Assembly: GCA_964248365.1 (NCBI GenBank)
Contig: CAXTYC010000011.1
Location: forward strand, 1-64,000
Length of the DNA stretch: 64,000 nucleotides
Direction: 5' to 3'
From: an uncultured Chroococcidiopsis sp.
GTDB taxonomy: Bacteria; Cyanobacteriota; Cyanobacteriia; Cyanobacteriales; Chroococcidiopsidaceae
Shown: in pieces, positions 1 through 64,000 of the stretch
Position numbering within the stretch: the first letter of the stretch is position 1
How the letters are laid out: each line of letters starts with the position of its first letter
Position numbers and translations under genes: made by a program
Notes under the pieces: model-generated
What the model saw: only the letters and a program-made list of their open reading frames with translations
The model's database searches: none
What the model was told of the DNA's origin: nothing

Positions 1-60
1 CCTACGAATCGCTGAATACAGCTAGAGCGAGGGACTCCTTGCACTTGAAGTTGAACACGA

Positions 61-609
61 TTAGAGCAAAAATTTGGGCGGGGTAAGCCAAAATAGTTGA
101 CTACACCCTACTGGTGAGCCTGTTTGTGGGAGTTTCAAACCAATAATACCTGCTTTTTTTATTACTAGTACGGGCAAGTTTTCAAGTCTTTCTGGAGATT
201 TCGATATATCTGTTCTCCTCGTCCCTACTCTGGTTTGTCCCCAAACGAGAATTTCTGCCCACTGTCCCAAGTCGGGTTGATGACCAACTATTGCAAGCCT
301 ATTGTCAGTTGCAAGCATTTGCTTTTGTTCTAGCCAACTCAGCCAGTCTTGAATATTCCCCTCTGGAGCTAGGTAGCCGGATAACTCAATTTGCCCACTC
401 AGCCCACACTCGTGCAGGATTTGTGCAGTTTGCCGCGATCGCACATAGGGACTGGTCAATATCAGATCGAACCGTAAACCAAGATTATACAGCCGTTTTG
501 CCACTTTGAGAGTTTTTTCGCGTCCCTCTGCCGTCAGAGTGCGCTCCTCATCCTTGATGTCTGGTTTTCGGTCGACGGCTATTCCATGTCGAATTAAATA
601 CAGTTCCAC
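61..609 (-). CDS. sixA: Phosphohistidine phosphatase SixA, carrying an in-frame repeat-derived insert
   Basis: LYLIRHGIA histidine-phosphatase motif, LTSPYVRSRQTA, VGHQP; extra segment VGTRRTDISKSPERLENLPV corresponds to the palindromic element at 168-228. Confidence 0.92.
   Translation of the reverse strand: MELYLIRHGIAVDRKPDIKDEERTLTAEGREKTLKVAKRLYNLGLRFDLILTSPYVRSRQTAQILHECGLSGQIELSGYLAPEGNIQDWLSWLEQKQMLATDNRLAIVGHQPDLGQWAEILVWGQTRVGTRRTDISKSPERLENLPVLVIKKAGIIGLKLPQTGSPVGCSQLFWLTPPKFLL
168..228 (-). repeat. Degenerate copy of the ~64-bp GTAG-ended palindromic element, inside sixA
   Basis: gtacgggcaagttttcaag...atatctgttctcctcgtccctac resembles 44872-44935. Confidence 0.6.
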
Positions 610-812
610 AAGTCGATTTTAGATTTTGGATTTTTGTCGCGCAAAGCCGCAAAGACGCAAAAGGAAAGAAGTGTTTTGTCTGTTGGTGTCTTGGCGTGAA
701 GATTTTGGATTGGTAGTTGGTAGTTGGTAGCTGGTAGTTTTTCTCCCCCAGCTCCCCCTGCATCCCAAAGCGCGAACCCTGCTCTCTTCTAGCCCCAGCG
801 CCCCAGCGCCCC

Positions 813-2093
813 CTATTGTGTCTGAATCGGACTATCTTGCGGATTGACTAACCGCAGCAGCTTTTGCTTGATTTGGGCATCGAATACGTCCCATTTCATT
901 TTGGCGTAGGCTGAGTTTTCGTTACAGCCTGACAAGAAGCCCATCGGAATCTCAAAGCCGCCAGCGTGGGTTCTACCTCCACCAAAAAACCGTCCCTGGC
1001 TATCTTGTCCAAAGGCTTCTTTGATGAATTCATCAGGATCTAGAGTGAGTTTGGTAGTTCTCAGTGAGCCGATCACGACTTCGAGTTCTTCGTCTTCGTC
1101 ATGGACTATGCCGTATACTACAGCTGTGTGAACGTTTTCTTCGGTGACAAGAAAATCAGCTGCCTGTGGGATAGCATCTCGGTCGTCGTAGCGCAGATAC
1201 CCAACGCCTGCAATGGAAAAGCTATTTTGTACGATGCGATTTTTGAGCGATCGCTCGATTACATCCATCACTCGCTTCGAGCGATTGGTCAGTAGTATTG
1301 CTTTAAGCAACTGGTAGTCGTAAAATCGACTTAGATAACCAGCCGCCTGACAATCTTCTTCCTGCGCTTGCATCAACCCATTTGTATCTGAGCGCAAACC
1401 ATGCATCAATGCAGTGGCGCATTTGACGTGTTGATTCACACTGCTATCTAAGGTTAGTAACCCCGCCTGCAAGTACTGGGTAAAAATGGTGGCGGTAGCT
1501 CGCACATTCGGACGAATATCAGCAAATTCTGGTTTGAGTTCTCCTTGCAGGCTGTGATGGTCAACTACGACTGTCAAGGGGACACCCGCTTCCTGCACCA
1601 AGGACATCAGCAAACTTGTTGTTCCTTGGTTGTCTATTAGTACAAATCCTTTGTAAACTGATAAATCCTTACTTTTGGCTGTTTGAAGCTGCCAACGTAC
1701 AGCAGGTAAGCCAGTAAGTTTCACTAAGGCAATGTTTTCTTGGTGGCTAAGCGTACCAGCATACACTATGTCGCATTGAATATCATATTGCTGGGCGATT
1801 AACTGATACGCCCAGGCACAGGAGAGCGCATCGGGGTCAGGAAAGTCTTGGAGAATTACTAGCTGACGCTCCTGGCGGTGTCTTTCTAAGGTCTGTCGCA
1901 GTGCTTCCACTTTTTGCCAGTGTGAACCGTTGGTGCGCGCAGTATGTTGATGAGGTGAGTCATTCGTTGATATGGCTGTAGGCGTTTCGTAAGGTGAAAC
2001 GGCGATCGGCAATAGGTCTAGGTCAGAGTCTTCAGAAGATGACTCTGTGCTTGATGGCAGACTATCAATCTGCTTGAACGAATTCAAGTGCAT
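813..2093 (-). CDS. DHH-family phosphoesterase (NrnA-like)
   Basis: QDFPDPDA, LIDNQ, VVDHH, LRSDT motifs and a DHHA1-like GGGRTHAGG. Confidence 0.85.
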   Translation of the reverse strand: MHLNSFKQIDSLPSSTESSSEDSDLDLLPIAVSPYETPTAISTNDSPHQHTARTNGSHWQKVEALRQTLERHRQERQLVILQDFPDPDALSCAWAYQLIAQQYDIQCDIVYAGTLSHQENIALVKLTGLPAVRWQLQTAKSKDLSVYKGFVLIDNQGTTSLLMSLVQEAGVPLTVVVDHHSLQGELKPEFADIRPNVRATATIFTQYLQAGLLTLDSSVNQHVKCATALMHGLRSDTNGLMQAQEEDCQAAGYLSRFYDYQLLKAILLTNRSKRVMDVIERSLKNRIVQNSFSIAGVGYLRYDDRDAIPQAADFLVTEENVHTAVVYGIVHDEDEELEVVIGSLRTTKLTLDPDEFIKEAFGQDSQGRFFGGGRTHAGGFEIPMGFLSGCNENSAYAKMKWDVFDAQIKQKLLRLVNPQDSPIQTQ

Positions 2094-2285
2094 AAAAAAT
2101 AGTTTATGTGTGTGAGGCGCAGTGTGTGGTAAAGAGTATTACTATTGTTAGATTGAGTTTTATAGCTACAATACAATTTTCGCAAATATTTTGGGCTATT
2201 GATCGCTAAACGCCAGGATCTTACTCCAGACGGAAATTTCAAGCATTTAAAAGCTAATCGCGCGCCAGCTAAAAGCTAATCGCTT

Positions 2286-2783
2286 TTAAAGTCCTATAAC
2301 ATATTTTTGCCACTCTTGGTGCAGTCCACTCTTAAGATGTTTTGTCACTTCAAAGTAGAGGCTGCTGTAGGGCTTACGGGGAGGATGGCGCAAAAGCATA
2401 TGCGCTTCGTTGGGTGTGCGGCTGCCTTTTTTGACGTTGCACCGAACACAGGCTGTAACAATGTTTTCCCAACTATCTGGACCGCCACGCGATCGCGGGA
2501 TAACATGATCTAGTGTTAAATCGTCCCCAGTGTAACCGCAATATTGACAGGTGTGACCGTCACGGTGCAAGATATTGCGGCGGGTCAGCGGTATTTCCTT
2601 ATAAGGAACACGAACATAGTGACGCAGCCGAATAACGCTTGGGAGTGGAAACTCCGAGTAAACGAATTTACCGTTATGCTCGACTCGTTCCGCTTTGCCT
2701 TTGACTAATAGTACAACCGCACGTCGCCAGCTTGTGATGTTTATCGGCTCATAAGAGGCGTTCAGGACTAAAACCTTAGCCAT
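2286..2783 (-). CDS. HNH endonuclease (conserved cyanobacterial McrA-like type)
   Basis: RDGHTCQYCG...TLDHVIPRSRGG...WENIVTACVRCNVKKG. Confidence 0.92.
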   Translation of the reverse strand: MAKVLVLNASYEPINITSWRRAVVLLVKGKAERVEHNGKFVYSEFPLPSVIRLRHYVRVPYKEIPLTRRNILHRDGHTCQYCGYTGDDLTLDHVIPRSRGGPDSWENIVTACVRCNVKKGSRTPNEAHMLLRHPPRKPYSSLYFEVTKHLKSGLHQEWQKYVIGL

Positions 2784-2966
2784 TGATGATCGTTGCAGCC
2801 AACATTTTTTACAGATTTTAACACATTATTGTTATTTTCAGTTACCAGTTACCAGGCGCGGGTTTATCCGGTATCTGTTGCCCAATTGAGTGTCTGTTAA
2901 ACCCCCACAGACGACTATTGACGAGCAAGAGCGAGTATTTCAAGATTCCAATGAGATTGCTATTAG

Positions 2967-3008
2967 ACAGGTAATTTTGTTGCGTAGGATAGCAACAAAA
3001 TTACCTGT
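2967..3008. promoter_or_regulatory. Perfect 17-bp inverted repeat in the HNH/alr divergent intergenic region
   Basis: acaggtaattttgttgc-N8-gcaacaaaattacctgt; function inferred only from position. Confidence 0.45.
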
Positions 3009-3060
3009 GCTTGCCAGCGAGTGAATATTTAGCTATATTTACCGAATTAATCAGGAGTGA

Positions 3061-4254
3061 ATGGTCATGCTAGGTCAAGAGCAGACCCAAACAAAGGTTT
3101 ATGTGAGTAGTGATACAATTGGCGGACTACGTCAAAGAGCTTGGATAGAAATTGATCAAGCCGCTTTGGCACATAATGTACGTCAAATCAAAAGTCTGTT
3201 ATCTGCTAAGACAACTCTAATGGCGGTAGTCAAGGCGGATGCTTATGGACATGGAGCTGTTACCACGGCTCAAACTGTGTTAAAAGCTGGTGCGAACTGG
3301 CTAGGTGTAGCAACCATTCCAGAGGGAGTCGAGTTGCGGATGGCTGGAATTAAAGCTCCAATTTTAATTTTAGGTGCAACAAATACACCAGAACAGTTGC
3401 AAGCAATAACGAGTTGGCAGCTACAGCCTACTCTATGCGACGCTAAACAAGCTCTGGTATTTTCAGAAACCTTAGCAACAATTAATGCTGACGGAATACC
3501 TGTACATATCAAGCTAGATACGGGTATGTCTCGCTTAGGATCTCGGTGGGAGCAAGCAACCGAATTTGTGCAACTGGTGCATTCTTTACCGCATTTACGC
3601 ATTGCCAGTATTTATTCTCATTTGGCAACGGCGGAAAGTGTTGATCAAACTGTGATGAGGCAGCAACAAGCCCGATTTGAGGCGGCGATCGCTTCGATTA
3701 AATTAGCTGGAATACCTTTACCACCACTTCATTTGGCAAATTCTGCTGCCACCATTACTGACAATCAGTTGCATTATAACATGGTGCGCGTGGGTTTAGC
3801 TATCTATGGTCTTTATCCAGCTAAACATCTGAGCAATGCGATTAATCTCAAACCCGCTTTGCAAGTTAAGGCACGGGTGACTCAAGTCAAGACAATTCCA
3901 CCGGATACTGGCGTGAGTTATGGGCATCATTTCATTAGCGATCGCGAACTGCGTTTGGCTGTAATTGGCATTGGTTACGCTGATGGTGTGCCTCGCCGTC
4001 TGTCTAACCAAATGACAGTATTAATTCGCGGTCAGAAAATACGTCAAGTCGGCTCAATTACAATGGATCAGCTAATGCTAGATGTATCTTCTATCCCAGA
4101 TTTACAAGTAGGGGAAATTGTCACCCTTCTAGGACAAGAGGGAAAAGAACAAATCTCGGCTGATGATTGGGCAGATGCAATAGATACAATTTCCTGGGAA
4201 ATACTTTGCAGCTTCAAGCACCGTTTACCCCGCGTTGCAATTACTAGGGGCTAG
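3061..4254 (+). CDS. alr: Alanine racemase
   Basis: AVVKADAYGHG PLP-lysine motif, KLDTGMSRLG, GYADG, GSITMDQ. Confidence 0.97.
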   Translation: MVMLGQEQTQTKVYVSSDTIGGLRQRAWIEIDQAALAHNVRQIKSLLSAKTTLMAVVKADAYGHGAVTTAQTVLKAGANWLGVATIPEGVELRMAGIKAPILILGATNTPEQLQAITSWQLQPTLCDAKQALVFSETLATINADGIPVHIKLDTGMSRLGSRWEQATEFVQLVHSLPHLRIASIYSHLATAESVDQTVMRQQQARFEAAIASIKLAGIPLPPLHLANSAATITDNQLHYNMVRVGLAIYGLYPAKHLSNAINLKPALQVKARVTQVKTIPPDTGVSYGHHFISDRELRLAVIGIGYADGVPRRLSNQMTVLIRGQKIRQVGSITMDQLMLDVSSIPDLQVGEIVTLLGQEGKEQISADDWADAIDTISWEILCSFKHRLPRVAITRG

Positions 4255-4426
4255 GGGCTGGGGACTAGGGGCTGGGGAAAGAGGAGGGGGAGAGGGGGAG
4301 ACAACCTTCAGGGGGGAGTATTTCTGAGAACTTCTCCTTGTCGCCTTGTCGGGTTGTCCCCTTGTCCTTTTTCTAGCCCCTGGTTCCCCTAGCCTCTAGC
4401 CCCTAGCCCCTAGCCCCTAGCCCCTA
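4244..4426. repeat. STRR heptamer tracts in inverted arrangement between the convergent alr and GT4 genes
   Basis: (GGGGCTA/GGGGCTG)n on the left, (TAGCCCC)n on the right. Confidence 0.8.
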
Positions 4427-4429
4427 CCT

Positions 4430-5710
4430 TCAAGCACTCACAACTTTAGAAGTTTGGGCTAGGGCTGTTTCGTTTTCTTCTAGCAGTTGGGTATACAGGT
4501 CGCTTAGCTGCTTCGCAACTCCTTCCCAGCTGAATTTATTTTCTACCCGCTCTCGTGCTGCTTTGCCTAGCTTGTTTCTAAAATCCGAGTCTAAGAGAAT
4601 GCGGTCAATTGCAGCAGCAAAGGCTACGTCATCCTTTGGTAGAGCTAGTAAACCAGTTTCTTCTGGAACAACAGTAAATTGCAGTCCACCTACGTCGCTA
4701 GCTACTACGGGTGTTCCGCTTGCCATCGCTTCAATTGCCACCAAACCAAAGGGTTCATAGTGACTGGGAACTACGCAAACGTCAGCAGCGGCGTAGTAAA
4801 CTGGCAAGATTTCATCACCAAGACGACCTGGGAAGATGGTAAAGTCACTCATTCCCAATTGGGCTACAATGCTCTCAATGCGATCGCGTTCTTTGCCATC
4901 GCTGTGACCTGGACGACTACCACCGCCAATAATTAATTTTAGGTCGGCACTACCACGCAACTTCGACTGACCAACTGCTCTTACCAAGGTTTCGATTCCC
5001 TTGCGTTCGTCAAATCGTCCTACATAGAACACGACTTTGGATTCGGGTGCAATCCCCAGTTGCTCTCGTGCTGCTTGCTGCTCAATTGAACCAAAGCGAT
5101 GAATGTCAGTACCGCAGGGAATAATGTCAATATTACCTTTGGTAGAAACGAGCGATCGCATATGTTCTTTTTCCTGGGGACTGGTTGCTACAATCCTCTC
5201 GGCTGTTTCCAATACCGCTTTTTCTACGCTTAATCGCTTCGTGGCAATCATCGGTATGGTTGTCACTGATTTATATTTAACTGCTCCTAGCGAGTGGTAG
5301 GTATGCACTTGCTTGCTGTTTTGGATTTTCTTTAGCTGCATCCCTACCCAACTCGATATCCAATAATTCGTATGAACTAGAGGATATTGATACCCCGATT
5401 CCTGCTGAAATTTCAGTAGTTGCTCAACAAAATCTGGGGCATATCCAAAAATATTATCACGAGGTACAAACTTTTCAGGACCTGCGGTTAAGCGAATTGT
5501 GCGGCAGTTATGACTATGTTCAACTATTGTTGCTTGTTGGGCGCTTGCCTTGCGGGTAAACATATCAACTTGCCACCCCATTTTGGCTAGTGCTTCGCCA
5601 ACATGGCGTACATAAACATTTTGCCCTCCAGCTTCTTCCTTGCCAATTTCAATCGCCGGGTCGCCGTGAACTGAAATTAAAGCAATACACTTTTTAGTTG
5701 TATTATTCAT
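4430..5710 (-). CDS. GT4 glycosyltransferase, sucrose-phosphate synthase SpsB-like (stand-alone GT domain)
   Basis: IALISVHGDPAIEIGKEEAGGQNVYV, HTNYW, VGRFDERKG, EPFGLVAIEAMA; start taken at ATG 5710. Confidence 0.75.
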   Translation of the reverse strand: MNNTTKKCIALISVHGDPAIEIGKEEAGGQNVYVRHVGEALAKMGWQVDMFTRKASAQQATIVEHSHNCRTIRLTAGPEKFVPRDNIFGYAPDFVEQLLKFQQESGYQYPLVHTNYWISSWVGMQLKKIQNSKQVHTYHSLGAVKYKSVTTIPMIATKRLSVEKAVLETAERIVATSPQEKEHMRSLVSTKGNIDIIPCGTDIHRFGSIEQQAAREQLGIAPESKVVFYVGRFDERKGIETLVRAVGQSKLRGSADLKLIIGGGSRPGHSDGKERDRIESIVAQLGMSDFTIFPGRLGDEILPVYYAAADVCVVPSHYEPFGLVAIEAMASGTPVVASDVGGLQFTVVPEETGLLALPKDDVAFAAAIDRILLDSDFRNKLGKAARERVENKFSWEGVAKQLSDLYTQLLEENETALAQTSKVVSA

Positions 5711-6079
5711 AGCCTTTTTGCTACTTAAATTGCACAGGTGCAAAGGGTGAATGTGAGGAGTGTTTACATAAAGTTCACTTTCTACCCCTGCGATTATTAA
5801 GTTTAATGTATGTTAACACTTTATTGATTGCATCCTCTAGGAGGATGAATTGCTTTGTTTGTCCCTTACCTCCGAGGGATTACTATAGTCGTTGGGCAGA
5901 AAATATTGTTACTTTTTGTTTCTATCCTCGGTTGTAGAATCAAAATCAAAGAAAATATCCCCCCAGCGCTATTGCCTTGCTAGTTTATACTACAGGCTAC
6001 ACGGGAGGATTAGATAGCAATTTTTGTTTAAGTAGCAGTATAAGAAATAACTCTAATAGCAAAAAAGTAATAAAAACTT

Positions 6080-6243
6080 AGATCTTGCACCTATCCCATA
6101 GTCCGCCTGCTAATTAATTAGCAGGCTCGCAAGCCAAAGTCTTCTTAAGAAGACTCACATTGGGCGGCAGTCCATTTCAATGGACTTGAGCTATTAGCCC
6201 AAAAAAGAAGTAAGGGGCGGTTATTGAAACTGGTGCAATATGT
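6080..6243. mobile_element. MITE-like multi-hairpin element
   Basis: Imperfect terminal IRs agatcttgcacc / ggtgcaatatgt enclosing hairpins gcctgctaat-taattagcaggc, agtcttct-taagaagact, agtccatt-tcaatggact; related copy at 37361-37478. Confidence 0.65.
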
Positions 6244-6449
6244 GAAAAAAAAGTAATTTTCCTTGAGCAGAGACTAGCTCAAAATTGAGAATCGAAGTTT
6301 TATAATTCAGAATTCCAGATGCGCGTAAAATATTGCTAATTTGAGGTGAGAGGCTAGGAAGAGGACAAGGAGACAAGGGGAAAGAACACAGCATAACCTC
6401 ACCTTGTCCCCCCCATCACCTTGTCCCCCCCTCCTCTTCTAGTCCCTGC

Positions 6450-6941
6450 TTAGCCATTAGTGGTTTGAGCTGCCAACATCTGCTTGAGCTTTTCTAGCTC
6501 GGAAGCCCAGCGAGGATCGGGTCGTATCCCCTCTGAATCACCTGTGTTGCTGCTACTACTAGCAGCAGGACGGCGAGACTTTTTGTTATTACCACTACGC
6601 TTGTTAACGCTCTTGTCAGCATTGCTAGCACTTGGGCTGGTAGCAGTATTAGGATTGGGGGTAGATTGCTCTTCCTCTTCCTGACCTTTAGACCGAGGCA
6701 ATGCTTTCTCGATTTTTAGCGGAGTATCTTTGAACAGGTATCCGTTGTACTTTTCAATGATTTCATCGGCTTGTTCGTCATTGTTGACGGTGACAAAGCC
6801 AAAACCGCGACACTTTCCAGTTTTGCGATCTTTAATCACTTTAGTGGTGACAGAATTTCCTGCGTCGGCAAAAACTGCTTGCAGTTCTTGACGATCTACT
6901 TCCTCTTTTGGCAGATTACCGATATATAAGCGAACTGACAT
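6450..6941 (-). CDS. RRM RNA-binding protein, Rbp3/RbpG type
   Basis: LYIGNL (RNP2), RGFGFV (RNP1), C-terminal RPDPRWA; start at ATG 6941 after GGAGG. Confidence 0.9.
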   Translation of the reverse strand: MSVRLYIGNLPKEEVDRQELQAVFADAGNSVTTKVIKDRKTGKCRGFGFVTVNNDEQADEIIEKYNGYLFKDTPLKIEKALPRSKGQEEEEQSTPNPNTATSPSASNADKSVNKRSGNNKKSRRPAASSSSNTGDSEGIRPDPRWASELEKLKQMLAAQTTNG

Positions 6942-7602
6942 AGAACGTACCTCCAAAACTTGGGTGCAAATAAGAATTGGCAACAAAACTGCTTACCTGA
7001 GCTTGGCTGATAATAAAAGAGATTGGAGCAAACTGCCACAAATCAATTTTTTCCTTAGACTGCCAAGCTCTACAATTTAGTTCATCGTTAAGGCAAAGGT
7101 GGTTAATAATATCATGCTAAGATGCTGTCTAAAAACCTGACTTTTAGGTATTATTTGCCTGAGAACAGCTTTTTTACTCTGCGATAATGCTATTGATTAC
7201 CTGAGAATTTGACACCATTCTCTAAAATATCACAGCTTACCCTATAGAAATTTTTCAAAATAAATTTTTGCTTGTAGTAATATTTTTTACTTCGTAGCTT
7301 TCACTATATCACCTATATAGAAAACTTTGCTCTAGCTAGAAGAGGAAATAAAAACCAGCCTTGGGCTGGTCTAGCTGTTGCTGTGTTGGAAGGAGAAAAA
7401 CTCAAATCTAAACTGTTAAAACCAGATATGTTACTAAACCCTAGAGCTAAGTTATGTCTAGAGTCTTGTTGATTTGTAAATAAATGTAACACAGAAAAGC
7501 AAAAAGTTGCAACTATTCTTTACATTAAGCTGCGCTACTAGTGGCTGGTAGTTGGTAGTTGGTAACTGGTAACTGGCAACTGGTAACTGGTCACTGGTTC
7601 CA

Positions 7603-9894
7603 CTAGCCACTAGCCACTATTAGGTATACTCCCCAAGCTGTGGCAAAACTTGCTAACAAGGTAGACCAGACTGGATGACCGCTGGGGCTAATTTTGCCGC
7701 CCCCAGTACGTAGGGTATCAATGTCAATCCAGGCGTTAGCACCACGACGAAACCAGCCAATAGTAAAGAGATATCGACCTAACAAGTCTGTGGGATGAGT
7801 AGAAGATCTAAGCAAGAGATCGCCTACAGCACCGAACCGAGAAACGTGATGTAATTTAATCAAACCAGTGGGTAAGTGCAGAATTAAGTCTTGTCCTAGC
7901 CAATTACTAATGCCACGACGACCTAAGAGTTTACCTTGTAAAGTCACTGTTTGACTGTTGATGGGTAATGCAGTTGGGTTGGCTAACAGATCGGTCAAAC
8001 TGGGGTTATTTAGACTGGTAGCGGGTTTAATATCTGGAAAAAAATTATTAATGCGGATGAAAATACCAATACTCAAGCCAATAGGTAAACAACCTACCAT
8101 AATTCCCCTGTCTCCCCACATCCACGCAAGCTGAGCAATTTTTAGCCAAGTGCCAATTGCTCCCAGCAGCCACATGAAACCACCAAGGGCGAAACCAAGA
8201 AAAATTCCCAAATAGGGAGCGATTTGTAGTAAGAAGGGGCTAGGGGCTGGGGGCTGGGGGCTAGGGGAATTTTGGATTTTAGATTTTGGATTTTGGATTA
8301 AAATTTCTCCTGTGCCCCTCTGCCCCTGGGCAACTGTGCGCCATAGCCCCCCTGCTCCCTGTCTGCTCAAATTTAGTTCGGGTTCTAGCCTTTGCTGGTG
8401 AGCGATGTGGGTCAGACGTTGGAGGCGATCGCCGATTAAGGGATGGGTATTATTAAGGTTGAGCCAGTAGCGTACAGGATTTAAACAATCCCATGCCAAC
8501 CCAGCTTCAATTTCACTATATGTATGTAAGCTGCTAATCGTGATTGCTTGGTGGTAGCTGACGAGTGTGAATAAATTCCAGCTTTCCAGCAGCCAACTGG
8601 TATGTTGTTGTTGTTGAATATTCTGGGCAATACCTTGAGCAATTTTGAGTATGGCACGAACTAGACCGTTAGGATTGCCAGTAATTTCAGACGAGGCGCG
8701 ATCGCCCATGTAAATCCCGCTCTGGGATAACCACAAAGCTGGTATACTCAGGACAAACCAAAGCCCATAGGCAAAGTTAGCTAATACTGCTGCAATTACT
8801 CTTAAAATTTCGTTGGCTGTTTTATCTCCCCATTGGGATACTTGCCAATAAAAGATGTACGGTAGCCCAGTTACCAGCATAAATAGGGACATGACGATAA
8901 AATCCCCATGAGCAATATGTGCTAATTGCGCGGCGTAGATGGTGGCAATTTCATCATCTGCCAACTGTTCTAGTAGTCCTTGACTAACTACAATTCTTGC
9001 CGTGCGGGGCAAATTACCATAAGTTATTGCTAAAGGTGCTGATGTTGGCACGATAGCTAGCTGGGGCAAAGACCAATTTCGCTGTTGGCAATAGCGTTGT
9101 AGCAGCCTGCTTGCTTCTGGACTATGGCTTGTGAGAGTATCTATTGATAGTGGTTGAAAACCATAAAATAGCCGCAGTATTGCATCTAATAACCAAGGTG
9201 ATAGGCTCATTAGCAGCAACAGCGAGAGCAAAATCAACCGAGTGTGGTCGTGGTAAAAGGGTTGAAACGGCTCTAAATATGGCAGGAAGACTAAAAGATC
9301 GTTTGTGAATGCCATTGCGAAGTTGAGCAATTCTCGCAGTAGGCAAAACAGTGCGATCGCGCTACCTAACTGTAGCAGCCAAAATGGAATTAAGTTAAGC
9401 GATGGGATTGACAAGCGCTGACTTCGTTCTACTTGTCGCCCTTTGGGTAGTGGTGCGGGGGGAGAGGGGGAGAGGGGAAGAGAGGGAGAATCATTAATTC
9501 CGAATTCCGAATTCTGACTTCTGACTTCTGACTCCTGACTTCTGACTTCTGACGTGGGACTATCAAACGCAACAAAGCCAGTTAAATCACTTTCTGGTAG
9601 AGTGGTTGTTGCAGGTTCAGTTGACTGAAGATTTCGCAATTGAGCCTCGACGCTAATTGCCCACTGTTTCACTTGAGGATTTGTACTGTGAGTGAGGAGT
9701 TGACAAAAGGCGATCGCGTGGCTAATGTCACTAGTGTCACTATCTGTCAATCGCTCGATTTGCCCCCCCACTTGTGCTGATGTATTCATCAGGGTATAAC
9801 AAACAGCTTTTAGACTTGCGAGCGCACTCGAGTAATCTCCTTGCTCAAGCGCCTTAGAAGCCGCATTCAGAGAAGATTCTAGATCACCAGTCAT
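7603..9894 (-). CDS. M48/HtpX-like membrane protein with degenerate zinc motif and STRR-derived inserts
   Basis: IVVSQGLLEQLADDEIATIYAAQLAHI (at the HExxH position), GNPNGLVRAILKI, THPLIGDRL, several TM segments. Confidence 0.8.
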   Translation of the reverse strand: MTGDLESSLNAASKALEQGDYSSALASLKAVCYTLMNTSAQVGGQIERLTDSDTSDISHAIAFCQLLTHSTNPQVKQWAISVEAQLRNLQSTEPATTTLPESDLTGFVAFDSPTSEVRSQESEVRSQNSEFGINDSPSLPLSPSPPAPLPKGRQVERSQRLSIPSLNLIPFWLLQLGSAIALFCLLRELLNFAMAFTNDLLVFLPYLEPFQPFYHDHTRLILLSLLLLMSLSPWLLDAILRLFYGFQPLSIDTLTSHSPEASRLLQRYCQQRNWSLPQLAIVPTSAPLAITYGNLPRTARIVVSQGLLEQLADDEIATIYAAQLAHIAHGDFIVMSLFMLVTGLPYIFYWQVSQWGDKTANEILRVIAAVLANFAYGLWFVLSIPALWLSQSGIYMGDRASSEITGNPNGLVRAILKIAQGIAQNIQQQQHTSWLLESWNLFTLVSYHQAITISSLHTYSEIEAGLAWDCLNPVRYWLNLNNTHPLIGDRLQRLTHIAHQQRLEPELNLSRQGAGGLWRTVAQGQRGTGEILIQNPKSKIQNSPSPQPPAPSPFLLQIAPYLGIFLGFALGGFMWLLGAIGTWLKIAQLAWMWGDRGIMVGCLPIGLSIGIFIRINNFFPDIKPATSLNNPSLTDLLANPTALPINSQTVTLQGKLLGRRGISNWLGQDLILHLPTGLIKLHHVSRFGAVGDLLLRSSTHPTDLLGRYLFTIGWFRRGANAWIDIDTLRTGGGKISPSGHPVWSTLLASFATAWGVYLIVASG

Positions 9895-10119
9895 AAAATT
9901 TTCTCACTAAGGTATGTTGACCCATTCCTTCAACTCCTGAACTATAGACTTCTTGCCTAGAAGGGAAAAGGGAAAAGGGGCATTGCCCTAACCTTTCACC
10001 TATAACCTTTTGCCCTGGAGAGCGCAAAAAGCACTTTTGCAGGAGGTTCAATCTAATTATTCCCAAAGCGTGATGAAAATTCTTTTGATATTCAATTTAG
10101 AAATCGAAGTGGCAATTTT

Positions 10120-11679
10120 TTAGCCCTCCTGACGATCGTCAAGTTCGCTCGCGGCTTGTTCTTTATCTGTCAAAGGCTTAATTACAAGAGCGATCGCTTG
10201 CTGCACAAACTCCTGTATAAACTCATCGCGGCGATTTAGTTGAAACTGCTGCTGCACTACCTGGCTAATTCCACCATCACCCCAGTCTTGATCGTGGCGG
10301 AAATATTCAATAAAACTTTTTCCCGCAATGCGTGTTAGATAAGCCGCCGTCACTGCTTGAATTGCCCTACCAATTACAAACGTGGGGAGGCTCAGTTGAA
10401 GTGCAGTTGATAGTATTTGAATTGCTCCTTTGACAATGCCCAAACTTGCCAAGGTTTTGCCTAAAGACAGAGCTAATTCTCGCCCACGTTCTAAATTCAA
10501 CTCACAGCCGTAAATTTTGCCAATTTCTACCACCATTTGGGCGTTTACAGCAGCCGTTGCTAAGAGATCTACTAGGGGCAAAGGTGTTACTAAAACTACA
10601 CCAGCACCAATCCATTGATAACGTTCTACTACCTTTTCGGCTTGACGACGACGTTCCCCATCGATTAGTTTGCGGGCTTCTTCTCCCAATCGCTGGGATT
10701 GCAGCAGGATGTTATCGGCAACTAAGTCTTCTCCTTCTGCCCGAAGAACAGCAGCCATGCGGCGGAGTAATGGTATAATCTCTGGTTCAGGTTGGAAGAG
10801 ATCGCCGTTTTCAAGAGTTACAGGCTGGGGATTGGCGGCGATGGCTATGACATCGGTTGGGGCAATAAACCCGCGTACTCGTTCGCGTAATCTGGCGAGA
10901 ATCTTTTCTACGTCTTCTGAGGTATAAAGGTCAGTTTTATTTAAAATAATTAGCGATCGCTTGCCGATTTCCACCAAAGCCCTAAGTGGCTCGTACTCAG
11001 AACGACGCAAATCATTATCCACTACAAATAACAGCAAATCTGCTTGCGTTGCCAGTTGCCTTGCCATTTGTTCGCGCTGCGTTCCTGCTACCCCAGCTTC
11101 TAAAATTCCTGGGGTATCGGTAAACAAAATTCTCCGCTCCAATCCTTTCAGTTTTAGGGTATAAGTTTCCCCTACCTCGGTAGTTCCCATCGGTGCATCG
11201 ACTCGCCCAACTATGCGCCCAATCACTGCATTTACTAGGGAAGTTTTGCCAGCAGAACCAGTGCCAAATACAACTACTTGAATTTCGCCCCGTGCTAAAG
11301 AAGCTTCAATCTCCCGCGAACGACTTAGTAAAGCTTGCCGTGCTACTTCATCTTGAATCTGTGATACTTGTTGTCTGAGTGCGCGTAGGGTTTCCTCAGC
11401 TGCTTTGGTTTTAGCTTCTGGGATTTGAGGAGTTTGAGAAAGTCGCTGTTGTCTTTTTGAGCGCACATCGCCACGCCGAAACAGCAACACATAATAGACA
11501 AAAGTGCCAATTAATGCTGCAAACAGTACAATCAGCAATAATGTTAGCAAGTTTGCCAATATGGGATTGTTCCAAGCAGTGTAGCTATACAGCGAGGAAA
11601 GGGAACTAACCAGCCAAATCAATAGCCCCAAAATCAGGACTAGACCAATAATCAGCGTCAATAAGCGCGATAGAGGCAT
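10120..11679 (-). CDS. YcjF-family membrane GTP-binding protein (DUF697 C-terminus)
   Basis: GTGSAGKT (G1), DTPG (G3), NKTD (G4), N-terminal TM helices. Confidence 0.85.
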   Translation of the reverse strand: MPLSRLLTLIIGLVLILGLLIWLVSSLSSLYSYTAWNNPILANLLTLLLIVLFAALIGTFVYYVLLFRRGDVRSKRQQRLSQTPQIPEAKTKAAEETLRALRQQVSQIQDEVARQALLSRSREIEASLARGEIQVVVFGTGSAGKTSLVNAVIGRIVGRVDAPMGTTEVGETYTLKLKGLERRILFTDTPGILEAGVAGTQREQMARQLATQADLLLFVVDNDLRRSEYEPLRALVEIGKRSLIILNKTDLYTSEDVEKILARLRERVRGFIAPTDVIAIAANPQPVTLENGDLFQPEPEIIPLLRRMAAVLRAEGEDLVADNILLQSQRLGEEARKLIDGERRRQAEKVVERYQWIGAGVVLVTPLPLVDLLATAAVNAQMVVEIGKIYGCELNLERGRELALSLGKTLASLGIVKGAIQILSTALQLSLPTFVIGRAIQAVTAAYLTRIAGKSFIEYFRHDQDWGDGGISQVVQQQFQLNRRDEFIQEFVQQAIALVIKPLTDKEQAASELDDRQEG

Positions 11680-11805
11680 TTATCAATTATCAATTATCAA
11701 TTATTAATTATCAATTATCAATTAGACATTTTTCTGTTGTTAGCTAAGATTGGTAAGGTTTGTAATATAAGACATTAATAGTATTGAATACGGAGTATTA
11801 GAGGA

Positions 11806-12330
11806 ATGGGACTTTTTGACCAAGTTATCAATGCTATTGACAGTCCTAACCAGGAGGGTAGTTCAGGTGAGCTAGCTACTATTCTCAACACGGTACAACA
11901 GTTGAGTAATAACTATGGTACAGATCCCTCAACAGTGCAATCAGTTTTATCGGTTGTGGGCAACTATGTGCGATCGTCTTTGCAACAAAAACGCTCCACA
12001 GATGGTGATGAGTCAGCGCAAGCGATCGTAAATCAATATAGCGGTACATATCCCGACGAACAAGCCGTTCATTCGCTGTTTTCTCCAAACCAGCAGCAAC
12101 AGCTTGCTCAAACTGTTGCCCAAATGACTGGGTTGAATATGAATACAATTTTCCAGATGCTACCCATACTAGTACCTTTGGTACTAAATCTACTCAAAAC
12201 TGGTAATCAGACGCAAAATCCGCAACTTGGCACAAATCCAGTGCTAAATTCTTTCCTAGATGCCGATCGCGACGGAGATGTGGATATTGCAGATGCAATC
12301 CAACTAGCTAGCCGTCATCTCGGTTGGTAA
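11806..12330 (+). CDS. DUF937-like protein with a C-terminal DxDxDG Ca-binding-like loop
   Basis: MGLFDQVI start, LDADRDGDVDIAD end; RBS GAGG. Confidence 0.7.
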   Translation: MGLFDQVINAIDSPNQEGSSGELATILNTVQQLSNNYGTDPSTVQSVLSVVGNYVRSSLQQKRSTDGDESAQAIVNQYSGTYPDEQAVHSLFSPNQQQQLAQTVAQMTGLNMNTIFQMLPILVPLVLNLLKTGNQTQNPQLGTNPVLNSFLDADRDGDVDIADAIQLASRHLGW

Positions 12331-12334
12331 TGAG

Positions 12335-12578
12335 AGGGGCGCTCGTGCGAGAGGCTAGAGGCTAGAGGCTAGAGGCTAGGGGAGAGAGCAGGGGAGGCAG
12401 GGGAGGCAGGGGAGGCAGGGGAGGCAGGGGAGGCAGGGGAGGAAAAAACGGAACCAGCTCCCCCAGCTCCCCCAGCTCCCCCAGCTCCCCCAGCTCCCCC
12501 AGCTCCCCCAGCTTTCTTCTAGCCTCTCGCACAAGCGCCTCTAGCCTCTAGTCCCTAGCCCCTAGCCTCAGCGCCCCT
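12335..12578. repeat. Nested inverted STRR mosaic (long imperfect hairpin)
   Basis: aggggcgct...agcgcccct ends; ggcgctcgtgcgagaggctaga pairs with tctagcctctcgcacaagcgcc; (GGGGAGGCA)n faces (CCCCAGCTC)n. Confidence 0.85.
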
Positions 12579-12583
12579 AATTA

Positions 12584-13585
12584 ATGAGAGTCGTATTCTT
12601 CGGTACTCCCCAGTTTGCTGTTCCCAGCTTGGAACGCTTGCTCAAGTCTCCCCAGTTTGAAGTATTGGCAGTTGTTACCCAGCCTGATAAACGTCGGGGG
12701 AGGGGCAATCAATTAACACCTTCACCTGTAAAAACTGTTGCCTTGGAGCATCAAATACCTGTGTGGCAACCCCAAAGGGTGAAAAAAGATGCCCAAACTC
12801 TGAATCTATTACAGCAAGCTGGGGCAGATTTCTTTGTTGTTGTCGCGTATGGGCAGATTCTTTCCCAAGAAATTCTGGATATGCCCCGACTAGGTTGTAT
12901 TAATGTGCATGGCTCAATCCTACCTAAATACCGAGGTGCGGCTCCGATCGCGTGGTGTCTTTATCATGGTGAGACTCAAACGGGCATTACGACGATGTTA
13001 ATGGATGCTGGCATGGATACGGGGGCAATGCTGTTAAAAGCTTACACACCGATTGATTTGCTAGACAATGCCCAGGATTTAGCACAAAGGCTAGCTCCTT
13101 TGGGGGCAGATTTATTGGTAGAAACTTTGTTAAAGCTAGAACGCCAGGAAATACAAATCTGTCCCCAGGATGATGCACAAGCGACTTATGCACCTCTAAT
13201 TAAGAAGGAGGATTATCAGCTCGATTGGAGTAGAAGCGCGATCGCTTTACACAACCAAGTTAGAGGCTTTTTCCCCAACTGCTACGCGACTTTTCGCGCT
13301 CAGCCACTGAAAATTCTTGCCACTGCCCCCCAAAACTTGGCTTACTCCCATCAACTGCCACCCGTTTTGAGAGAAGTAGTGGATAATTTGCCTGATTTGT
13401 CAAGCAAATCGTTCGCGCCAGGAGAAGTGGTAGAGATCATCAAGGGGATGGGAGCAATTATTCAAACTGGCGAGGGACTATTGCTGTTGCGAGAAGTGCA
13501 ACAGGCTGGCAAACGCCCTCAAAAGGGGTGGGATTTTGTCAATGGTAGTCGTTTAACAGTGGGAGAGGTTTTGGAAAAAGGGTAA
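12584..13585 (+). CDS. fmt: Methionyl-tRNA formyltransferase
   Basis: [44 protein letters not shown]. Confidence 0.97.
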
Positions 13586-13680
13586 AGGGGAAAGGGGAAA
13601 GGGACTCGGGACTCGGGACTCGGGAAAAGGAAATTTGCCTTCAATGCCTATTCTTCTGTCGTGGGTCTCCTTCACACTTG

Positions 13681-13710
13681 TGTACAGACGCAATATATTG
13701 CGTCTCTACA
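13681..13710. repeat. GTAGAGACG-type REP hairpin (related copies at 22600-22630 and 60292-60314)
   Basis: tgtacagacgcaat-at-attgcgtctctaca between convergent genes. Confidence 0.65.
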
Positions 13711-13722
13711 TACTCCATCCTT

Positions 13723-14088
13723 CTAACTTGATAGTTGATTATTTTCATAAAAACGGCAGCGATCGCAAGGTCCCTCTGGATTGACTGCACAGCGAATCAA
13801 CTCCGAGTGAGCATTGAAGCGACAACTAGCATCCCCAACTACCCAATGTCCGTTGACAAAACTTTTTTCGGCTGGTCTTTTTGCCGACTGAACGTAGAGA
13901 GCTATCTTATTTAAACGATACCGCCCCGCTTTCAATTGGTAGCGGTGGCGGCGTTCTAAAACAGCGTAGGTTTTACCTTCAAGATCTAAATAATTACCAG
14001 GTTGTGGTGTCCAATCAAGAAGAACTTTGCCGAGAAACTGACGCGGATGCGTCAAAATTACCTCGGTTGGTAGAGAGTATGGCTCCAT
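13723..14088 (-). CDS. Conserved cyanobacterial protein (DUF6464-like, Cys-rich C-terminus)
   Basis: CRFNAHSELIRCAVNPEGPCDRCRFYE motif. Confidence 0.75.
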   Translation of the reverse strand: MEPYSLPTEVILTHPRQFLGKVLLDWTPQPGNYLDLEGKTYAVLERRHRYQLKAGRYRLNKIALYVQSAKRPAEKSFVNGHWVVGDASCRFNAHSELIRCAVNPEGPCDRCRFYENNQLSS

Positions 14089-14355
14089 AACTCACAACAG
14101 ATGTAATGCTGACTACATCTGGATGTTATCGCACAATTACCCAGGAGGGGGAGAGGGGGAGAGTGGGAATCAGGGGAGAGTGGGAGAAATTACCTTTAGC
14201 CTTTACCCTTTACCCTTTCCCTTTTACCTTTTACCTTTATCGCAATACCTCTTTACCCTTTACCCTTATTAAGGTGAGAGAAGCAGATATACTCAGTTGT
14301 TGCTGAAAGTTGATGATTTCACCATAGACGATCTGGCAATTAGGAGGTGTATGCA

Positions 14356-16125
14356 ATGCCCACTCAAAGAAAGGCGATCGCACAAGTCAAACCTTACTGG
14401 AAAAAGTTTGCTATACGAATCATCTTTGGCATAGCAATTTCAATCTTTTTGACTACCTGGGTAGTTACCCCTACTCTAGCTTCGTCACCCATATCAGGGT
14501 TGAAGCCGCTACCCATATCAGGCTTGGAGCCGCTACCTATACCTGGCTTAGATGAGCTGTTAACTCCCAGCCAATCAAGTAACGCCAATAACCAACCAGT
14601 TACCACCTGGATTACTTTAGATGGTCGTCGTTTGTTTCAAATTGCTGCATCCTCTAAAGAAGATTTGGCAAAGCGGGTGGAAGATATTCAGCCGCGATTG
14701 CAAAAAATTAGCCAAGAATACTTCCGTAGCAATTCTGGGGAAGTTCAAGTCAAGGTTCAACGACAATTTGTAACTAGCAGCAATAATCCTAATTTAACCG
14801 TTAGTTATCCCGACATTATTGTCAACAATCAACGTTTGTTAACTGTTACCGAGCTGGATGCTCAAGCGCAAGGGGAAAACGATCCTCAAGATTTGGCACG
14901 AAGATTAAAACAATCGTTGGAGCAAGACCTGATAAGAGCTAAACAGGAACGACAAGCTTCATTCTTGCTGCGTCAGGGCGCAATTGCAGCTGGTGTTCTT
15001 TTAGTTGTCATTCTATGTAGTTGGCTGATTCGGCGCTGGCACAATCGTTTGCAATTACAGACTATTTCTACTCCTACGGTGTCGCCAACTGACTCAGTAA
15101 CAACGCAGCTGACGCAACAGAAACAACGAAATTTGCAAGAAGTCATACACCGATTATTTCAGTTAACTCAGGGCATTATTTGGGGTAGTGGAACACTGAT
15201 TATTTTGGGTCTGTTTCCCTACACACGCATCCTCCGGCTTTGGCTTCTCACTTTGTTGCCAACTCCTTTTTTCCTGGGAATTGTAGGATTAGGAACCTAC
15301 GTAGCTATTCGGTTAAGTTACTTCTTGATTGATCGGTTTACTACTGCACTGGCAAATAATGCTTTACTAGGCGCACAAGATAGTTATGTACGATTACAAC
15401 TAAGAATAATAACGATTTCTAGTGTCACCAAAGGTGTTGCTACATTCAGCGCAATAGCCATTGGTACACTTTTTGCTCTTTCAACTTTGGGTGTGAACCT
15501 TGCTCCTATACTTGCTGGTGCTGGTCTAATTGGTGTTGGATTATCTTTAGCTGCTCAAAGTCTGATCAAAGACGCGATTAACGGCTTTTTGATCATTATG
15601 GAAGACCAGTACGCTGTTGGTGATGTCATTAATGTGAAAGATGTTGGAGGCTTGGTAGAAAACCTCAATCTTCGCATTACTCAAGTTAGAGATGCAGAGG
15701 GACGTTTAATAACCATTCCCAATAGTGAAATCAAAACTGTTGCCAATCTTTCCAGTCGCTGGTCACGAGTTGATTTACTGATTCCAATTGCCTACGACGC
15801 TGATATTGACCAAGCTATGAAGCAGATTGATGCTGTGGGTTTAGAGATGGATCGAGATCCACAATGGCAGGAGCCAATTTTGGAAAGACCTCAAGTGTTA
15901 GGAGTTGATAATTTTAGCGATCGCGGCTTGATGATTCGAGTATGGATCAAAACCCAACCCCTGAAGCAATGGGAGGTAGCAAGAGAGTTTCGCCGTCGCC
16001 TCAAAATTGCCTTTGATCGCGCAGATATTGCCATTCCTGTTCCCCAACAAGCTATCTGGTTAAATACTTCTGACTCTCTCAAATCCCACTTCAATGATAA
16101 AGATTCTTCTGTTGTCGGGAAATAA
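14356..16125 (+). CDS. MscS-family mechanosensitive channel with periplasmic N-terminal domain
   Basis: AGAGLIGVGLSLAAQSLIKDAINGF, VGDVI, IPNSEI; AGGAGG at 14342-14347 favours ATG 14356. Confidence 0.9.
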   Translation: MPTQRKAIAQVKPYWKKFAIRIIFGIAISIFLTTWVVTPTLASSPISGLKPLPISGLEPLPIPGLDELLTPSQSSNANNQPVTTWITLDGRRLFQIAASSKEDLAKRVEDIQPRLQKISQEYFRSNSGEVQVKVQRQFVTSSNNPNLTVSYPDIIVNNQRLLTVTELDAQAQGENDPQDLARRLKQSLEQDLIRAKQERQASFLLRQGAIAAGVLLVVILCSWLIRRWHNRLQLQTISTPTVSPTDSVTTQLTQQKQRNLQEVIHRLFQLTQGIIWGSGTLIILGLFPYTRILRLWLLTLLPTPFFLGIVGLGTYVAIRLSYFLIDRFTTALANNALLGAQDSYVRLQLRIITISSVTKGVATFSAIAIGTLFALSTLGVNLAPILAGAGLIGVGLSLAAQSLIKDAINGFLIIMEDQYAVGDVINVKDVGGLVENLNLRITQVRDAEGRLITIPNSEIKTVANLSSRWSRVDLLIPIAYDADIDQAMKQIDAVGLEMDRDPQWQEPILERPQVLGVDNFSDRGLMIRVWIKTQPLKQWEVAREFRRRLKIAFDRADIAIPVPQQAIWLNTSDSLKSHFNDKDSSVVGK

Positions 16126-16285
16126 TTGGTAGTTGGTGAAAGGGGAAAGGAAAGTGGAACCAGTGGAACCAGTGGAAACGCGAAAAGCTCCCCTGCCCCC
16201 CTGCTCTGCAGGAACCAGATGCCTGCGCTACCCCTGCTCTGTTCTAGTCACTAGTCACTGGTTCCACTAGTTCCACTAGTTATTT

Positions 16286-16299
16286 GGTACAATTGTACT
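16286..16299 (+). promoter_or_regulatory. Cyanobacterial LexA (SOS) box abutting a -10-like hexamer
   Basis: GGTACAATTGTACT fits RGTACNNNDGTWCB; TACAAT at 16299-16304. Confidence 0.7.
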
Positions 16300-16384
16300 A
16301 CAATAGATAAGTAGGGTCATTGAGCCAAATGAAGTAAGCAAAGGCTCTGTGGCAACTGATGCGAGGATAAAATCAAATTGCGCT

Positions 16385-16651
16385 ATGACCAAACACTATA
16401 TTCTCAGCCTTAATCCGACTGCTAAGCATGACTGGGATCGATGCATTCTACGCGACCCAATCACCGCTAAGCGCCCAGAAATCGCCAAATTAATTGCCGA
16501 AGCCATTGGTGCAGAACCTGGAACTTACCTAGTGTCTGTAAATATTGAAGTCAAAGTTTTGGAACAAGCGCCTACCCCCCAGGCTGAGCAACTTCCTATA
16601 AGTGCTGCCCAATCCTCAGATCATCCTCACATCAAGGAACTAGCTGCATAA
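16385..16651 (+). CDS. Hypothetical protein downstream of the LexA box
   Basis: ORF with protein-like composition; ATG 16385 is in frame with the track ORF 16349. Confidence 0.7.
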   Translation: MTKHYILSLNPTAKHDWDRCILRDPITAKRPEIAKLIAEAIGAEPGTYLVSVNIEVKVLEQAPTPQAEQLPISAAQSSDHPHIKELAA

Positions 16652-16764
16652 CCAATACATATAATAAAATTCGCGCATTCGGAATTGGTAATTCAAAATT
16701 TTTCCCCTTGTCCCCCTTACTCCTCCCTGGGGTTAAAACCCCAGGCTATCCTCACCCCTCTTTC

Positions 16765-17142
16765 ATGATGACGATGCAATTAAGCCATTACCCTTGTGCG
16801 ATCGCACAAGCTGCCCAAAGGGTAAATGAAATAGACTCTCAGATTATGGCAGTCCAGCAACTGATTAACCGAGAAGAAGGCAATGCCGATACTCGCTCAG
16901 CTTTTGATTCAGACTTGAAAAATGATGCTCAGCGCAAGGCGCGTCGCTTTGAAGTACTGCTGACAAATCATGAATACCAAACAGCAGTGAATACTTTGCT
17001 ACGGCTGAATGCTGAAAAAGCAAATGCTATAGCACATTTGGAATATTTACGCAATCAATTTAGTGTGGCAAAATTGGAAGCAAGACTGGCGATCGCTCAG
17101 CAACTCACCGATTTTGAATCGCGGGAATTGGTTGGTTTGTAA
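16765..17142 (+). CDS. Hypothetical coiled-coil protein
   Basis: Helical heptad-like composition (LKNDAQRKARR); start at one of ATG 16765/16768/16774. Confidence 0.75.
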   Translation: MMTMQLSHYPCAIAQAAQRVNEIDSQIMAVQQLINREEGNADTRSAFDSDLKNDAQRKARRFEVLLTNHEYQTAVNTLLRLNAEKANAIAHLEYLRNQFSVAKLEARLAIAQQLTDFESRELVGL

Positions 17143-17165
17143 TTTCAAACGATTTTACCATTAAA

Positions 17166-17218
17166 GTAGGGTGGGCAATCCGAGGCTGTGGTGTAATACC
17201 GAGCTTCGCCCACCTTAC
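17166..17218. repeat. GTAGGGTGGGCA REP element (family also at 26749, 27620, 31199-31255, 50540-50593, 52550)
   Basis: gtagggtgggca...gcccaccttac; GTAG-led hairpins typical of REP sequences, mostly at gene 3' ends. Confidence 0.8.
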
Positions 17219-17269
17219 AGTTTTTTGGTATGATGCGTTTTCAGCTATGCTAGTATCAATAATCCTCCC

Positions 17270-17662
17270 ATGACCCAAGTTACACCAGAAGAAATTGCCC
17301 TCTTTCGGACTGAACTAGAAGATTATCCTGATGCCCAGGCTGCTCTACAAGAAATTGAAGAGTGCGAGGGAGATTTAGAAGATGCAGCAATGGTACTGGC
17401 AATTCGAGTAGGGCAACAACCAGACATAGCCAATTCAGACTGGCTAGATGGTTTAGCAAAAAAATGCCGTGCTGTCATCTGTCAGTCAGAATTCAGGAAC
17501 GCTTTAGTAAATCAAACCTATGCGCCGATTGTGGGACACTTGGCAGCAACGAGACTTTGCCCTGCAATTTTGGTAACTCCCGTTCTGATGTATGTAATAA
17601 AACAGGGCGTGGATAATTTTTGTGAACCGCTTGATACTGTATCTGAAGTCCTCAATAATTAA
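17270..17662 (+). CDS. Conserved hypothetical protein
   Basis: 130-aa acidic ORF with plausible composition. Confidence 0.7.
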   Translation: MTQVTPEEIALFRTELEDYPDAQAALQEIEECEGDLEDAAMVLAIRVGQQPDIANSDWLDGLAKKCRAVICQSEFRNALVNQTYAPIVGHLAATRLCPAILVTPVLMYVIKQGVDNFCEPLDTVSEVLNN

Positions 17663-17680
17663 TTGTCAGCTTGATATGGA

Positions 17681-18640
17681 TTATCGTATTAAGGTTCTTG
17701 CTACATTTGTGCGTATACGCTGCGCCTTTGTTATGACCTTTTTTAGAGGGGAACGGTAGCGTATACACGAAGTATTTGCATGGGCATTTTTCTCTAATCT
17801 AGCAAGGTACTTCAGATCAATCAATTCTTCTGTTGAAGCCGCCTGTCGTAGCCGCCACGTAGCATGAGGCTTTTGCTCATGGGCAAATAATTTCCCCACA
17901 TTGCCCAAGCAGTAATAACAAGACGATAATGGTTCAGTAGACTCTAAATAGGCGAATAAATCTTTAGCGAATTCAGAATAATCAGTAATTTTGATTCCAT
18001 CATTATGAGGCTTCAAAAAATCATTATTAATCACTTTTGGCAGAAATAGGCTGCGGGGACACTTATAAAAATATCCCTCAGAAACGGTATGACATTTCCA
18101 AATGTGCGCCAATTTACAAGTAGAATAAATGCGCTTAACCAGATTTGTATCTTTCGTGCCTAATTCTGAGTAAGATTCACGAAAATTGTCAAAGTAATAA
18201 TATTGAAAAATTACATTGTAAAACTTGGCTTTCTGCTCAAACTTTTTTAAATTTTCTTCACTTATTTCTTTACCTGGATATATTGAAACGTATAAATCAT
18301 CAGTTTTTTCCCAAAACTCTTCTGACATCGAGGCTAGTAACTGACCATTAGTTGCTACTTGGATGTAATCACTAATGCCTGAGCTACGGATTGCATCAAG
18401 GACTTGAACTATATTAGGGTGTAGTAGGGGTTCACCACCAATTAATTTAATGTATTTGGGACGATAATACTTTGCTAAAATTGAACATTCATCAAATACT
18501 TTGTTTGGGTCTTCAAAGCGTTTTACAAATGTTGGTGCTAAATGACTACAGCCACGACAGGAAAGATTACAATGATCTACAATATTAATCTCGCAAGCTT
18601 TGGGACTATAAATTTTATTTTAGATAATACGATAAAACAT
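17681..18640 (-). pseudogene. Radical SAM protein with a premature TAA at codon 7
   Basis: From ATG 18640: MFYRII*NKIYSPKACEINIVDHCNLSCRGCSH...IGGEPLLHP...VATNG, in frame with track ORF 17681-18328; TAA at 18622-18620. Confidence 0.85.
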
Positions 18641-18732
18641 AATTTTGTCCCTGATAATATTTCTAAAAGAATTACAATCTATTTAGTAAAGGAATTGTAT
18701 TTGCTATTACAAAATAGGATTCAAATAGATAT

Positions 18733-19464
18733 CTACCGACTCAAGGAGCGCAAAAACCTTTGCAAAGGGGCGAATACCCCAGGTTTCTTGGGTGCAGGAT
18801 CATCGACAGACTGACTAGACCGAGTTGCGCCAAAAACTATTCGGTCAAGTTCTTCGCCTGATGGTTTTTTGGGCAGTTCTACTATCAACTGGTAATCATC
18901 GTCTGTTTCTCGCCAAACTTGCCAAGGGGAAGGATAGCAGCGAAATACAGCCGCTCCCTCTATGGGACGAAGATAATAGCAAGATTCAATATTGTTGAGG
19001 AAGCGATCGCGTAATTGTCGTCCAGCGTACCCAACACCGACGATCGCCAGATCTTCTAAGCGCGGGTTGAGCATTACGACAGGTCGCTCTTGTGCTACTT
19101 CACAGAGCTTTTCTACTTGCTTTACTTCGACGGCTGAGGGTTCAATAAATAAAAATGCTTGATCCTCTGGCTGAATTTGTACTTCTGGCGGCACTCTACC
19201 TGTACCTATATCCATAATTTTAAACCCAACTTCTCCCCAATCACGACGAGCTAGAGCCGCTGCGCCAGCATCGGGAAAGAACAGCTTTAGTTGGGAACCG
19301 AACTGAGTAAATCCAGGCAGGAATTGCTCAGCCACAAACTGTCCCTTGAGTTCGGGAATCAGTATCTCGACTTGTAAGCGGGTATAACCATCTGCCAAGG
19401 CTGCATTAGTTGCAACTGTAGCTTGAGCGATCGCTTGTTCTAGGGATGTTGGAAATTCTGGCAT
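18733..19464 (-). CDS. DUF1995-family protein
   Basis: FFPDAGAAALARRDW, LNPRLED, FRCYPSPWQVW. Confidence 0.85.
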   Translation of the reverse strand: MPEFPTSLEQAIAQATVATNAALADGYTRLQVEILIPELKGQFVAEQFLPGFTQFGSQLKLFFPDAGAAALARRDWGEVGFKIMDIGTGRVPPEVQIQPEDQAFLFIEPSAVEVKQVEKLCEVAQERPVVMLNPRLEDLAIVGVGYAGRQLRDRFLNNIESCYYLRPIEGAAVFRCYPSPWQVWRETDDDYQLIVELPKKPSGEELDRIVFGATRSSQSVDDPAPKKPGVFAPLQRFLRSLSR

Positions 19465-19512
19465 GAGAGGGGTGAGGGGCGAGGGGCGAGGGGGAAACCT
19501 TGCTACTAATAA

Positions 19513-20682
19513 TTAGTAACTTACAGCTAATTTTACAGGCAGCAGGCGTTGTAAAATTTGCTTCAGTACGATTGCTGTCCAGTCTATATCAGCTTCCGTC
19601 GTGTATTTGCCAAGTGTCAAGCGGATTGCACCAAAAGCCGCTGATTCACCCATGCCCATTGCTAGTAGGACTTTACTAGGTGAAAGTTTACCACTGTGGC
19701 AAGCAGAGCCAGAGCTAATCCCAATTCCGGCAAGGTTCATTTGCCGCACAATAGTTTTACCAGTAATTTTTTGATTGTCCAGGTTGTGGACAGAGAAACT
19801 AAGATGATGGGGTAAGCGATCGTGGCGATCGCCTGTAGGAATTAAGTTAGGTGTATCAGCAAGCTCGTGAAATAAGCGATCGCGCAGGTTGATTAAGCGT
19901 GGTGTCTCTGAAGGCATTTCTTGTGCCGCCAGTTCTGCTGCGACACCAAATCCGGCGATAATTGGTATTGCTTGTGTTCCCGAACGTAACCGCAGTTCTT
20001 GTCCACCACCACCCAGCAATGGTACTAACTCAACCCCTGGACGAATATAAAGCGCCCCAGTGCCTTGAGGACCATAAAGTTTGTGGCTGGAAACGGACAA
20101 TAAATCGATTGGCAGTTGTTGCACGTCTATCGGTAAGCGTCCTGCTACCTGAACCGCATCTGTGTGAAACAGAACTCCATGAGAACGAGCAATATTTCCT
20201 AATGCTGCAATTGGTTGTAGTGTACCTACTTCACTTTGACCATAAATTACCGAAACCAAAACAGTATTTGGTCGGATTGCAGCCTCTAAGTCGAGGGTAT
20301 TAACTCGTCCTTGGGCATCTACAGGTAAATATGTTACTTCCCAACCCCACTGTTCTAGTAACCGTGCTGGTTCAGTAACTGCTGAATGCTCCACACTGGA
20401 AATAATTAGATGCCCAGGTGTAGTATAGCGACGCGCTACACCCATAATTGCCAAGTTGTTTGCCTCTGTACCACCCGAAGTAAAGATGATAGATTCAGCG
20501 TTATAAGCATTGAGTAAACCAGCCACCTGCATTCTGGCTTGTTCTAGAACGGTTGCTGCCCGCCCGCCCCATTCATGCAAACTGGAGGGATTGCCCCACT
20601 GTTGGGTGAGGACTGTTTGCATAGCGGCGATCGCCTCTGGGCGAGTTGGCGTTGTGGCGCTGTAATCTAGATAAATTTGCAT
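19513..20682 (-). CDS. Cysteine desulfurase (IscS/NifS type)
   Basis: IYLDYSATTP, FTSGGTEANN, HTDAVQ, SSHKLYGPQG, SSGSACHS. Confidence 0.95.
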   Translation of the reverse strand: MQIYLDYSATTPTRPEAIAAMQTVLTQQWGNPSSLHEWGGRAATVLEQARMQVAGLLNAYNAESIIFTSGGTEANNLAIMGVARRYTTPGHLIISSVEHSAVTEPARLLEQWGWEVTYLPVDAQGRVNTLDLEAAIRPNTVLVSVIYGQSEVGTLQPIAALGNIARSHGVLFHTDAVQVAGRLPIDVQQLPIDLLSVSSHKLYGPQGTGALYIRPGVELVPLLGGGGQELRLRSGTQAIPIIAGFGVAAELAAQEMPSETPRLINLRDRLFHELADTPNLIPTGDRHDRLPHHLSFSVHNLDNQKITGKTIVRQMNLAGIGISSGSACHSGKLSPSKVLLAMGMGESAAFGAIRLTLGKYTTEADIDWTAIVLKQILQRLLPVKLAVSY

Positions 20683-20865
20683 GATTGATCGAGATCTGAA
20701 CACAAAGGCGATCTACTTGTTCTACTTACAGCATATAGCAGGCAGGGGGGCAGAGGGGGCAGAGGGGGAGATGAGGAGAGGGGGAGAAATTACCTTTACC
20801 CTTTACCGCAATACCTCTTTACCCTTTACCCTTTCACGAATTACGAATTACGAATGCGCGAATTT

Positions 20866-22230
20866 CTACTGTGTGACTGTTGCTAGTTGTTGCTTGAGCT
20901 TATCAACATTTACATTGTGCTGATTACTGGCTTCAACTTGAAGCTGATTGCGCCACGCTGTAATCTTATCTTGTCTTTCTCTCAGACGATTGAGAACATA
21001 ATTGTTGTACTGGGTATTGGGTTGGTTAAGCGCTGCTAATTGGTTTGTTTGGGTAATAATTTGACCTAATTCTCGATTCATTTTTATTGTGATGCAAGCT
21101 ATTAGACGATTTAGATCGAGAGGAATATTTGTGGCTACTTGGTTTTGATTGACTACACTAACTGTTGTAGAGCGATTCAATTCATTTGTATTCTTGACAC
21201 CCTCAAAGGCTCGATTGAATTGATTTTCACTGCGAACTGAGAAATACTCTCCCCCACCTGCTTGGGCTACTGCTTTCAACTGCCGTCTATCTGCTCTGTT
21301 CACATTCAATCCAATTACATTTACAATTACTTTGGCATTGGATGTGTGTAACGCTCTAGCTGCTGCCACTGGATCGCCATCACAGTTTTCATTTCCATCG
21401 GAAACTACATAAACAACATTTTGGTTCGTTGCACTGTCGTAGCTAGAAAAGTTTTGGTTCAAAAGCTCTAATGTTGCGGATAGTGGGGTAAAGCCAGTAG
21501 GTTGGAAAGAATCGATAGCTTGAGTAAACCGTAAATTGTCTAACTGGCTAATTGGATAAATAGTTTCAATTCCCGCGCAAGAAATAGCTTTATCTACTTG
21601 TTGGTTTGAGCCTTTATGACCATATACAGTTAATCCTACGTGGGCTTCTTTTGGCAAAGAGTTGACAAAAGTAGCGATCGCCCCTTTCGCTATATCAAGT
21701 TTTGTTTTGCCTCCGAGTGTGCTAACCATAGAACGGGAAGAATCTACAACAACTAGCACGTTGAGTTGCTTTGAGGATGGTTGTTGTTGAGTTTCACCTG
21801 ATGCTACTTCATCTAGATTAGCTGCAACTTGTTCCAGGCACTGCTGATAATTCTCACCATACTGAGCTAGTATTTTTTGATAATAAGCTTCAGCTGCATA
21901 CGCCGCTGTATAACTTGATGCTAAAGATTGAGTATTGGGTTGAGTTATTGCGCTTTGTTGAGTATTCGATGCTGTATAACTTGATGCTAAAGATTGAGTA
22001 TTGGGTTGAGTTATTGCATTTTGTTGAGTATTCGATGCTGTATTAGTTGATGCTATGGGTAGGGAGTTCTGTTGAGTTATCGCATTCGGTTTATTACTCT
22101 GTGGGGTAGGAGTTCCACTTGGATCGGTTGAGTATTGCTTTTGACGCGAATCACAACTTTCAAGATTTAGCAGCAAGAAAGGAAACATCAAAATTAGTAA
22201 AGCACGGACAGCAGTTAATTTCATTTTCAT
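20866..22230 (-). CDS. Secreted/lipoprotein VWA-domain protein with tandem 22-aa repeats
   Basis: Hydrophobic N-terminus ending LESC; MIDAS DSSRS, GFTPL, VSDGNENC. Confidence 0.85.
   Translation of the reverse strand: MKMKLTAVRALLILMFPFLLLNLESCDSRQKQYSTDPSGTPTPQSNKPNAITQQNSLPIASTNTASNTQQNAITQPNTQSLASSYTASNTQQSAITQPNTQSLASSYTAAYAAEAYYQKILAQYGENYQQCLEQVAANLDEVASGETQQQPSSKQLNVLVVVDSSRSMVSTLGGKTKLDIAKGAIATFVNSLPKEAHVGLTVYGHKGSNQQVDKAISCAGIETIYPISQLDNLRFTQAIDSFQPTGFTPLSATLELLNQNFSSYDSATNQNVVYVVSDGNENCDGDPVAAARALHTSNAKVIVNVIGLNVNRADRRQLKAVAQAGGGEYFSVRSENQFNRAFEGVKNTNELNRSTTVSVVNQNQVATNIPLDLNRLIACITIKMNRELGQIITQTNQLAALNQPNTQYNNYVLNRLRERQDKITAWRNQLQVEASNQHNVNVDKLKQQLATVTQ
21905..22085. repeat. 66-bp coding tandem repeat (about 2.7 units) in the VWA gene
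   Basis: Units begin at 21905, 21971 and 22037 (gctgtat...). Confidence 0.85.
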
Positions 22231-22352
22231 TCCTCACCTACGCTGTTTTTATACTGCAATCCTCTATCTTTGAAGGAAATTAATCAAACATAATTGCTTT
22301 AAACATCAGTATACTTTTTCATGGAAACTGAATAATCTGTGTATTTGTTTAA

Positions 22353-22417
22353 GTAGAGGTGGGTTTAATTAAAATATCTATTGTCGCTAGCAAGTTTTTT
22401 GGTGAACCCACCCCTAC
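22353..22417 (+). repeat. Intergenic copy of the ~64-bp GTAG-ended element
   Basis: gtagaggtgggttt...aatatctat...gaacccacccctac. Confidence 0.65.
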
Positions 22418-22795
22418 TAACTGGCATGATAAATAAATTGTCTCAGATTGGGAATCATAAATTTGTCTACCTCGTATCTTGACAATAGATCTTGCATCGA
22501 GGGATTGCCTGGAGGAACCAGAGTCTCCTAACCCTCAAAGGCAAGGCTAGGTTCCTTGTCACCAAAAAATAGAGTCCTCGCCTCAATTAAAATTGCATCG
22601 TAGAGATGCGCGATTGATTGCGTCTCTACAAAATCATGCTTCGGACTTGTTTTGACAACGGTAGCGTGCATTTGTGTGCTGCACGTAACAATTGAATTTT
22701 CAACCATGAAGGTTAAATCAGTCTACTGTTTTTGGGAAATATGAATTCATCCACTGGGTAACTTCATCCTACAGATCCATATTTCCGTAAAAGAA

Positions 22796-24574
22796 ATGCA
22801 TCTAGCTATTTTTGTGCGATCCCGCCTCTACCTGGCAATATTTTTGACATTGATTTTAACCGCTTGTCAAAAGCTTCAATCTCGCAGTATACCTCAAAAT
22901 CCCCTCCTCCAAGATCCGTATGTTCAGGTTTATTTTAATCACACACAAGGCTCAGAGTATACTGAACCTTATCGCCATCAAACTCGAAGGGGAGACGACT
23001 TAGAAAAACAGATAATTGATGCGATCGCTCAGTCTAAATTTTCTGTAGATGTAGCAGTTCAAGAGTTACGCTTACCCAAAATTGCCCAGTCTTTGGTAGA
23101 GCGACAAAAAGCCGGAGTTAAGGTAAGAGTAATATTAGAAAATACCTATAGTCGTCCTTGGAGTGAATTCACAAGAGCCGAAGTAAATAAACTCCCACCA
23201 AGAGAACGCCAGCGTTACAACGAATTTATTCAGTTAGTAGACCAAAATAAAGATGGTATTGACTCCAACGAAATCAATTCTTCAGATGCTTTAGTAATTT
23301 TACATCGAGCAAAAGTTCCTTGGATTGATGATACCGCTGATGGTTCACTTGGTAGCAACTTAATGCACCACAAATTTATTATTGTTGATCGACATAACTT
23401 GATTGTTACCTCAGCCAATTTTACTACCTCTGATATTCATGGCGATTTTAGCAATCCTCAAACTACAGGTAATGCTAATAACCTGTTAAAAATTAATAGC
23501 CCCCAGTTAGCAGCTTTATTTACTGAAGAATTTAATTTAATGTGGGGATCAGGTAACTTATTAAGCAAATTTGGGTTAAAAAAAACCTACCGACCACCAA
23601 AGCAAGTAAAAGTTGGAAACAATACTATAACAGTACAATTTTCTCCCACATCTCCAACTCAACCTTGGGATCAGAGTAGTAATGGTTTGATTGGTAAAAT
23701 ATTAAGTTCATCTCACAAATCTGTAGAATTAGCATTATTTAATTTTTCCGATCAACGCCTTGCTAACATTTTAGAAAACGACAATCAAAAAGGTGTCCAA
23801 ATTCGAGCTTTAATTGACCCACAATTTGCATATCGACCATATAGCGAAGCCTTGGATATGATGGGATTAAAATTAGGCTGTAAAGATGAAGCAAATAACC
23901 ATCCTTGGCGACAGCCAATTAAAACTGTAGGTATTCCTCAATTATCTAAAGGTGATTTATTACATCACAAGTTTGGAATTATAGACCAGCAAACAGTAAT
24001 TACAGGTTCACACAACTGGTCAGATGCAGCAAATAAAGCTAATGATGAAACACTTATAGTTATTAATAATCCTCTAGTTGCAGCCCATTATGAGCAAGAA
24101 TTTGAACGTTTATACAAGAATGCTCAATTAGGTGTGCCAGCTAGAATTCCGAAAAAAATTCAATCACAAAAACAATGTCCTCAACTACAAGAGGATATGG
24201 GGCGTAGTAGTAGGGGCGAGTTCAATAGAGATATCTATAGGAAGCATGACAATCTTGAAAAACCCGCCCCAACAGAAAATACCAATAATCTACAAATGGA
24301 TCTAAGGCGAAGTAGGGGCGGGTTCAATAGAGATATATATGGGAAAAAAGATATTGAAAAACCCGCTTATACATATCAACCGATTCAAAAAATCAATCTC
24401 AATACAGCTACTTTGGAGGAATTAGAATCTCTTCCAGGTGTGGGAAATAAATTGGCACAACGGATAATTGAAGCGCGTCAGCAACAAAAATTTACATCTC
24501 TAGAAGACTTAGATAAAGTGCCTGGGGTGGGTGATAAACTGCTGGAGAAATTGAGCGATCGCGTGACTTGGTAA
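22796..24574 (+). CDS. comA: Competence protein ComA (two PLD-like nuclease domains plus C-terminal HhH DNA-binding domain), lipoprotein
   Basis: LTAC lipobox; HHKFIIVD and HHKFGIID HKD motifs; INLNTATLEELESLPGVG HhH. Confidence 0.85.
   Translation: MHLAIFVRSRLYLAIFLTLILTACQKLQSRSIPQNPLLQDPYVQVYFNHTQGSEYTEPYRHQTRRGDDLEKQIIDAIAQSKFSVDVAVQELRLPKIAQSLVERQKAGVKVRVILENTYSRPWSEFTRAEVNKLPPRERQRYNEFIQLVDQNKDGIDSNEINSSDALVILHRAKVPWIDDTADGSLGSNLMHHKFIIVDRHNLIVTSANFTTSDIHGDFSNPQTTGNANNLLKINSPQLAALFTEEFNLMWGSGNLLSKFGLKKTYRPPKQVKVGNNTITVQFSPTSPTQPWDQSSNGLIGKILSSSHKSVELALFNFSDQRLANILENDNQKGVQIRALIDPQFAYRPYSEALDMMGLKLGCKDEANNHPWRQPIKTVGIPQLSKGDLLHHKFGIIDQQTVITGSHNWSDAANKANDETLIVINNPLVAAHYEQEFERLYKNAQLGVPARIPKKIQSQKQCPQLQEDMGRSSRGEFNRDIYRKHDNLEKPAPTENTNNLQMDLRRSRGGFNRDIYGKKDIEKPAYTYQPIQKINLNTATLEELESLPGVGNKLAQRIIEARQQQKFTSLEDLDKVPGVGDKLLEKLSDRVTW
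24210..24372 (+). repeat. Two in-frame copies (24210-24273, 24312-24372) of the GTAG-ended element in the comA linker
   Basis: gtaggggcg(a/g)gttcaatagagatat...gaaaaacccgc. Confidence 0.85.
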
Positions 24575-24584
24575 CAGCCTTAAC

Positions 24585-25442
24585 ATGAATCCAATTATAC
24601 TATTACCCCTTGTACTTGCTACTAATAGTAATCCTCACCATCTTACCTGGCAAGAGCAACTCAATGAAATTACAGCTTCACCTGTTGTGGACATCCTCAC
24701 ACAGCACTATGCAAGCGTTTCGCAACGACCAGATTTTGGTAAGTACTTCCAACAAGCTAACGTCAAGGGTACTTTCATTTTGTACGACCTCAAAAAAGAC
24801 CAGTACCTTGTCTACAATTCTAAACGGGCAAACACTCGTATCATTCCCGCCTCAACATTTAAAATTTTCAACTCACTGGTTGCGCTTGAAACTGGCTCCG
24901 TGAAGGATGAAAATGAAGTGATCAAATGGGATGGTGTGAAGCGCGAGTTTCCAAAGTGGAACCGAGATCAAACGATGAGAACTGCAATCAAAGACTCGGT
25001 AGTTTGGTTCTACCAGGAATTAGCAAGGCGCATTGGTCAGGAACGAATGCAGCATTACATTAATTTAGCAGGTTATGGCAATCGAGACATCAGCGGTGGA
25101 ATTGATCAGTTTTGGTTGCACGGAGGATTACGCATTTCACCTAAAGAGCAAATTGATTTGCTAGTGAAGTTGTACCACAACCAACTACCCTTTTCCCAAC
25201 GGACAATGAATATTGTCAAAGATATTCTGCTCAATGAGAAAACAAACAATTATGTATTGAGAGGAAAAACAGGGTGGGCGACGGATTTCACACCGCAGGT
25301 TGGCTGGTATGTAGGCTATTTAGAACGTAACGATAACGTCTATTTTTTTGCCCTCAACATGGATATTACTAAGCCAGAAGATACCAAGGCAAGGATAGCT
25401 ATTACCAAGAGTATTTTGCAGGATATGGGTTTGCTCGACTAG
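24585..25442 (+). CDS. Class D (OXA-type) beta-lactamase
   Basis: STFK, SVV, YGN and KTG motifs in class D spacing; FWLHGGLRIS. Confidence 0.9.
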   Translation: MNPIILLPLVLATNSNPHHLTWQEQLNEITASPVVDILTQHYASVSQRPDFGKYFQQANVKGTFILYDLKKDQYLVYNSKRANTRIIPASTFKIFNSLVALETGSVKDENEVIKWDGVKREFPKWNRDQTMRTAIKDSVVWFYQELARRIGQERMQHYINLAGYGNRDISGGIDQFWLHGGLRISPKEQIDLLVKLYHNQLPFSQRTMNIVKDILLNEKTNNYVLRGKTGWATDFTPQVGWYVGYLERNDNVYFFALNMDITKPEDTKARIAITKSILQDMGLLD

Positions 25443-25542
25443 TTTTGGAGAGTTTCTAAGTTGATTTAAAGCGATCGCACTACCTGGTAACAGGCTCAAC
25501 GCTTGCTATGCTGAAAGTAGCCCTGCATCGCCCATCAAACCT

Positions 25543-26742
25543 ATGTCCCAACAACCTACACGCATCTGTATTCTCGGTGGCGGCTTTGGTGGTTTATACA
25601 CAGCACTACGCCTTAGCCAGCTACCTGGGGAAAAATCGGAAAAACCAGAAATTGTCCTAGTCGATCAAAGCGATCGCTTCCTCTTCTCTCCCCTACTCTA
25701 CGAACTCCTGACTGGGGAACTACAAACTTGGGAAATCGCCCCGCCTTTTGCGGAACTCTTGGCTGGTACTGGTGTGCGATTCTATCAAGGCGTGGTGGCG
25801 GGAATTGACATCGACGAACAAAGGGTACAGTTACACGATGGTCCAGAAATTCCTTACGATCGCTTAGTACTGGCGCTGGGTGGCGAAACGCCTATGGATA
25901 TAGTACCAGGGGCGATGTCCTATGCCTTTCCCTTCCGATCGCTTGCAGATGCTTATCGTTTGGAAGAACGGCTAAGAGTGCTAGAAGAGTCGGAAGCAGA
26001 TAGAATTCGCATAGCAATTGTTGGCGGTGGCTACAGTGGTGTTGAATTGGCGTGTAAGCTATCAGATCGATTTGGAGAAAGAGCTAGAATTCGACTAATT
26101 GAACTAACTGACCAAATTTTACGGACTTCGCCAGAATTTAACCGCGAAGCAGCCAATAAAGCACTCGAAGCTAGAGGCGTTTGGATTGATTTAGAAACCA
26201 AAATAGAGTCAATGGAACCAAACGCGATCGCCCTAGAATACAAAAATCAAGTTGATACCATCCCAGTAGATTTGGTAATTTGGACGATAGGAACAAGAGT
26301 ATCGCCAGTTGTGCGATCGCTTTCGCTCAAGCAAAATCAACGCGGTCAACTCACCACTACTCCCACTCTACAAGTAGTAGATCATCCAGAAATCTTTGCT
26401 TTGGGTGATTTAGCTGATTGTCGTGATGCTGAAGGTCAACTCGTCCCAGCCACCGCCCAAGCCGCCTTTCAGCAAGCCGATTATACAGCCTGGAATATTT
26501 GGGCAAGTCTAAGCGATCGCCCCTTACTTCCTTTCCGCTACCAGTACCTAGGGGAAATGATGACACTGGGAATCAACAATGCCACTTTAACAGGTCTAGG
26601 CATAAAACTAGATGGAACTCTAGCACACGTCGCCCGTCGTCTTGCCTACCTGTATCGAATGCCAACTTTAGACCATCAACTTAAAGTTGCATTAAATTGG
26701 ATTACCCGTCCTATTTTGGAGGCGCTACGCACTAAAGACTAG
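25543..26742 (+). CDS. ndbB: Type II NAD(P)H dehydrogenase, NdbB/NDC1-like (demethylphylloquinone reductase-like)
   Basis: RICILGGGFGGLYTALRL, LLYELLTGELQTWEIAP, GGGYSGVELA, PATAQAAFQQAD. Confidence 0.75.
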   Translation: MSQQPTRICILGGGFGGLYTALRLSQLPGEKSEKPEIVLVDQSDRFLFSPLLYELLTGELQTWEIAPPFAELLAGTGVRFYQGVVAGIDIDEQRVQLHDGPEIPYDRLVLALGGETPMDIVPGAMSYAFPFRSLADAYRLEERLRVLEESEADRIRIAIVGGGYSGVELACKLSDRFGERARIRLIELTDQILRTSPEFNREAANKALEARGVWIDLETKIESMEPNAIALEYKNQVDTIPVDLVIWTIGTRVSPVVRSLSLKQNQRGQLTTTPTLQVVDHPEIFALGDLADCRDAEGQLVPATAQAAFQQADYTAWNIWASLSDRPLLPFRYQYLGEMMTLGINNATLTGLGIKLDGTLAHVARRLAYLYRMPTLDHQLKVALNWITRPILEALRTKD

Positions 26743-26851
26743 TACCTAGTAGGGTGGCCATTGCCCACCTTACTTTTTTTATATGGTTCGCCTTTACTTT
26801 AACAAGGGTAAAAATATAAATTCTACCAATTCACTCTCTGGACGCAACACA

Positions 26852-26936
26852 TTTGATCCCCCTTCCGTCCCCCAATTCGTCGGGGAAAACTCCTGTCAGC
26901 GGAGCTATTAGTATTAGGGGGGCATGGGGGGTCAAA
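26852..26936. repeat. C/G-tract palindromic element; related copy in frame in NRPS1 at 45729-45812
   Basis: tttgatcccccttccgtccccc...ggggaa...gctatta...ggggggcatggggggtcaaa. Confidence 0.7.
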
Positions 26937-26967
26937 TATAGCAAGTATTTAACAAAATCGTATTCCG

Positions 26968-27615
26968 ATGAAGCAACCCAAAGTTATTTTTTTAGATGCT
27001 GTTGGTACACTGTTTGGAGTTAAAGGCAGTGTGGGCAAAGTTTATGCAGAAATAGCAGAGACTTTTGGCGTTACAGTTTCAGATGATGCTTTAAATCGAG
27101 CGTTTTTTCAAAGTTTTAAAACATCTCCACCGCCTATATTTCCAGGTGTAGACAAGCAAGAAATTCCTAAATACGAATTTGACTGGTGGCATTCAATTGC
27201 CTTACACACTTTTCAACAAGTAGGCGTTTTAAATTCTTTTTCGGATTTCTCTGCTTTTTTTAGCGAACTTTACGCTTACTTCGCCACAGCCAAACCTTGG
27301 TTTGTTTATCCTGATGTATTAAATGCGCTTGCTAATTGGCAACAATTAGGAATTGAATTAGGAGTTTTATCTAATTTTGATTCTCGACTATACTCAGTTT
27401 TGCAAGCGCTTGAACTAGCACAGTTTTTTACCTCTGTTACCATTTCAACCGAAGTAGGCGCAGCTAAACCCCTTCCACAAATTTTTGCAGCTAGCTTAGA
27501 GAAACATCATTGTCTAGCCGAAGACGCTTGGCACGTTGGCGATAGTTTTAAAGAAGACTATGAAGGAGCCTCATTAGCTGGGATGAGAGCAATTTGGCTC
27601 CAGCGTAGCGAGTAA
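26968..27615 (+). CDS. HAD-superfamily hydrolase (subfamily IA)
   Basis: FLDAVGTL, LSNFD, KP, HVGDSFKEDY motifs. Confidence 0.9.
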   Translation: MKQPKVIFLDAVGTLFGVKGSVGKVYAEIAETFGVTVSDDALNRAFFQSFKTSPPPIFPGVDKQEIPKYEFDWWHSIALHTFQQVGVLNSFSDFSAFFSELYAYFATAKPWFVYPDVLNALANWQQLGIELGVLSNFDSRLYSVLQALELAQFFTSVTISTEVGAAKPLPQIFAASLEKHHCLAEDAWHVGDSFKEDYEGASLAGMRAIWLQRSE

Positions 27616-27684
27616 TCTAGTAGGGTGGGCATTGCCCACCATTTCTAGTAGAATAGTCAGCCTCCACCTGAATATACTATTCAA

Positions 27685-29160
27685 TTAGCTATAAGCAGAT
27701 TGCTGATCTGGTCGATGAATAATTGTCTCCATCACGCGGCGTTTTGACTGCGGTTCTATGCCAAATATCCGCAAATATTCGCCTTCATACTCAGATAAAG
27801 CTGTTTCTAAAGCTACAATCGCTTCTGATTCACCAACAATAATCTGACCGCAAGAGAGCCAAGTATTAAGTCTAAACCGCCGCTTATCTACGTGTTCTAT
27901 GCCAATATGATAACCTTGTGCCAAAAGATGACGCACCTGCTCAAGAGTTTCTAAGCTAATTTGACCAGCTATTACGTCATTGTGACGACTATGATCCATA
28001 TTAACTTTATAAGGTTCAACAGATTTTTTTGATTCGTACCGAGTTTCGGGGAGGTGAATATTCTCGTTCAGGAAGTAATTATGAGATTGCCAAACAGGAT
28101 TTGTATTTTGTGCTAATGGAGATTGCACTTGTTTAATTTTTTCTGGCGATGAAGATTGCACTTGTTGAGTTTTTTCTGACAATCCGTTATTACTGCGTGG
28201 AGTTGAATTATTCTCCTGCTTTAATGGCTTCTGTTCAATCTGAGGTGGAGAATATTCTTTAAAATATTGATTACCAGATTGCGAGGTTTGATTATACTCC
28301 CTGACTAATCCCGAATCTTGCACTCGCTGCTGTTCCTGAACCATAAAGTTACCCATCTCAATTAAGTGAGACAAGCTGAAATCAGGCTTTTTAAATTCTG
28401 GTGGCTTTTCTGCACTATTAACTACTCGTAAGGATATGCGCTCAAAACCTACTTGGTGAATAAAGTCGCGGATTTGTTCGTCATATATCCGAGAACGCAA
28501 AGCACTAAAGAAGTCAACTGACTGATTTGGAAAAGTATCGACTAGCTGTTCAATTTCCCGCGAAGATAGTCTATCAGAAGCAAAAATTCCTCCAACAATC
28601 CCTATCTTGTCATCGCGATCGGGTTCCCAGTAAAATTTCTCCATCCGACCATCTCGAATTAATGGCGCATACAGGGTGGTAAAATCATTTCCTGTAACGA
28701 TAATTGGTACGCGATGCAAAGGTGTTGAATCATAGCTACCAGGTAGTTGCACATCGGTGGGATTATCAGCAATATTCATCAGTGTGCCATTCACTAGCTG
28801 TGTATTTACTGTGTACTGAGTGCCTTCATCGAAGCGTCCTGCACCTGCATCTAAATCGTTGATCATCAGCGCACACATTTTGCCACGCACTCGGATCAAT
28901 TCTGCTGTTTCCCGATAGCGCAAACGAATTAAACGTGCTGGATCTCCTGCATCTGGACTTTCTAATTCACCACCAGATATGTGAGTTACTTCGACACCCA
29001 TTTTCTCGAAAGCTAACTCACATTGAAATGTTTTCCCCTCTCCTTTGCGTCCATGAATTCCCAGAATTAGGGGTACTCTGACTCCGGGAAGATCGAGGTA
29101 GTTTTTAGTAATGTGAACACCAATTTTGTCAAGAAAGCGTGGAGAAATGTAGTAGCTCAT
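27685..29160 (-). CDS. rca: Rubisco activase (AAA+) with C-terminal RbcS-like domain
   Basis: GRKGEGKT Walker A, INDLDAG Walker B, LYAPLIRDGRMEKFYW, C-terminal GIEHVDKRRFR...RVMETIIHRP. Confidence 0.95.
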   Translation of the reverse strand: MSYYISPRFLDKIGVHITKNYLDLPGVRVPLILGIHGRKGEGKTFQCELAFEKMGVEVTHISGGELESPDAGDPARLIRLRYRETAELIRVRGKMCALMINDLDAGAGRFDEGTQYTVNTQLVNGTLMNIADNPTDVQLPGSYDSTPLHRVPIIVTGNDFTTLYAPLIRDGRMEKFYWEPDRDDKIGIVGGIFASDRLSSREIEQLVDTFPNQSVDFFSALRSRIYDEQIRDFIHQVGFERISLRVVNSAEKPPEFKKPDFSLSHLIEMGNFMVQEQQRVQDSGLVREYNQTSQSGNQYFKEYSPPQIEQKPLKQENNSTPRSNNGLSEKTQQVQSSSPEKIKQVQSPLAQNTNPVWQSHNYFLNENIHLPETRYESKKSVEPYKVNMDHSRHNDVIAGQISLETLEQVRHLLAQGYHIGIEHVDKRRFRLNTWLSCGQIIVGESEAIVALETALSEYEGEYLRIFGIEPQSKRRVMETIIHRPDQQSAYS

Positions 29161-29970
29161 AAATCTGTGGGATAGATGGATCTGCCTAAAATTAATGTTA
29201 AATTTTTCTGACTCATGGGTGAAGCATAGATTTCCATATACTCGATTGTTGAGTATTTATGCTTCTTGAATCGCTAATTGCCTAGATGTCTTTTCCTCAA
29301 AAAGTTTAGTCTATTTCGGTATGCTTAGTGCTGAAAATGCTTATTTAGATCCACACCGCATACGGTTGAAGAAGATAACAATTTCACATCAAGACCTGGC
29401 AAGAACTGGGGGCGAAAACTTTAGAACAGCGCTTTTTTGACGCAATCTGGAGATATCGGGCATATCTCGGTCACAGACCAGATCGACATCAGATGGGTAA
29501 AGGGCTGGAGAGTTGCGATCGCCGACTATTAATTGCACTACGTTCTAATTGTGAAAACACTTGAGCATAACTATATTTAGAATACCATTTTTCTATTTCA
29601 CTATCTCCCAACTTTGAGCAGATTTTGCTGCTTGCAATCAAGCGCGAAACAAAACACTACTCGCCCCTATGCCGTTTATCTTGCCTAGGATAGACCAAGA
29701 CTAGGCTAAAATTTATACCTACGGGTTGACCGTGATTTTACTCTAGGAAGATGTTCTACAGCCGTTGACTTGCTAATTTCTATTCATAATCTTAGTTTTG
29801 CAAAGTTTATTTAGAAGTGTCAATGATTTAACAATTGGTTTTGTCCCCTCACTGTTATGGTGTGAATTTTGTTAAATAAGAGTTCTCGACTTTTGAAAGT
29901 AGCGGTTAGCTGGCGCGCTATTAGCCGGATTGCTGTTAGTTTGTCTTCTTAGCAAGATAGTACCTAGCTT

Positions 29971-30561
29971 TTGGGGAGCTTTAATACTCATGAGTCAATC
30001 AGTTACTACACCATTCAAGCTTACAAAGAGTTAGAAAAGTTTTATTCGAGTCCAAATCAAACTTCTCACGCTACGAATTACTCGACTAATACATCTAATA
30101 CTGCTAATACTGCTAATACATCTAATACTGCTAATACATCTAATAGCCCAACTACCATTCGGTTATACCTGCGCCGATACCTGGGCAGCATTATTGCAAT
30201 AGTGGTTGTGGTGAATGTTGTAAATGTTGTTGCTTTGGTCTTCATGACATCACGTAATTCTAGTTCTAAAAATAATTCCAGTCCTCCAATTGCTTCGAGT
30301 CCTCCTCCAATTGCTTCGAGTCCTCCAACTGCTTCTAATCTTCACCAACCACAATAGTGCCGTATTATTGCGCCTACAGTGGGGACAAGTGCTAGATTAT
30401 TTACTCAACCTTCTTCATACGCTGATACAGGTAAAAGAATCCCTCAAGATACGAGAGTCTCATTTCTTGGAGAGATGCGTGAATTTGCCGAGATTAGTTT
30501 GAGCGATCGCACGACGGGTTGGGTGTTCAACGATCAAATACGTCCTTGTACTAATCCTTAA
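29971..30561 (+). pseudogene. Membrane-anchored protein with SH3-like C-terminal domain, split by an in-frame TAG
   Basis: Track ORFs 29971-30357 and 30379-30561 share one frame; read-through gives HQPQ*CRIIAPTVGTSARLF...TTGWVFNDQIRPC; true 5' end unclear. Confidence 0.65.
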
Positions 30562-30584
30562 ATAGATTTGTTCATAAATGAAAT

Positions 30585-31187
30585 TTATTTGAACCAATTT
30601 ATCCAAGCTTCCCAGTTTTGCACTATTTCTGCAAATTCTGTATAACCTGCTGTGGGATGAGCGCCATCATTTGCTTGTGCTTCATTCAGCCAAATATTTG
30701 ATTTCTCTAATTTAGAAAAAACATCTAAATAAGGCACATTTATTTCGCTACAAACTAAAGCAAACTGTTTAGATAAATCCCTAATTCGATTATTCTGTTC
30801 CTCATCTACAACTGGCGCTGGACTTATCATCAAAACCGGATATAATTGTTTAGCTTCACTCAATATTGTCCTCGTGTTTTCGATAGAATCTGCAAAATTA
30901 ATCCGAGTTTTACCATTTTCTATTGTTGTCTCATTCGTACCAAAACAAAATACAATCCTGCCGTCATATTCTTTTGGTAGGCGATCAGAAACTTCCCTCT
31001 GCCAGCGATTTTTTAGTTCAGCACTAGTCTCGCGTCTAACTCCTAAATTGTAATAGGTAATGTCGTAACCTTTTTTATTAGCATTAACACAGATTCTGCC
31101 TGCCCAACCAAGGCATTCTGGATCGCCAGTACCGTTAACAAATGATTCGCCAACAAAGCAAATTCTTACTGATGGTAATTTTAACAT
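30585..31187 (-). CDS. SGNH/GDSL-family esterase/lipase
   Basis: FVGESFVNG, NLGVRRET, FGTNE, DGAHP. Confidence 0.88.
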   Translation of the reverse strand: MLKLPSVRICFVGESFVNGTGDPECLGWAGRICVNANKKGYDITYYNLGVRRETSAELKNRWQREVSDRLPKEYDGRIVFCFGTNETTIENGKTRINFADSIENTRTILSEAKQLYPVLMISPAPVVDEEQNNRIRDLSKQFALVCSEINVPYLDVFSKLEKSNIWLNEAQANDGAHPTAGYTEFAEIVQNWEAWINWFK

Positions 31188-31198
31188 CTAAAAAATTA

Positions 31199-31255
31199 GT
31201 AGGGTGGGCATTGCCCACCATCCAAATTTAATATAGTGGGCAATGCCCACCCTAC
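31199..31255. repeat. Inverted REP doublet (REPIN/BIME-like)
   Basis: gtagggtgggcattgcccacc...gtgggcaatgcccaccctac. Confidence 0.85.
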
Positions 31256-31256
31256 T

Positions 31257-31294
31257 AAAATAAGAGAGGCGGATAATTCCGCCTCTCTTATTTT
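31257..31294 (-). terminator. Rho-independent terminator downstream of rbcS
   Basis: aaaataagagaggcgga-taat-tccgcctctcttatttt, perfect stem with A/T flanks. Confidence 0.8.
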
Positions 31295-31337
31295 GGGAAT
31301 TACTTACATTCCCTTAATTTTTTTCAATTCTTCAGCT

Positions 31338-31673
31338 TTAGTATCTGCCTTGATTTGGCTTGTGGACGATAAAGCTGAGGATTTGGCACTGCTTGATGTT
31401 ATCGAAACCAACTACACGAATGTAGCAGTTGGAATACTGAGAACGGCAAGATTGTACTTCGCTCAACACTTCTTGAGTGCTTCTAGCGTTGAACAAAGGT
31501 AGCTTCCACATTGTCCAGTAGAATTCTGTTGGATCAGACTTTTCGTTAAACTCAATCGCTGGAATATAACCCTGATTTAAAATGTACTGGATCTGCTTGG
31601 CTATTTGAGCATCGCTGAGGGGAGGTAGATAGGATAGAGTTTCGTACCGACGCTCTTTTGGTAGAGTTTGCAT
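31338..31673 (-). CDS. rbcS: Rubisco small subunit
   Basis: [27 protein letters not shown]. Confidence 0.99.
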
Positions 31674-31723
31674 AACTTACAAAGATGTGTTTTGCTTTTG
31701 TGACTTCGATTTACAATTGGGGG

Positions 31724-32134
31724 CTAACTGGATAGGTTATCCAAATTAGTCTCGGAGGTGGATTGCTGTTCGGGATTAGAGCTGGGGGTGGATATATCCA
31801 GTTGCGTGATTCGCTCTAGATGCTGCTTACGGTGTTCCATGTTCGCTTGTTGAATTCCAGCCAGAACCATTTCTGGCAAGAATTCAACTACTTCCTGCGC
31901 TAAGTGTTCCCTGACAATCATGATCCTTAAAGCCAAATCTGGCTTTTCTTGGAACAGGCTTTTAAGGTATGCTTCTCCATCCTGAATTTTGTCTCTTGAG
32001 GAAAAGCGATGCAGCCAAAGTGCCAAAGGAGGATTGGTTTCGCTAATCTGAGCCAGAACAGTCCGCACTGCCTGATATGTCAGGTAGCTAGAGAGCGTCT
32101 TGGCTGTGTCTTTCGCAATTTGTTTTAGATCCAT
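31724..32134 (-). CDS. rbcX: Rubisco chaperone RbcX
   Basis: IAKDTAKTLSSYLTYQAVRTV; located between rbcL and rbcS. Confidence 0.98.
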   Translation of the reverse strand: MDLKQIAKDTAKTLSSYLTYQAVRTVLAQISETNPPLALWLHRFSSRDKIQDGEAYLKSLFQEKPDLALRIMIVREHLAQEVVEFLPEMVLAGIQQANMEHRKQHLERITQLDISTPSSNPEQQSTSETNLDNLSS

Positions 32135-32219
32135 GCCCCAGCCCCAGCCTTTTGAAGGATGAAGGATGAAGGATGAAGTAATTCTAATTCAGCCTTCAGC
32201 CTTCTCACTTCAGCCTTTA

Positions 32220-33650
32220 TTAGACGGTATCCATTGCCTCGAACTCGAACTTGATTTCCTTCCACAGTTCGCAAGCGGCTGCTAGTTCAGGACTCCACTT
32301 GCAAGCTTCACGGATCACGTCGTTACCTTCACGGGCGAGGCTGCGACCTTCGTTACGAGCTTGGATACAAGCTTCCAAAGCCACACGGTTAGCGGTTGCA
32401 CCAGGCGCGTTACCCCAAGGGTGTCCAAGTGTACCACCACCGAATTGTAGTACGGAGTCATCACCAAAGATTTCTACCAGTGCTGGCATATGCCATACGT
32501 GGATACCACCGGAAGCAACTGCCATTACACCTGGCATAGAAGCCCAATCTTGGGTGAAGTAGATACCGCGAGACTTGTCTTGCTCAACGTAGTTTTCACG
32601 CAATAGGTCAACGAAACCCATTGTAATACCACGCTCACCTTCGAGCTTACCTACAACGGTTCCGGTGTGGATGTGATCGCCACCAGACATCCGCAGAGTC
32701 TTAGCCAAAACACGGAAGTGAATACCGTGATTCTTTTGACGGTCGATTACGGCGTGCATAGCACGGTGGATGTGCAGCAACAAACCGTTGGCGCGACACC
32801 AGTGAGCCAAGGTTGTGTTGGCTGTGAAACCTGCTGTTAGGTAGTCGTGCATAATGATGGGCATTTTGAGTTCTTTAGCGAACTCAGCCCGCTGCAACAT
32901 TTGTTCGCAGGTGGGGGCGGTGACGTTGAGGTAGTGTCCTTTGATTTCACCTGTTTCTGCTTGTGCCTTGTGGATCGCGTCAGCTACAAACAGGAAGCGA
33001 TCGCGCCATCTTTGGAATGGTGCTGAGTTGATGTTTTCGTCGTCTTTGGTGAAGTCCAAACCACCGCGCAGACACTCATATACAGCGCGTCCGTAGTTCT
33101 TAGCAGACAAACCTAGTTTGGGTTTGATCGTGCAACCGAGTAAGGGACGACCGTATTTATTTAACTTGTCGCGCTCAACTTGGATACCGTGAGGAGGACC
33201 TTGGAATGTCTTCAGGTAAGCTACAGGAATCCGCAAGTCTTCTAGACGCAGAGCGCGTAGAGCTTTGAAACCAAATACGTTACCTACAATCGAGGTCAAC
33301 ATATTGGTAACGGAGCCTTCTTCAAACAGATCCAGGGGATAGGCAACGTAGCAAATAAACTGGTTGTCGTCGCCAGGAACTGGTTCAATATCGTAACAAC
33401 GACCTTTGTAGCGATCTAGGTCGGTCAGCAAGTCAGTCCATACGGTTGTCCAAGTACCAGTAGACGATTCTGCTGCTACTGCTGCTCCAGCTTCTTCGGG
33501 GGGAACTCCTGGCTGAGGAGTGACGCGGAATGCCGCCAAGATATCTGTATCTTTTGGTGTGTAATCTGGGGTGTAGTAAGTTAGTCTGTAATCCTTAACC
33601 CCTGCCTGATACCCAGTTTTGGTCTGAGTCCTTGTTTGAGCGTAAGACAT
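32220..33650 (-). CDS. rbcL: Rubisco large subunit, form IB
   Basis: [11 protein letters not shown] active-site motif; start MSYAQT at ATG 33650 (476 aa). Confidence 0.99.
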
Positions 33651-33777
33651 AATTCCCTTCCAAGAAGTCACTCTCTTCCACTTGCTAAAATCGCAAGTTT
33701 TTCTTGCTTACTAGCAAGTTCTTCACAATAATATCAAGATTCAGATAAGTTATTCTTCGATAGTTTTTAATTTACCT

Positions 33778-33792
33778 ATAAGTTTTATTTAT
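33778..33792. promoter_or_regulatory. Putative LysR (CmpR/CbbR-type) site upstream of rbcL
   Basis: ATAA-N7-TTAT (T-N11-A dyad) in an AT-rich region; could be chance. Confidence 0.35.
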
Positions 33793-34091
33793 TTTATGTT
33801 AAATATCGTTAAAATCAGTTATAGTTATTTAAATAAATTAACAATAAAAGAGTTAAAATTGTGTATGAGCAGCCTGTAATGACTAAATGTTCGTTGTAAT
33901 GTTACAAACGCTTAAAATAATTTAACTTATACTTACATATTGCAGCAAAAGAAGTTTATTGCAAATCTCGCCTTTGAACTTCCTTTCAAAGAACCAAAGC
34001 TCAAGTTCATTAAAATAAACGAGAAAGGCATTCCAAAGCTACTGGTTCCTTGGGTTTAAACTCCTGGCGGGTGCGACTAAATAAAACTGAT

Positions 34092-34865
34092 ATGGCAGTT
34101 ACAACCTGGCAATTGATGCAATTGAAACAACAAGGTCGCCCAATTGTGGCTTTGACAGCTTGGGACTATGCCACAGGTCGATTATTGGATGCAGCTGGAG
34201 TAGATTTAATTTTGGTGGGGGATACTTTGGCAGTGATGCTGGGGTATGAAACGACGCTACCAGTAACACTGGAGGAAATAATTCACCATGCTTCATCTGT
34301 GCGTCGAGGTGTGAAACGAGCTTTATTAGTGGTAGATTTGCCGTTTTTGACTTATCAGGAAAGCAGTGGGCAAGCAATGCATTCGGCTGGTAGGGTGTTG
34401 AAAGAAACAGGCGCGCAAGCGGTGAAGTTGGAAGGGGGATACCCTGCGATCGCTCACACTGTGGAGCAATTAGTACAAGCTGGTATTCCCGTGATGGGGC
34501 ATATTGGTTTGACTCCCCAATCTATACATCAGATGGGGTTACGACAGCAGGGAAAGACACCACTAGCAGAAAAGAGGATTTTAGAACAAGCGATCGCCCT
34601 CGAACAAGCGGGAGCTTTTAGCATAGTATTAGAACATATGCCAGCCGAGTTAGCTTCCCAGATTAGTCAAAAGTTGACAATTCCTACTATTGGTATTGGT
34701 GCAGGACCCTACTGCGATGGTCAGGTATTAGTTACTTCTGATTTGCTAGGTTTGTCTGAACGGCAACCACCGTTTGCTAAAGTATATGTAAATTTAAGTG
34801 AAGCAATTACTCAGGCTGTACAAAGTTATGCTGTTGAGGTGCGAGAGCATAAGTTTCCAAAATAG
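34092..34865 (+). CDS. panB: Ketopantoate hydroxymethyltransferase
   Basis: [35 protein letters not shown] 34092. Confidence 0.97.
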
Positions 34866-34946
34866 TGGCTAGTGGAATCGGTGAATTTTGGATTTCGGAG
34901 CCTTGGATTAAAATTTCTCCCTTGCCCCTGAAGCTCCCTTACTCCC

Positions 34947-35010
34947 TTACGGGCGGGTTGATCAGACATACTTGTGAACAAACAGATAACTTGTTTAAAC
35001 CCGCTTCTAC
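34947..35010 (-). repeat. GTAG-ended element overlapping the NRPS3 stop codon
   Basis: Minus strand reads gtagaagcgggtttaaac...caacccgcccgtaa; its TAG (35009-35007) is the stop. Confidence 0.65.
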
Positions 35011-38000
35011 CTAGTCCCTGCTAAATACTTGTGCAACTGTTGAGCAAGTACCTGAACATGGGGCTTTCTGAGCATAGTCAGGTGATTACCAGGAATGAAG
35101 TGAACTTGTACACCGGACGACGTTGCTAGTTGGCTCCAGCCTAAAGTTGAATCATCAGATTTCTTTTGTGCAAGACTTGTTCTAAATAGAGCGATCGCAT
35201 TTGGGTAAGGTTGAGGTACGTACTTCAAGGTAGCTTCGCTATTGGCATAAAAAATCCTCATTAACCGATGAATAGTTAGCTCGTCCATCATTCGTAAAAG
35301 TGTTTCCTGGGGAATGAGATGGTTAATGGTTGCTCGTTCTAAGGAGGATAGCCATGTGTGAGGAGTAATAATTTTCTTGCTAATTAGTGACCAGTAATCC
35401 AGCAAGAACGGATAAATAGAGCGGGTTACTGTAGTTAGGAGAAACTTTAAACCATCGCACAACGAAAGTTGATTGCTGGCGACAGGAGCTAGGGTATCTA
35501 ATATTGCCAGCATCACTTGCTCTCCTGCTCGGTGTAACTGTTGCGCCATCTCATATGCCACTAAACCGCCAAAAGACCAGCCACCTAGTTGATAAGGTCC
35601 TTGCGGCTGCACCATCCGCAATGCTTTGATGTAGTGACTAGCCATATCCTCAATGCTAGTTAATGGTGAATGCAAACCGTCTATACCGTAGGGTTGCAGT
35701 GCGTAGAATGGCTGATCGGTTCCTAAATGATACGCGATCTCGTAGTAGGGTAAAACAACGCCAAAGATGGGATGGACGCAGAAAAATGGTGGTTTGTCAC
35801 CCGCGCTCTGGAGCGCTACTAAGGGAGACCACGTTAGGGGATCTTGGTTAGGATTTTCATGCTTGTCAATCAGAGGGGCAAATTGCTCAATGGTAGGTTT
35901 AGCAAATAGGTCAGATAAGGGCAAGTTTTGCTCAAATTGTTGATTTATCTGCTCTAATAAGTGGATTGCTTGTAGGGAATCTCCACCCAATTCAAAAAAA
36001 TTATCCTGTATTCCCACTTGCTCAAGCTTAAGGATCTTTGCCCAAAGCGAGGTCAAAGATGCTTCATTTGCAGTTCGAGGAGCAATCAAGGAACGATCTA
36101 TGTTACCAATAATCGGTTTTTTTAAGGCACTTCGATCTACTTTGCCACTAGGAGTCAGTGGTAGGCACGACAGTACTACAAAAGCTGAAGGAATCATGTA
36201 ATCTGGTAATTTTTCCTTCAGAAAGCTCCTCAGCTGGGCGGTTGTCAGTGTTAAATCTGAATTGAAGACCAGATAGGCTACTAGTTGTTTATTGCCATCA
36301 TCTTCACAGGCTATAATGTGGGCTTCTCGTACTGCTGGATTTTGGCATAATAGGCTTTCAATTTCTCCCAATTCAATACGGTAGCCGCGAATTTTAACTT
36401 GATAATCCAGCCGACCTAAAAATTCAAGATTGCCGTCGGGAAGGTAGCGGACTAGATCTCCGGTTTTATACAAGCGGGTAGGAGAAGGAGGGGGAGATGA
36501 GGGGATAAGGGGATGGGGAGACATTTCTACTCTCCCACTCTCCCCCTCTCCCACTCTCCCACTCTCCCACTCTCCCAAGAAGGGATTGGGAATAAATCGT
36601 TGTGCTGTTAAGTCTGGCTGATTGAGGTAGCCTCGTGCTAAACCTACTCCACCAATGTATAATTCACCTGGAATACCGATCGCAACAGGTTGGAGATGAG
36701 CATCAAGAACGTAGATTTGAGTGTTGGCGATCGCTCTCCCAATTGAGGATTTGTTGCTACTATCAGTTACACAAGCAACGGTAGACCAAACAGTTGTTTC
36801 CGTTAGTCCGTAGGCATTGAACAAGCGCCTCCCACCTGCCCAATGAGCCATGTCTGGTGAATAAGCCTCCCCCGCAGAAATCAAAGTTTGCAGTTGGGGC
36901 AATTGTGTCGGTGGTAAAGTCTTTAGTACGGCAGGCGGAAGGGTAGCATGGGTAATGGCGTGATGCCGTAGATAGGAAATCAATGCAGATCCTAAACGTG
37001 CTTCTTCTGGTATTAGGTAGAGTGTTGCACCTACGCCCCATGCCATGAGAATCTCAAAGATGGAGGCATCAAAGCCCAGTGAGGCAAATTGTAGAATACG
37101 GTGTTCTGGTTTGGTATCGAAGGTTTGTATCTGTGCTTGAGCTACATTGCACAGTCCAAGATGTTCGACCAAAACTCCTTTGGGTTGTCCGGTTGAGCCA
37201 GAAGTGTAAATTACATAGGCGAGATTTGTGGATGTTACGCCACTGATCGGATTTTCCCCGCTTTGTTGTGCGATGATTGGACGAGCGCGATCAAGGCAAA
37301 TTAATTGACAATTTTTACAATAGAGGTTATAATCTGCGGCTGATTCGTTAGAATCGTAATCCGCCCAGAAATTAATTTCCGAGCTAATAGCACAAGTGGG
37401 TTCAAACCTACTAGAACACGGATCGTTTGTTGGTTTTAATTGAAGGAAGCTATGAGACAGGGAATTTATTCCTTGTCTTTCATGGAAGGGGAATAGGGGG
37501 GCTAAGGATTGTTGCGTTAGCAGGATAGATACTTGGGAATCCTCTAACATGAACTTCAGGCGTTGGGGTGGATAGGTAGGATCTAAGGGTACGTAGGCTC
37601 CTCCAGCTTTGAGAATTCCTAAAATGCCCACTATCATCTCTATGGAACGCTCGATACAAATGCCGACTTTAACCTCTGGCGCTACTCCAAGTTTTTGCAA
37701 ATAGTCTGCTAGTTGGTTACTGCGACGATTCAATTCAAGATAGGTTAGTTGCTCATCTTGATAAACAGCTGCGATCGCGTTGGGGGTATTATTTACCTGT
37801 TCCTCAAATAATTGATGGATACACTGGGGGAGGCAGTAGGGAGTAGGGAGTAGCTCGAAAAACGAGATGTGGTTTCCTCTGCTCGGAACTTCGTAAGAGA
37901 GGGAGTAGGGATTTTCTTGACTATTGGCTCCCCGCTGATTCGTGTTGTTCCACTCAACTAGCAACTGATGGCGTTCGGTTGCTGTCAAGATTGGTAAACT

Positions 38001-39326
38001 TGCCAGTCTTTGATCGGGATTAATCACAATTCCTTCTAGCAGGGTTTGGAAATGTCCCAGCATTCGGGTGATGGTGCTGTGATCAAAAAGATCGGTACTA
38101 TAAATTACTTGCCCTTTCAACCCATTTGGGCTTCGCCACAGATGAAACTCTAGATCTAACCTGCTAGTACCGTTGTCAAACTCAAACTGACTCAAAGCTA
38201 GTCCAGGTAGCTCTAAAGCGGTAATCGGTGTGTTTTGCAAAGCGATCGCCACACAGAACAAAGGATGTCTGCTTGTTTCCCGCAGGGGGTGGAGTTCCTG
38301 CACTAACTTCTCGAAAGGCAAATCCTGATGAGCGATCGCTCCTAGTGTCACCTCGCGCACTCGTTTCAACAGTTCCCTAAACGTAGGGTTGCCAGATAAA
38401 TCTGTCCGTAGCACTAAACTATTGACAAAAAAACCGATTAATGGTTCTATCTCAGCACGATTGCGGTTGGCTATGGGTGATCCAACAGCAATATCTTCTT
38501 GCCCTGTGTAACGATATAACAACGTTTGAAATGCTGCCAGCAGGATCATGAACAGAGTCACGCCCTCTTGACTTAGTTCCTCCAGGGTTGCCGTTAGGCT
38601 AGTTGACAACTCAAAATTTTGGGTTGCGCCTCGGTAGCTAGGCTGGGCAGGTCGAGAATGGTCAGTGGGGAGATTTAAAATTGGAAGATCGGCTAGTTGC
38701 GATCGCCAGTAGGATAGTTGTGACTCTAGTACTTCCCCTTGCAACAATGAGCGTTGCCAGTGGGCGAAGTCAGCATATTGGATAGGCAGAAGAGGCAAAG
38801 GGGAAGGTTTGCCTGCATTGAAGGCAGCGTAAAGAGTGCCAATTTCTCGCACCAGAATGCCAATTGACCAACCATCGGCAATGATGTGGTGTAGATTCAA
38901 CAGCAGGATATAGTCAAATGCATCTATTTGGAATAATGTCAACCGTAGCAGAAGGTCTGCGCCCAGATTGAAGCTATGTTGTGAAGAGGCGATCGCTTGT
39001 TGTCTTGCTGCTGCTTCGCGCTCACTTGCGGGTAAATAACGTAAGTCTACAATCGGCAGAGATACACTTGCTTCCTCCACAATCACTTGATTGAGTTGTC
39101 CCTGGGTCATTTCAAAGGTTGTCCGTAAAACTTCGTGACGGCGCACAATTTCGTTAAATGTTTGCTCTAGGGCAGTAATATTGAGGTGTCCAGTTAGGCG
39201 AATAGCCGCGGATATGTTGTAAAAGGGATTTCCAGGCGCTAAGGAGTTAAGAAACCAAAGTCGCTGCTGAGCGAACGATGCAGGAAACACGAATTCATTG
39301 TTCAAGACAGAGCTGTTAGAAGTCAT
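35007..39326 (-). CDS. NRPS3: C-A-T-TE termination module
   Basis: HHIIADGWS; YTSGSTGQPKG; LYKTGD; GGDSL; GWSFG thioesterase; start taken at ATG 39326 (upstream track extension is STRR sequence). Confidence 0.95.
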   Translation of the reverse strand: MTSNSSVLNNEFVFPASFAQQRLWFLNSLAPGNPFYNISAAIRLTGHLNITALEQTFNEIVRRHEVLRTTFEMTQGQLNQVIVEEASVSLPIVDLRYLPASEREAAARQQAIASSQHSFNLGADLLLRLTLFQIDAFDYILLLNLHHIIADGWSIGILVREIGTLYAAFNAGKPSPLPLLPIQYADFAHWQRSLLQGEVLESQLSYWRSQLADLPILNLPTDHSRPAQPSYRGATQNFELSTSLTATLEELSQEGVTLFMILLAAFQTLLYRYTGQEDIAVGSPIANRNRAEIEPLIGFFVNSLVLRTDLSGNPTFRELLKRVREVTLGAIAHQDLPFEKLVQELHPLRETSRHPLFCVAIALQNTPITALELPGLALSQFEFDNGTSRLDLEFHLWRSPNGLKGQVIYSTDLFDHSTITRMLGHFQTLLEGIVINPDQRLASLPILTATERHQLLVEWNNTNQRGANSQENPYSLSYEVPSRGNHISFFELLPTPYCLPQCIHQLFEEQVNNTPNAIAAVYQDEQLTYLELNRRSNQLADYLQKLGVAPEVKVGICIERSIEMIVGILGILKAGGAYVPLDPTYPPQRLKFMLEDSQVSILLTQQSLAPLFPFHERQGINSLSHSFLQLKPTNDPCSSRFEPTCAISSEINFWADYDSNESAADYNLYCKNCQLICLDRARPIIAQQSGENPISGVTSTNLAYVIYTSGSTGQPKGVLVEHLGLCNVAQAQIQTFDTKPEHRILQFASLGFDASIFEILMAWGVGATLYLIPEEARLGSALISYLRHHAITHATLPPAVLKTLPPTQLPQLQTLISAGEAYSPDMAHWAGGRRLFNAYGLTETTVWSTVACVTDSSNKSSIGRAIANTQIYVLDAHLQPVAIGIPGELYIGGVGLARGYLNQPDLTAQRFIPNPFLGEWESGRVGEGESGRVEMSPHPLIPSSPPPSPTRLYKTGDLVRYLPDGNLEFLGRLDYQVKIRGYRIELGEIESLLCQNPAVREAHIIACEDDGNKQLVAYLVFNSDLTLTTAQLRSFLKEKLPDYMIPSAFVVLSCLPLTPSGKVDRSALKKPIIGNIDRSLIAPRTANEASLTSLWAKILKLEQVGIQDNFFELGGDSLQAIHLLEQINQQFEQNLPLSDLFAKPTIEQFAPLIDKHENPNQDPLTWSPLVALQSAGDKPPFFCVHPIFGVVLPYYEIAYHLGTDQPFYALQPYGIDGLHSPLTSIEDMASHYIKALRMVQPQGPYQLGGWSFGGLVAYEMAQQLHRAGEQVMLAILDTLAPVASNQLSLCDGLKFLLTTVTRSIYPFLLDYWSLISKKIITPHTWLSSLERATINHLIPQETLLRMMDELTIHRLMRIFYANSEATLKYVPQPYPNAIALFRTSLAQKKSDDSTLGWSQLATSSGVQVHFIPGNHLTMLRKPHVQVLAQQLHKYLAGTR
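37361..37478. repeat. In-frame degenerate copy of the 6080-6243 multi-hairpin element within the NRPS3 A domain
   Basis: ccgcccagaaattaatttccgagctaatagcacaagt...agctatgagacagggaatttattccttgtct parallels the reverse complement of 6103-6220 (gggctaatagctcaagt). Confidence 0.6.
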
Positions 39327-39401
39327 AGTAATTCGTAATTCGTAATTCGTAATTGTCCCCTTGTCCCCTTGTCCCCACAGCGAACCCTCTCCCACTCTCC
39401 C

Positions 39402-42400
39402 CTACTCCCTCTTTGGGTTGAGTGAAGAGCGTAGGCGGCGATGAGCATCACGAGAAAGAGGAACAATCCCTGGATCTTGTTGTTTTACCTGCACAGTTTG
39501 TAATTCTTCAATAACTTTGGCAAGTGGGGCGATCGCTTTTTCTTCAAACACACTGCGTAAAGGTAACTCTACACCGAAGGCATCGCGGATACGGGAGATG
39601 AGCAAAGTTGCTAGTAGTGAATGTCCCCCAAGATCAAAGAAGTTGTCATGAATCCCCACGCGCTTGATTCCTAGTAGATCAGCCCAAATACTTGCCAATT
39701 TCTGCTCAATGGGCGATCGCGGTGCAGCAACATCCCCCCAATCTCTTTTCACCAAGAAGGGTGCACTTAGCGCACGACGGTTAACTTTGCCGTTGGCACT
39801 CAGAGGTAGTGCGTCCAACACCACAAAGGCAGAAGGAACCATATATTCAGGTATATTTTGCTCTAAGTAACTTTGTAGTTGGGACGGAAGGTGACGAGCG
39901 AACTGTGCCTGTAAAGGATTATTTGCATAAGTTTCCCAAGCACGAGCTGACACCTGCTCTTGTAATTGCCCTAACACAATCCTTTTTGTTACAGATTGGG
40001 GAAGAAAAATTACATCATAAGAACCTGTGGTATCTGCATTTGACCAACTCACGTCAACTGTATAAGGTAGTTCGGCGGCTAGGTTCCACCAATCTTGTGG
40101 ATCAATGGCTGATTGTGCAAGCGGATGTAGCGCATCGCGCATTTGACCTGCGGTTTTAGGTGCTTCCGTTTCTGTCAACAACCATTCTGCCGTTTTGACT
40201 GCTGCAATGACACGGGCATTCGGAATTCCTGTGATCTTAAGTACAGATGGTTGAGTTTCAACTAGATGCTGACGCACCTTTACCATGCTCAAATTGTCCC
40301 CAGTCCAATTTAGTTGATCCCCCCTTTCCCCTTTGCCTTTTCCCTGCTCCCCTGGAGCTTCAATATGCAAAATCACGTTATAGCGAAACTGAGTCAATTC
40401 ATTGTGATATCGACCTGGTGTAAGCAGAACTTGAACATGACTAATTCTTTTCAAGCGCTGTTTTAAGGCGTGAAAGAAAGCCGGATCGATTACTAGTTCC
40501 GTTTCCTGAAATATCGCCCCTCTAAGTTGCTGCTGCAACTGCTCTCGACTAACAGTACTGTCTGCTTGATGTAATGCAACCGCAGCATGGAAAGCTGACA
40601 GCAGGGGTAGACTTCGCACATCTCCAATAAAGACAAAGCCACCAGGTCTGGCAGTATCAATTGCACACTCAAGTACTTGCAGTAGATAATCCAGGCTAGG
40701 AAAGTACTGCACAACCGAATTGAGAACGATCGCATCAAAGGTGTTTGCTTCTATACCTTCAAAGTCAGTCGCCATTTTCTCAAGCAACTTTACCCCAGGA
40801 ATTGCCCTGGTTGCTAATTGCTGCTCAAGGTATTGGATGGACACTGGTGAAAAGTCAGTTGCCCAGTACTGAGCGCAGTGTGGTGCAATTTGAAACAGCA
40901 GTAAACCTGTACCGCAACCAATTTCTAATACTCGCAGGGGCTGCAAAGCCAAAATCTGCTCTACGCGATCGCTCACCCATTGTCGCATTTCCAGGGCTGG
41001 TATGGGTTGACCTGTATAGCTACTATTCCAGCCTACAATATTGAAAGTAGAATCGCGCTCGATATCGGACTGGCGATAAGTCTGATCGTAGAGATTTTGC
41101 CAAGTCCTAATCTGCTCATTAGACAATAATTCTCGTTCCTGAGTGTAGTCCTGATTTGGTACAATGTAAGCGATGATGCGCTGATCTGATTGGTTCTCGT
41201 GGGAGCGAGCGATCGCCACCGCTTCTCGTACTGTCGGATGTTGACGCAATAATGCTTCAATCTCGCCTAACTCAATCCGAAAGCCCCGAATCTTCACCTG
41301 ATCGTCAATGCGACCAACAAATTCAATATTTCCATCGGGAAGATAGCGGGCGAGATCTCCGGTTTTGTAAAGACGCTCGAAAGGATGAAGTGTAAAGGAT
41401 GAAGAAGGAAGTGAATTTTCTGTTTCATCCTTCATACTTCCTTCTTCAGCCTGTGTGAAGGGATTGGGAATAAATCGCTCGTGGGTTAATTCAGGACGGT
41501 TCAAATATCCTCGCGCCAGTCCATCACCACCAATGTACACCTCACCAACTACGCCAATCGGCACAGGTTGAAGGTGAGCATCTAGCAGGTAAATTTGAGT
41601 ATTAGCGACAGGACGACCAATGGAGGGCTTGTCATAATTGTTACCGGAAGCCGCGCTAATTGGGGCAACGGTTGCCCAAATTGTTGCTTCTGTTGGTCCA
41701 TAGGCGTTGAAAAAGCGACGATTTACAGCCCATTGCTTCACAATCTCGTTAGAACAAGCTTCACCGCCAGAAATGACCGTTTGCAGAGTTGGCAATTGTG
41801 CTGCTGGTAAAACTGCCAAAACCGCAGGGGGGAGTATAGTAGTGTCGATCGCCTTTGATTGCAAGAAATGAACTAATTCAGATCCAGGTAAACGGGCTGA
41901 TTTGGGAGGAATATGAAGGCTAGCACCAACTCCAAACGCCAACCACATCTCGAATATGGATGCATCAAAACCCAATGAGCTAAATTGCAGAATGCGATTT
42001 TGTGGTTGCATTTTGAAGGCACGAATTTGAGCTTCGATTACATTACAAAGCCCTCGATGCTCTACTAAAACGCCTTTTGGTTTTCCAGTTGACCCAGAAG
42101 TATAAATGACGTAAGCTAGGTTATTTGCTGTTACACGGATATTTAGAGTTTGCTCGCTGTAGGTGGCGATGGTTTCCCAATCAGTATCTAGGCAAATCAA
42201 TTTTAGATTTACGAATTGGGGTTTCCCCTCAAAAAGCGAAGCTAGCGATCGCTGTGTCAGGATAATTTTTACCCCAGTATCTTCTAGCATAAATGCGAGG
42301 CGATCGCTGGGATAATTTGGCTCAAGAGGTACATAAGCTCCCCCAGCCTTCAAAATCCCCAGTATACCTACTACCATATTGAGCGAAGGCGAGATACAAA

Positions 42401-44180
42401 TTCCTACTAAAACTTCCGGCGCAACGCCAAGTTTTTGCAAGTAGTGCGCTACTTTGTTTGCGCGTCGATCCAATTCCTGATAAGTTAATTGCTCATCTTC
42501 AAAAGTAACGGCAATAGCATCGGGCGTTCGTGCTGCTAAGTCCTCAAATAGTTCGTGACACAAGCGCTTTGGATAATTGCACTGTGTCTGATTCCATTCC
42601 ACCAGTAGCTGATGGCGTTCGGCTGCACTGGGTAGAGGTAAATCTGCAATTCGGGCATCGGGATTAGTAACAATGCCTTCTAACAGCGTTTGGAAGTGAG
42701 TAATAAATCGGGCGATCGTTGCAGCATCAAACAAATCTGTGTTGTATGCAACAAACCCACTCAGTCCTTCTGATGGTTCCTCCCACAACCCACTCAACCC
42801 GTGTCCACACTCCCACAAATGCAACTCTAGATCGAAGCGGGTAGTAGTGACATCAAACTTCAGTGGGTTCAGTGTCAAGTTGGGTAACTCCAGTTTTTGC
42901 ATCGGGGCATTCTGGAGAGCAAAGACGACTTGAAACAATGGGTTACGGCTGGGTTCTCGCAGGGGGTGCAACTCCTCCACCAACTTCTCAAAAGGTAAAT
43001 CCTGATGGTCGTAAGCTGCCAGTGTACGCGATCGCACTCGTGCCAAAAGTTCCCGAAATGTGGGATTATCGGATAAATCCACACGTAACACCAAGCTATT
43101 GACAAAAAAGCCGATTAATGCTTCTAGCTCACTGCGATTGCGGTTGGCAATGGGGATTCCGACTGCAATATCGGTTTGTCCGGTGTAGCGATATAACAAA
43201 GTTTGAAATGCTGCTAGCAGGATCATGAACAGAGTCACGCCTTCCTGACTTAGAGCTTCAAGGGAAGCAGTTAGGCTTTTTGACAACTCTATATATTGTG
43301 TTGCGCCTCGGTAGGTTGGATGTGCAGGGCGAGGTCGGTCAGTAGGAAGATTGAGGATCGGAAGATCGGCTAGTTGCGATCGCCAGTAGGACAGTTGCGA
43401 CTCTAGTATTTCCCCTTGCAACCATTGTCGTTGCCAGTGGGCAAAATCAGCATATTGGATGGGCAAAAGAGGTAAGGGAGACGGTTGATTTGCAGCAAAA
43501 GCCGTGTAGAGTGCTACTAGTTCTCGAATCAGCACACCCAGCGACCAACCATCAGATACAATGTGATGCAGATTTAACAACAGGACATATTCAGATTCGT
43601 CTAATTGCAACAACTTCACTCGCAGCAGCGGATCAGCAGCCAGATTAAATGGACGCGATGCTTCTTCTGTGGCAATTTGCTGGGCGGCTAATTGTCGCTC
43701 TAGGGCAGGTATATGCCGCAAATCGACAATAGGTAGAGATACATTGACGTTGGCAGAAATAATTTGAGCAGGTTGTCCGTCTACCTTGACAAAATTGGTA
43801 CGTAAGGCTTCATGACGACTGACGATCGCATTAAACGCAAGCGATAAAGCTTTTTCGTCAAGCTTTCCTTTGAGGCGAATCGAGAAAGGTACATTGTAGA
43901 AAGGATTTTCAGGTACTAACTGATCTAAAAACCACAATCGTTGTTGAGCGAATGACAGAGGTAATACGCGATCGCGTGACACGGGTACAAGCTGCACTCT
44001 TTTGAACTGAGAATTTGTCTGATGCAGCAGAGCGATCAAATCGGATTTGCGCTTGGCGATTTCGGCACGTAACTGAGGGGTTAACACTCCTTGGGGAGCA
44101 TTGCAGCGCAAGCTTTCATTTTCCAGGTAAACCTGAATATCTAGATCGCGTAGGTGAGCTAGAAATTCAACAGTGGTCAA
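39402..44180 (-). CDS. NRPS2: TubC_N-like docking domain-C-A-N-methyltransferase-T
   Basis: N-terminal FLAHLRDLDIQVYLENESLRCNAPQGVLTPQLRAEI; HHIVSDGWS; VLEIGCGTG and LNSVVQYFP N-MT motifs inside the A domain; GGHSL; TTG start overlaps the NRPS1 TGA. Confidence 0.95.
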   Translation of the reverse strand: MTTVEFLAHLRDLDIQVYLENESLRCNAPQGVLTPQLRAEIAKRKSDLIALLHQTNSQFKRVQLVPVSRDRVLPLSFAQQRLWFLDQLVPENPFYNVPFSIRLKGKLDEKALSLAFNAIVSRHEALRTNFVKVDGQPAQIISANVNVSLPIVDLRHIPALERQLAAQQIATEEASRPFNLAADPLLRVKLLQLDESEYVLLLNLHHIVSDGWSLGVLIRELVALYTAFAANQPSPLPLLPIQYADFAHWQRQWLQGEILESQLSYWRSQLADLPILNLPTDRPRPAHPTYRGATQYIELSKSLTASLEALSQEGVTLFMILLAAFQTLLYRYTGQTDIAVGIPIANRNRSELEALIGFFVNSLVLRVDLSDNPTFRELLARVRSRTLAAYDHQDLPFEKLVEELHPLREPSRNPLFQVVFALQNAPMQKLELPNLTLNPLKFDVTTTRFDLELHLWECGHGLSGLWEEPSEGLSGFVAYNTDLFDAATIARFITHFQTLLEGIVTNPDARIADLPLPSAAERHQLLVEWNQTQCNYPKRLCHELFEDLAARTPDAIAVTFEDEQLTYQELDRRANKVAHYLQKLGVAPEVLVGICISPSLNMVVGILGILKAGGAYVPLEPNYPSDRLAFMLEDTGVKIILTQRSLASLFEGKPQFVNLKLICLDTDWETIATYSEQTLNIRVTANNLAYVIYTSGSTGKPKGVLVEHRGLCNVIEAQIRAFKMQPQNRILQFSSLGFDASIFEMWLAFGVGASLHIPPKSARLPGSELVHFLQSKAIDTTILPPAVLAVLPAAQLPTLQTVISGGEACSNEIVKQWAVNRRFFNAYGPTEATIWATVAPISAASGNNYDKPSIGRPVANTQIYLLDAHLQPVPIGVVGEVYIGGDGLARGYLNRPELTHERFIPNPFTQAEEGSMKDETENSLPSSSFTLHPFERLYKTGDLARYLPDGNIEFVGRIDDQVKIRGFRIELGEIEALLRQHPTVREAVAIARSHENQSDQRIIAYIVPNQDYTQERELLSNEQIRTWQNLYDQTYRQSDIERDSTFNIVGWNSSYTGQPIPALEMRQWVSDRVEQILALQPLRVLEIGCGTGLLLFQIAPHCAQYWATDFSPVSIQYLEQQLATRAIPGVKLLEKMATDFEGIEANTFDAIVLNSVVQYFPSLDYLLQVLECAIDTARPGGFVFIGDVRSLPLLSAFHAAVALHQADSTVSREQLQQQLRGAIFQETELVIDPAFFHALKQRLKRISHVQVLLTPGRYHNELTQFRYNVILHIEAPGEQGKGKGERGDQLNWTGDNLSMVKVRQHLVETQPSVLKITGIPNARVIAAVKTAEWLLTETEAPKTAGQMRDALHPLAQSAIDPQDWWNLAAELPYTVDVSWSNADTTGSYDVIFLPQSVTKRIVLGQLQEQVSARAWETYANNPLQAQFARHLPSQLQSYLEQNIPEYMVPSAFVVLDALPLSANGKVNRRALSAPFLVKRDWGDVAAPRSPIEQKLASIWADLLGIKRVGIHDNFFDLGGHSLLATLLISRIRDAFGVELPLRSVFEEKAIAPLAKVIEELQTVQVKQQDPGIVPLSRDAHRRLRSSLNPKRE

Positions 44181-47100
44181 AATTCCACCTCCTCACGATT
44201 TGGACTGGCAATTGTCTCGGTATCAGCCTGTAATTTCTTATTTGCCCCACTCATTGCTTCAATATACTGTGCCAACGCTGCGATCGTAGGTGTCTCAAAT
44301 ATATTACGCAGTGGCATTTGTACCCCAAAGCGATCGCGGATTCTTGAAACTAGCTGCGTGGCTAAAAGTGAATGTCCACCCAACTCGAAGAAATTATCGC
44401 TGATGCCTACTTGTTGTCCTAAAATTTCCGTCCATATCTGCACTAACTGGGCTTCAACTGAAGTTCGCGGGAAAGATTTAATTTCTGGCAATCCAACTGT
44501 AGTAAAATCCGGTGGGGGGAGTTTTTGACGATCTACTTTACCATTGGGTGTTAGCGGCAACGACTCTAAGACTACAAAGGCAGCAGGTAGCATAGAACTT
44601 GGCAGCTTGGTCTTGAGGAAACTTTGTAGCTCGCTGGCTATTAGGTTTTGCTCCTGATTAGCAACTATGTAAGCAACTAAACGGCGATCGCCGGAGATAT
44701 CCTCCCTTACTACGACAACAGCTTCTTGCACTGCCGGATGCTGGTTTAAGACGGTTGAAATCTCGCCCAACTCAATCCGAAAACCTCGGATCTTCACCTG
44801 ATCATCGCTACGCCCAATAAATTCAAGATTGCCATCAGGAAGATAACGGGCGAGATCTCCGGTTTTGTAAAGTAGGGGCGGGCTTTTCAAGATTGTTTGT
44901 TTTCCAATAGGTATCTCTATTGAACCCGCCCCTACTAATGCGTTCTTTCCACAAAAAGGATTAGAGATAAACCGTTCATTCGTCAAATCAGGACGATTTA
45001 GATAGCCTCGCGCCAATCCATCACCACCTATATATATTTCTCCTATAACACCAATGGGGACTGGTTTTAGGTGGGGATCTAGTAGATAGATTTGGGTATT
45101 GGCGATCGCCCGTCCAATTGGAATTGATCGATCTGGTACATCTTGCACTTCATACCAGCAAGTAAATGTAGTATTTTCAGTAGGTCCATATACGTGTAGC
45201 AAATGTTCAGGCGCACCTTTGTGAACTTCTTTCACCCACCTCACGTCAACCGCTTCACCACCAAAAAGTAAGTAGCGCAATGAACTAAAAGCCGATGGAA
45301 CTTCCCGCGCCAAAGAGTTAAATAAGGCTGTTGTCAAAAACAGGACGCTGATTTGTTGCTGTCGAATCTCTTGGGCAAAGTCTTGGGGGGAAAGTATAAC
45401 GTCTCGATTGATACCAATTAATTGCGCTCCATTTAGAAGTGCGCCCCAAATCTCAAAGGTTGCTGCATCAAATGAAATGTTGGAGCATTGAGCGACTTTA
45501 TCTTCAGGTTCCCATGTGATGTAGTTAGTGTTGCACACTAATCGATTCACGGCTCGATGAGGTACTGCCACGCCTTTTGGTGTTCCCGTTGAGCCAGAGG
45601 TGTAAACTACATAGGCGAGGTTATCTGCGGTTGTCTGGTTACTTAGGTTTTCCTCGCTATAGTGCGCGATCGCTTCCCAATCCCTCTCTAGGCAAACAAC
45701 TTTTAGATTTTGGATTTTAGCTCCCCCCTTGATCCCCCTCCCGTCCCCCTTTTTAAGGGGGAAGCCAGAGGAAGCTACGCTATTAAGTTCACGGGGGGCT
45801 GGGGGGATCTGATTTTGGATTGATTTAGTCTGCTCTTTTAGAGAATTGATTTGTGAATCTTCACCAGTAGTCCCCAATTCAAAATCTTGCTGTGTTAGCA
45901 ATATAGATACCCCAGCATCTTCGAGCATAAACTGCAATCGCTCTGAAGGATAGGTTGGATCTAGAGGAATATAGGCTCCTCCAGCTTTCAGGATACCTAG
46001 CAAACAAGCTACCATTACAGGGGAAGGCTCCATACAGACACCTACCAACGTTTCACAACCTACACCCATTTTTCGCAAATAATGCCCCAGTTGGTTACTA
46101 CCGTTGTTTAATTCCTGGTAGGTAAATTGTCGATCTGCATAGCGCACTGCGATCGCATTTGGTTTTTGTGCTGCGATCGCTTCAAACAATTGGTGAATAC
46201 ATAGATTATTTGGATAATCACGCTCGGTTTGATTCCACTCAACTAAAAGCTGATGCTCTTGTGCGTAGCTCAAAAGAGGAAGATCTGCTAAATGGGTATC
46301 GGGATTAGCAACAGATCCAGTTAATAGCGTTTGAAAATGCCCTGCCATGCGAGCGATCGTATCCGCTTCAAATAAATCAGTGCTGTATACTAAAACACCC
46401 CGCAATCCCTCCGACTGCTGCCAAGAGTCCCCCCACAGGTTTCTAAAGTTTGAGCCACACTCCCACAGATAAAGCTCTAAATCAAACCGAGTGGTTGTCG
46501 TCTCAACCTGATAAGGCGAGAGCGTTAGCCCAGGTAGCTCTAATTGCTCCATTGGTGCGTTCTGAAGTGCAAACACCACTTGAAATAATGGATTACGGCT
46601 AAGGCTGCGTTCTGGGTGCAATTCCTCTACCAGCTTCTCGAAGGGTAAATCTTGATGAGCATAGGCTTCTACTGCAATCTTTCGCACTCGTAAGAGCAAT
46701 TCTCGAAAGGTAGGATTGCCTGATAGATCGGTTCGCAGAACTAAACTGTTGGCAAAAAAACCGATCAAGTTCTCCAACTGTTGCCGATTGCGGTTGGCGA
46801 TGGGCGATCCTACGGCTATGTCTGTCTGTGCGGTGTAGCGATACAGCAGTGTTTGAAAAGCTGCCAGTAACGTCATAAACAGCGTTACGCCTTCTTGCTG
46901 ACTCAGTGCCAAGAGTGCTTGGGATAAATCCTTGGGCAATTCTAGCAACTGGGTAGCTCCTCGGTAGCTTTGGGCTTGAGGGCGGGGGCGATCGCTTTGG
47001 ATCTCCAGTAAGGACAGATTCTTGAGCTGCGATCGCCAGTAGGACAGTTGCGACTCTAGCACTTCTCCTTGCAACCACGAGCGTTGCCAATGGGCAAAGT

Positions 47101-47662
47101 CTGCATATTGAATCGGCATTACTGGCGACGGTAAAGGTTTTTGGGCATATTCGGCAGTGTAGAACAATCCCAGTTCTCGAATCAGTAAGGCGATCGACCA
47201 CTCATCAAAGACAATATGGTGCAGATTGATAATTAGCACATACTCTGTTTTGTCTAGTTGCAGCAGTGTTACTCTTAGCAAAGGTCCAGTAGCTAGGTTA
47301 AAAGGCTGCCCGATCTCCTGTGTAATTAACCGTTGTGCTGCTGCATCTCGATCGCAAACACATTGCTGCTGTAAATCAATCAGCGACAGCGGTATTCTCT
47401 GGTGAGGCGCAATTATCTGTACAGGTTGCCCCTCCAAGGTTCCAAAGGTAGTACGTAATACTTCGTGGCGCTGCACAATCTGATTAAAGCTTTCTTCTAG
47501 CGCCACCAGGTTCAGATCACCTGTAAGGCGTATTACAGTTGGCACATTGTAGAACGAAGTGCCAGGAAATAACTGATCGAGAAACCAAAGCCGCTGTTGT
47601 GCAAATGATGCAGGAAAGACAAAAACTTCTTCAGAGTTGGGGGCTGCTCCTGCTTGGGTCAT
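44177..47662 (-). CDS. NRPS1: C-A-T (Ile-type A domain) with acidic C-terminal docking peptide
   Basis: HHIVFDEWS; YTSGSTGTPKG; YGPTENT; GGHSL; ends NREEVEF. Confidence 0.95.
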   Translation of the reverse strand: MTQAGAAPNSEEVFVFPASFAQQRLWFLDQLFPGTSFYNVPTVIRLTGDLNLVALEESFNQIVQRHEVLRTTFGTLEGQPVQIIAPHQRIPLSLIDLQQQCVCDRDAAAQRLITQEIGQPFNLATGPLLRVTLLQLDKTEYVLIINLHHIVFDEWSIALLIRELGLFYTAEYAQKPLPSPVMPIQYADFAHWQRSWLQGEVLESQLSYWRSQLKNLSLLEIQSDRPRPQAQSYRGATQLLELPKDLSQALLALSQQEGVTLFMTLLAAFQTLLYRYTAQTDIAVGSPIANRNRQQLENLIGFFANSLVLRTDLSGNPTFRELLLRVRKIAVEAYAHQDLPFEKLVEELHPERSLSRNPLFQVVFALQNAPMEQLELPGLTLSPYQVETTTTRFDLELYLWECGSNFRNLWGDSWQQSEGLRGVLVYSTDLFEADTIARMAGHFQTLLTGSVANPDTHLADLPLLSYAQEHQLLVEWNQTERDYPNNLCIHQLFEAIAAQKPNAIAVRYADRQFTYQELNNGSNQLGHYLRKMGVGCETLVGVCMEPSPVMVACLLGILKAGGAYIPLDPTYPSERLQFMLEDAGVSILLTQQDFELGTTGEDSQINSLKEQTKSIQNQIPPAPRELNSVASSGFPLKKGDGRGIKGGAKIQNLKVVCLERDWEAIAHYSEENLSNQTTADNLAYVVYTSGSTGTPKGVAVPHRAVNRLVCNTNYITWEPEDKVAQCSNISFDAATFEIWGALLNGAQLIGINRDVILSPQDFAQEIRQQQISVLFLTTALFNSLAREVPSAFSSLRYLLFGGEAVDVRWVKEVHKGAPEHLLHVYGPTENTTFTCWYEVQDVPDRSIPIGRAIANTQIYLLDPHLKPVPIGVIGEIYIGGDGLARGYLNRPDLTNERFISNPFCGKNALVGAGSIEIPIGKQTILKSPPLLYKTGDLARYLPDGNLEFIGRSDDQVKIRGFRIELGEISTVLNQHPAVQEAVVVVREDISGDRRLVAYIVANQEQNLIASELQSFLKTKLPSSMLPAAFVVLESLPLTPNGKVDRQKLPPPDFTTVGLPEIKSFPRTSVEAQLVQIWTEILGQQVGISDNFFELGGHSLLATQLVSRIRDRFGVQMPLRNIFETPTIAALAQYIEAMSGANKKLQADTETIASPNREEVEF
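44872..44935 (-). repeat. In-frame copy of the 64-bp GTAG-ended element in the NRPS1 A domain
   Basis: Minus strand gtaggggcgggttcaatagagatacctattggaaaacaaacaatcttgaaaagcccgcccctac, close match to 24210-24273. Confidence 0.88.
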
Positions 47663-48006
47663 CAAGGAATCTACCTGTGATCGCTTACTCTTTTTAACGG
47701 AGGTGAAGTATAAAATTGATCTACATTTAGATAGATTATCAGTTACCTGTTAGCTGTTAGCGGTTAGCTGTTGGCTGTTAGCTGTTATCAACTGCCAACT
47801 ACTAGTTACCTGTTATTTTTGTTGTATTATTAAATACAAAGATCATAGTAATTCTATTTAAGATTGATAAATATATAATTCTTACCTTAGATAGTTTAGA
47901 CTTATGCCATTTGGTTTAATTGCTGCAACAAATCTAAGAGCTAAAACTCTCTCCCACTCAGCCTTTCCTAATCCAAAATCTAAAATCTAAGATCTAAAAT
48001 CATATT

Positions 48007-49125
48007 ATGCTATTTACGCCCCTTAATTTCCTGCTTCAGTGGCTGACTGGACTCTTATCTATTGCACTACTGGGAGGAGGAATTTACATTGTCCATCAAT
48101 GGTATGAGCGAGAACTGATCGATCGCGCCTGGTTGATATTGGGATTAGCAATGTCTACCTGGTCGTTGGTGGGATTTCTTCCGGTTTCCTTGCTGCTGCG
48201 TCGTCCTGGTGCTGATGAACCAAAAGCAATGCGTAGCGGGATTGTACAACGAATAGCCCGACCAGACGGTAGCGAAATTCAAGTCGAGTTTTACGGTTCA
48301 CCCGATGCTCAACCAATTATCATGACTCACGGTTGGGGACCAAATAGCACTGTCTGGTACTACGCAAAGCGACAACTGGCTAACCATTTTCGCTTGATTG
48401 TATGGGACTTGCCAGGGTTGGGAAAATCTAGTAAGCCAAAAAACAAGGATTACTCAATAGAAAAATATGCTCGTGACTTGGAAGCAGTTATATCTCTGGC
48501 AGGTGACAAGCCTGTGATCTTGCTAGGACATAGCATGGGTGGTATGATTATACTCACATTCTGTCGCCTGTTTCCACAGTATCTAAATCGTCAGGTTGCA
48601 GGTTTAATTTTAGTAGACACTACCTATACCAATCCGGTCAAAACTTCCATCTTCAGCAAATTTCTACAAGCTATACAAAAGCCTTTGATAGAGCCTTTGC
48701 TGTATGTGGCGATCGCTCTGTCGCCTCTACTATGGTTAATCAGTGGCTTAAGCTATCTCAATGGTTCGATGCACATCACGACCGAAATATCTGGCTTCAC
48801 AGGCAAAGAAACACGAGGTCAACTCAACTTTTCAACCCTATTAGGTCTACGCGGCTCACCTGGCATACTAGCAAGAGGGATGCTGGCAATGTTGAAATTC
48901 AATGAAACGGCAACTTTGCCAACTATTAATATTCCAGCTTTGGTAATTGTAGGAAAAACAGACATCGCAACCGTTCCCGCAGCCAGCAAACATATGAGCA
49001 TTGACTTACCTCTGGCTGAACTTGCAATCCTACAACCTGCTGGACATATGGGATTAATGGAGCGAAACGAACAATTTGCCTCGCTAGTTCGTTCGTTTAG
49101 CACAGGCTGTTTAAGCTCCAAATGA
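48007..49125 (+). CDS. Membrane-anchored alpha/beta hydrolase
   Basis: Two N-terminal hydrophobic helices, THGWG, DLPGLG, GHSMGG nucleophile elbow, AGHM. Confidence 0.9.
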   Translation: MLFTPLNFLLQWLTGLLSIALLGGGIYIVHQWYERELIDRAWLILGLAMSTWSLVGFLPVSLLLRRPGADEPKAMRSGIVQRIARPDGSEIQVEFYGSPDAQPIIMTHGWGPNSTVWYYAKRQLANHFRLIVWDLPGLGKSSKPKNKDYSIEKYARDLEAVISLAGDKPVILLGHSMGGMIILTFCRLFPQYLNRQVAGLILVDTTYTNPVKTSIFSKFLQAIQKPLIEPLLYVAIALSPLLWLISGLSYLNGSMHITTEISGFTGKETRGQLNFSTLLGLRGSPGILARGMLAMLKFNETATLPTINIPALVIVGKTDIATVPAASKHMSIDLPLAELAILQPAGHMGLMERNEQFASLVRSFSTGCLSSK

Positions 49126-49180
49126 TAAGTCATAAAATGGAAAAAGCCCCCGTGTAGGGATTTCTTGAAGGCGAATTCAA

Positions 49181-49744
49181 ATGGTACAGACATCATCTAA
49201 ACCCTTGACGTTGGAAGAGTTTCTAAAGCTACCAGAAACGAAACCAGCCAGTGAGTACATTGACGGTCAAATCATTCAAAAGCCAATACCCCAAGGAAAG
49301 CACAGTGTAATTCAAGGTGAGTCACTATCTGCGATTAACGCCGTTGTGAAATCTCGGCGCATTGCACGAGCTTTCCCTGAATTACGGTGTACGTTTGGTG
49401 GACGGTCAATAGTGCCTGATGTGTCCGTGTTTGTTTGGGGTAGAATTCCCCGTGACGAGAATGGCGAAATTGCCAACGTTTTCCGATTGGCTCCTGATTG
49501 GACGATTGAAATCCTGTCGCCTGACCAAAGCCAAACTAAAGTCACAAAAAATATTCTCCACTGCCTCAAGTACGAGACTCAAATGGGCTGGCTGATCGAT
49601 CCAGATGAACAATCTGTGTTTGTTTATACACCTAAGCAACAGCCAGAAGTGTTTGAGTCACCAGAGGCAATACTTGCTGTACCATCTTTTGCAAATGGAC
49701 TACAGCTCACTATAAAAGACGTATTTGGTTGGTTGCAGGAGTAA
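49181..49744 (+). CDS. Uma2 (DUF820) family endonuclease-like protein
   Basis: LTLEEFLKLPETKPASEYIDG, IVPDVSV, APDWTIEILSP. Confidence 0.92.
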   Translation: MVQTSSKPLTLEEFLKLPETKPASEYIDGQIIQKPIPQGKHSVIQGESLSAINAVVKSRRIARAFPELRCTFGGRSIVPDVSVFVWGRIPRDENGEIANVFRLAPDWTIEILSPDQSQTKVTKNILHCLKYETQMGWLIDPDEQSVFVYTPKQQPEVFESPEAILAVPSFANGLQLTIKDVFGWLQE

Positions 49745-49824
49745 ACCATTACAGTTACCAGTTACCAGTTATTAATTACTAGTCACTAGCAGAGGTTGAT
49801 TAGTTACTGATTACTGGGAGATCT

Positions 49825-50463
49825 TCACTGTTGTTGAATGTTGAGGCGATTGACTACTGGTTCCACTTTGCTTTGTGTTGAACTGGGCAAACTGCGAACA
49901 AACTCCAGAAAGCCTGCTTCATCATCAGGTGGATAGTCTGCCATCATTCCATTCAAAGAAACAATCCAACGATTCCCTTCAATCGGATAAAGCACACCAC
50001 CCCTCGTGCGAAAAGGTGGTGAGGTTTGGATGTATACTGCTTTCCAATCAGCCTGAAATCCAGATGGAATCTCGTAAATGCGACTAGCATAGCCTGGAGA
50101 TGCATCTACAGCGGTCTCCGGTGAAGGCATATATCCCAATGCTTTTAGCCATTGAGGAGCTTTGGAACCTCGCCCACTCGCATCAACTACCAAATCGGCA
50201 AATAATTCCTCTTGCCCCGATTTGGCTGATGCATTGTGGAAAACTGATACACCCGTTACACTCGTACCGTCAGATGACAGCAATCGAGTTACCTTGCACT
50301 CCTTTGCGTGGTACTGGTTTTTCAGGAAAGCGATCGCTTTCTATAATCGTCACTTGTTCAAAGTGGTCAGCCAACACCTACCTGCTAATAGTCCCGCCAT
50401 ACTACCACCGATGACAATAGCATGATTAGTATAAGTAGATGGGCGATCTTTTATAAATGACAT
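49825..50463 (-). pseudogene. FAD-dependent monooxygenase remnant (frameshifted, internally deleted, 3'-truncated)
   Basis: GGAGG then ATG 50463 MSFIKDRPSTYTNHAIVIGGSMAGLLAGR; frameshift to LADHFEQVTIIESDRFPEKPVPRKGV; second shift to ...ADLVVDASGRGS... of the track ORF, which ends early. Confidence 0.85.
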
Positions 50464-50539
50464 GACCGCACCTCCTTTGAGGAGTGAATTTTAAAGCTGT
50501 TTGTAGTCTATCTAGTTCCTCTAATTTATATATATACAA

Positions 50540-50593
50540 GTAGGGTGGGCATTGCCCACCAAATCTGAGAATGGTGGGCAATGCCCACCCTAC
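50540..50593. repeat. Inverted REP doublet flanked by a 12-bp direct repeat
   Basis: gtagggtgggcattgcccacc...ggtgggcaatgcccaccctac; ATATATACAAGT at 50530-50541 and 50597-50608. Confidence 0.85.
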
Positions 50594-50614
50594 TAAATAT
50601 ATACAAGTTGTGAT

Positions 50615-51565
50615 TTACCAATTACGGTAGAGTTTTTCTGCATAAAACATAATTTCTTCGTTTGGTAGTCTAATTTTTGGTTTTTGTCTGGGATACAAAC
50701 TTTCAACCGCTGTTGTATCTTGCTCAATAACTGTACCTGCTGCTTGTAGAAATGAGTTCTTCAGCAGCTTCCCAAAAGGATTTTTGAACTTGGCATAAAA
50801 CAGAATAAAAGTCTTAGTTCTGTTTTGAGTTTCAGGGTAGAGAATATGAGTTTGAGCAACACTGGCGATCGCTACGTTGCCAAAGAAAACAGTGGTTGAA
50901 GGAAAAGCATATTCAAGTGTGTTATTCATAACTTTAGGCATAATGCCCAAAGCTGGATTTTTGATAATTTCCCCCAATGTGTTGTCAGATCTTATAATCT
51001 CTTGATGTACTTTCGAGTAGTATCCATTTTCCTCAAACGAACTAACATTACAGGTTGTAATTTTAAACATTTCCTTGTGAGTACCATTTTGGTGGTTATA
51101 GTCATAGTTAACCATCAAGTTACTCACGAAATCACCTTGAATACTTTTTTCTCCAGTGACACCTACAAATTCGTATTCATCTACAATTTTTTGATGCAAT
51201 TCTGGAATCGGTAATCTTGGTTCAAATCCGGCATAAGTCCAAATACAATCATTAACAATAATTAGCTCTAATGGTTTGGTAATTGGTTGAACATCCTGTT
51301 TACCTTCTTGGTAGAGTCTACCTTTTGGGTCAAATTCCAGTGCATGAAAAGGACAAGTAATAGTATCTCTTTCTTTACAAACCCAGCCATCTGATAAAGG
51401 TGCTTGCAAATGTGGACAGATATTATCTAATCCAAACACTTCTCCTTTTTGGTTTTGCCAAATCACATAATCATTCCCGTTTAGGGTGATTTTGTTGGGT
51501 TTATTTATTCCCAACATCGATTTGTGAGCAATTAGCCAAGGCGCACCTGGTAAAATCGGTTCCAT
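50615..51565 (-). CDS. Rieske non-heme iron oxygenase (VanA/ring-hydroxylating alpha-subunit-like)
   Basis: CPHLQA...CPFH Rieske ligands; DYNHQNGTH and late EQD mononuclear-iron ligands; start at ATG 51565. Confidence 0.88.
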   Translation of the reverse strand: MEPILPGAPWLIAHKSMLGINKPNKITLNGNDYVIWQNQKGEVFGLDNICPHLQAPLSDGWVCKERDTITCPFHALEFDPKGRLYQEGKQDVQPITKPLELIIVNDCIWTYAGFEPRLPIPELHQKIVDEYEFVGVTGEKSIQGDFVSNLMVNYDYNHQNGTHKEMFKITTCNVSSFEENGYYSKVHQEIIRSDNTLGEIIKNPALGIMPKVMNNTLEYAFPSTTVFFGNVAIASVAQTHILYPETQNRTKTFILFYAKFKNPFGKLLKNSFLQAAGTVIEQDTTAVESLYPRQKPKIRLPNEEIMFYAEKLYRNW

Positions 51566-51705
51566 TGTTTTTCTCTTGTAGACATGAATTTTTTTAGTTT
51601 GGTGCGTTACACCCTTTGTTAACACATCCTACTGCTGCTAATCTCACAAGTCAGCACAAGTCAAAAATGGGCAAGGCTGGGTTGACGTGTGCAACAGCAG
51701 GTATT

Positions 51706-51774
51706 TAACTAATTTTTTAGTTAGTATATAACTGCTAAATTTTCTTTGTCAACTACTAACCAATTTTTTAGTTA
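51706..51774. promoter_or_regulatory. Two palindromic operators, probably for the adjacent TetR
   Basis: TAACTAA-TTTT-TTAGTTA (51706-51723) and TAACCAA-TTTT-TTAGTTA (51757-51774). Confidence 0.75.
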
Positions 51775-51803
51775 AAATATGTTCGTCAATAGAATGGAGA
51801 ACC

Positions 51804-52460
51804 GTGAGTCGTTCAACGCAGTCAAAGCCTTCATCTAACAAGCCTCGGCAAGTACGCTCCAGCGAGGCGACGCAAAAGCAGATTCTGGATGCAGCGATGG
51901 CGGAATTTGCCAAGCATGGTTTGAGTGGGGCGAGGACAGAAGCGATCGCCAAAGGTGCTAGTGTAACAACGGCGATGATTTACTACTACTTCGAGAGTAA
52001 GGAAGGATTATATCAAGCAGTTTTGCAAAGACTTGCTTGTGATATCAATGACTGGATACCGCAGCTTGATTTAGATTCGTTACCCCCAGACTCAGCCTTA
52101 AAACAGCTAATGCAAGGATACATTGCCTATGAAGCTACGAATCCTTACTTTGGTAAGATTTTGTGGCAAGAAGCGCTCCAAAATCAAGGCAAGTATTACA
52201 AACAGACAAACTGGCAAGAAGGTTTCAAGTACCCAATTAGTGTTCTAGAACGTGGCGTGGCAGAAGGTTACTTTCGTCAACTTGACCCGTTTATGACTGC
52301 GATTCATATATGTGGGGTCTGCTCATTTTACTTTGATGCCTACGAAAACCTCAAATACCTAGTCCCAGATTTAGATTTACTCAGCCCAGAAATGATAGAA
52401 AAGCACACCCAGGAAGCGATTAATCTAATTTTAGCAGGTGTACGAGTTCAAAACAAGTAG
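51804..52460 (+). CDS. TetR/AcrR-family transcriptional regulator
   Basis: ILDAAMAEFAKHGLSGARTEAIAKGASVTTAMIYYYFESKEGLY HTH. Confidence 0.95.
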   Translation: MSRSTQSKPSSNKPRQVRSSEATQKQILDAAMAEFAKHGLSGARTEAIAKGASVTTAMIYYYFESKEGLYQAVLQRLACDINDWIPQLDLDSLPPDSALKQLMQGYIAYEATNPYFGKILWQEALQNQGKYYKQTNWQEGFKYPISVLERGVAEGYFRQLDPFMTAIHICGVCSFYFDAYENLKYLVPDLDLLSPEMIEKHTQEAINLILAGVRVQNK

Positions 52461-52580
52461 AATAAATAACACCCCGTGCAGAATTCCTAAAAACTCTCTC
52501 TTTCCTCCGCGTTCTTTGCGTCCTCTGCGGTTCGTTTAAAGTTAAAAAAGTAGGGTGGGCAATGCCCACCGTACAAAATC

Positions 52581-55364
52581 TTAACCCACAAGCATTGCTA
52601 CAGGAAAGTATTTCAGCGCTTCACCGATTTGCACAGTACCATCAGCTTGAATCATTTGCTCAGTGATTGCATCATGCCAAGTTGAGGAAGCTTGTGAAGG
52701 TAAATGAAGGCAAGTATCATGCCATTGTTTTCCTAGCGGGTACTCTTCAGGCTGAATCAAACGGGTGAGAAAACGGGGAACAATGGTAATAATCGTCGTA
52801 TTACCGTCGCTTCTAGCAAAGGCAACAATATGATCTTTAAACTTACCGCTCACCTCCAAAGGTAGGTAATTTCCTTTCTGGAAAACTGCCAAATTCTGTT
52901 TTCGGGCAAGCAGCGCTTTGTAAGTTAGAAATAACTTAATTCTACCATCTTCCGAACTTGAAAACAACTCATCAATCAGCTTTAAAATATCTGTTTGTGC
53001 TTTTTCTTTAATGTCCTTTAAAAACGAAATCAAACGCGAGTAATCAACCGGACGACGGTTATCAGGATCTACCATACTCAAATTCCATAATTCGGTTCCT
53101 TGATAGGTATCAGGTACACCTGGAGAGGTAATTTTCAGCAAAGTCTGTGCTAGAGAATTATAAATACCATAGCTAGCTACTCGCTTTTGAAAAGGTAGAA
53201 ACTTTTGCATGAAAGAATTTGATTTACTTGGCTCTAAAACCTTCTCTACAAAGTTAAGAAATCCCTCTTCATAAGCAGTATCGGGGCGTAACCAAGCTGT
53301 TTGAACTTTAGCTTCTCTTACTGCCTTGAGCATATAATCTTTAATCCTTTTAACAAATTCAACATTCTCACTTTCATTAAAAGGATAAGTACCAACCAAG
53401 GTTTGATAAAAGAAGTATTCATCATTTGCAGCAGGAACCGCTTTTCCTCTAACGTTGCTTTTGTGAGAGCGATTTATTTCACTCCAAGTTTTTACTTGGA
53501 GTTCCCATTCTTTCGGTATTTCTGAAAGCACATTTAATCTTGCTCTGACATCCTCACCTCTTTTGGTATCATGAGTTGCCGTAGCATTCATTTTATGAGT
53601 CCAAGTGATATTTTGTTTTTGATTGAATTCGTGAAAGTCGGCAATTGTAATGCCAAATTTTTCAGGATTACCGCCTACTTCGTTCAAGGATAATAGTCGG
53701 TTATACACATAAAATAATGTGTCTTCAATTCCTTTTGCCATTAAAGGTCCAGTTAGCTGCTGCAACCTCATTACGAAATGAAGCCGTTGAAATTCTTCTG
53801 GGGTGAGTGGCTTTTCAAATTCACGCAAAAGCAAGTTTTCAATAAAGTTAACTTCATTCAAAAGCAGCCCAATTCGATTTCTTGCTTCTTCGATAACTTG
53901 CTTAATGTAGGAGCGATCCTCTTCCCTAAATCCATCTCCATTTACGTAGGTGCGATAAACTGGAAAAAGGGCAAGCACTTCTGCAAGAGTTCTTTTTAAA
54001 CCATTTAAGGTAAAATCGCTAGAGCGCCTAGATTGTCCCGCTATTCTTTTGAGAATTTGAGCTAGGTTGTCTACATCTCCCGCCAAATTCTTATCAACTA
54101 TAATTTGTTTTTTTTCAATAAACAACTGCTCATAAGACCTATTAGAGCCAGTAAATTTAACATAAATATCGTTAAAATGTTTTTCATTCTCACAGCAACA
54201 AAAAATACTATTGACGCGGTTTAAAAAATCATAACCACTTGTTCCTTGAATATTCCAAATCTCAGGTAAGTTCTCTTTAAACTCCAAAATCTTTTCAACA
54301 GTTATATAAACATCTCCGGTGATTTCCCTAAGTCGCTTCAGATATTCCGTAGGATCGTAAAGTCCATCAATATGGTCTATTCTTAATCCGGTTATTGTTC
54401 CTTTTTCAACTAAATGGCTTATCAAGGCGTGAGTTTTGTAGAGAACTTTTAGTTCTTGTACTCTTAAAGAAATTAGTTCATTAACATTAAAAAATCTTCT
54501 ATAATTTATTTGTTCTGCACCTACTTTCCAAAAAGATAGACGGTAAAACTGTTCGTTTAGCAAACTATCCAAATTATTGAAAGTATCGGATTTTTCCGGT
54601 TCTCCATTAAAAAATTCTACATTTTTCTCAATAAATTTTTTGATTTTAGGATTTTGTGTATATAGCTCCCACAAAATTCCTTTAACAAAAGCTATTTGGT
54701 CATATCGTTCTTGACCTTTGGTTTCGCTAGGGACGCTTTTTATTACGTAAAGCATACCCAGTAACTTGACAAAATCTGGATGTTGCCTGCCCAATGTTCT
54801 TGCTAAATATGCTAAATTATGATTAAGAAACTGAGCATAAGATTCTATGCGAACAGGTAATTTTAAACTATAGTAATTGACGCTTAAACCACTCTCATCA
54901 TACTTAAGCTGAATTTCCCCATTTTCTAAACATTCTCCGTAAAAATTCCCTAGCATCGGGGTAAGTACTCGCCCGCGAATATCTTCGTTAGGATGATCCC
55001 ATTCAATATCGAAATAGTCCGAACGTTCAGAATCAGAACCGTTTTCTAGAACGTCCATTAGCCACTGGTTTTCACTATCATAAGCCATGTGGTTAGGAAC
55101 AATATCTTGCACCCATCCCATGTCATGCTGCTTAATTTCATCTGTCAGTGCTTCAAAATCTTCTAATGTCCCCAGTTCGGGATTTAGTAATGTCGGGTCA
55201 ACTACATCATAACCGTGTGTGCTTCCTTTTCTAGCTTTAAAAATTGGTGAAGCGTAGATGTCTGAAATTCCTAATTCTGCTAGGTAAGCAATTATATTTT
55301 TTGCTGCTGGGAAATTAAACTGTGAATTAAATTGAATTCGGTAAGTAGCTGTGGGAATTCGCAT
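52581..55364 (-). CDS. treY: Malto-oligosyltrehalose synthase
   Basis: PTATYRIQF, GSTHGYDVVDP, INYRRFF, GLRIDHIDGL, THDTKRGED. Confidence 0.96.
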   Translation of the reverse strand: MRIPTATYRIQFNSQFNFPAAKNIIAYLAELGISDIYASPIFKARKGSTHGYDVVDPTLLNPELGTLEDFEALTDEIKQHDMGWVQDIVPNHMAYDSENQWLMDVLENGSDSERSDYFDIEWDHPNEDIRGRVLTPMLGNFYGECLENGEIQLKYDESGLSVNYYSLKLPVRIESYAQFLNHNLAYLARTLGRQHPDFVKLLGMLYVIKSVPSETKGQERYDQIAFVKGILWELYTQNPKIKKFIEKNVEFFNGEPEKSDTFNNLDSLLNEQFYRLSFWKVGAEQINYRRFFNVNELISLRVQELKVLYKTHALISHLVEKGTITGLRIDHIDGLYDPTEYLKRLREITGDVYITVEKILEFKENLPEIWNIQGTSGYDFLNRVNSIFCCCENEKHFNDIYVKFTGSNRSYEQLFIEKKQIIVDKNLAGDVDNLAQILKRIAGQSRRSSDFTLNGLKRTLAEVLALFPVYRTYVNGDGFREEDRSYIKQVIEEARNRIGLLLNEVNFIENLLLREFEKPLTPEEFQRLHFVMRLQQLTGPLMAKGIEDTLFYVYNRLLSLNEVGGNPEKFGITIADFHEFNQKQNITWTHKMNATATHDTKRGEDVRARLNVLSEIPKEWELQVKTWSEINRSHKSNVRGKAVPAANDEYFFYQTLVGTYPFNESENVEFVKRIKDYMLKAVREAKVQTAWLRPDTAYEEGFLNFVEKVLEPSKSNSFMQKFLPFQKRVASYGIYNSLAQTLLKITSPGVPDTYQGTELWNLSMVDPDNRRPVDYSRLISFLKDIKEKAQTDILKLIDELFSSSEDGRIKLFLTYKALLARKQNLAVFQKGNYLPLEVSGKFKDHIVAFARSDGNTTIITIVPRFLTRLIQPEEYPLGKQWHDTCLHLPSQASSTWHDAITEQMIQADGTVQIGEALKYFPVAMLVG

Positions 55365-55437
55365 ATATTTGGATTTTTAAGCTAGGTTTAAGGAAAGGGC
55401 TAATGGATAATTGAAAAACTAACCACCAATTACCAAT

Positions 55438-55544
55438 TAAGTAGGTCGTCTGAAATAAACAGCGAACCGTGTGTTGGCGGATCTGATCGGCAGCAAGGGT
55501 TATCTATGTTGACGGTTCGCTGTTTATTTATGACTTTGTACTTA
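55438..55544. mobile_element. MITE-like element between treZ and treY
   Basis: Terminal taagta/tactta and an internal perfect 18-bp IR aaataaacagcgaaccgt (55453-55470) / acggttcgctgtttattt (55512-55529). Confidence 0.55.
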
Positions 55545-55583
55545 CCAAAATTTCTTAAATGTATATAACAGTTAATTTTTAGA

Positions 55584-57407
55584 TTAGAATTGAGATGTTT
55601 CATATAGGGCGAAAGTTTGCGATCGCACTGTTAAATCTTTCCCTTTGGACAGGTTTTCTGGTAAAATTGAACCAGAGCCTAACCACTTTTTATCGGCAGA
55701 ATCTAAAATTTTTCGACTGTTATCACCTGAAAATGTCGAGCCGAAAGTAATATCACAGGAATTGAAATTCATCAGGCAAACTATTTGGTTATTTTCATTC
55801 CATCTGCGCCACTCCAAAATTTTTTTATTTTCGCTGGCGACAACTTCTAAATTTTTGTTACCTGGGTTGAATAAAGCTGGGATTGTGTTACGAAGTTGAA
55901 TTAGGTGTTGATAAAATGACCAGAGAATTTTGTGTTTTCCTTCTTTGCGTTTTTCCCAATTCAATTTGCACTTGATAAATGTTTCAGCTGCTTCTGGATC
56001 GAGTGGTTCTCCTTGCGAGTGAAAGGCAGCAAATTCTTTTTTTCGTCCTTCCCTAACTGCTTTAATTAGATTCTGATCGCCGTGACTGATAAAGTAGGTA
56101 AAAGGTGCTAATTCACCATATTCTTCACCCATAAACAACAAGGGAATATAAGGTGAAAGTATGACTGCACCTGCTGCCAATTTTAGAGCCTCAAATGATA
56201 CGAGTTGGGTTAACCGTTCTCCTAGCATTCGGTTGCCGATTTGATCGTGATTTTGAATGCAAACGACGAATTGAGATGGAGAACAATCAGAGGCAGAATT
56301 GCCATGAAATCGTTGGCGATGGGTTGAATATCGCCAGTCATATACAAAGCTTTCTCGGTAAGCTTTTGCCAGATGTTCGCACTTGCCAAAATCTTGGTAG
56401 TAGCCAATGCGATCGCCAGTCAATAACGTATATAGTGAGTGATGAAAATCATCGCTCCACTGGGCATCAATTCCATATCCCCCTAACTCGGATGGACGAA
56501 TGATTTTAGCATCATTTAAATCACTTTCGGCAATCAGATAAAATTTTCTACCCTGTTGTTCAGAAAGAGCAGCAACATTTTCAGCTAGTTCTGCTAAAAA
56601 GTGTTTAGCGCCTAAATCGTAGATGGCATGAATAGCATCTAGACGTAGCCCATCGATATGATACTCTCGTAGCCAGTAAAGCGCATTTTGAATGAAAAAG
56701 TTACGCACATAGGGGCTGTGGGCATCGTCAAAGTTAACGGCACTACCCCAAGGAGTACGATAAGTTTGGGTAAAATATGGTGCAAAGCGACTGGTGTAAT
56801 TTCCCTCTGGTCCAAAGTGGTTATAAACTACATCCAGAATTACGGCAATTGAGTGCTGGTGACAAGCATCCACGAGTCGCTTCAAACCGTCACAACCGCC
56901 ATAGGAGTTTTGCACAGCAAACGGATAAACACCATCATAGCCCCAGTTGCGGTCGCCTGGAAATTGAGCCACTGGCATCAATTCAATTGCATTGACTCCC
57001 AGTTCCCGTAAATCTTTTAGGCGAGGAATAATTGCCTCAAAGGTTCCTTCTGGTGTGAAAGTCCCTACGTGTAACTCATAAATGATCATTGCCTCCAAAG
57101 GCACACCCGACCAATTACTGTCATTCCAGGCAAAGCTATGGTCGATTACCTGGGACGCTTCGTGTACACCCTGCGGCTGGAAGTTCGAGGCAGGATCAGG
57201 TCTAGCTTCATTGCCATTTAATTGGTAGAAGTATAGCGTACCTGGATAAATGTCGGTTGCGGTTACTTGCCAATAGCCCTCTAACTGCTGCATAGGTAGC
57301 AAACGTGACTGGGGCGAAACGATTTGTACTGCTACGGCTTCTGCGTTGGCAGCCCAAACAGTAAATTTGCAATTACCATCACCTAAATAATCAGCGCCTA
57401 TTCTCAT
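55584..57407 (-). CDS. treZ: Malto-oligosyltrehalose trehalohydrolase
   Basis: YELHVGTFT, WGYDG, GLRLDAIHA, IAESD, QNHDQIGNR; start at ATG 57407 (upstream track extension is STRR sequence). Confidence 0.95.
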   Translation of the reverse strand: MRIGADYLGDGNCKFTVWAANAEAVAVQIVSPQSRLLPMQQLEGYWQVTATDIYPGTLYFYQLNGNEARPDPASNFQPQGVHEASQVIDHSFAWNDSNWSGVPLEAMIIYELHVGTFTPEGTFEAIIPRLKDLRELGVNAIELMPVAQFPGDRNWGYDGVYPFAVQNSYGGCDGLKRLVDACHQHSIAVILDVVYNHFGPEGNYTSRFAPYFTQTYRTPWGSAVNFDDAHSPYVRNFFIQNALYWLREYHIDGLRLDAIHAIYDLGAKHFLAELAENVAALSEQQGRKFYLIAESDLNDAKIIRPSELGGYGIDAQWSDDFHHSLYTLLTGDRIGYYQDFGKCEHLAKAYRESFVYDWRYSTHRQRFHGNSASDCSPSQFVVCIQNHDQIGNRMLGERLTQLVSFEALKLAAGAVILSPYIPLLFMGEEYGELAPFTYFISHGDQNLIKAVREGRKKEFAAFHSQGEPLDPEAAETFIKCKLNWEKRKEGKHKILWSFYQHLIQLRNTIPALFNPGNKNLEVVASENKKILEWRRWNENNQIVCLMNFNSCDITFGSTFSGDNSRKILDSADKKWLGSGSILPENLSKGKDLTVRSQTFALYETSQF

Positions 57408-57520
57408 ATTAAGTTCTGAGTGAGGGGCTAGAAGCTTGGGGCTAGGGGCTAGGGGAAGAGTGGGAAAGGGGGAGAGGGGGAGAGGGTAATAATCATTAAT
57501 TCTAACTTCTGACTCCTGAG

Positions 57521-57552
<32 letters not shown>

Positions 57553-57566
57553 TCACAATTCACACT

Positions 57567-59735
57567 TCATCCTTTCTTTGTCCTCGGCTTGCGCTGCTTC
57601 TTTTGCTTAACTATACGACGTAGTATCACTAGCGATCGCCCTGTCACTGGTACTGTTTTATTACCTGTGAATAAAATCTCTTCGGTAATAAAGCAAGGTT
57701 CTTTGGTGTTAATTACAGCAGCCCATGTTTGATCGTTCAACTGTGCTGGTAAGGTAAACTCAATCAAGTCCCAATGGGCGTTAAAGAAGATCAGAAAACT
57801 ATCATCCCTTACCCGTTCGCCTTGGGGACTAGGATCGGGAATTTCATCGCCATTCAAGAAAACTCCAATCGCCTTAGCATAACCAACTTGCCACTGCTGG
57901 TCAGTCATTTGTGCGCCGTCGGGATTGAACCAAGCGATATCACTTACGCCCGAACCGTGAATTGCTTGACCTTGAAACCACTTGCGCCGCCGGAATACTG
58001 GATGCTTGTGGCGAAAGTCGATCAACTCGCGGGTAAAGTTTAATAGATCAGCATTGTCGTTTTGCAAGTCCCAATCTAACCAAGAAATTTCATTATCTTG
58101 GCAGTAGGCGTTATTGTTGCCTTTCTGAGTCCGCCCCATTTCATCGCCCATTACCAACATTGGGATACCTTGGGACAACATCAAGGTTGTCAAGAAGTTT
58201 CGCCGCTGCTGTTCTCGTAGCTGTCGTACTTGTGGGTTATCGGTTTCACCTTCAGCGCCACAATTCCACGATCTATTGTGACTTTCACCGTCTCGGTTAT
58301 CTTCGTGGTTGGCAAAATTGTGTTTCTCGTTGTAGCTAACTAAATCGTTGAGGGTAAAGCCGTCGTGGGCGGTGATAAAGTTGATACTTGCATGAGGTTG
58401 CCGCCCATTTACCTGATAATATAAGTCAGGGCTACCTGTGAAACGGTAAGCAAATTCGCCCAATTTACCATCCATCCCGCGCCAGAAATCGCGCATTTCA
58501 TCCCGATATCTACCATTCCACTCTGACCAGAGAACTGGGAAGTTACCAACTTGATAACCGCCATCTCCCAAATCCCAAGGTTCGGCAATTAATTTCACAT
58601 CTGCAAGTATGGGATCTTGGTGAATGATATCAAAGAAAGCTGCTAGATTATCTACGGCATAGAGTTCTCGCGCCAAAGCTGAGGCTAGATCGAAGCGGAA
58701 ACCATCAACGTGCATTTCTGTTACCCAATAGCGCAGGCTATCCATGATTAACTTCAGAACTTGGGAATGGCGCACGTTGAGAGAATTACCGCAGCCTGTA
58801 AAATCGAAATAGTAACGGCATTCGTCTTCTACTAGACGATAGTAAGAGGCATTATCGATGCCGCGCAAAGACAAGGTTGGACCTAGATGATTGCCTTCTC
58901 CTGTGTGGTTGTAGACAACATCTAGAATTACCTCAATTCCGGCTTGATGCAAAGCCTTGACCATCTGCTTGAATTCTTTGACTTCCCCCCCTGGAGTTTT
59001 ATTTGCACTATAGCCTTTGTGGGGGGCAAAGTAATTGATCGAATCGTAGCCCCAGTAGTTGCTTAATCCTTTGTCTTCGAGATACCCTGGATCAGAGAAG
59101 AATTGATGAATGGGCATTAGCTCAACTGCTGTAACGCCAAGGGATTTGAGATGTGCGATCGCGGCGGGATGAGCCATTCCTGCATAAGTACCGCGCAGTT
59201 GGGGGGGAATATCTGGGTGTAGCTGGGTAAAGCCCTTGACATGAGTTTCATATATAACGGTTTCGTGCCAAGGTGTGCGTAGCAGTTGGTCATCACCCCA
59301 GTCAAAGGACTGATCGACAACAACACACTTCGGCATCTGACGGGCGCTATCTAATTCGGAAAAGGATAAATCTTTTTCAGGAGAGTCCCAACGATAGCCA
59401 AAGATTTCTGGACCATTGACAATTTCGCCTGCGATCGCTTTAGCATAGGGGTCAATTAAAAGTTTATTGGGATTGAAGCGATGCCCTTCACCTGGCGACC
59501 AAGCGCCATGCACTCTATACCCGTACCTTTGTCCTGGTTTCACTCCTGGGACATAACCATGCCAGATAAAGTTGTTAACCTCGGTTAGAGGTAGGCGAAT
59601 TTCTTTATCGTCTTTATCAAATAAACACAACTCGACACTCGTTGCGTGTTCAGAGAATAAAGAGAAGTTTGTGCCTTTACCATCCCAGGTTGCACCTAAA
59701 GGATATACTTTACCTGGCCAGAGTGCTACTTTCAT
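57567..59735 (-). CDS. glgX: Glycogen debranching enzyme GlgX/TreX
   Basis: PLGATWDG, NYWGY, DVVYNHTGEG, GFRFDLA, AEPWD, TAHDGFTL. Confidence 0.96.
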   Translation of the reverse strand: MKVALWPGKVYPLGATWDGKGTNFSLFSEHATSVELCLFDKDDKEIRLPLTEVNNFIWHGYVPGVKPGQRYGYRVHGAWSPGEGHRFNPNKLLIDPYAKAIAGEIVNGPEIFGYRWDSPEKDLSFSELDSARQMPKCVVVDQSFDWGDDQLLRTPWHETVIYETHVKGFTQLHPDIPPQLRGTYAGMAHPAAIAHLKSLGVTAVELMPIHQFFSDPGYLEDKGLSNYWGYDSINYFAPHKGYSANKTPGGEVKEFKQMVKALHQAGIEVILDVVYNHTGEGNHLGPTLSLRGIDNASYYRLVEDECRYYFDFTGCGNSLNVRHSQVLKLIMDSLRYWVTEMHVDGFRFDLASALARELYAVDNLAAFFDIIHQDPILADVKLIAEPWDLGDGGYQVGNFPVLWSEWNGRYRDEMRDFWRGMDGKLGEFAYRFTGSPDLYYQVNGRQPHASINFITAHDGFTLNDLVSYNEKHNFANHEDNRDGESHNRSWNCGAEGETDNPQVRQLREQQRRNFLTTLMLSQGIPMLVMGDEMGRTQKGNNNAYCQDNEISWLDWDLQNDNADLLNFTRELIDFRHKHPVFRRRKWFQGQAIHGSGVSDIAWFNPDGAQMTDQQWQVGYAKAIGVFLNGDEIPDPSPQGERVRDDSFLIFFNAHWDLIEFTLPAQLNDQTWAAVINTKEPCFITEEILFTGNKTVPVTGRSLVILRRIVKQKKQRKPRTKKG

Positions 59736-60430
59736 AGGTGAAATCTCAATTTAAAATTATTTGGTAAAGAACAATTTGTTAATTATTAACCCAAAAGCAG
59801 GAACTTTCTTGCGGCATGGCAACGATTAAACTATTGCCATACCATTGTTATAATGTTTGGCATTAAACGCCTGCTTCCAGGCTGCAAGGCATATTCCAAT
59901 TTCGTTAATACGTTAAGCTATATCTGTTTTTTACAGATTCAATAGCTTAGTGAACTTTAGTTTAACTTGAGCTTAATATTTGTTATTCCATCCTAAGAAA
60001 GAAGCTTTGGCTATACCTTTAGATGATTTTTGCTCAATCTAATGGTATGCTTGAGTAAGAGAATCTACCTCTTGCACTCGTTTTTTATCTGCACAAGGAG
60101 CTAGCTGTCAAAAAAGCATAGAGAGGGAATATATCGCGTTTCTACTTAGTCAAATTTTTACCACTTAATATCCGATATAAGTGTTATATAATACTCCAAA
60201 ATGTAATATTTGCCTCTTTCTATAGGCAGATGGTTGATAGTCATAATTATTGAATCCTTAGATGATGAAACAGCTAGTTTCATCATCTATATAGAGACGC
60301 GCTTAGGCGCGTCTTTTTCCTAGCTAGAATGTTATAAAAATACATTCAATTAGCGATTAGCGAGTAACTTTTAGCTGTAACTGGTAGTTGGTAACTGTTA
60401 ACTGGTAACTGGTAACTGGTAACTGGTAAT

Positions 60431-61942
60431 TTATCGGCTGTAAAGTTGAGTAAGATCTAAAAGGCGATCGCGCAATTCTTGAGTCAGAATATCATTACTG
60501 TTGTAGCGCCAGCGCCAGTTACCAGCAACTTTACTCGGATCGTTCATTCTCCCACTATCATCCAAACCTAAAATATCTTGTAGGGGTAGGATAGCTAAAT
60601 TAGCCACACTTGCTAAAGCCATGCGGATCAAAATCCAATTAATTTCCTTAATTTCTTGTGGTGATTGATAACCGAGATATTTAGCAAGTAGCTGCTTTTC
60701 TTCGCTACTTGCTTTCATCCACCACCCCCTTGTTGTATCATTATCATGAGTGCCAGTGTAGACCACACAATTATTTATATAATGGTGTGGTAAATAAGCA
60801 TTATCCGAACCTTCACTAAAGGCAAATAATAAGATTCGCATCCCAGGAAATCCGAAGCGATCGCGCAATTCTTCCACTTCTGGCGTGATAATGCCCAAAT
60901 CCTCTGCCATAATTGGTAGATTACCTAAAGCAGTAGAGAGAGTTTCAAAGAACTCTACCCCTGGTGCTTTGATCCACTCACCATTGATAGCAGTTTCTTC
61001 CCCTGCTGGTACTTGCCAATACGCTTCAAATCCGCGAAAATGATCAACACGAACTATGTCTACATATTCTAGTGTTGCCTGAAAGCGCTTAATCCACCAG
61101 GCAAAGTTAGTTTTCTGCAATTGATCCCAGTTATAAACTGGATTACCCCAAAGTTGTCCAGTTGCACTAAAGTAGTCAGGGGGAACACCCGCTATATATG
61201 CAGGTGCAAATGTTTTTGGATCTAGCTTAAAGATTTCTGGATTTCCCCAAACTTCAGCGCTATTGTGGCAAACATAAATTGAAACATCGCCAATAATTTG
61301 AATATTTTTGCTATTGGTATAAGCACGTAGCTTTTTCCATTGCTCAAAAAACTTAAACTGTAAGAATTTGTGGTATAATATATATTCGTGCAAAGCTTGG
61401 GCGGCAGCTTTCAAGGCAGCAGGTTCACGACGAGCGATCGCGCTTTCCCATTCATTCCAATCCTTGCCCTCATTCGCTTCTAGTAACGCCATAAATAGAA
61501 CATAGTCATCGAGCCAGTAAGATTGCTCTTGACAAAACTGTTCAAAATCAGAGTTTTGTTTGTTTGCCAAAGATTGCCTGAAGCGCTCAAAAGCAAGGAT
61601 GAGAAATTTAGTCTTATGGGGGATGACGAGATCAAAATTAACTCGGTTGGGATCTATGTCTGCATTGAGTGGTGTCAGCTCATCTTTGTTTAATAAGCCT
61701 TCCTCTGCCAAGATATCGAGACTGATAAGTAGAGGATTCCCAGCAAAGGCACTAAAGTTCATGGTATAGGGGGAATGTTCGTAGCCAGTAGGTCCCAAGG
61801 GCAGAACTTGCCACAATTTTTGACCACTGCTGGCTAAAAAATCCACAAACTCATAAGCCGATTTACCTAAATCACCAATTCCAAATCGGCTTGGTAGACA
61901 CGTTGGGTGCAGTAAGATGCCACTTGCCCGTTGAAAAGTCAT
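60431..61942 (-). CDS. malQ: 4-alpha-glucanotransferase (amylomaltase)
   Basis: RASGILLHPT, GVPPDYFSATGQLWGNP, RVDHFRGF, AEDLG, TGTHDNDT; ATG 61942. Confidence 0.96.
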   Translation of the reverse strand: MTFQRASGILLHPTCLPSRFGIGDLGKSAYEFVDFLASSGQKLWQVLPLGPTGYEHSPYTMNFSAFAGNPLLISLDILAEEGLLNKDELTPLNADIDPNRVNFDLVIPHKTKFLILAFERFRQSLANKQNSDFEQFCQEQSYWLDDYVLFMALLEANEGKDWNEWESAIARREPAALKAAAQALHEYILYHKFLQFKFFEQWKKLRAYTNSKNIQIIGDVSIYVCHNSAEVWGNPEIFKLDPKTFAPAYIAGVPPDYFSATGQLWGNPVYNWDQLQKTNFAWWIKRFQATLEYVDIVRVDHFRGFEAYWQVPAGEETAINGEWIKAPGVEFFETLSTALGNLPIMAEDLGIITPEVEELRDRFGFPGMRILLFAFSEGSDNAYLPHHYINNCVVYTGTHDNDTTRGWWMKASSEEKQLLAKYLGYQSPQEIKEINWILIRMALASVANLAILPLQDILGLDDSGRMNDPSKVAGNWRWRYNSNDILTQELRDRLLDLTQLYSR

Positions 61943-62161
61943 ATAGATGCTTGCAAGCTTACCAAAAATCAACAATAACGCTTAACTCCAACGATCTTCA
62001 TGATGCTGTGGATAGAATACCCGTAGGAAGACTTGGGGAAGCGATCGCACTAACCCCAGAAAATTGCAATCCATTTAACTTTCAGCTTATAGGCATTGGC
62101 AAAATTGGGATAGACTCAATAACTTTGTACAGTGGCTTAACCCAATTGGACTGGAAAGAAA

Positions 62162-64000
62162 ATGCAGCGCTCAACATTCAACGAAGATCCCCTCTGGTTT
62201 AAAGATGCAATTATTTACGAAGTGCCTGTTCGCGCGTTTGCTGATAGTAATGGTGATGGTATTGGTGACTTTCGCGGGCTGACAGAAAAACTGGATTATT
62301 TACAAGATTTAGGAGTAACCGCACTTTGGTTGTTGCCGTTCTTTCCCTCCCCGCTCAAAGATGATGGCTATGATATTGCAGACTACACCCAAGTCAACCC
62401 GATATATGGCACGTTAGAAGATTTTAAGGAATTCTTGGCAGCTGCCCATCAGCGGGGAATCCGAGTGATTATTGAGTTAATTGTCAACCATACTTCCGAT
62501 CAGCATCCTTGGTTTCAAAGGGCGCGTCTTGCGCCCAAGGGTAGTTCTGAGCGAGATTTTTACGTTTGGAGTGATACCCCAGAAAAATACCAAGAGGCGC
62601 GGATTATCTTTCAAGATTTTGAGACATCTAACTGGGCTTGGGACTCGGTAGCTAAAGCTTATTATTGGCATCGCTTCTACTCCCATCAGCCGGATATAAA
62701 CTATGACAACCCAGCAGTGCGTCAGGCTGTCTTAGATGTTTTAGATTTTTGGTTAGAAATGGGGGTAGATGGGTTACGCATGGATGCAGTGCCTTATTTG
62801 TATGAGCGAGAAGGGACTAACTGCGAGAACCTCGATCTAACTCATGCTTTTCTGAAGCAGATGCGATCGCACGTAGACGAAAAATTCCCCAACCGAATGC
62901 TGCTAGCCGAGGCGAATCAATGGCCTGAAGATGCGGCACAATACTACGGCAATGGGGATGAGTGTCATATGAACTTCCATTTTCCCCTCATGCCTCGCCT
63001 ATTTATGGCGTTGCGGATGGAAGATAGCTTCCCGATTGCTGATATTCTCCAGCAGACTCCTACCATTCCCGATAACTGTCAGTGGGCGTTGTTTTTGCGT
63101 AACCATGATGAACTGACTTTGGAAATGGTGACGGATGAAGACCGAGACTATATGTATCAAGTTTATGCGCGTGATCCCCAGATGCGGCTTAACTTGGGCA
63201 TCCGTCGCCGCTTGGCTCCCCTATTGGGAAATGACCGCCGCCAAATCGAGTTGCTCAATAGTCTGCTGTTGTCTTTGCCTGGAACCCCTGTGCTTTACTA
63301 TGGGGATGAAATTGGTATGGGCGATAACGTTTATGTGGGGGATCGCAATGGTGTGCGTACACCAATGCAGTGGAGTAGCGATCGCAATGCAGGATTTAGT
63401 CGCGCCAACTCGCAAAGGTTGTATTTACCCGTGATTGTTGACTCAGAATATCACTATGCCGCAGTCAACGTCGAGGCACAACGGGCTAACCCCAACTCTC
63501 TTTGGTATTGGATGAAACGCCTACTTGCTACCCGTAAGCGTTTCCAAGCATTTGGTCGAGGCAGCTTTGAGTTGCTACACCCCGATAACCGCAAAGTTCT
63601 TGCCTTCACCCGTACCTACCAGGAAGAACACATCTTGGTAGTTGCGAATTTGTCCCGCTTTGTGCAAACGGTTGAATTAGATTTATCAGCCTGCAAGGGA
63701 ATGGAGCCAGTAGAGATTTTCGGTTACACCGAGTTTCCACCGATTGGAGAGTCACCCTACTTTCTCAGCCTTAGTCCTTATGCATTTTACTGGTTTACGC
63801 TCAAGCCTCAAGTTAGTATCACTCAACCGCCTAAACTCCAAGCACAACTGCCAATGCTGGCTGTCAGTGATAAATGGCAGAATGTTTTTGCAGTTCCACA
63901 GTTGAAAGTCGCTCTGGAATCGATTCTGTCGGATTACGTGTATACCTGTAGCTGGTTTGCTTGTACGAGGACAATTCAATCGAGTCAAATCACTGAAGCG
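62162..64000 (+). CDS. treS: Trehalose synthase TreS, probably fused to maltokinase; truncated by the window edge and absent from the ORF track
   Basis: ATG 62162 MQRSTFNEDPLWFKDAIIYEV...DSNGDGIGDFRGL...NHTSDQHPWFQ...GLRMDAVPYL...AEANQWP...FLRNHDELTLEMV; reading continues past the GH13 domain. Confidence 0.93.
   Translation, partial: MQRSTFNEDPLWFKDAIIYEVPVRAFADSNGDGIGDFRGLTEKLDYLQDLGVTALWLLPFFPSPLKDDGYDIADYTQVNPIYGTLEDFKEFLAAAHQRGIRVIIELIVNHTSDQHPWFQRARLAPKGSSERDFYVWSDTPEKYQEARIIFQDFETSNWAWDSVAKAYYWHRFYSHQPDINYDNPAVRQAVLDVLDFWLEMGVDGLRMDAVPYLYEREGTNCENLDLTHAFLKQMRSHVDEKFPNRMLLAEANQWPEDAAQYYGNGDECHMNFHFPLMPRLFMALRMEDSFPIADILQQTPTIPDNCQWALFLRNHDELTLEMVTDEDRDYMYQVYARDPQMRLNLGIRRRLAPLLGNDRRQIELLNSLLLSLPGTPVLYYGDEIGMGDNVYVGDRNGVRTPMQWSSDRNAGFSRANSQRLYLPVIVDSEYHYAAVNVEAQRANPNSLWYWMKRLLATRKRFQAFGRGSFELLHPDNRKVLAFTRTYQEEHILVVANLSRFVQTVELDLSACKGMEPVEIFGYTEFPPIGESPYFLSLSPYAFYWFTLKPQVSITQPPKLQAQLPMLAVSDKWQNVFAVPQLKVALESILSDYVYTCSWFACTRTIQSSQITEA

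Follow-up and report, generated by a model that had tools for sequence, protein, structure and literature searches.

Iterative NRPS lines are known from the rhabdopeptide/xenortide (RXP) enzymes (Kj12ABC; PMC6195595), which are built from single-module subunits, one of them with an N-methyltransferase, that dock through an acidic motif/beta-hairpin pair and carry docking motifs common to several subunits, allowing reuse. Pass-back, in which a later module hands its chain to an earlier C domain and forward and backward routes compete, has its precedent in thalassospiramide (bioRxiv 10.1101/560987). Short segments after a T domain can also direct T-to-C junctions. In trans-COM T-COM(D)/C docking (balhimycin BpsA-C; bioRxiv 10.64898/2026.08.07.743486; PMC9113145), a linker and helix after T bind the N-terminal beta-sheet of the next C domain, while the junction between PaxA T-CDD and PaxB NDD (PMC8251938) is mediated by a minimal C-terminal segment. 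Here we describe a locus that resembles these systems in part. It lies in a window (the whole stretch of DNA analyzed) of 64,000 nucleotides from an uncultured Chroococcidiopsis sp. (GCA_964248365.1, contig CAXTYC010000011.1), for which a preliminary description had proposed a looping assembly line.

Layout of the NRPS trio and its first junction

The three monomodular NRPSs claimed earlier were borne out by domain calls on the minus strand of the window, and a neighboring gene absent from the preliminary description was also seen:

44177..47665, minus strand: NRPS1, C-A-T, 1162 aa; likely start ATG 47662; A1 code DAFFLGVTFK
39402..44180, minus strand: NRPS2, TubC_N-C-A-MT-T, 1592 aa; TTG start; A2 code DAFIIGAIWK
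35007..39326, minus strand: NRPS3, C-A-T-TE; likely start ATG 39326, frame open from GTG 39395; A3 code DAFTIAAVWK
44180..44200, minus strand: acidic short motif NREEVEF at the NRPS1 C-terminus, putative donor for a beta-hairpin docking domain (sequence, junction survey)
44019..44171, minus strand: TubC_N beta-hairpin docking domain, NRPS2 residues 4-54 (Pfam PF18563, E 1.6e-19, 70 bits against a cut-off of 26)
48007..49125, plus strand: alpha/beta-hydrolase with a hydrophobic N-terminus and a GHSMG motif

The start of NRPS3 is most likely ATG 39326, because its orthologues begin 10-17 residues ahead of the FVFPA/core motif and because a repeat, with up to 14 further copies elsewhere in the genome, occupies 39315-39417. 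Whether the trio is conserved had been posed as a check, and it proved to be a conserved cyanobacterial cluster; the motif pattern of C1 was matched in 34 of 401 sampled genomes, and orthologues made up 11 of the 20 matches examined. The alpha/beta-hydrolase is likely an accessory gene of the cluster: it was found within 9 of 35 cluster loci, and the 11 genomes that have it, out of 41 searched, all carry cluster genes. A-domain codes were extracted with a motif regular expression that failed in 7 of 85 proteins and partly in 3. Of the (Ile-NMeX)n-aromatic pattern suggested earlier, the Ile at A1 is supported as Ile/Val by agreement of its code with the Ile/Val pockets in Table 1 of PMC2533009, and the aromatic residue is likely, the A3 code pointing to a Phe-like substrate.

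The TTGA overlap previously read as translational coupling was seen at 44180-44177, with the NRPS1 stop lying on the NRPS2 start. The acidic NRPS1 end was likewise present as described, its last five residues (EEVEF) forming a short acidic/hydrophobic motif after T that is kept in orthologues, and the TubC_N-like domain at the NRPS2 start scored well above the Pfam cut-off. Judged by sequence, the NRPS1-to-NRPS2 junction is an ordinary SLiM/beta-hairpin docking pair of the same type as those of TubB/TubC, EpoA/B, micropeptin and cyanopeptolin, with no notable difference.

The NRPS2 tail and the heads of NRPS1 and NRPS3

The opposite end of NRPS2 and the N-termini of its two neighbors carry the elements of a second candidate junction:

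39405..39473, minus strand: basic NRPS2 tail after T2, with a linker-like IVPLSR followed by a predicted helix, DAHRRLRSS (survey, fusions, complex model)
47579..47632, minus strand: NRPS1 head, EEVFVFPA plus the C core motif; FVFP is predicted as a beta-strand touching the NRPS2 tail
39249..39296, minus strand: NRPS3 head, EFVFPA plus the C core motif (sequence, orthologue starts)

NRPS2 ends in GIVPLSRDAHRRLRSSLNPKRE, six residues longer than quoted before, and the likeness of this basic tail to the protein's own internal T-C linker, LVPVSRDRVLPLSFAQ, held up, with the first half of the tail being the part that resembles the in-cis linker. NRPS1 and NRPS3 had been described as starting with the same acidic head and an identical stretch. 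The stretch, FVFPASFAQQRLWFL, is indeed common to both, but the acidic run is not (NSEEV versus VLNNE). Because the C-domain core motif SFAQQRLWFL, which accounts for 10 of the 15 residues identical between the heads, is found in C2 too, FVFPA alone is distinctive of the NRPS1 and NRPS3 heads. A recent duplication behind the identical heads was rejected: C1 and C3 belong to clades that are ∼61-63% identical, and the head DNA differs at 7 of 42 nt, every one synonymous, so the identity has been maintained at the protein level.

Pairing of tail and head was surveyed at 148 distinct gene junctions with a T-ending upstream and a C-starting downstream protein, using a tail profile built from the trio family alone (match, score of at least 10). 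The tail was present upstream at 21 of 27 non-family junctions with an FxF head, versus 0 of 58 with a beta-hairpin and 4 of 41 others; after clustering, the counts were 6/6 versus 2/28, and are small because single-linkage clustering put most FxF junctions into one group. Two heads (L141 and L224) are preceded by a carrier lacking the tail, so the presence of a head is no sure sign of a tail. Free tails without an adjacent NRPS3 give no extra test, since an NRPS3-like gene is encoded elsewhere in 5 of 5 such genomes. Across many bacteria, the basic tail and the FxF head co-occur in the manner of a docking pair that recurs at T-to-C junctions, in line with the role first suggested for them.

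The host's own genome (99.97% complete) contains 3 C domains, 2 heads and 8 carrier domains. Neither a C domain beyond C1-C3 nor a tail on any of the 8 carriers other than T2 was found in it, and an upstream partner for C1 encoded elsewhere, which the preliminary description had regarded as evidence against a loop, was therefore rejected. As a head matching the tail is present on both NRPS1 and NRPS3, the chain on NRPS2 likely either returns to NRPS1 or moves on to NRPS3.

Modeling of T2 and its tail on the heads, also suggested earlier, came out positive on the C1 side: the complex with C1 scored 0.62 at the donor face (best control, 0.00), although it does not separate C1 from C2 or C3. Of the solved pairs, 116 of 157 attained the mark for such models, as did 2 of 215 mismatched pairs; the mark is rough here, where our own alignments were used. 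Runs share at least 89% of contacts, with a partner pLDDT of at least 77. Predicted contacts join the tail His-Arg-Arg to Val-Phe-Val of the head, and C1 to the region of the T2 serine; those of the tail fall at residues 4-12, 70-79 and 179-188 of the modeled C1 chain. In a predicted T-tail-TE fold, the helix of the tail is at low pLDDT. Solved T-C didomain structures exist (2JGP, 7KVW) and close cousins pass the mark too, so the result for C1 may reflect likeness.

Fused relatives and the state of C1

In 9 relatives without NRPS3, its TE is fused to NRPS2, with the tail sitting between T and TE in every one. These fusions form one clade and hence represent one fusion event. Their tails have a mean pairwise identity of 72%, compared with 74% for the T core, 63% for the TE start and 18-23% for the flanking linkers; 55% of the codons for identical tail residues differ synonymously, and the tail His/Tyr, Arg and Arg are retained in 9, 8 and 9 of the fusions. 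In each of the 9 genomes, the head is matched exactly just once, on NRPS1, and two of them, those of Leptolyngbya sp. FACHB-60 (L005) and Nodosilinea sp. LEGE 06152 (L046), have only two T-end/tail profile matches each, both within the cluster. The argument that two-gene relatives refute a loop for want of a free tail was thus reversed by finding the tail inside the fusion. A need for the tail in cis by the TE was not supported: the T-TE linker of NRPS3 itself lacks the tail, and in the predicted T-tail-TE fold the tail is at pLDDT <50, a weak indication from a shallow alignment.

Alternatively, the partner of the retained tail may be C2, because the Arg motif of C2's own linker is found in 0/9 fusions versus 22/31 free-tail NRPS2 proteins, while an aromatic residue has been gained at the second head position of C2 in 5/9 versus 1/31. 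NRPS2 would then iterate on itself, mainly in the fused forms, by placing its tail on C2 of another NRPS2 copy to give Ile-(NMeX)n, in the way of rhabdopeptides. The NRPS1 head could in that case be kept for folding, since FVF is predicted as a confident strand without a partner present. However, the first Phe of the head occurs in no C2 (0/40), C2 in the window retains an intact linker, and all 32 NRPS1 heads are acidic (charge -1 to -4). Of the alternatives weighed here, we regard this one as the least probable.

The C1 active site, on which the preliminary description was silent, is altered:

47201..47221, minus strand: C1 active-site motif HHIVFDE, residues 149-155

C2 and C3 have the canonical HHxxxDG, whereas the Gly is replaced by Glu/Asp in 30 of 32 NRPS1-type proteins, the two that keep HHxxxDG being basal. 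Both His and the Asp are retained in C1, as are 133 of 148 conserved columns (137 in C3), with Gly155 the sole universally conserved column altered. Its dN/dS of 0.09-0.13 is similar to those of C2 and C3 and indicates that C1 is under purifying selection; on these two grounds, C1 as a decaying relic was rejected.

C1 differs systematically in nothing but this active-site change, which would suit a linear line in which the tail binds the NRPS1 head or only that of NRPS3, and a damped C1 does not condense but permits module 1 to start and holds the subunits together. A single tripeptide would result (a dipeptide or diketopiperazine in the fusions). Tubulysin TubB offers a precedent for a silent N-terminal C domain on a first module, and structural roles of C domains also exist. 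In C3 of FscG, HHxxxDE is active but accepts larger acceptors such as Leu less well (PMC8097023); with Ile/Val as the acceptor here, this counts against pass-back through C1. On the other hand, a non-condensing C1 fits poorly with the activity of FscG, with the presence of HHxxxDE in unrelated multimodule proteins (L323, L328), where it lies on internal C domains, with the HHxxxDG of the two basal proteins, and with the catalytic residues, conserved columns and dN/dS, which are those of active C domains. We consider a linear line of this kind rather unlikely.

C1 could also be a starter or tailoring domain that acylates Ile from an acyl-ACP or acyl-CoA, or uses a small free amine, in an otherwise linear line yielding an acyl-tripeptide. 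Its first position, a stand-alone ACP in the genome and the finding that Glu in HHxxxDE orients small acceptor amines (PMC8097023) are consistent with such a role. However, C1 clusters with C2 and C3 in a tree without starter domains, and the solved structures closest to it are those of elongation domains. Beside the listed clusters, no gene for acyl loading turned up. This role leaves the retention of the tail in the fusions unexplained, and we regard it as improbable.

The proposed loop and known assembly lines

The reading we prefer is a loop. NRPS1 would be loaded with Ile/Val and initiate without a donor, and its acidic end, as family knowledge suggests, would dock on the beta-hairpin domain of NRPS2, which would add an N-methylated hydrophobic residue, the presumed A2 substrate. 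In the predicted interface, the T2 tail sits in the linker groove of an N-terminal C domain and against its head strand, which brings T2 to the donor site. With C1 as the partner, a further Ile-NMe-X unit would be made; on C3, a Phe-like residue would be added before TE release. The products would be (Ile-NMeX)n-Phe, or (Ile-NMeX)n in the fused relatives; equally plausible are a ladder and one fixed extra round giving a pentapeptide, perhaps a cyclic one. The change of Gly to Glu/Asp may slow C1 enough for both initiation and re-entry. The docking pair, the lack of another partner, the persistence of the tail beside a head on NRPS1 only, and the C1 model all support the hand-off to NRPS1 or NRPS3 put forward initially; pass-back of the NRPS2 chain through C1 itself we rate at even chances. 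Somewhat short of even is the broader proposal of a widespread cyanobacterial two-protein ring, in which NRPS1 feeds NRPS2 via the beta-hairpin pair, NRPS2 feeds NRPS1 via a charge-reversed, COM-like tail and head, and NRPS3 or a fused TE is the competing exit. Its products would be strictly alternating (Ile-NMeX)n, its loop would be legible in the docking motifs, and in many bacteria, NRPS, PKS and stand-alone methyltransferases would share the tail and head as a portable docking class.

If the loop is real, repeated, N-methylated peptides would come out of only three genes, the length and sequence of the product would not follow colinearly from them, and further looping lines could be flagged in genomes by a short motif. 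Pass-back is open to direct test in the named strains that carry the two-gene version. Loop or not, NRPS engineering would gain an orthogonal docking pair, a 15-residue tail and a 5-residue head that connect T with a C domain of LCL type.

No description of the trio cluster or of the tail/head pair, and no product of the cluster, was found in the literature searched (mostly without subscription papers). The trio may be one of the unnamed cluster families of PMC4247773. Galaxamide, considered as a lead to the product pattern, was dropped, as the passages of PMC5039532 covered give no N-methyl positions and there is no link to a producer.

The analogy to rhabdopeptide enzymes drawn in the preliminary description holds for the single-module subunits, the N-methyltransferase module and the acidic motif/hairpin pair, but does not extend to RXP membership. 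In RXP lines, every subunit carries the beta-hairpin domain and every donor a SLiM, and the products form a library of different lengths; in Kj12ABC, one docking class joins all subunits in stochastic order; here the domain is only on NRPS2 and the SLiM only on NRPS1, and a second, unrelated pair would govern the branch. Strict alternation would follow from having two different docking systems, so the likeness is loose. Release also differs, being onto an amine by a stand-alone terminal C domain in Kj12ABC and by the TE of a C-A-T-TE protein here, in a genome without another C domain. The heads of the trio, at ∼10-20 residues with a beta-strand, are unlike the 30-36 residue helical PaxB NDD. 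In trans-COM pairs, an acidic donor meets a basic acceptor in forward, partner-specific use, whereas here the charges are reversed (tails +2 to +4, heads 0 to -4) and half of the tail mimics an in-cis linker. Finally, thalassospiramide is made by a large multimodule NRPS-PKS, and the word "docking" is absent from the main text of its description; in the trio, the return route would instead sit in a shared terminal motif.

Genes of the cluster and of the genome

ORF calling and Pfam searches of the window gave the following genes:

47665-44177, minus strand: NRPS1, C-A-T
44180-39402, minus strand: NRPS2, TubC_N-C-A-MT-T
frame from 39395, likely start 39326, end 35007, minus strand: NRPS3, C-A-T-TE
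48007-49125, plus strand: alpha/beta-hydrolase with a hydrophobic N-terminus

The TTGA overlap of NRPS1 and NRPS2, the acidic C-terminus of NRPS1 and the basic segment following the T domain of NRPS2 (T2; the "tail") were found in the sequence as the preliminary description had reported them. Its claim that NRPS1 and NRPS3 begin alike held in part: FVFPASFAQQRLWFL is common to both, but the preceding acidic run differs. Ten of the 15 shared residues form a C-domain core motif also present in C2. We call the FxF (FVFPA) motif before C1 and C3 the "head". The active-site motif is HHIVFDE in C1 and HHxxxDG in C2 and C3. Our best explanation, held with about even confidence, is a branched loop in which NRPS1 would load Ile/Val, NRPS2 would add an N-methylated X, and the chain would either return from NRPS2 to C1 or exit via NRPS3 and its TE.

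An upstream partner module for C1 elsewhere in the genome, which the preliminary description had named as evidence against such a loop, is absent from the 99.97% complete assembly, since its only C domains are those of the trio, its only FxF heads number two, and the tail follows T2 alone among eight carrier domains. Sfp-type PPTase motifs were found in the genome. Further carrier-bearing proteins without a C domain (contig C15:47762-50875, C23:19805-25051, C58:6352-10350 and C56:4365-16933) appear from sequence to be an A-T-reductase-like protein with a PPTase nearby, an acyl-ligase/T/TE protein surrounded by glycosyltransferase-like genes, an A-T protein and a set of PKS-like proteins. Five short repeats, for which the rest of the genome has 4-14 overlapping matches, lie at 39315-39417, 37826-37911, 44861-44939, 45707-45821 and 37338-37418; one parts NRPS2 from NRPS3 and the other four are in frame within A-domain loops. 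The flanking genes (27685-34865 and 52581-61975) are ordinary, including RuBisCO activase-like, ketopantoate hydroxymethyltransferase, alpha-amylase-family and glucanotransferase genes, and the flanks vary among relatives. The hydrolase lies inside 9 of 35 cluster loci, frequently between NRPS1 and NRPS2, and was present in 11 of the 41 genomes that were searched for it, each of which has cluster genes (one only in part); it is possibly an editing thioesterase, a peptidase or a release enzyme.

Tail and head as a probable docking pair

Across all loci we collected 148 distinct junctions between neighboring genes, the first ending in T and the second beginning with C. A tail profile built solely from the window's NRPS family (score ≥10) matched 21/27 non-family FxF junctions, 0/58 beta-hairpin junctions and 4/41 others. 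Related junctions in these counts are not independent of one another, and the heads were collected by a pattern search; after clustering, the tail was found in 6/6 vs 2/28 junctions. In the C-domain alignment, F-x-F were the sole columns marking free-head domains, and NRPS1 carries both. The tail also ends one PKS ACP and two stand-alone methyltransferases, each upstream of heads; two heads follow a tail-less carrier. On this sequence evidence, the two behave as partners in docking. Scanning metagenomes with the head pattern gave at least 109 stretches, on contigs of 39-72% G+C.

The nearest described class is the trans-COM, T-COM(D)/C type, in which, according to bioRxiv 10.64898/2026.08.07.743486 and PMC9113145, a linker and helix sit on a beta-hand and the donor is acidic; the charges of the tail/head pair are the opposite. 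No account of the cluster or the pair was found in the main texts of the literature searched.

Several loci have other layouts. The 270-aa methyltransferases with a C-terminal tail-like motif (L161:778-1590; L163:2104-2919, minus strand) are flanked by an A-T protein with a tail on one side and a C domain with a head on the other, so that a single head may have two competing partners. Two donors in a Gemmatimonadota cluster (L030:3375-18658) carry the tail and two C-A-T-TE proteins there carry the head, which makes this cluster a candidate for cross-talk. At L122, L137 and L157, one or two unrelated genes separate the tail-bearing carrier (one a PKS ACP) from the next head. In L167, L177 and L178 the pair precedes a terminal C-A-T-reductase module, a layout presumably reminiscent of aeruginosin/spumigin lines; these loci could supply a characterized forward use of the pair.

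Relatives and NRPS2-TE fusions

All 20 regions first fetched contained the cluster: the trio in 12 (truncated at a contig start in one, with a broken gene in two), NRPS3 located elsewhere in three, and NRPS1 with an NRPS2-TE fusion in five. Named records added clusters, four fusions among them. A C1-motif pattern matched 34 of 401 sampled genomes, and 20 matched regions fetched comprised 11 orthologues, 8 unrelated and 1 unclear. Gene order is not fixed (NRPS3-NRPS1-NRPS2 in six loci). The A1 code DAFFLGVTFK, an Ile/Val code for cyanopeptolin in Table 1 of PMC2533009, was present in 27/32 distinct proteins. For A3, the code is DAFT[IV]AA[VI]WK in 19/21 distinct proteins, and we infer Phe as substrate because 7/10 positions in the window's code equal the Phe(Me) code of that table. 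A2 of distinct proteins has either DAF[ILTV]IGAIWK, with no assigned substrate, or a Leu-type code. Among 32 distinct NRPS1 proteins the C1 motif ends in DE (23 proteins), DD (7) or DG (2); C2 and C3 end in DG in 53/53.

Among orthologues the A2 code tracks the C1 motif, Leu-type with HHxxxDD and DAF[IL]IGAIWK with HHxxxDE; the latter code resembles that of A3, and recombination may lie behind the similarity. A basal metagenome lineage (L130, L139, L136, L188) pairs a canonical HHxxxDG C1 with a Leu-type A1 code. Three clusters are interrupted, possibly by assembly error: L115 (464-aa foreign ORF in NRPS3), L118 (NRPS2 fragmented) and L332 (NRPS1 and NRPS2 split).

The nine fusions, 55-92% identical to one another today, form one clade, and their TE derives from that of NRPS3 (tree with 7 of the 9), so C3-A3-T3 was likely lost once. 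All nine retain the tail between T and TE. Mean pairwise identity is 72% for the tail and 74% for the T core versus 18-23% for the linkers either side; in five deep representatives the tail keeps 72% versus 6-17%. In every fusion genome (9/9) the head has a single exact match, which lies on NRPS1; among the one-mismatch matches, of which all but one had a locus, none is a head. The only match to a T-end/tail profile reaching position ≥55 of 60 is the fusion itself. Of 30 loci matched in a first profile search, 27 were inspected and none of these has a free tail; in a second, judged by profile matches alone, two genomes gave just the cluster's own two. The tail is predicted at pLDDT <50 in a T-tail-TE fold. 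The simplest reading of these sequences is that the fusion tail is under selection to bind C1. However, the C2 linker Arg motif, retained in 22/31 other NRPS2 proteins, is gone in 9/9 fusions and one aromatic head residue is gained on C2 in 5/9. C2 may therefore be the tail's partner in fusions, which counts against retention for C1. That NRPS2 iterates on itself seems to us the least probable reading.

Activity of C1 and the proposed loop

C2 and in-cis C domains share 148 conserved columns, of which C1 keeps 133 and C3 137; among the universally conserved ones, C1 departs at Gly155 alone. Its dN/dS versus the window is 0.09-0.13 in 5/6 pairs (one saturated), with C2 and C3 similar. FscG C3, according to PMC8097023, is active with HHxxxDE, which positions the acceptor amine, and accepts larger residues less; unrelated assembly lines, too, have HHxxxDE on internal C domains. 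By sequence and analogy, C1 is therefore likely active yet damped for Ile. This is compatible both with a leaky re-entry gate, as the branched loop would have it, and with a near-silent first domain. A linear assembly line with a damped C1 is a less likely alternative; an acylating or tailoring C1 we consider improbable.

C1 was modeled at pLDDT 89, with FVFP as a strand. A predicted complex of C1 (residues 6-466) with T2-tail (1485-1592) scored 0.62 versus 0.00 for the best control, on a scale whose mark is reached by 116/157 solved and 2/215 mismatched pairs and applies roughly, our alignments being self-made. Contacts agreed across runs by at least 89%, with partner pLDDT at least 77. In the model, tail IVPL lies against C1 near QYADF, the tail's Arg and His-Arg-Arg meet Val-Phe-Val of the head, and C1 is also contacted by the region of the T2 serine. 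Because solved T-C didomains exist and close cousins also reach the mark, we read the model as compatibility, with no preference for C1 over others.

The branched loop would resemble rhabdopeptide iteration in its mode of working, as described in PMC6195595, although the trio lacks two defining rhabdopeptide features, a beta-hairpin domain on every subunit and release by a stand-alone C domain. It would also resemble the thalassospiramide pass-back described in bioRxiv 10.1101/560987.
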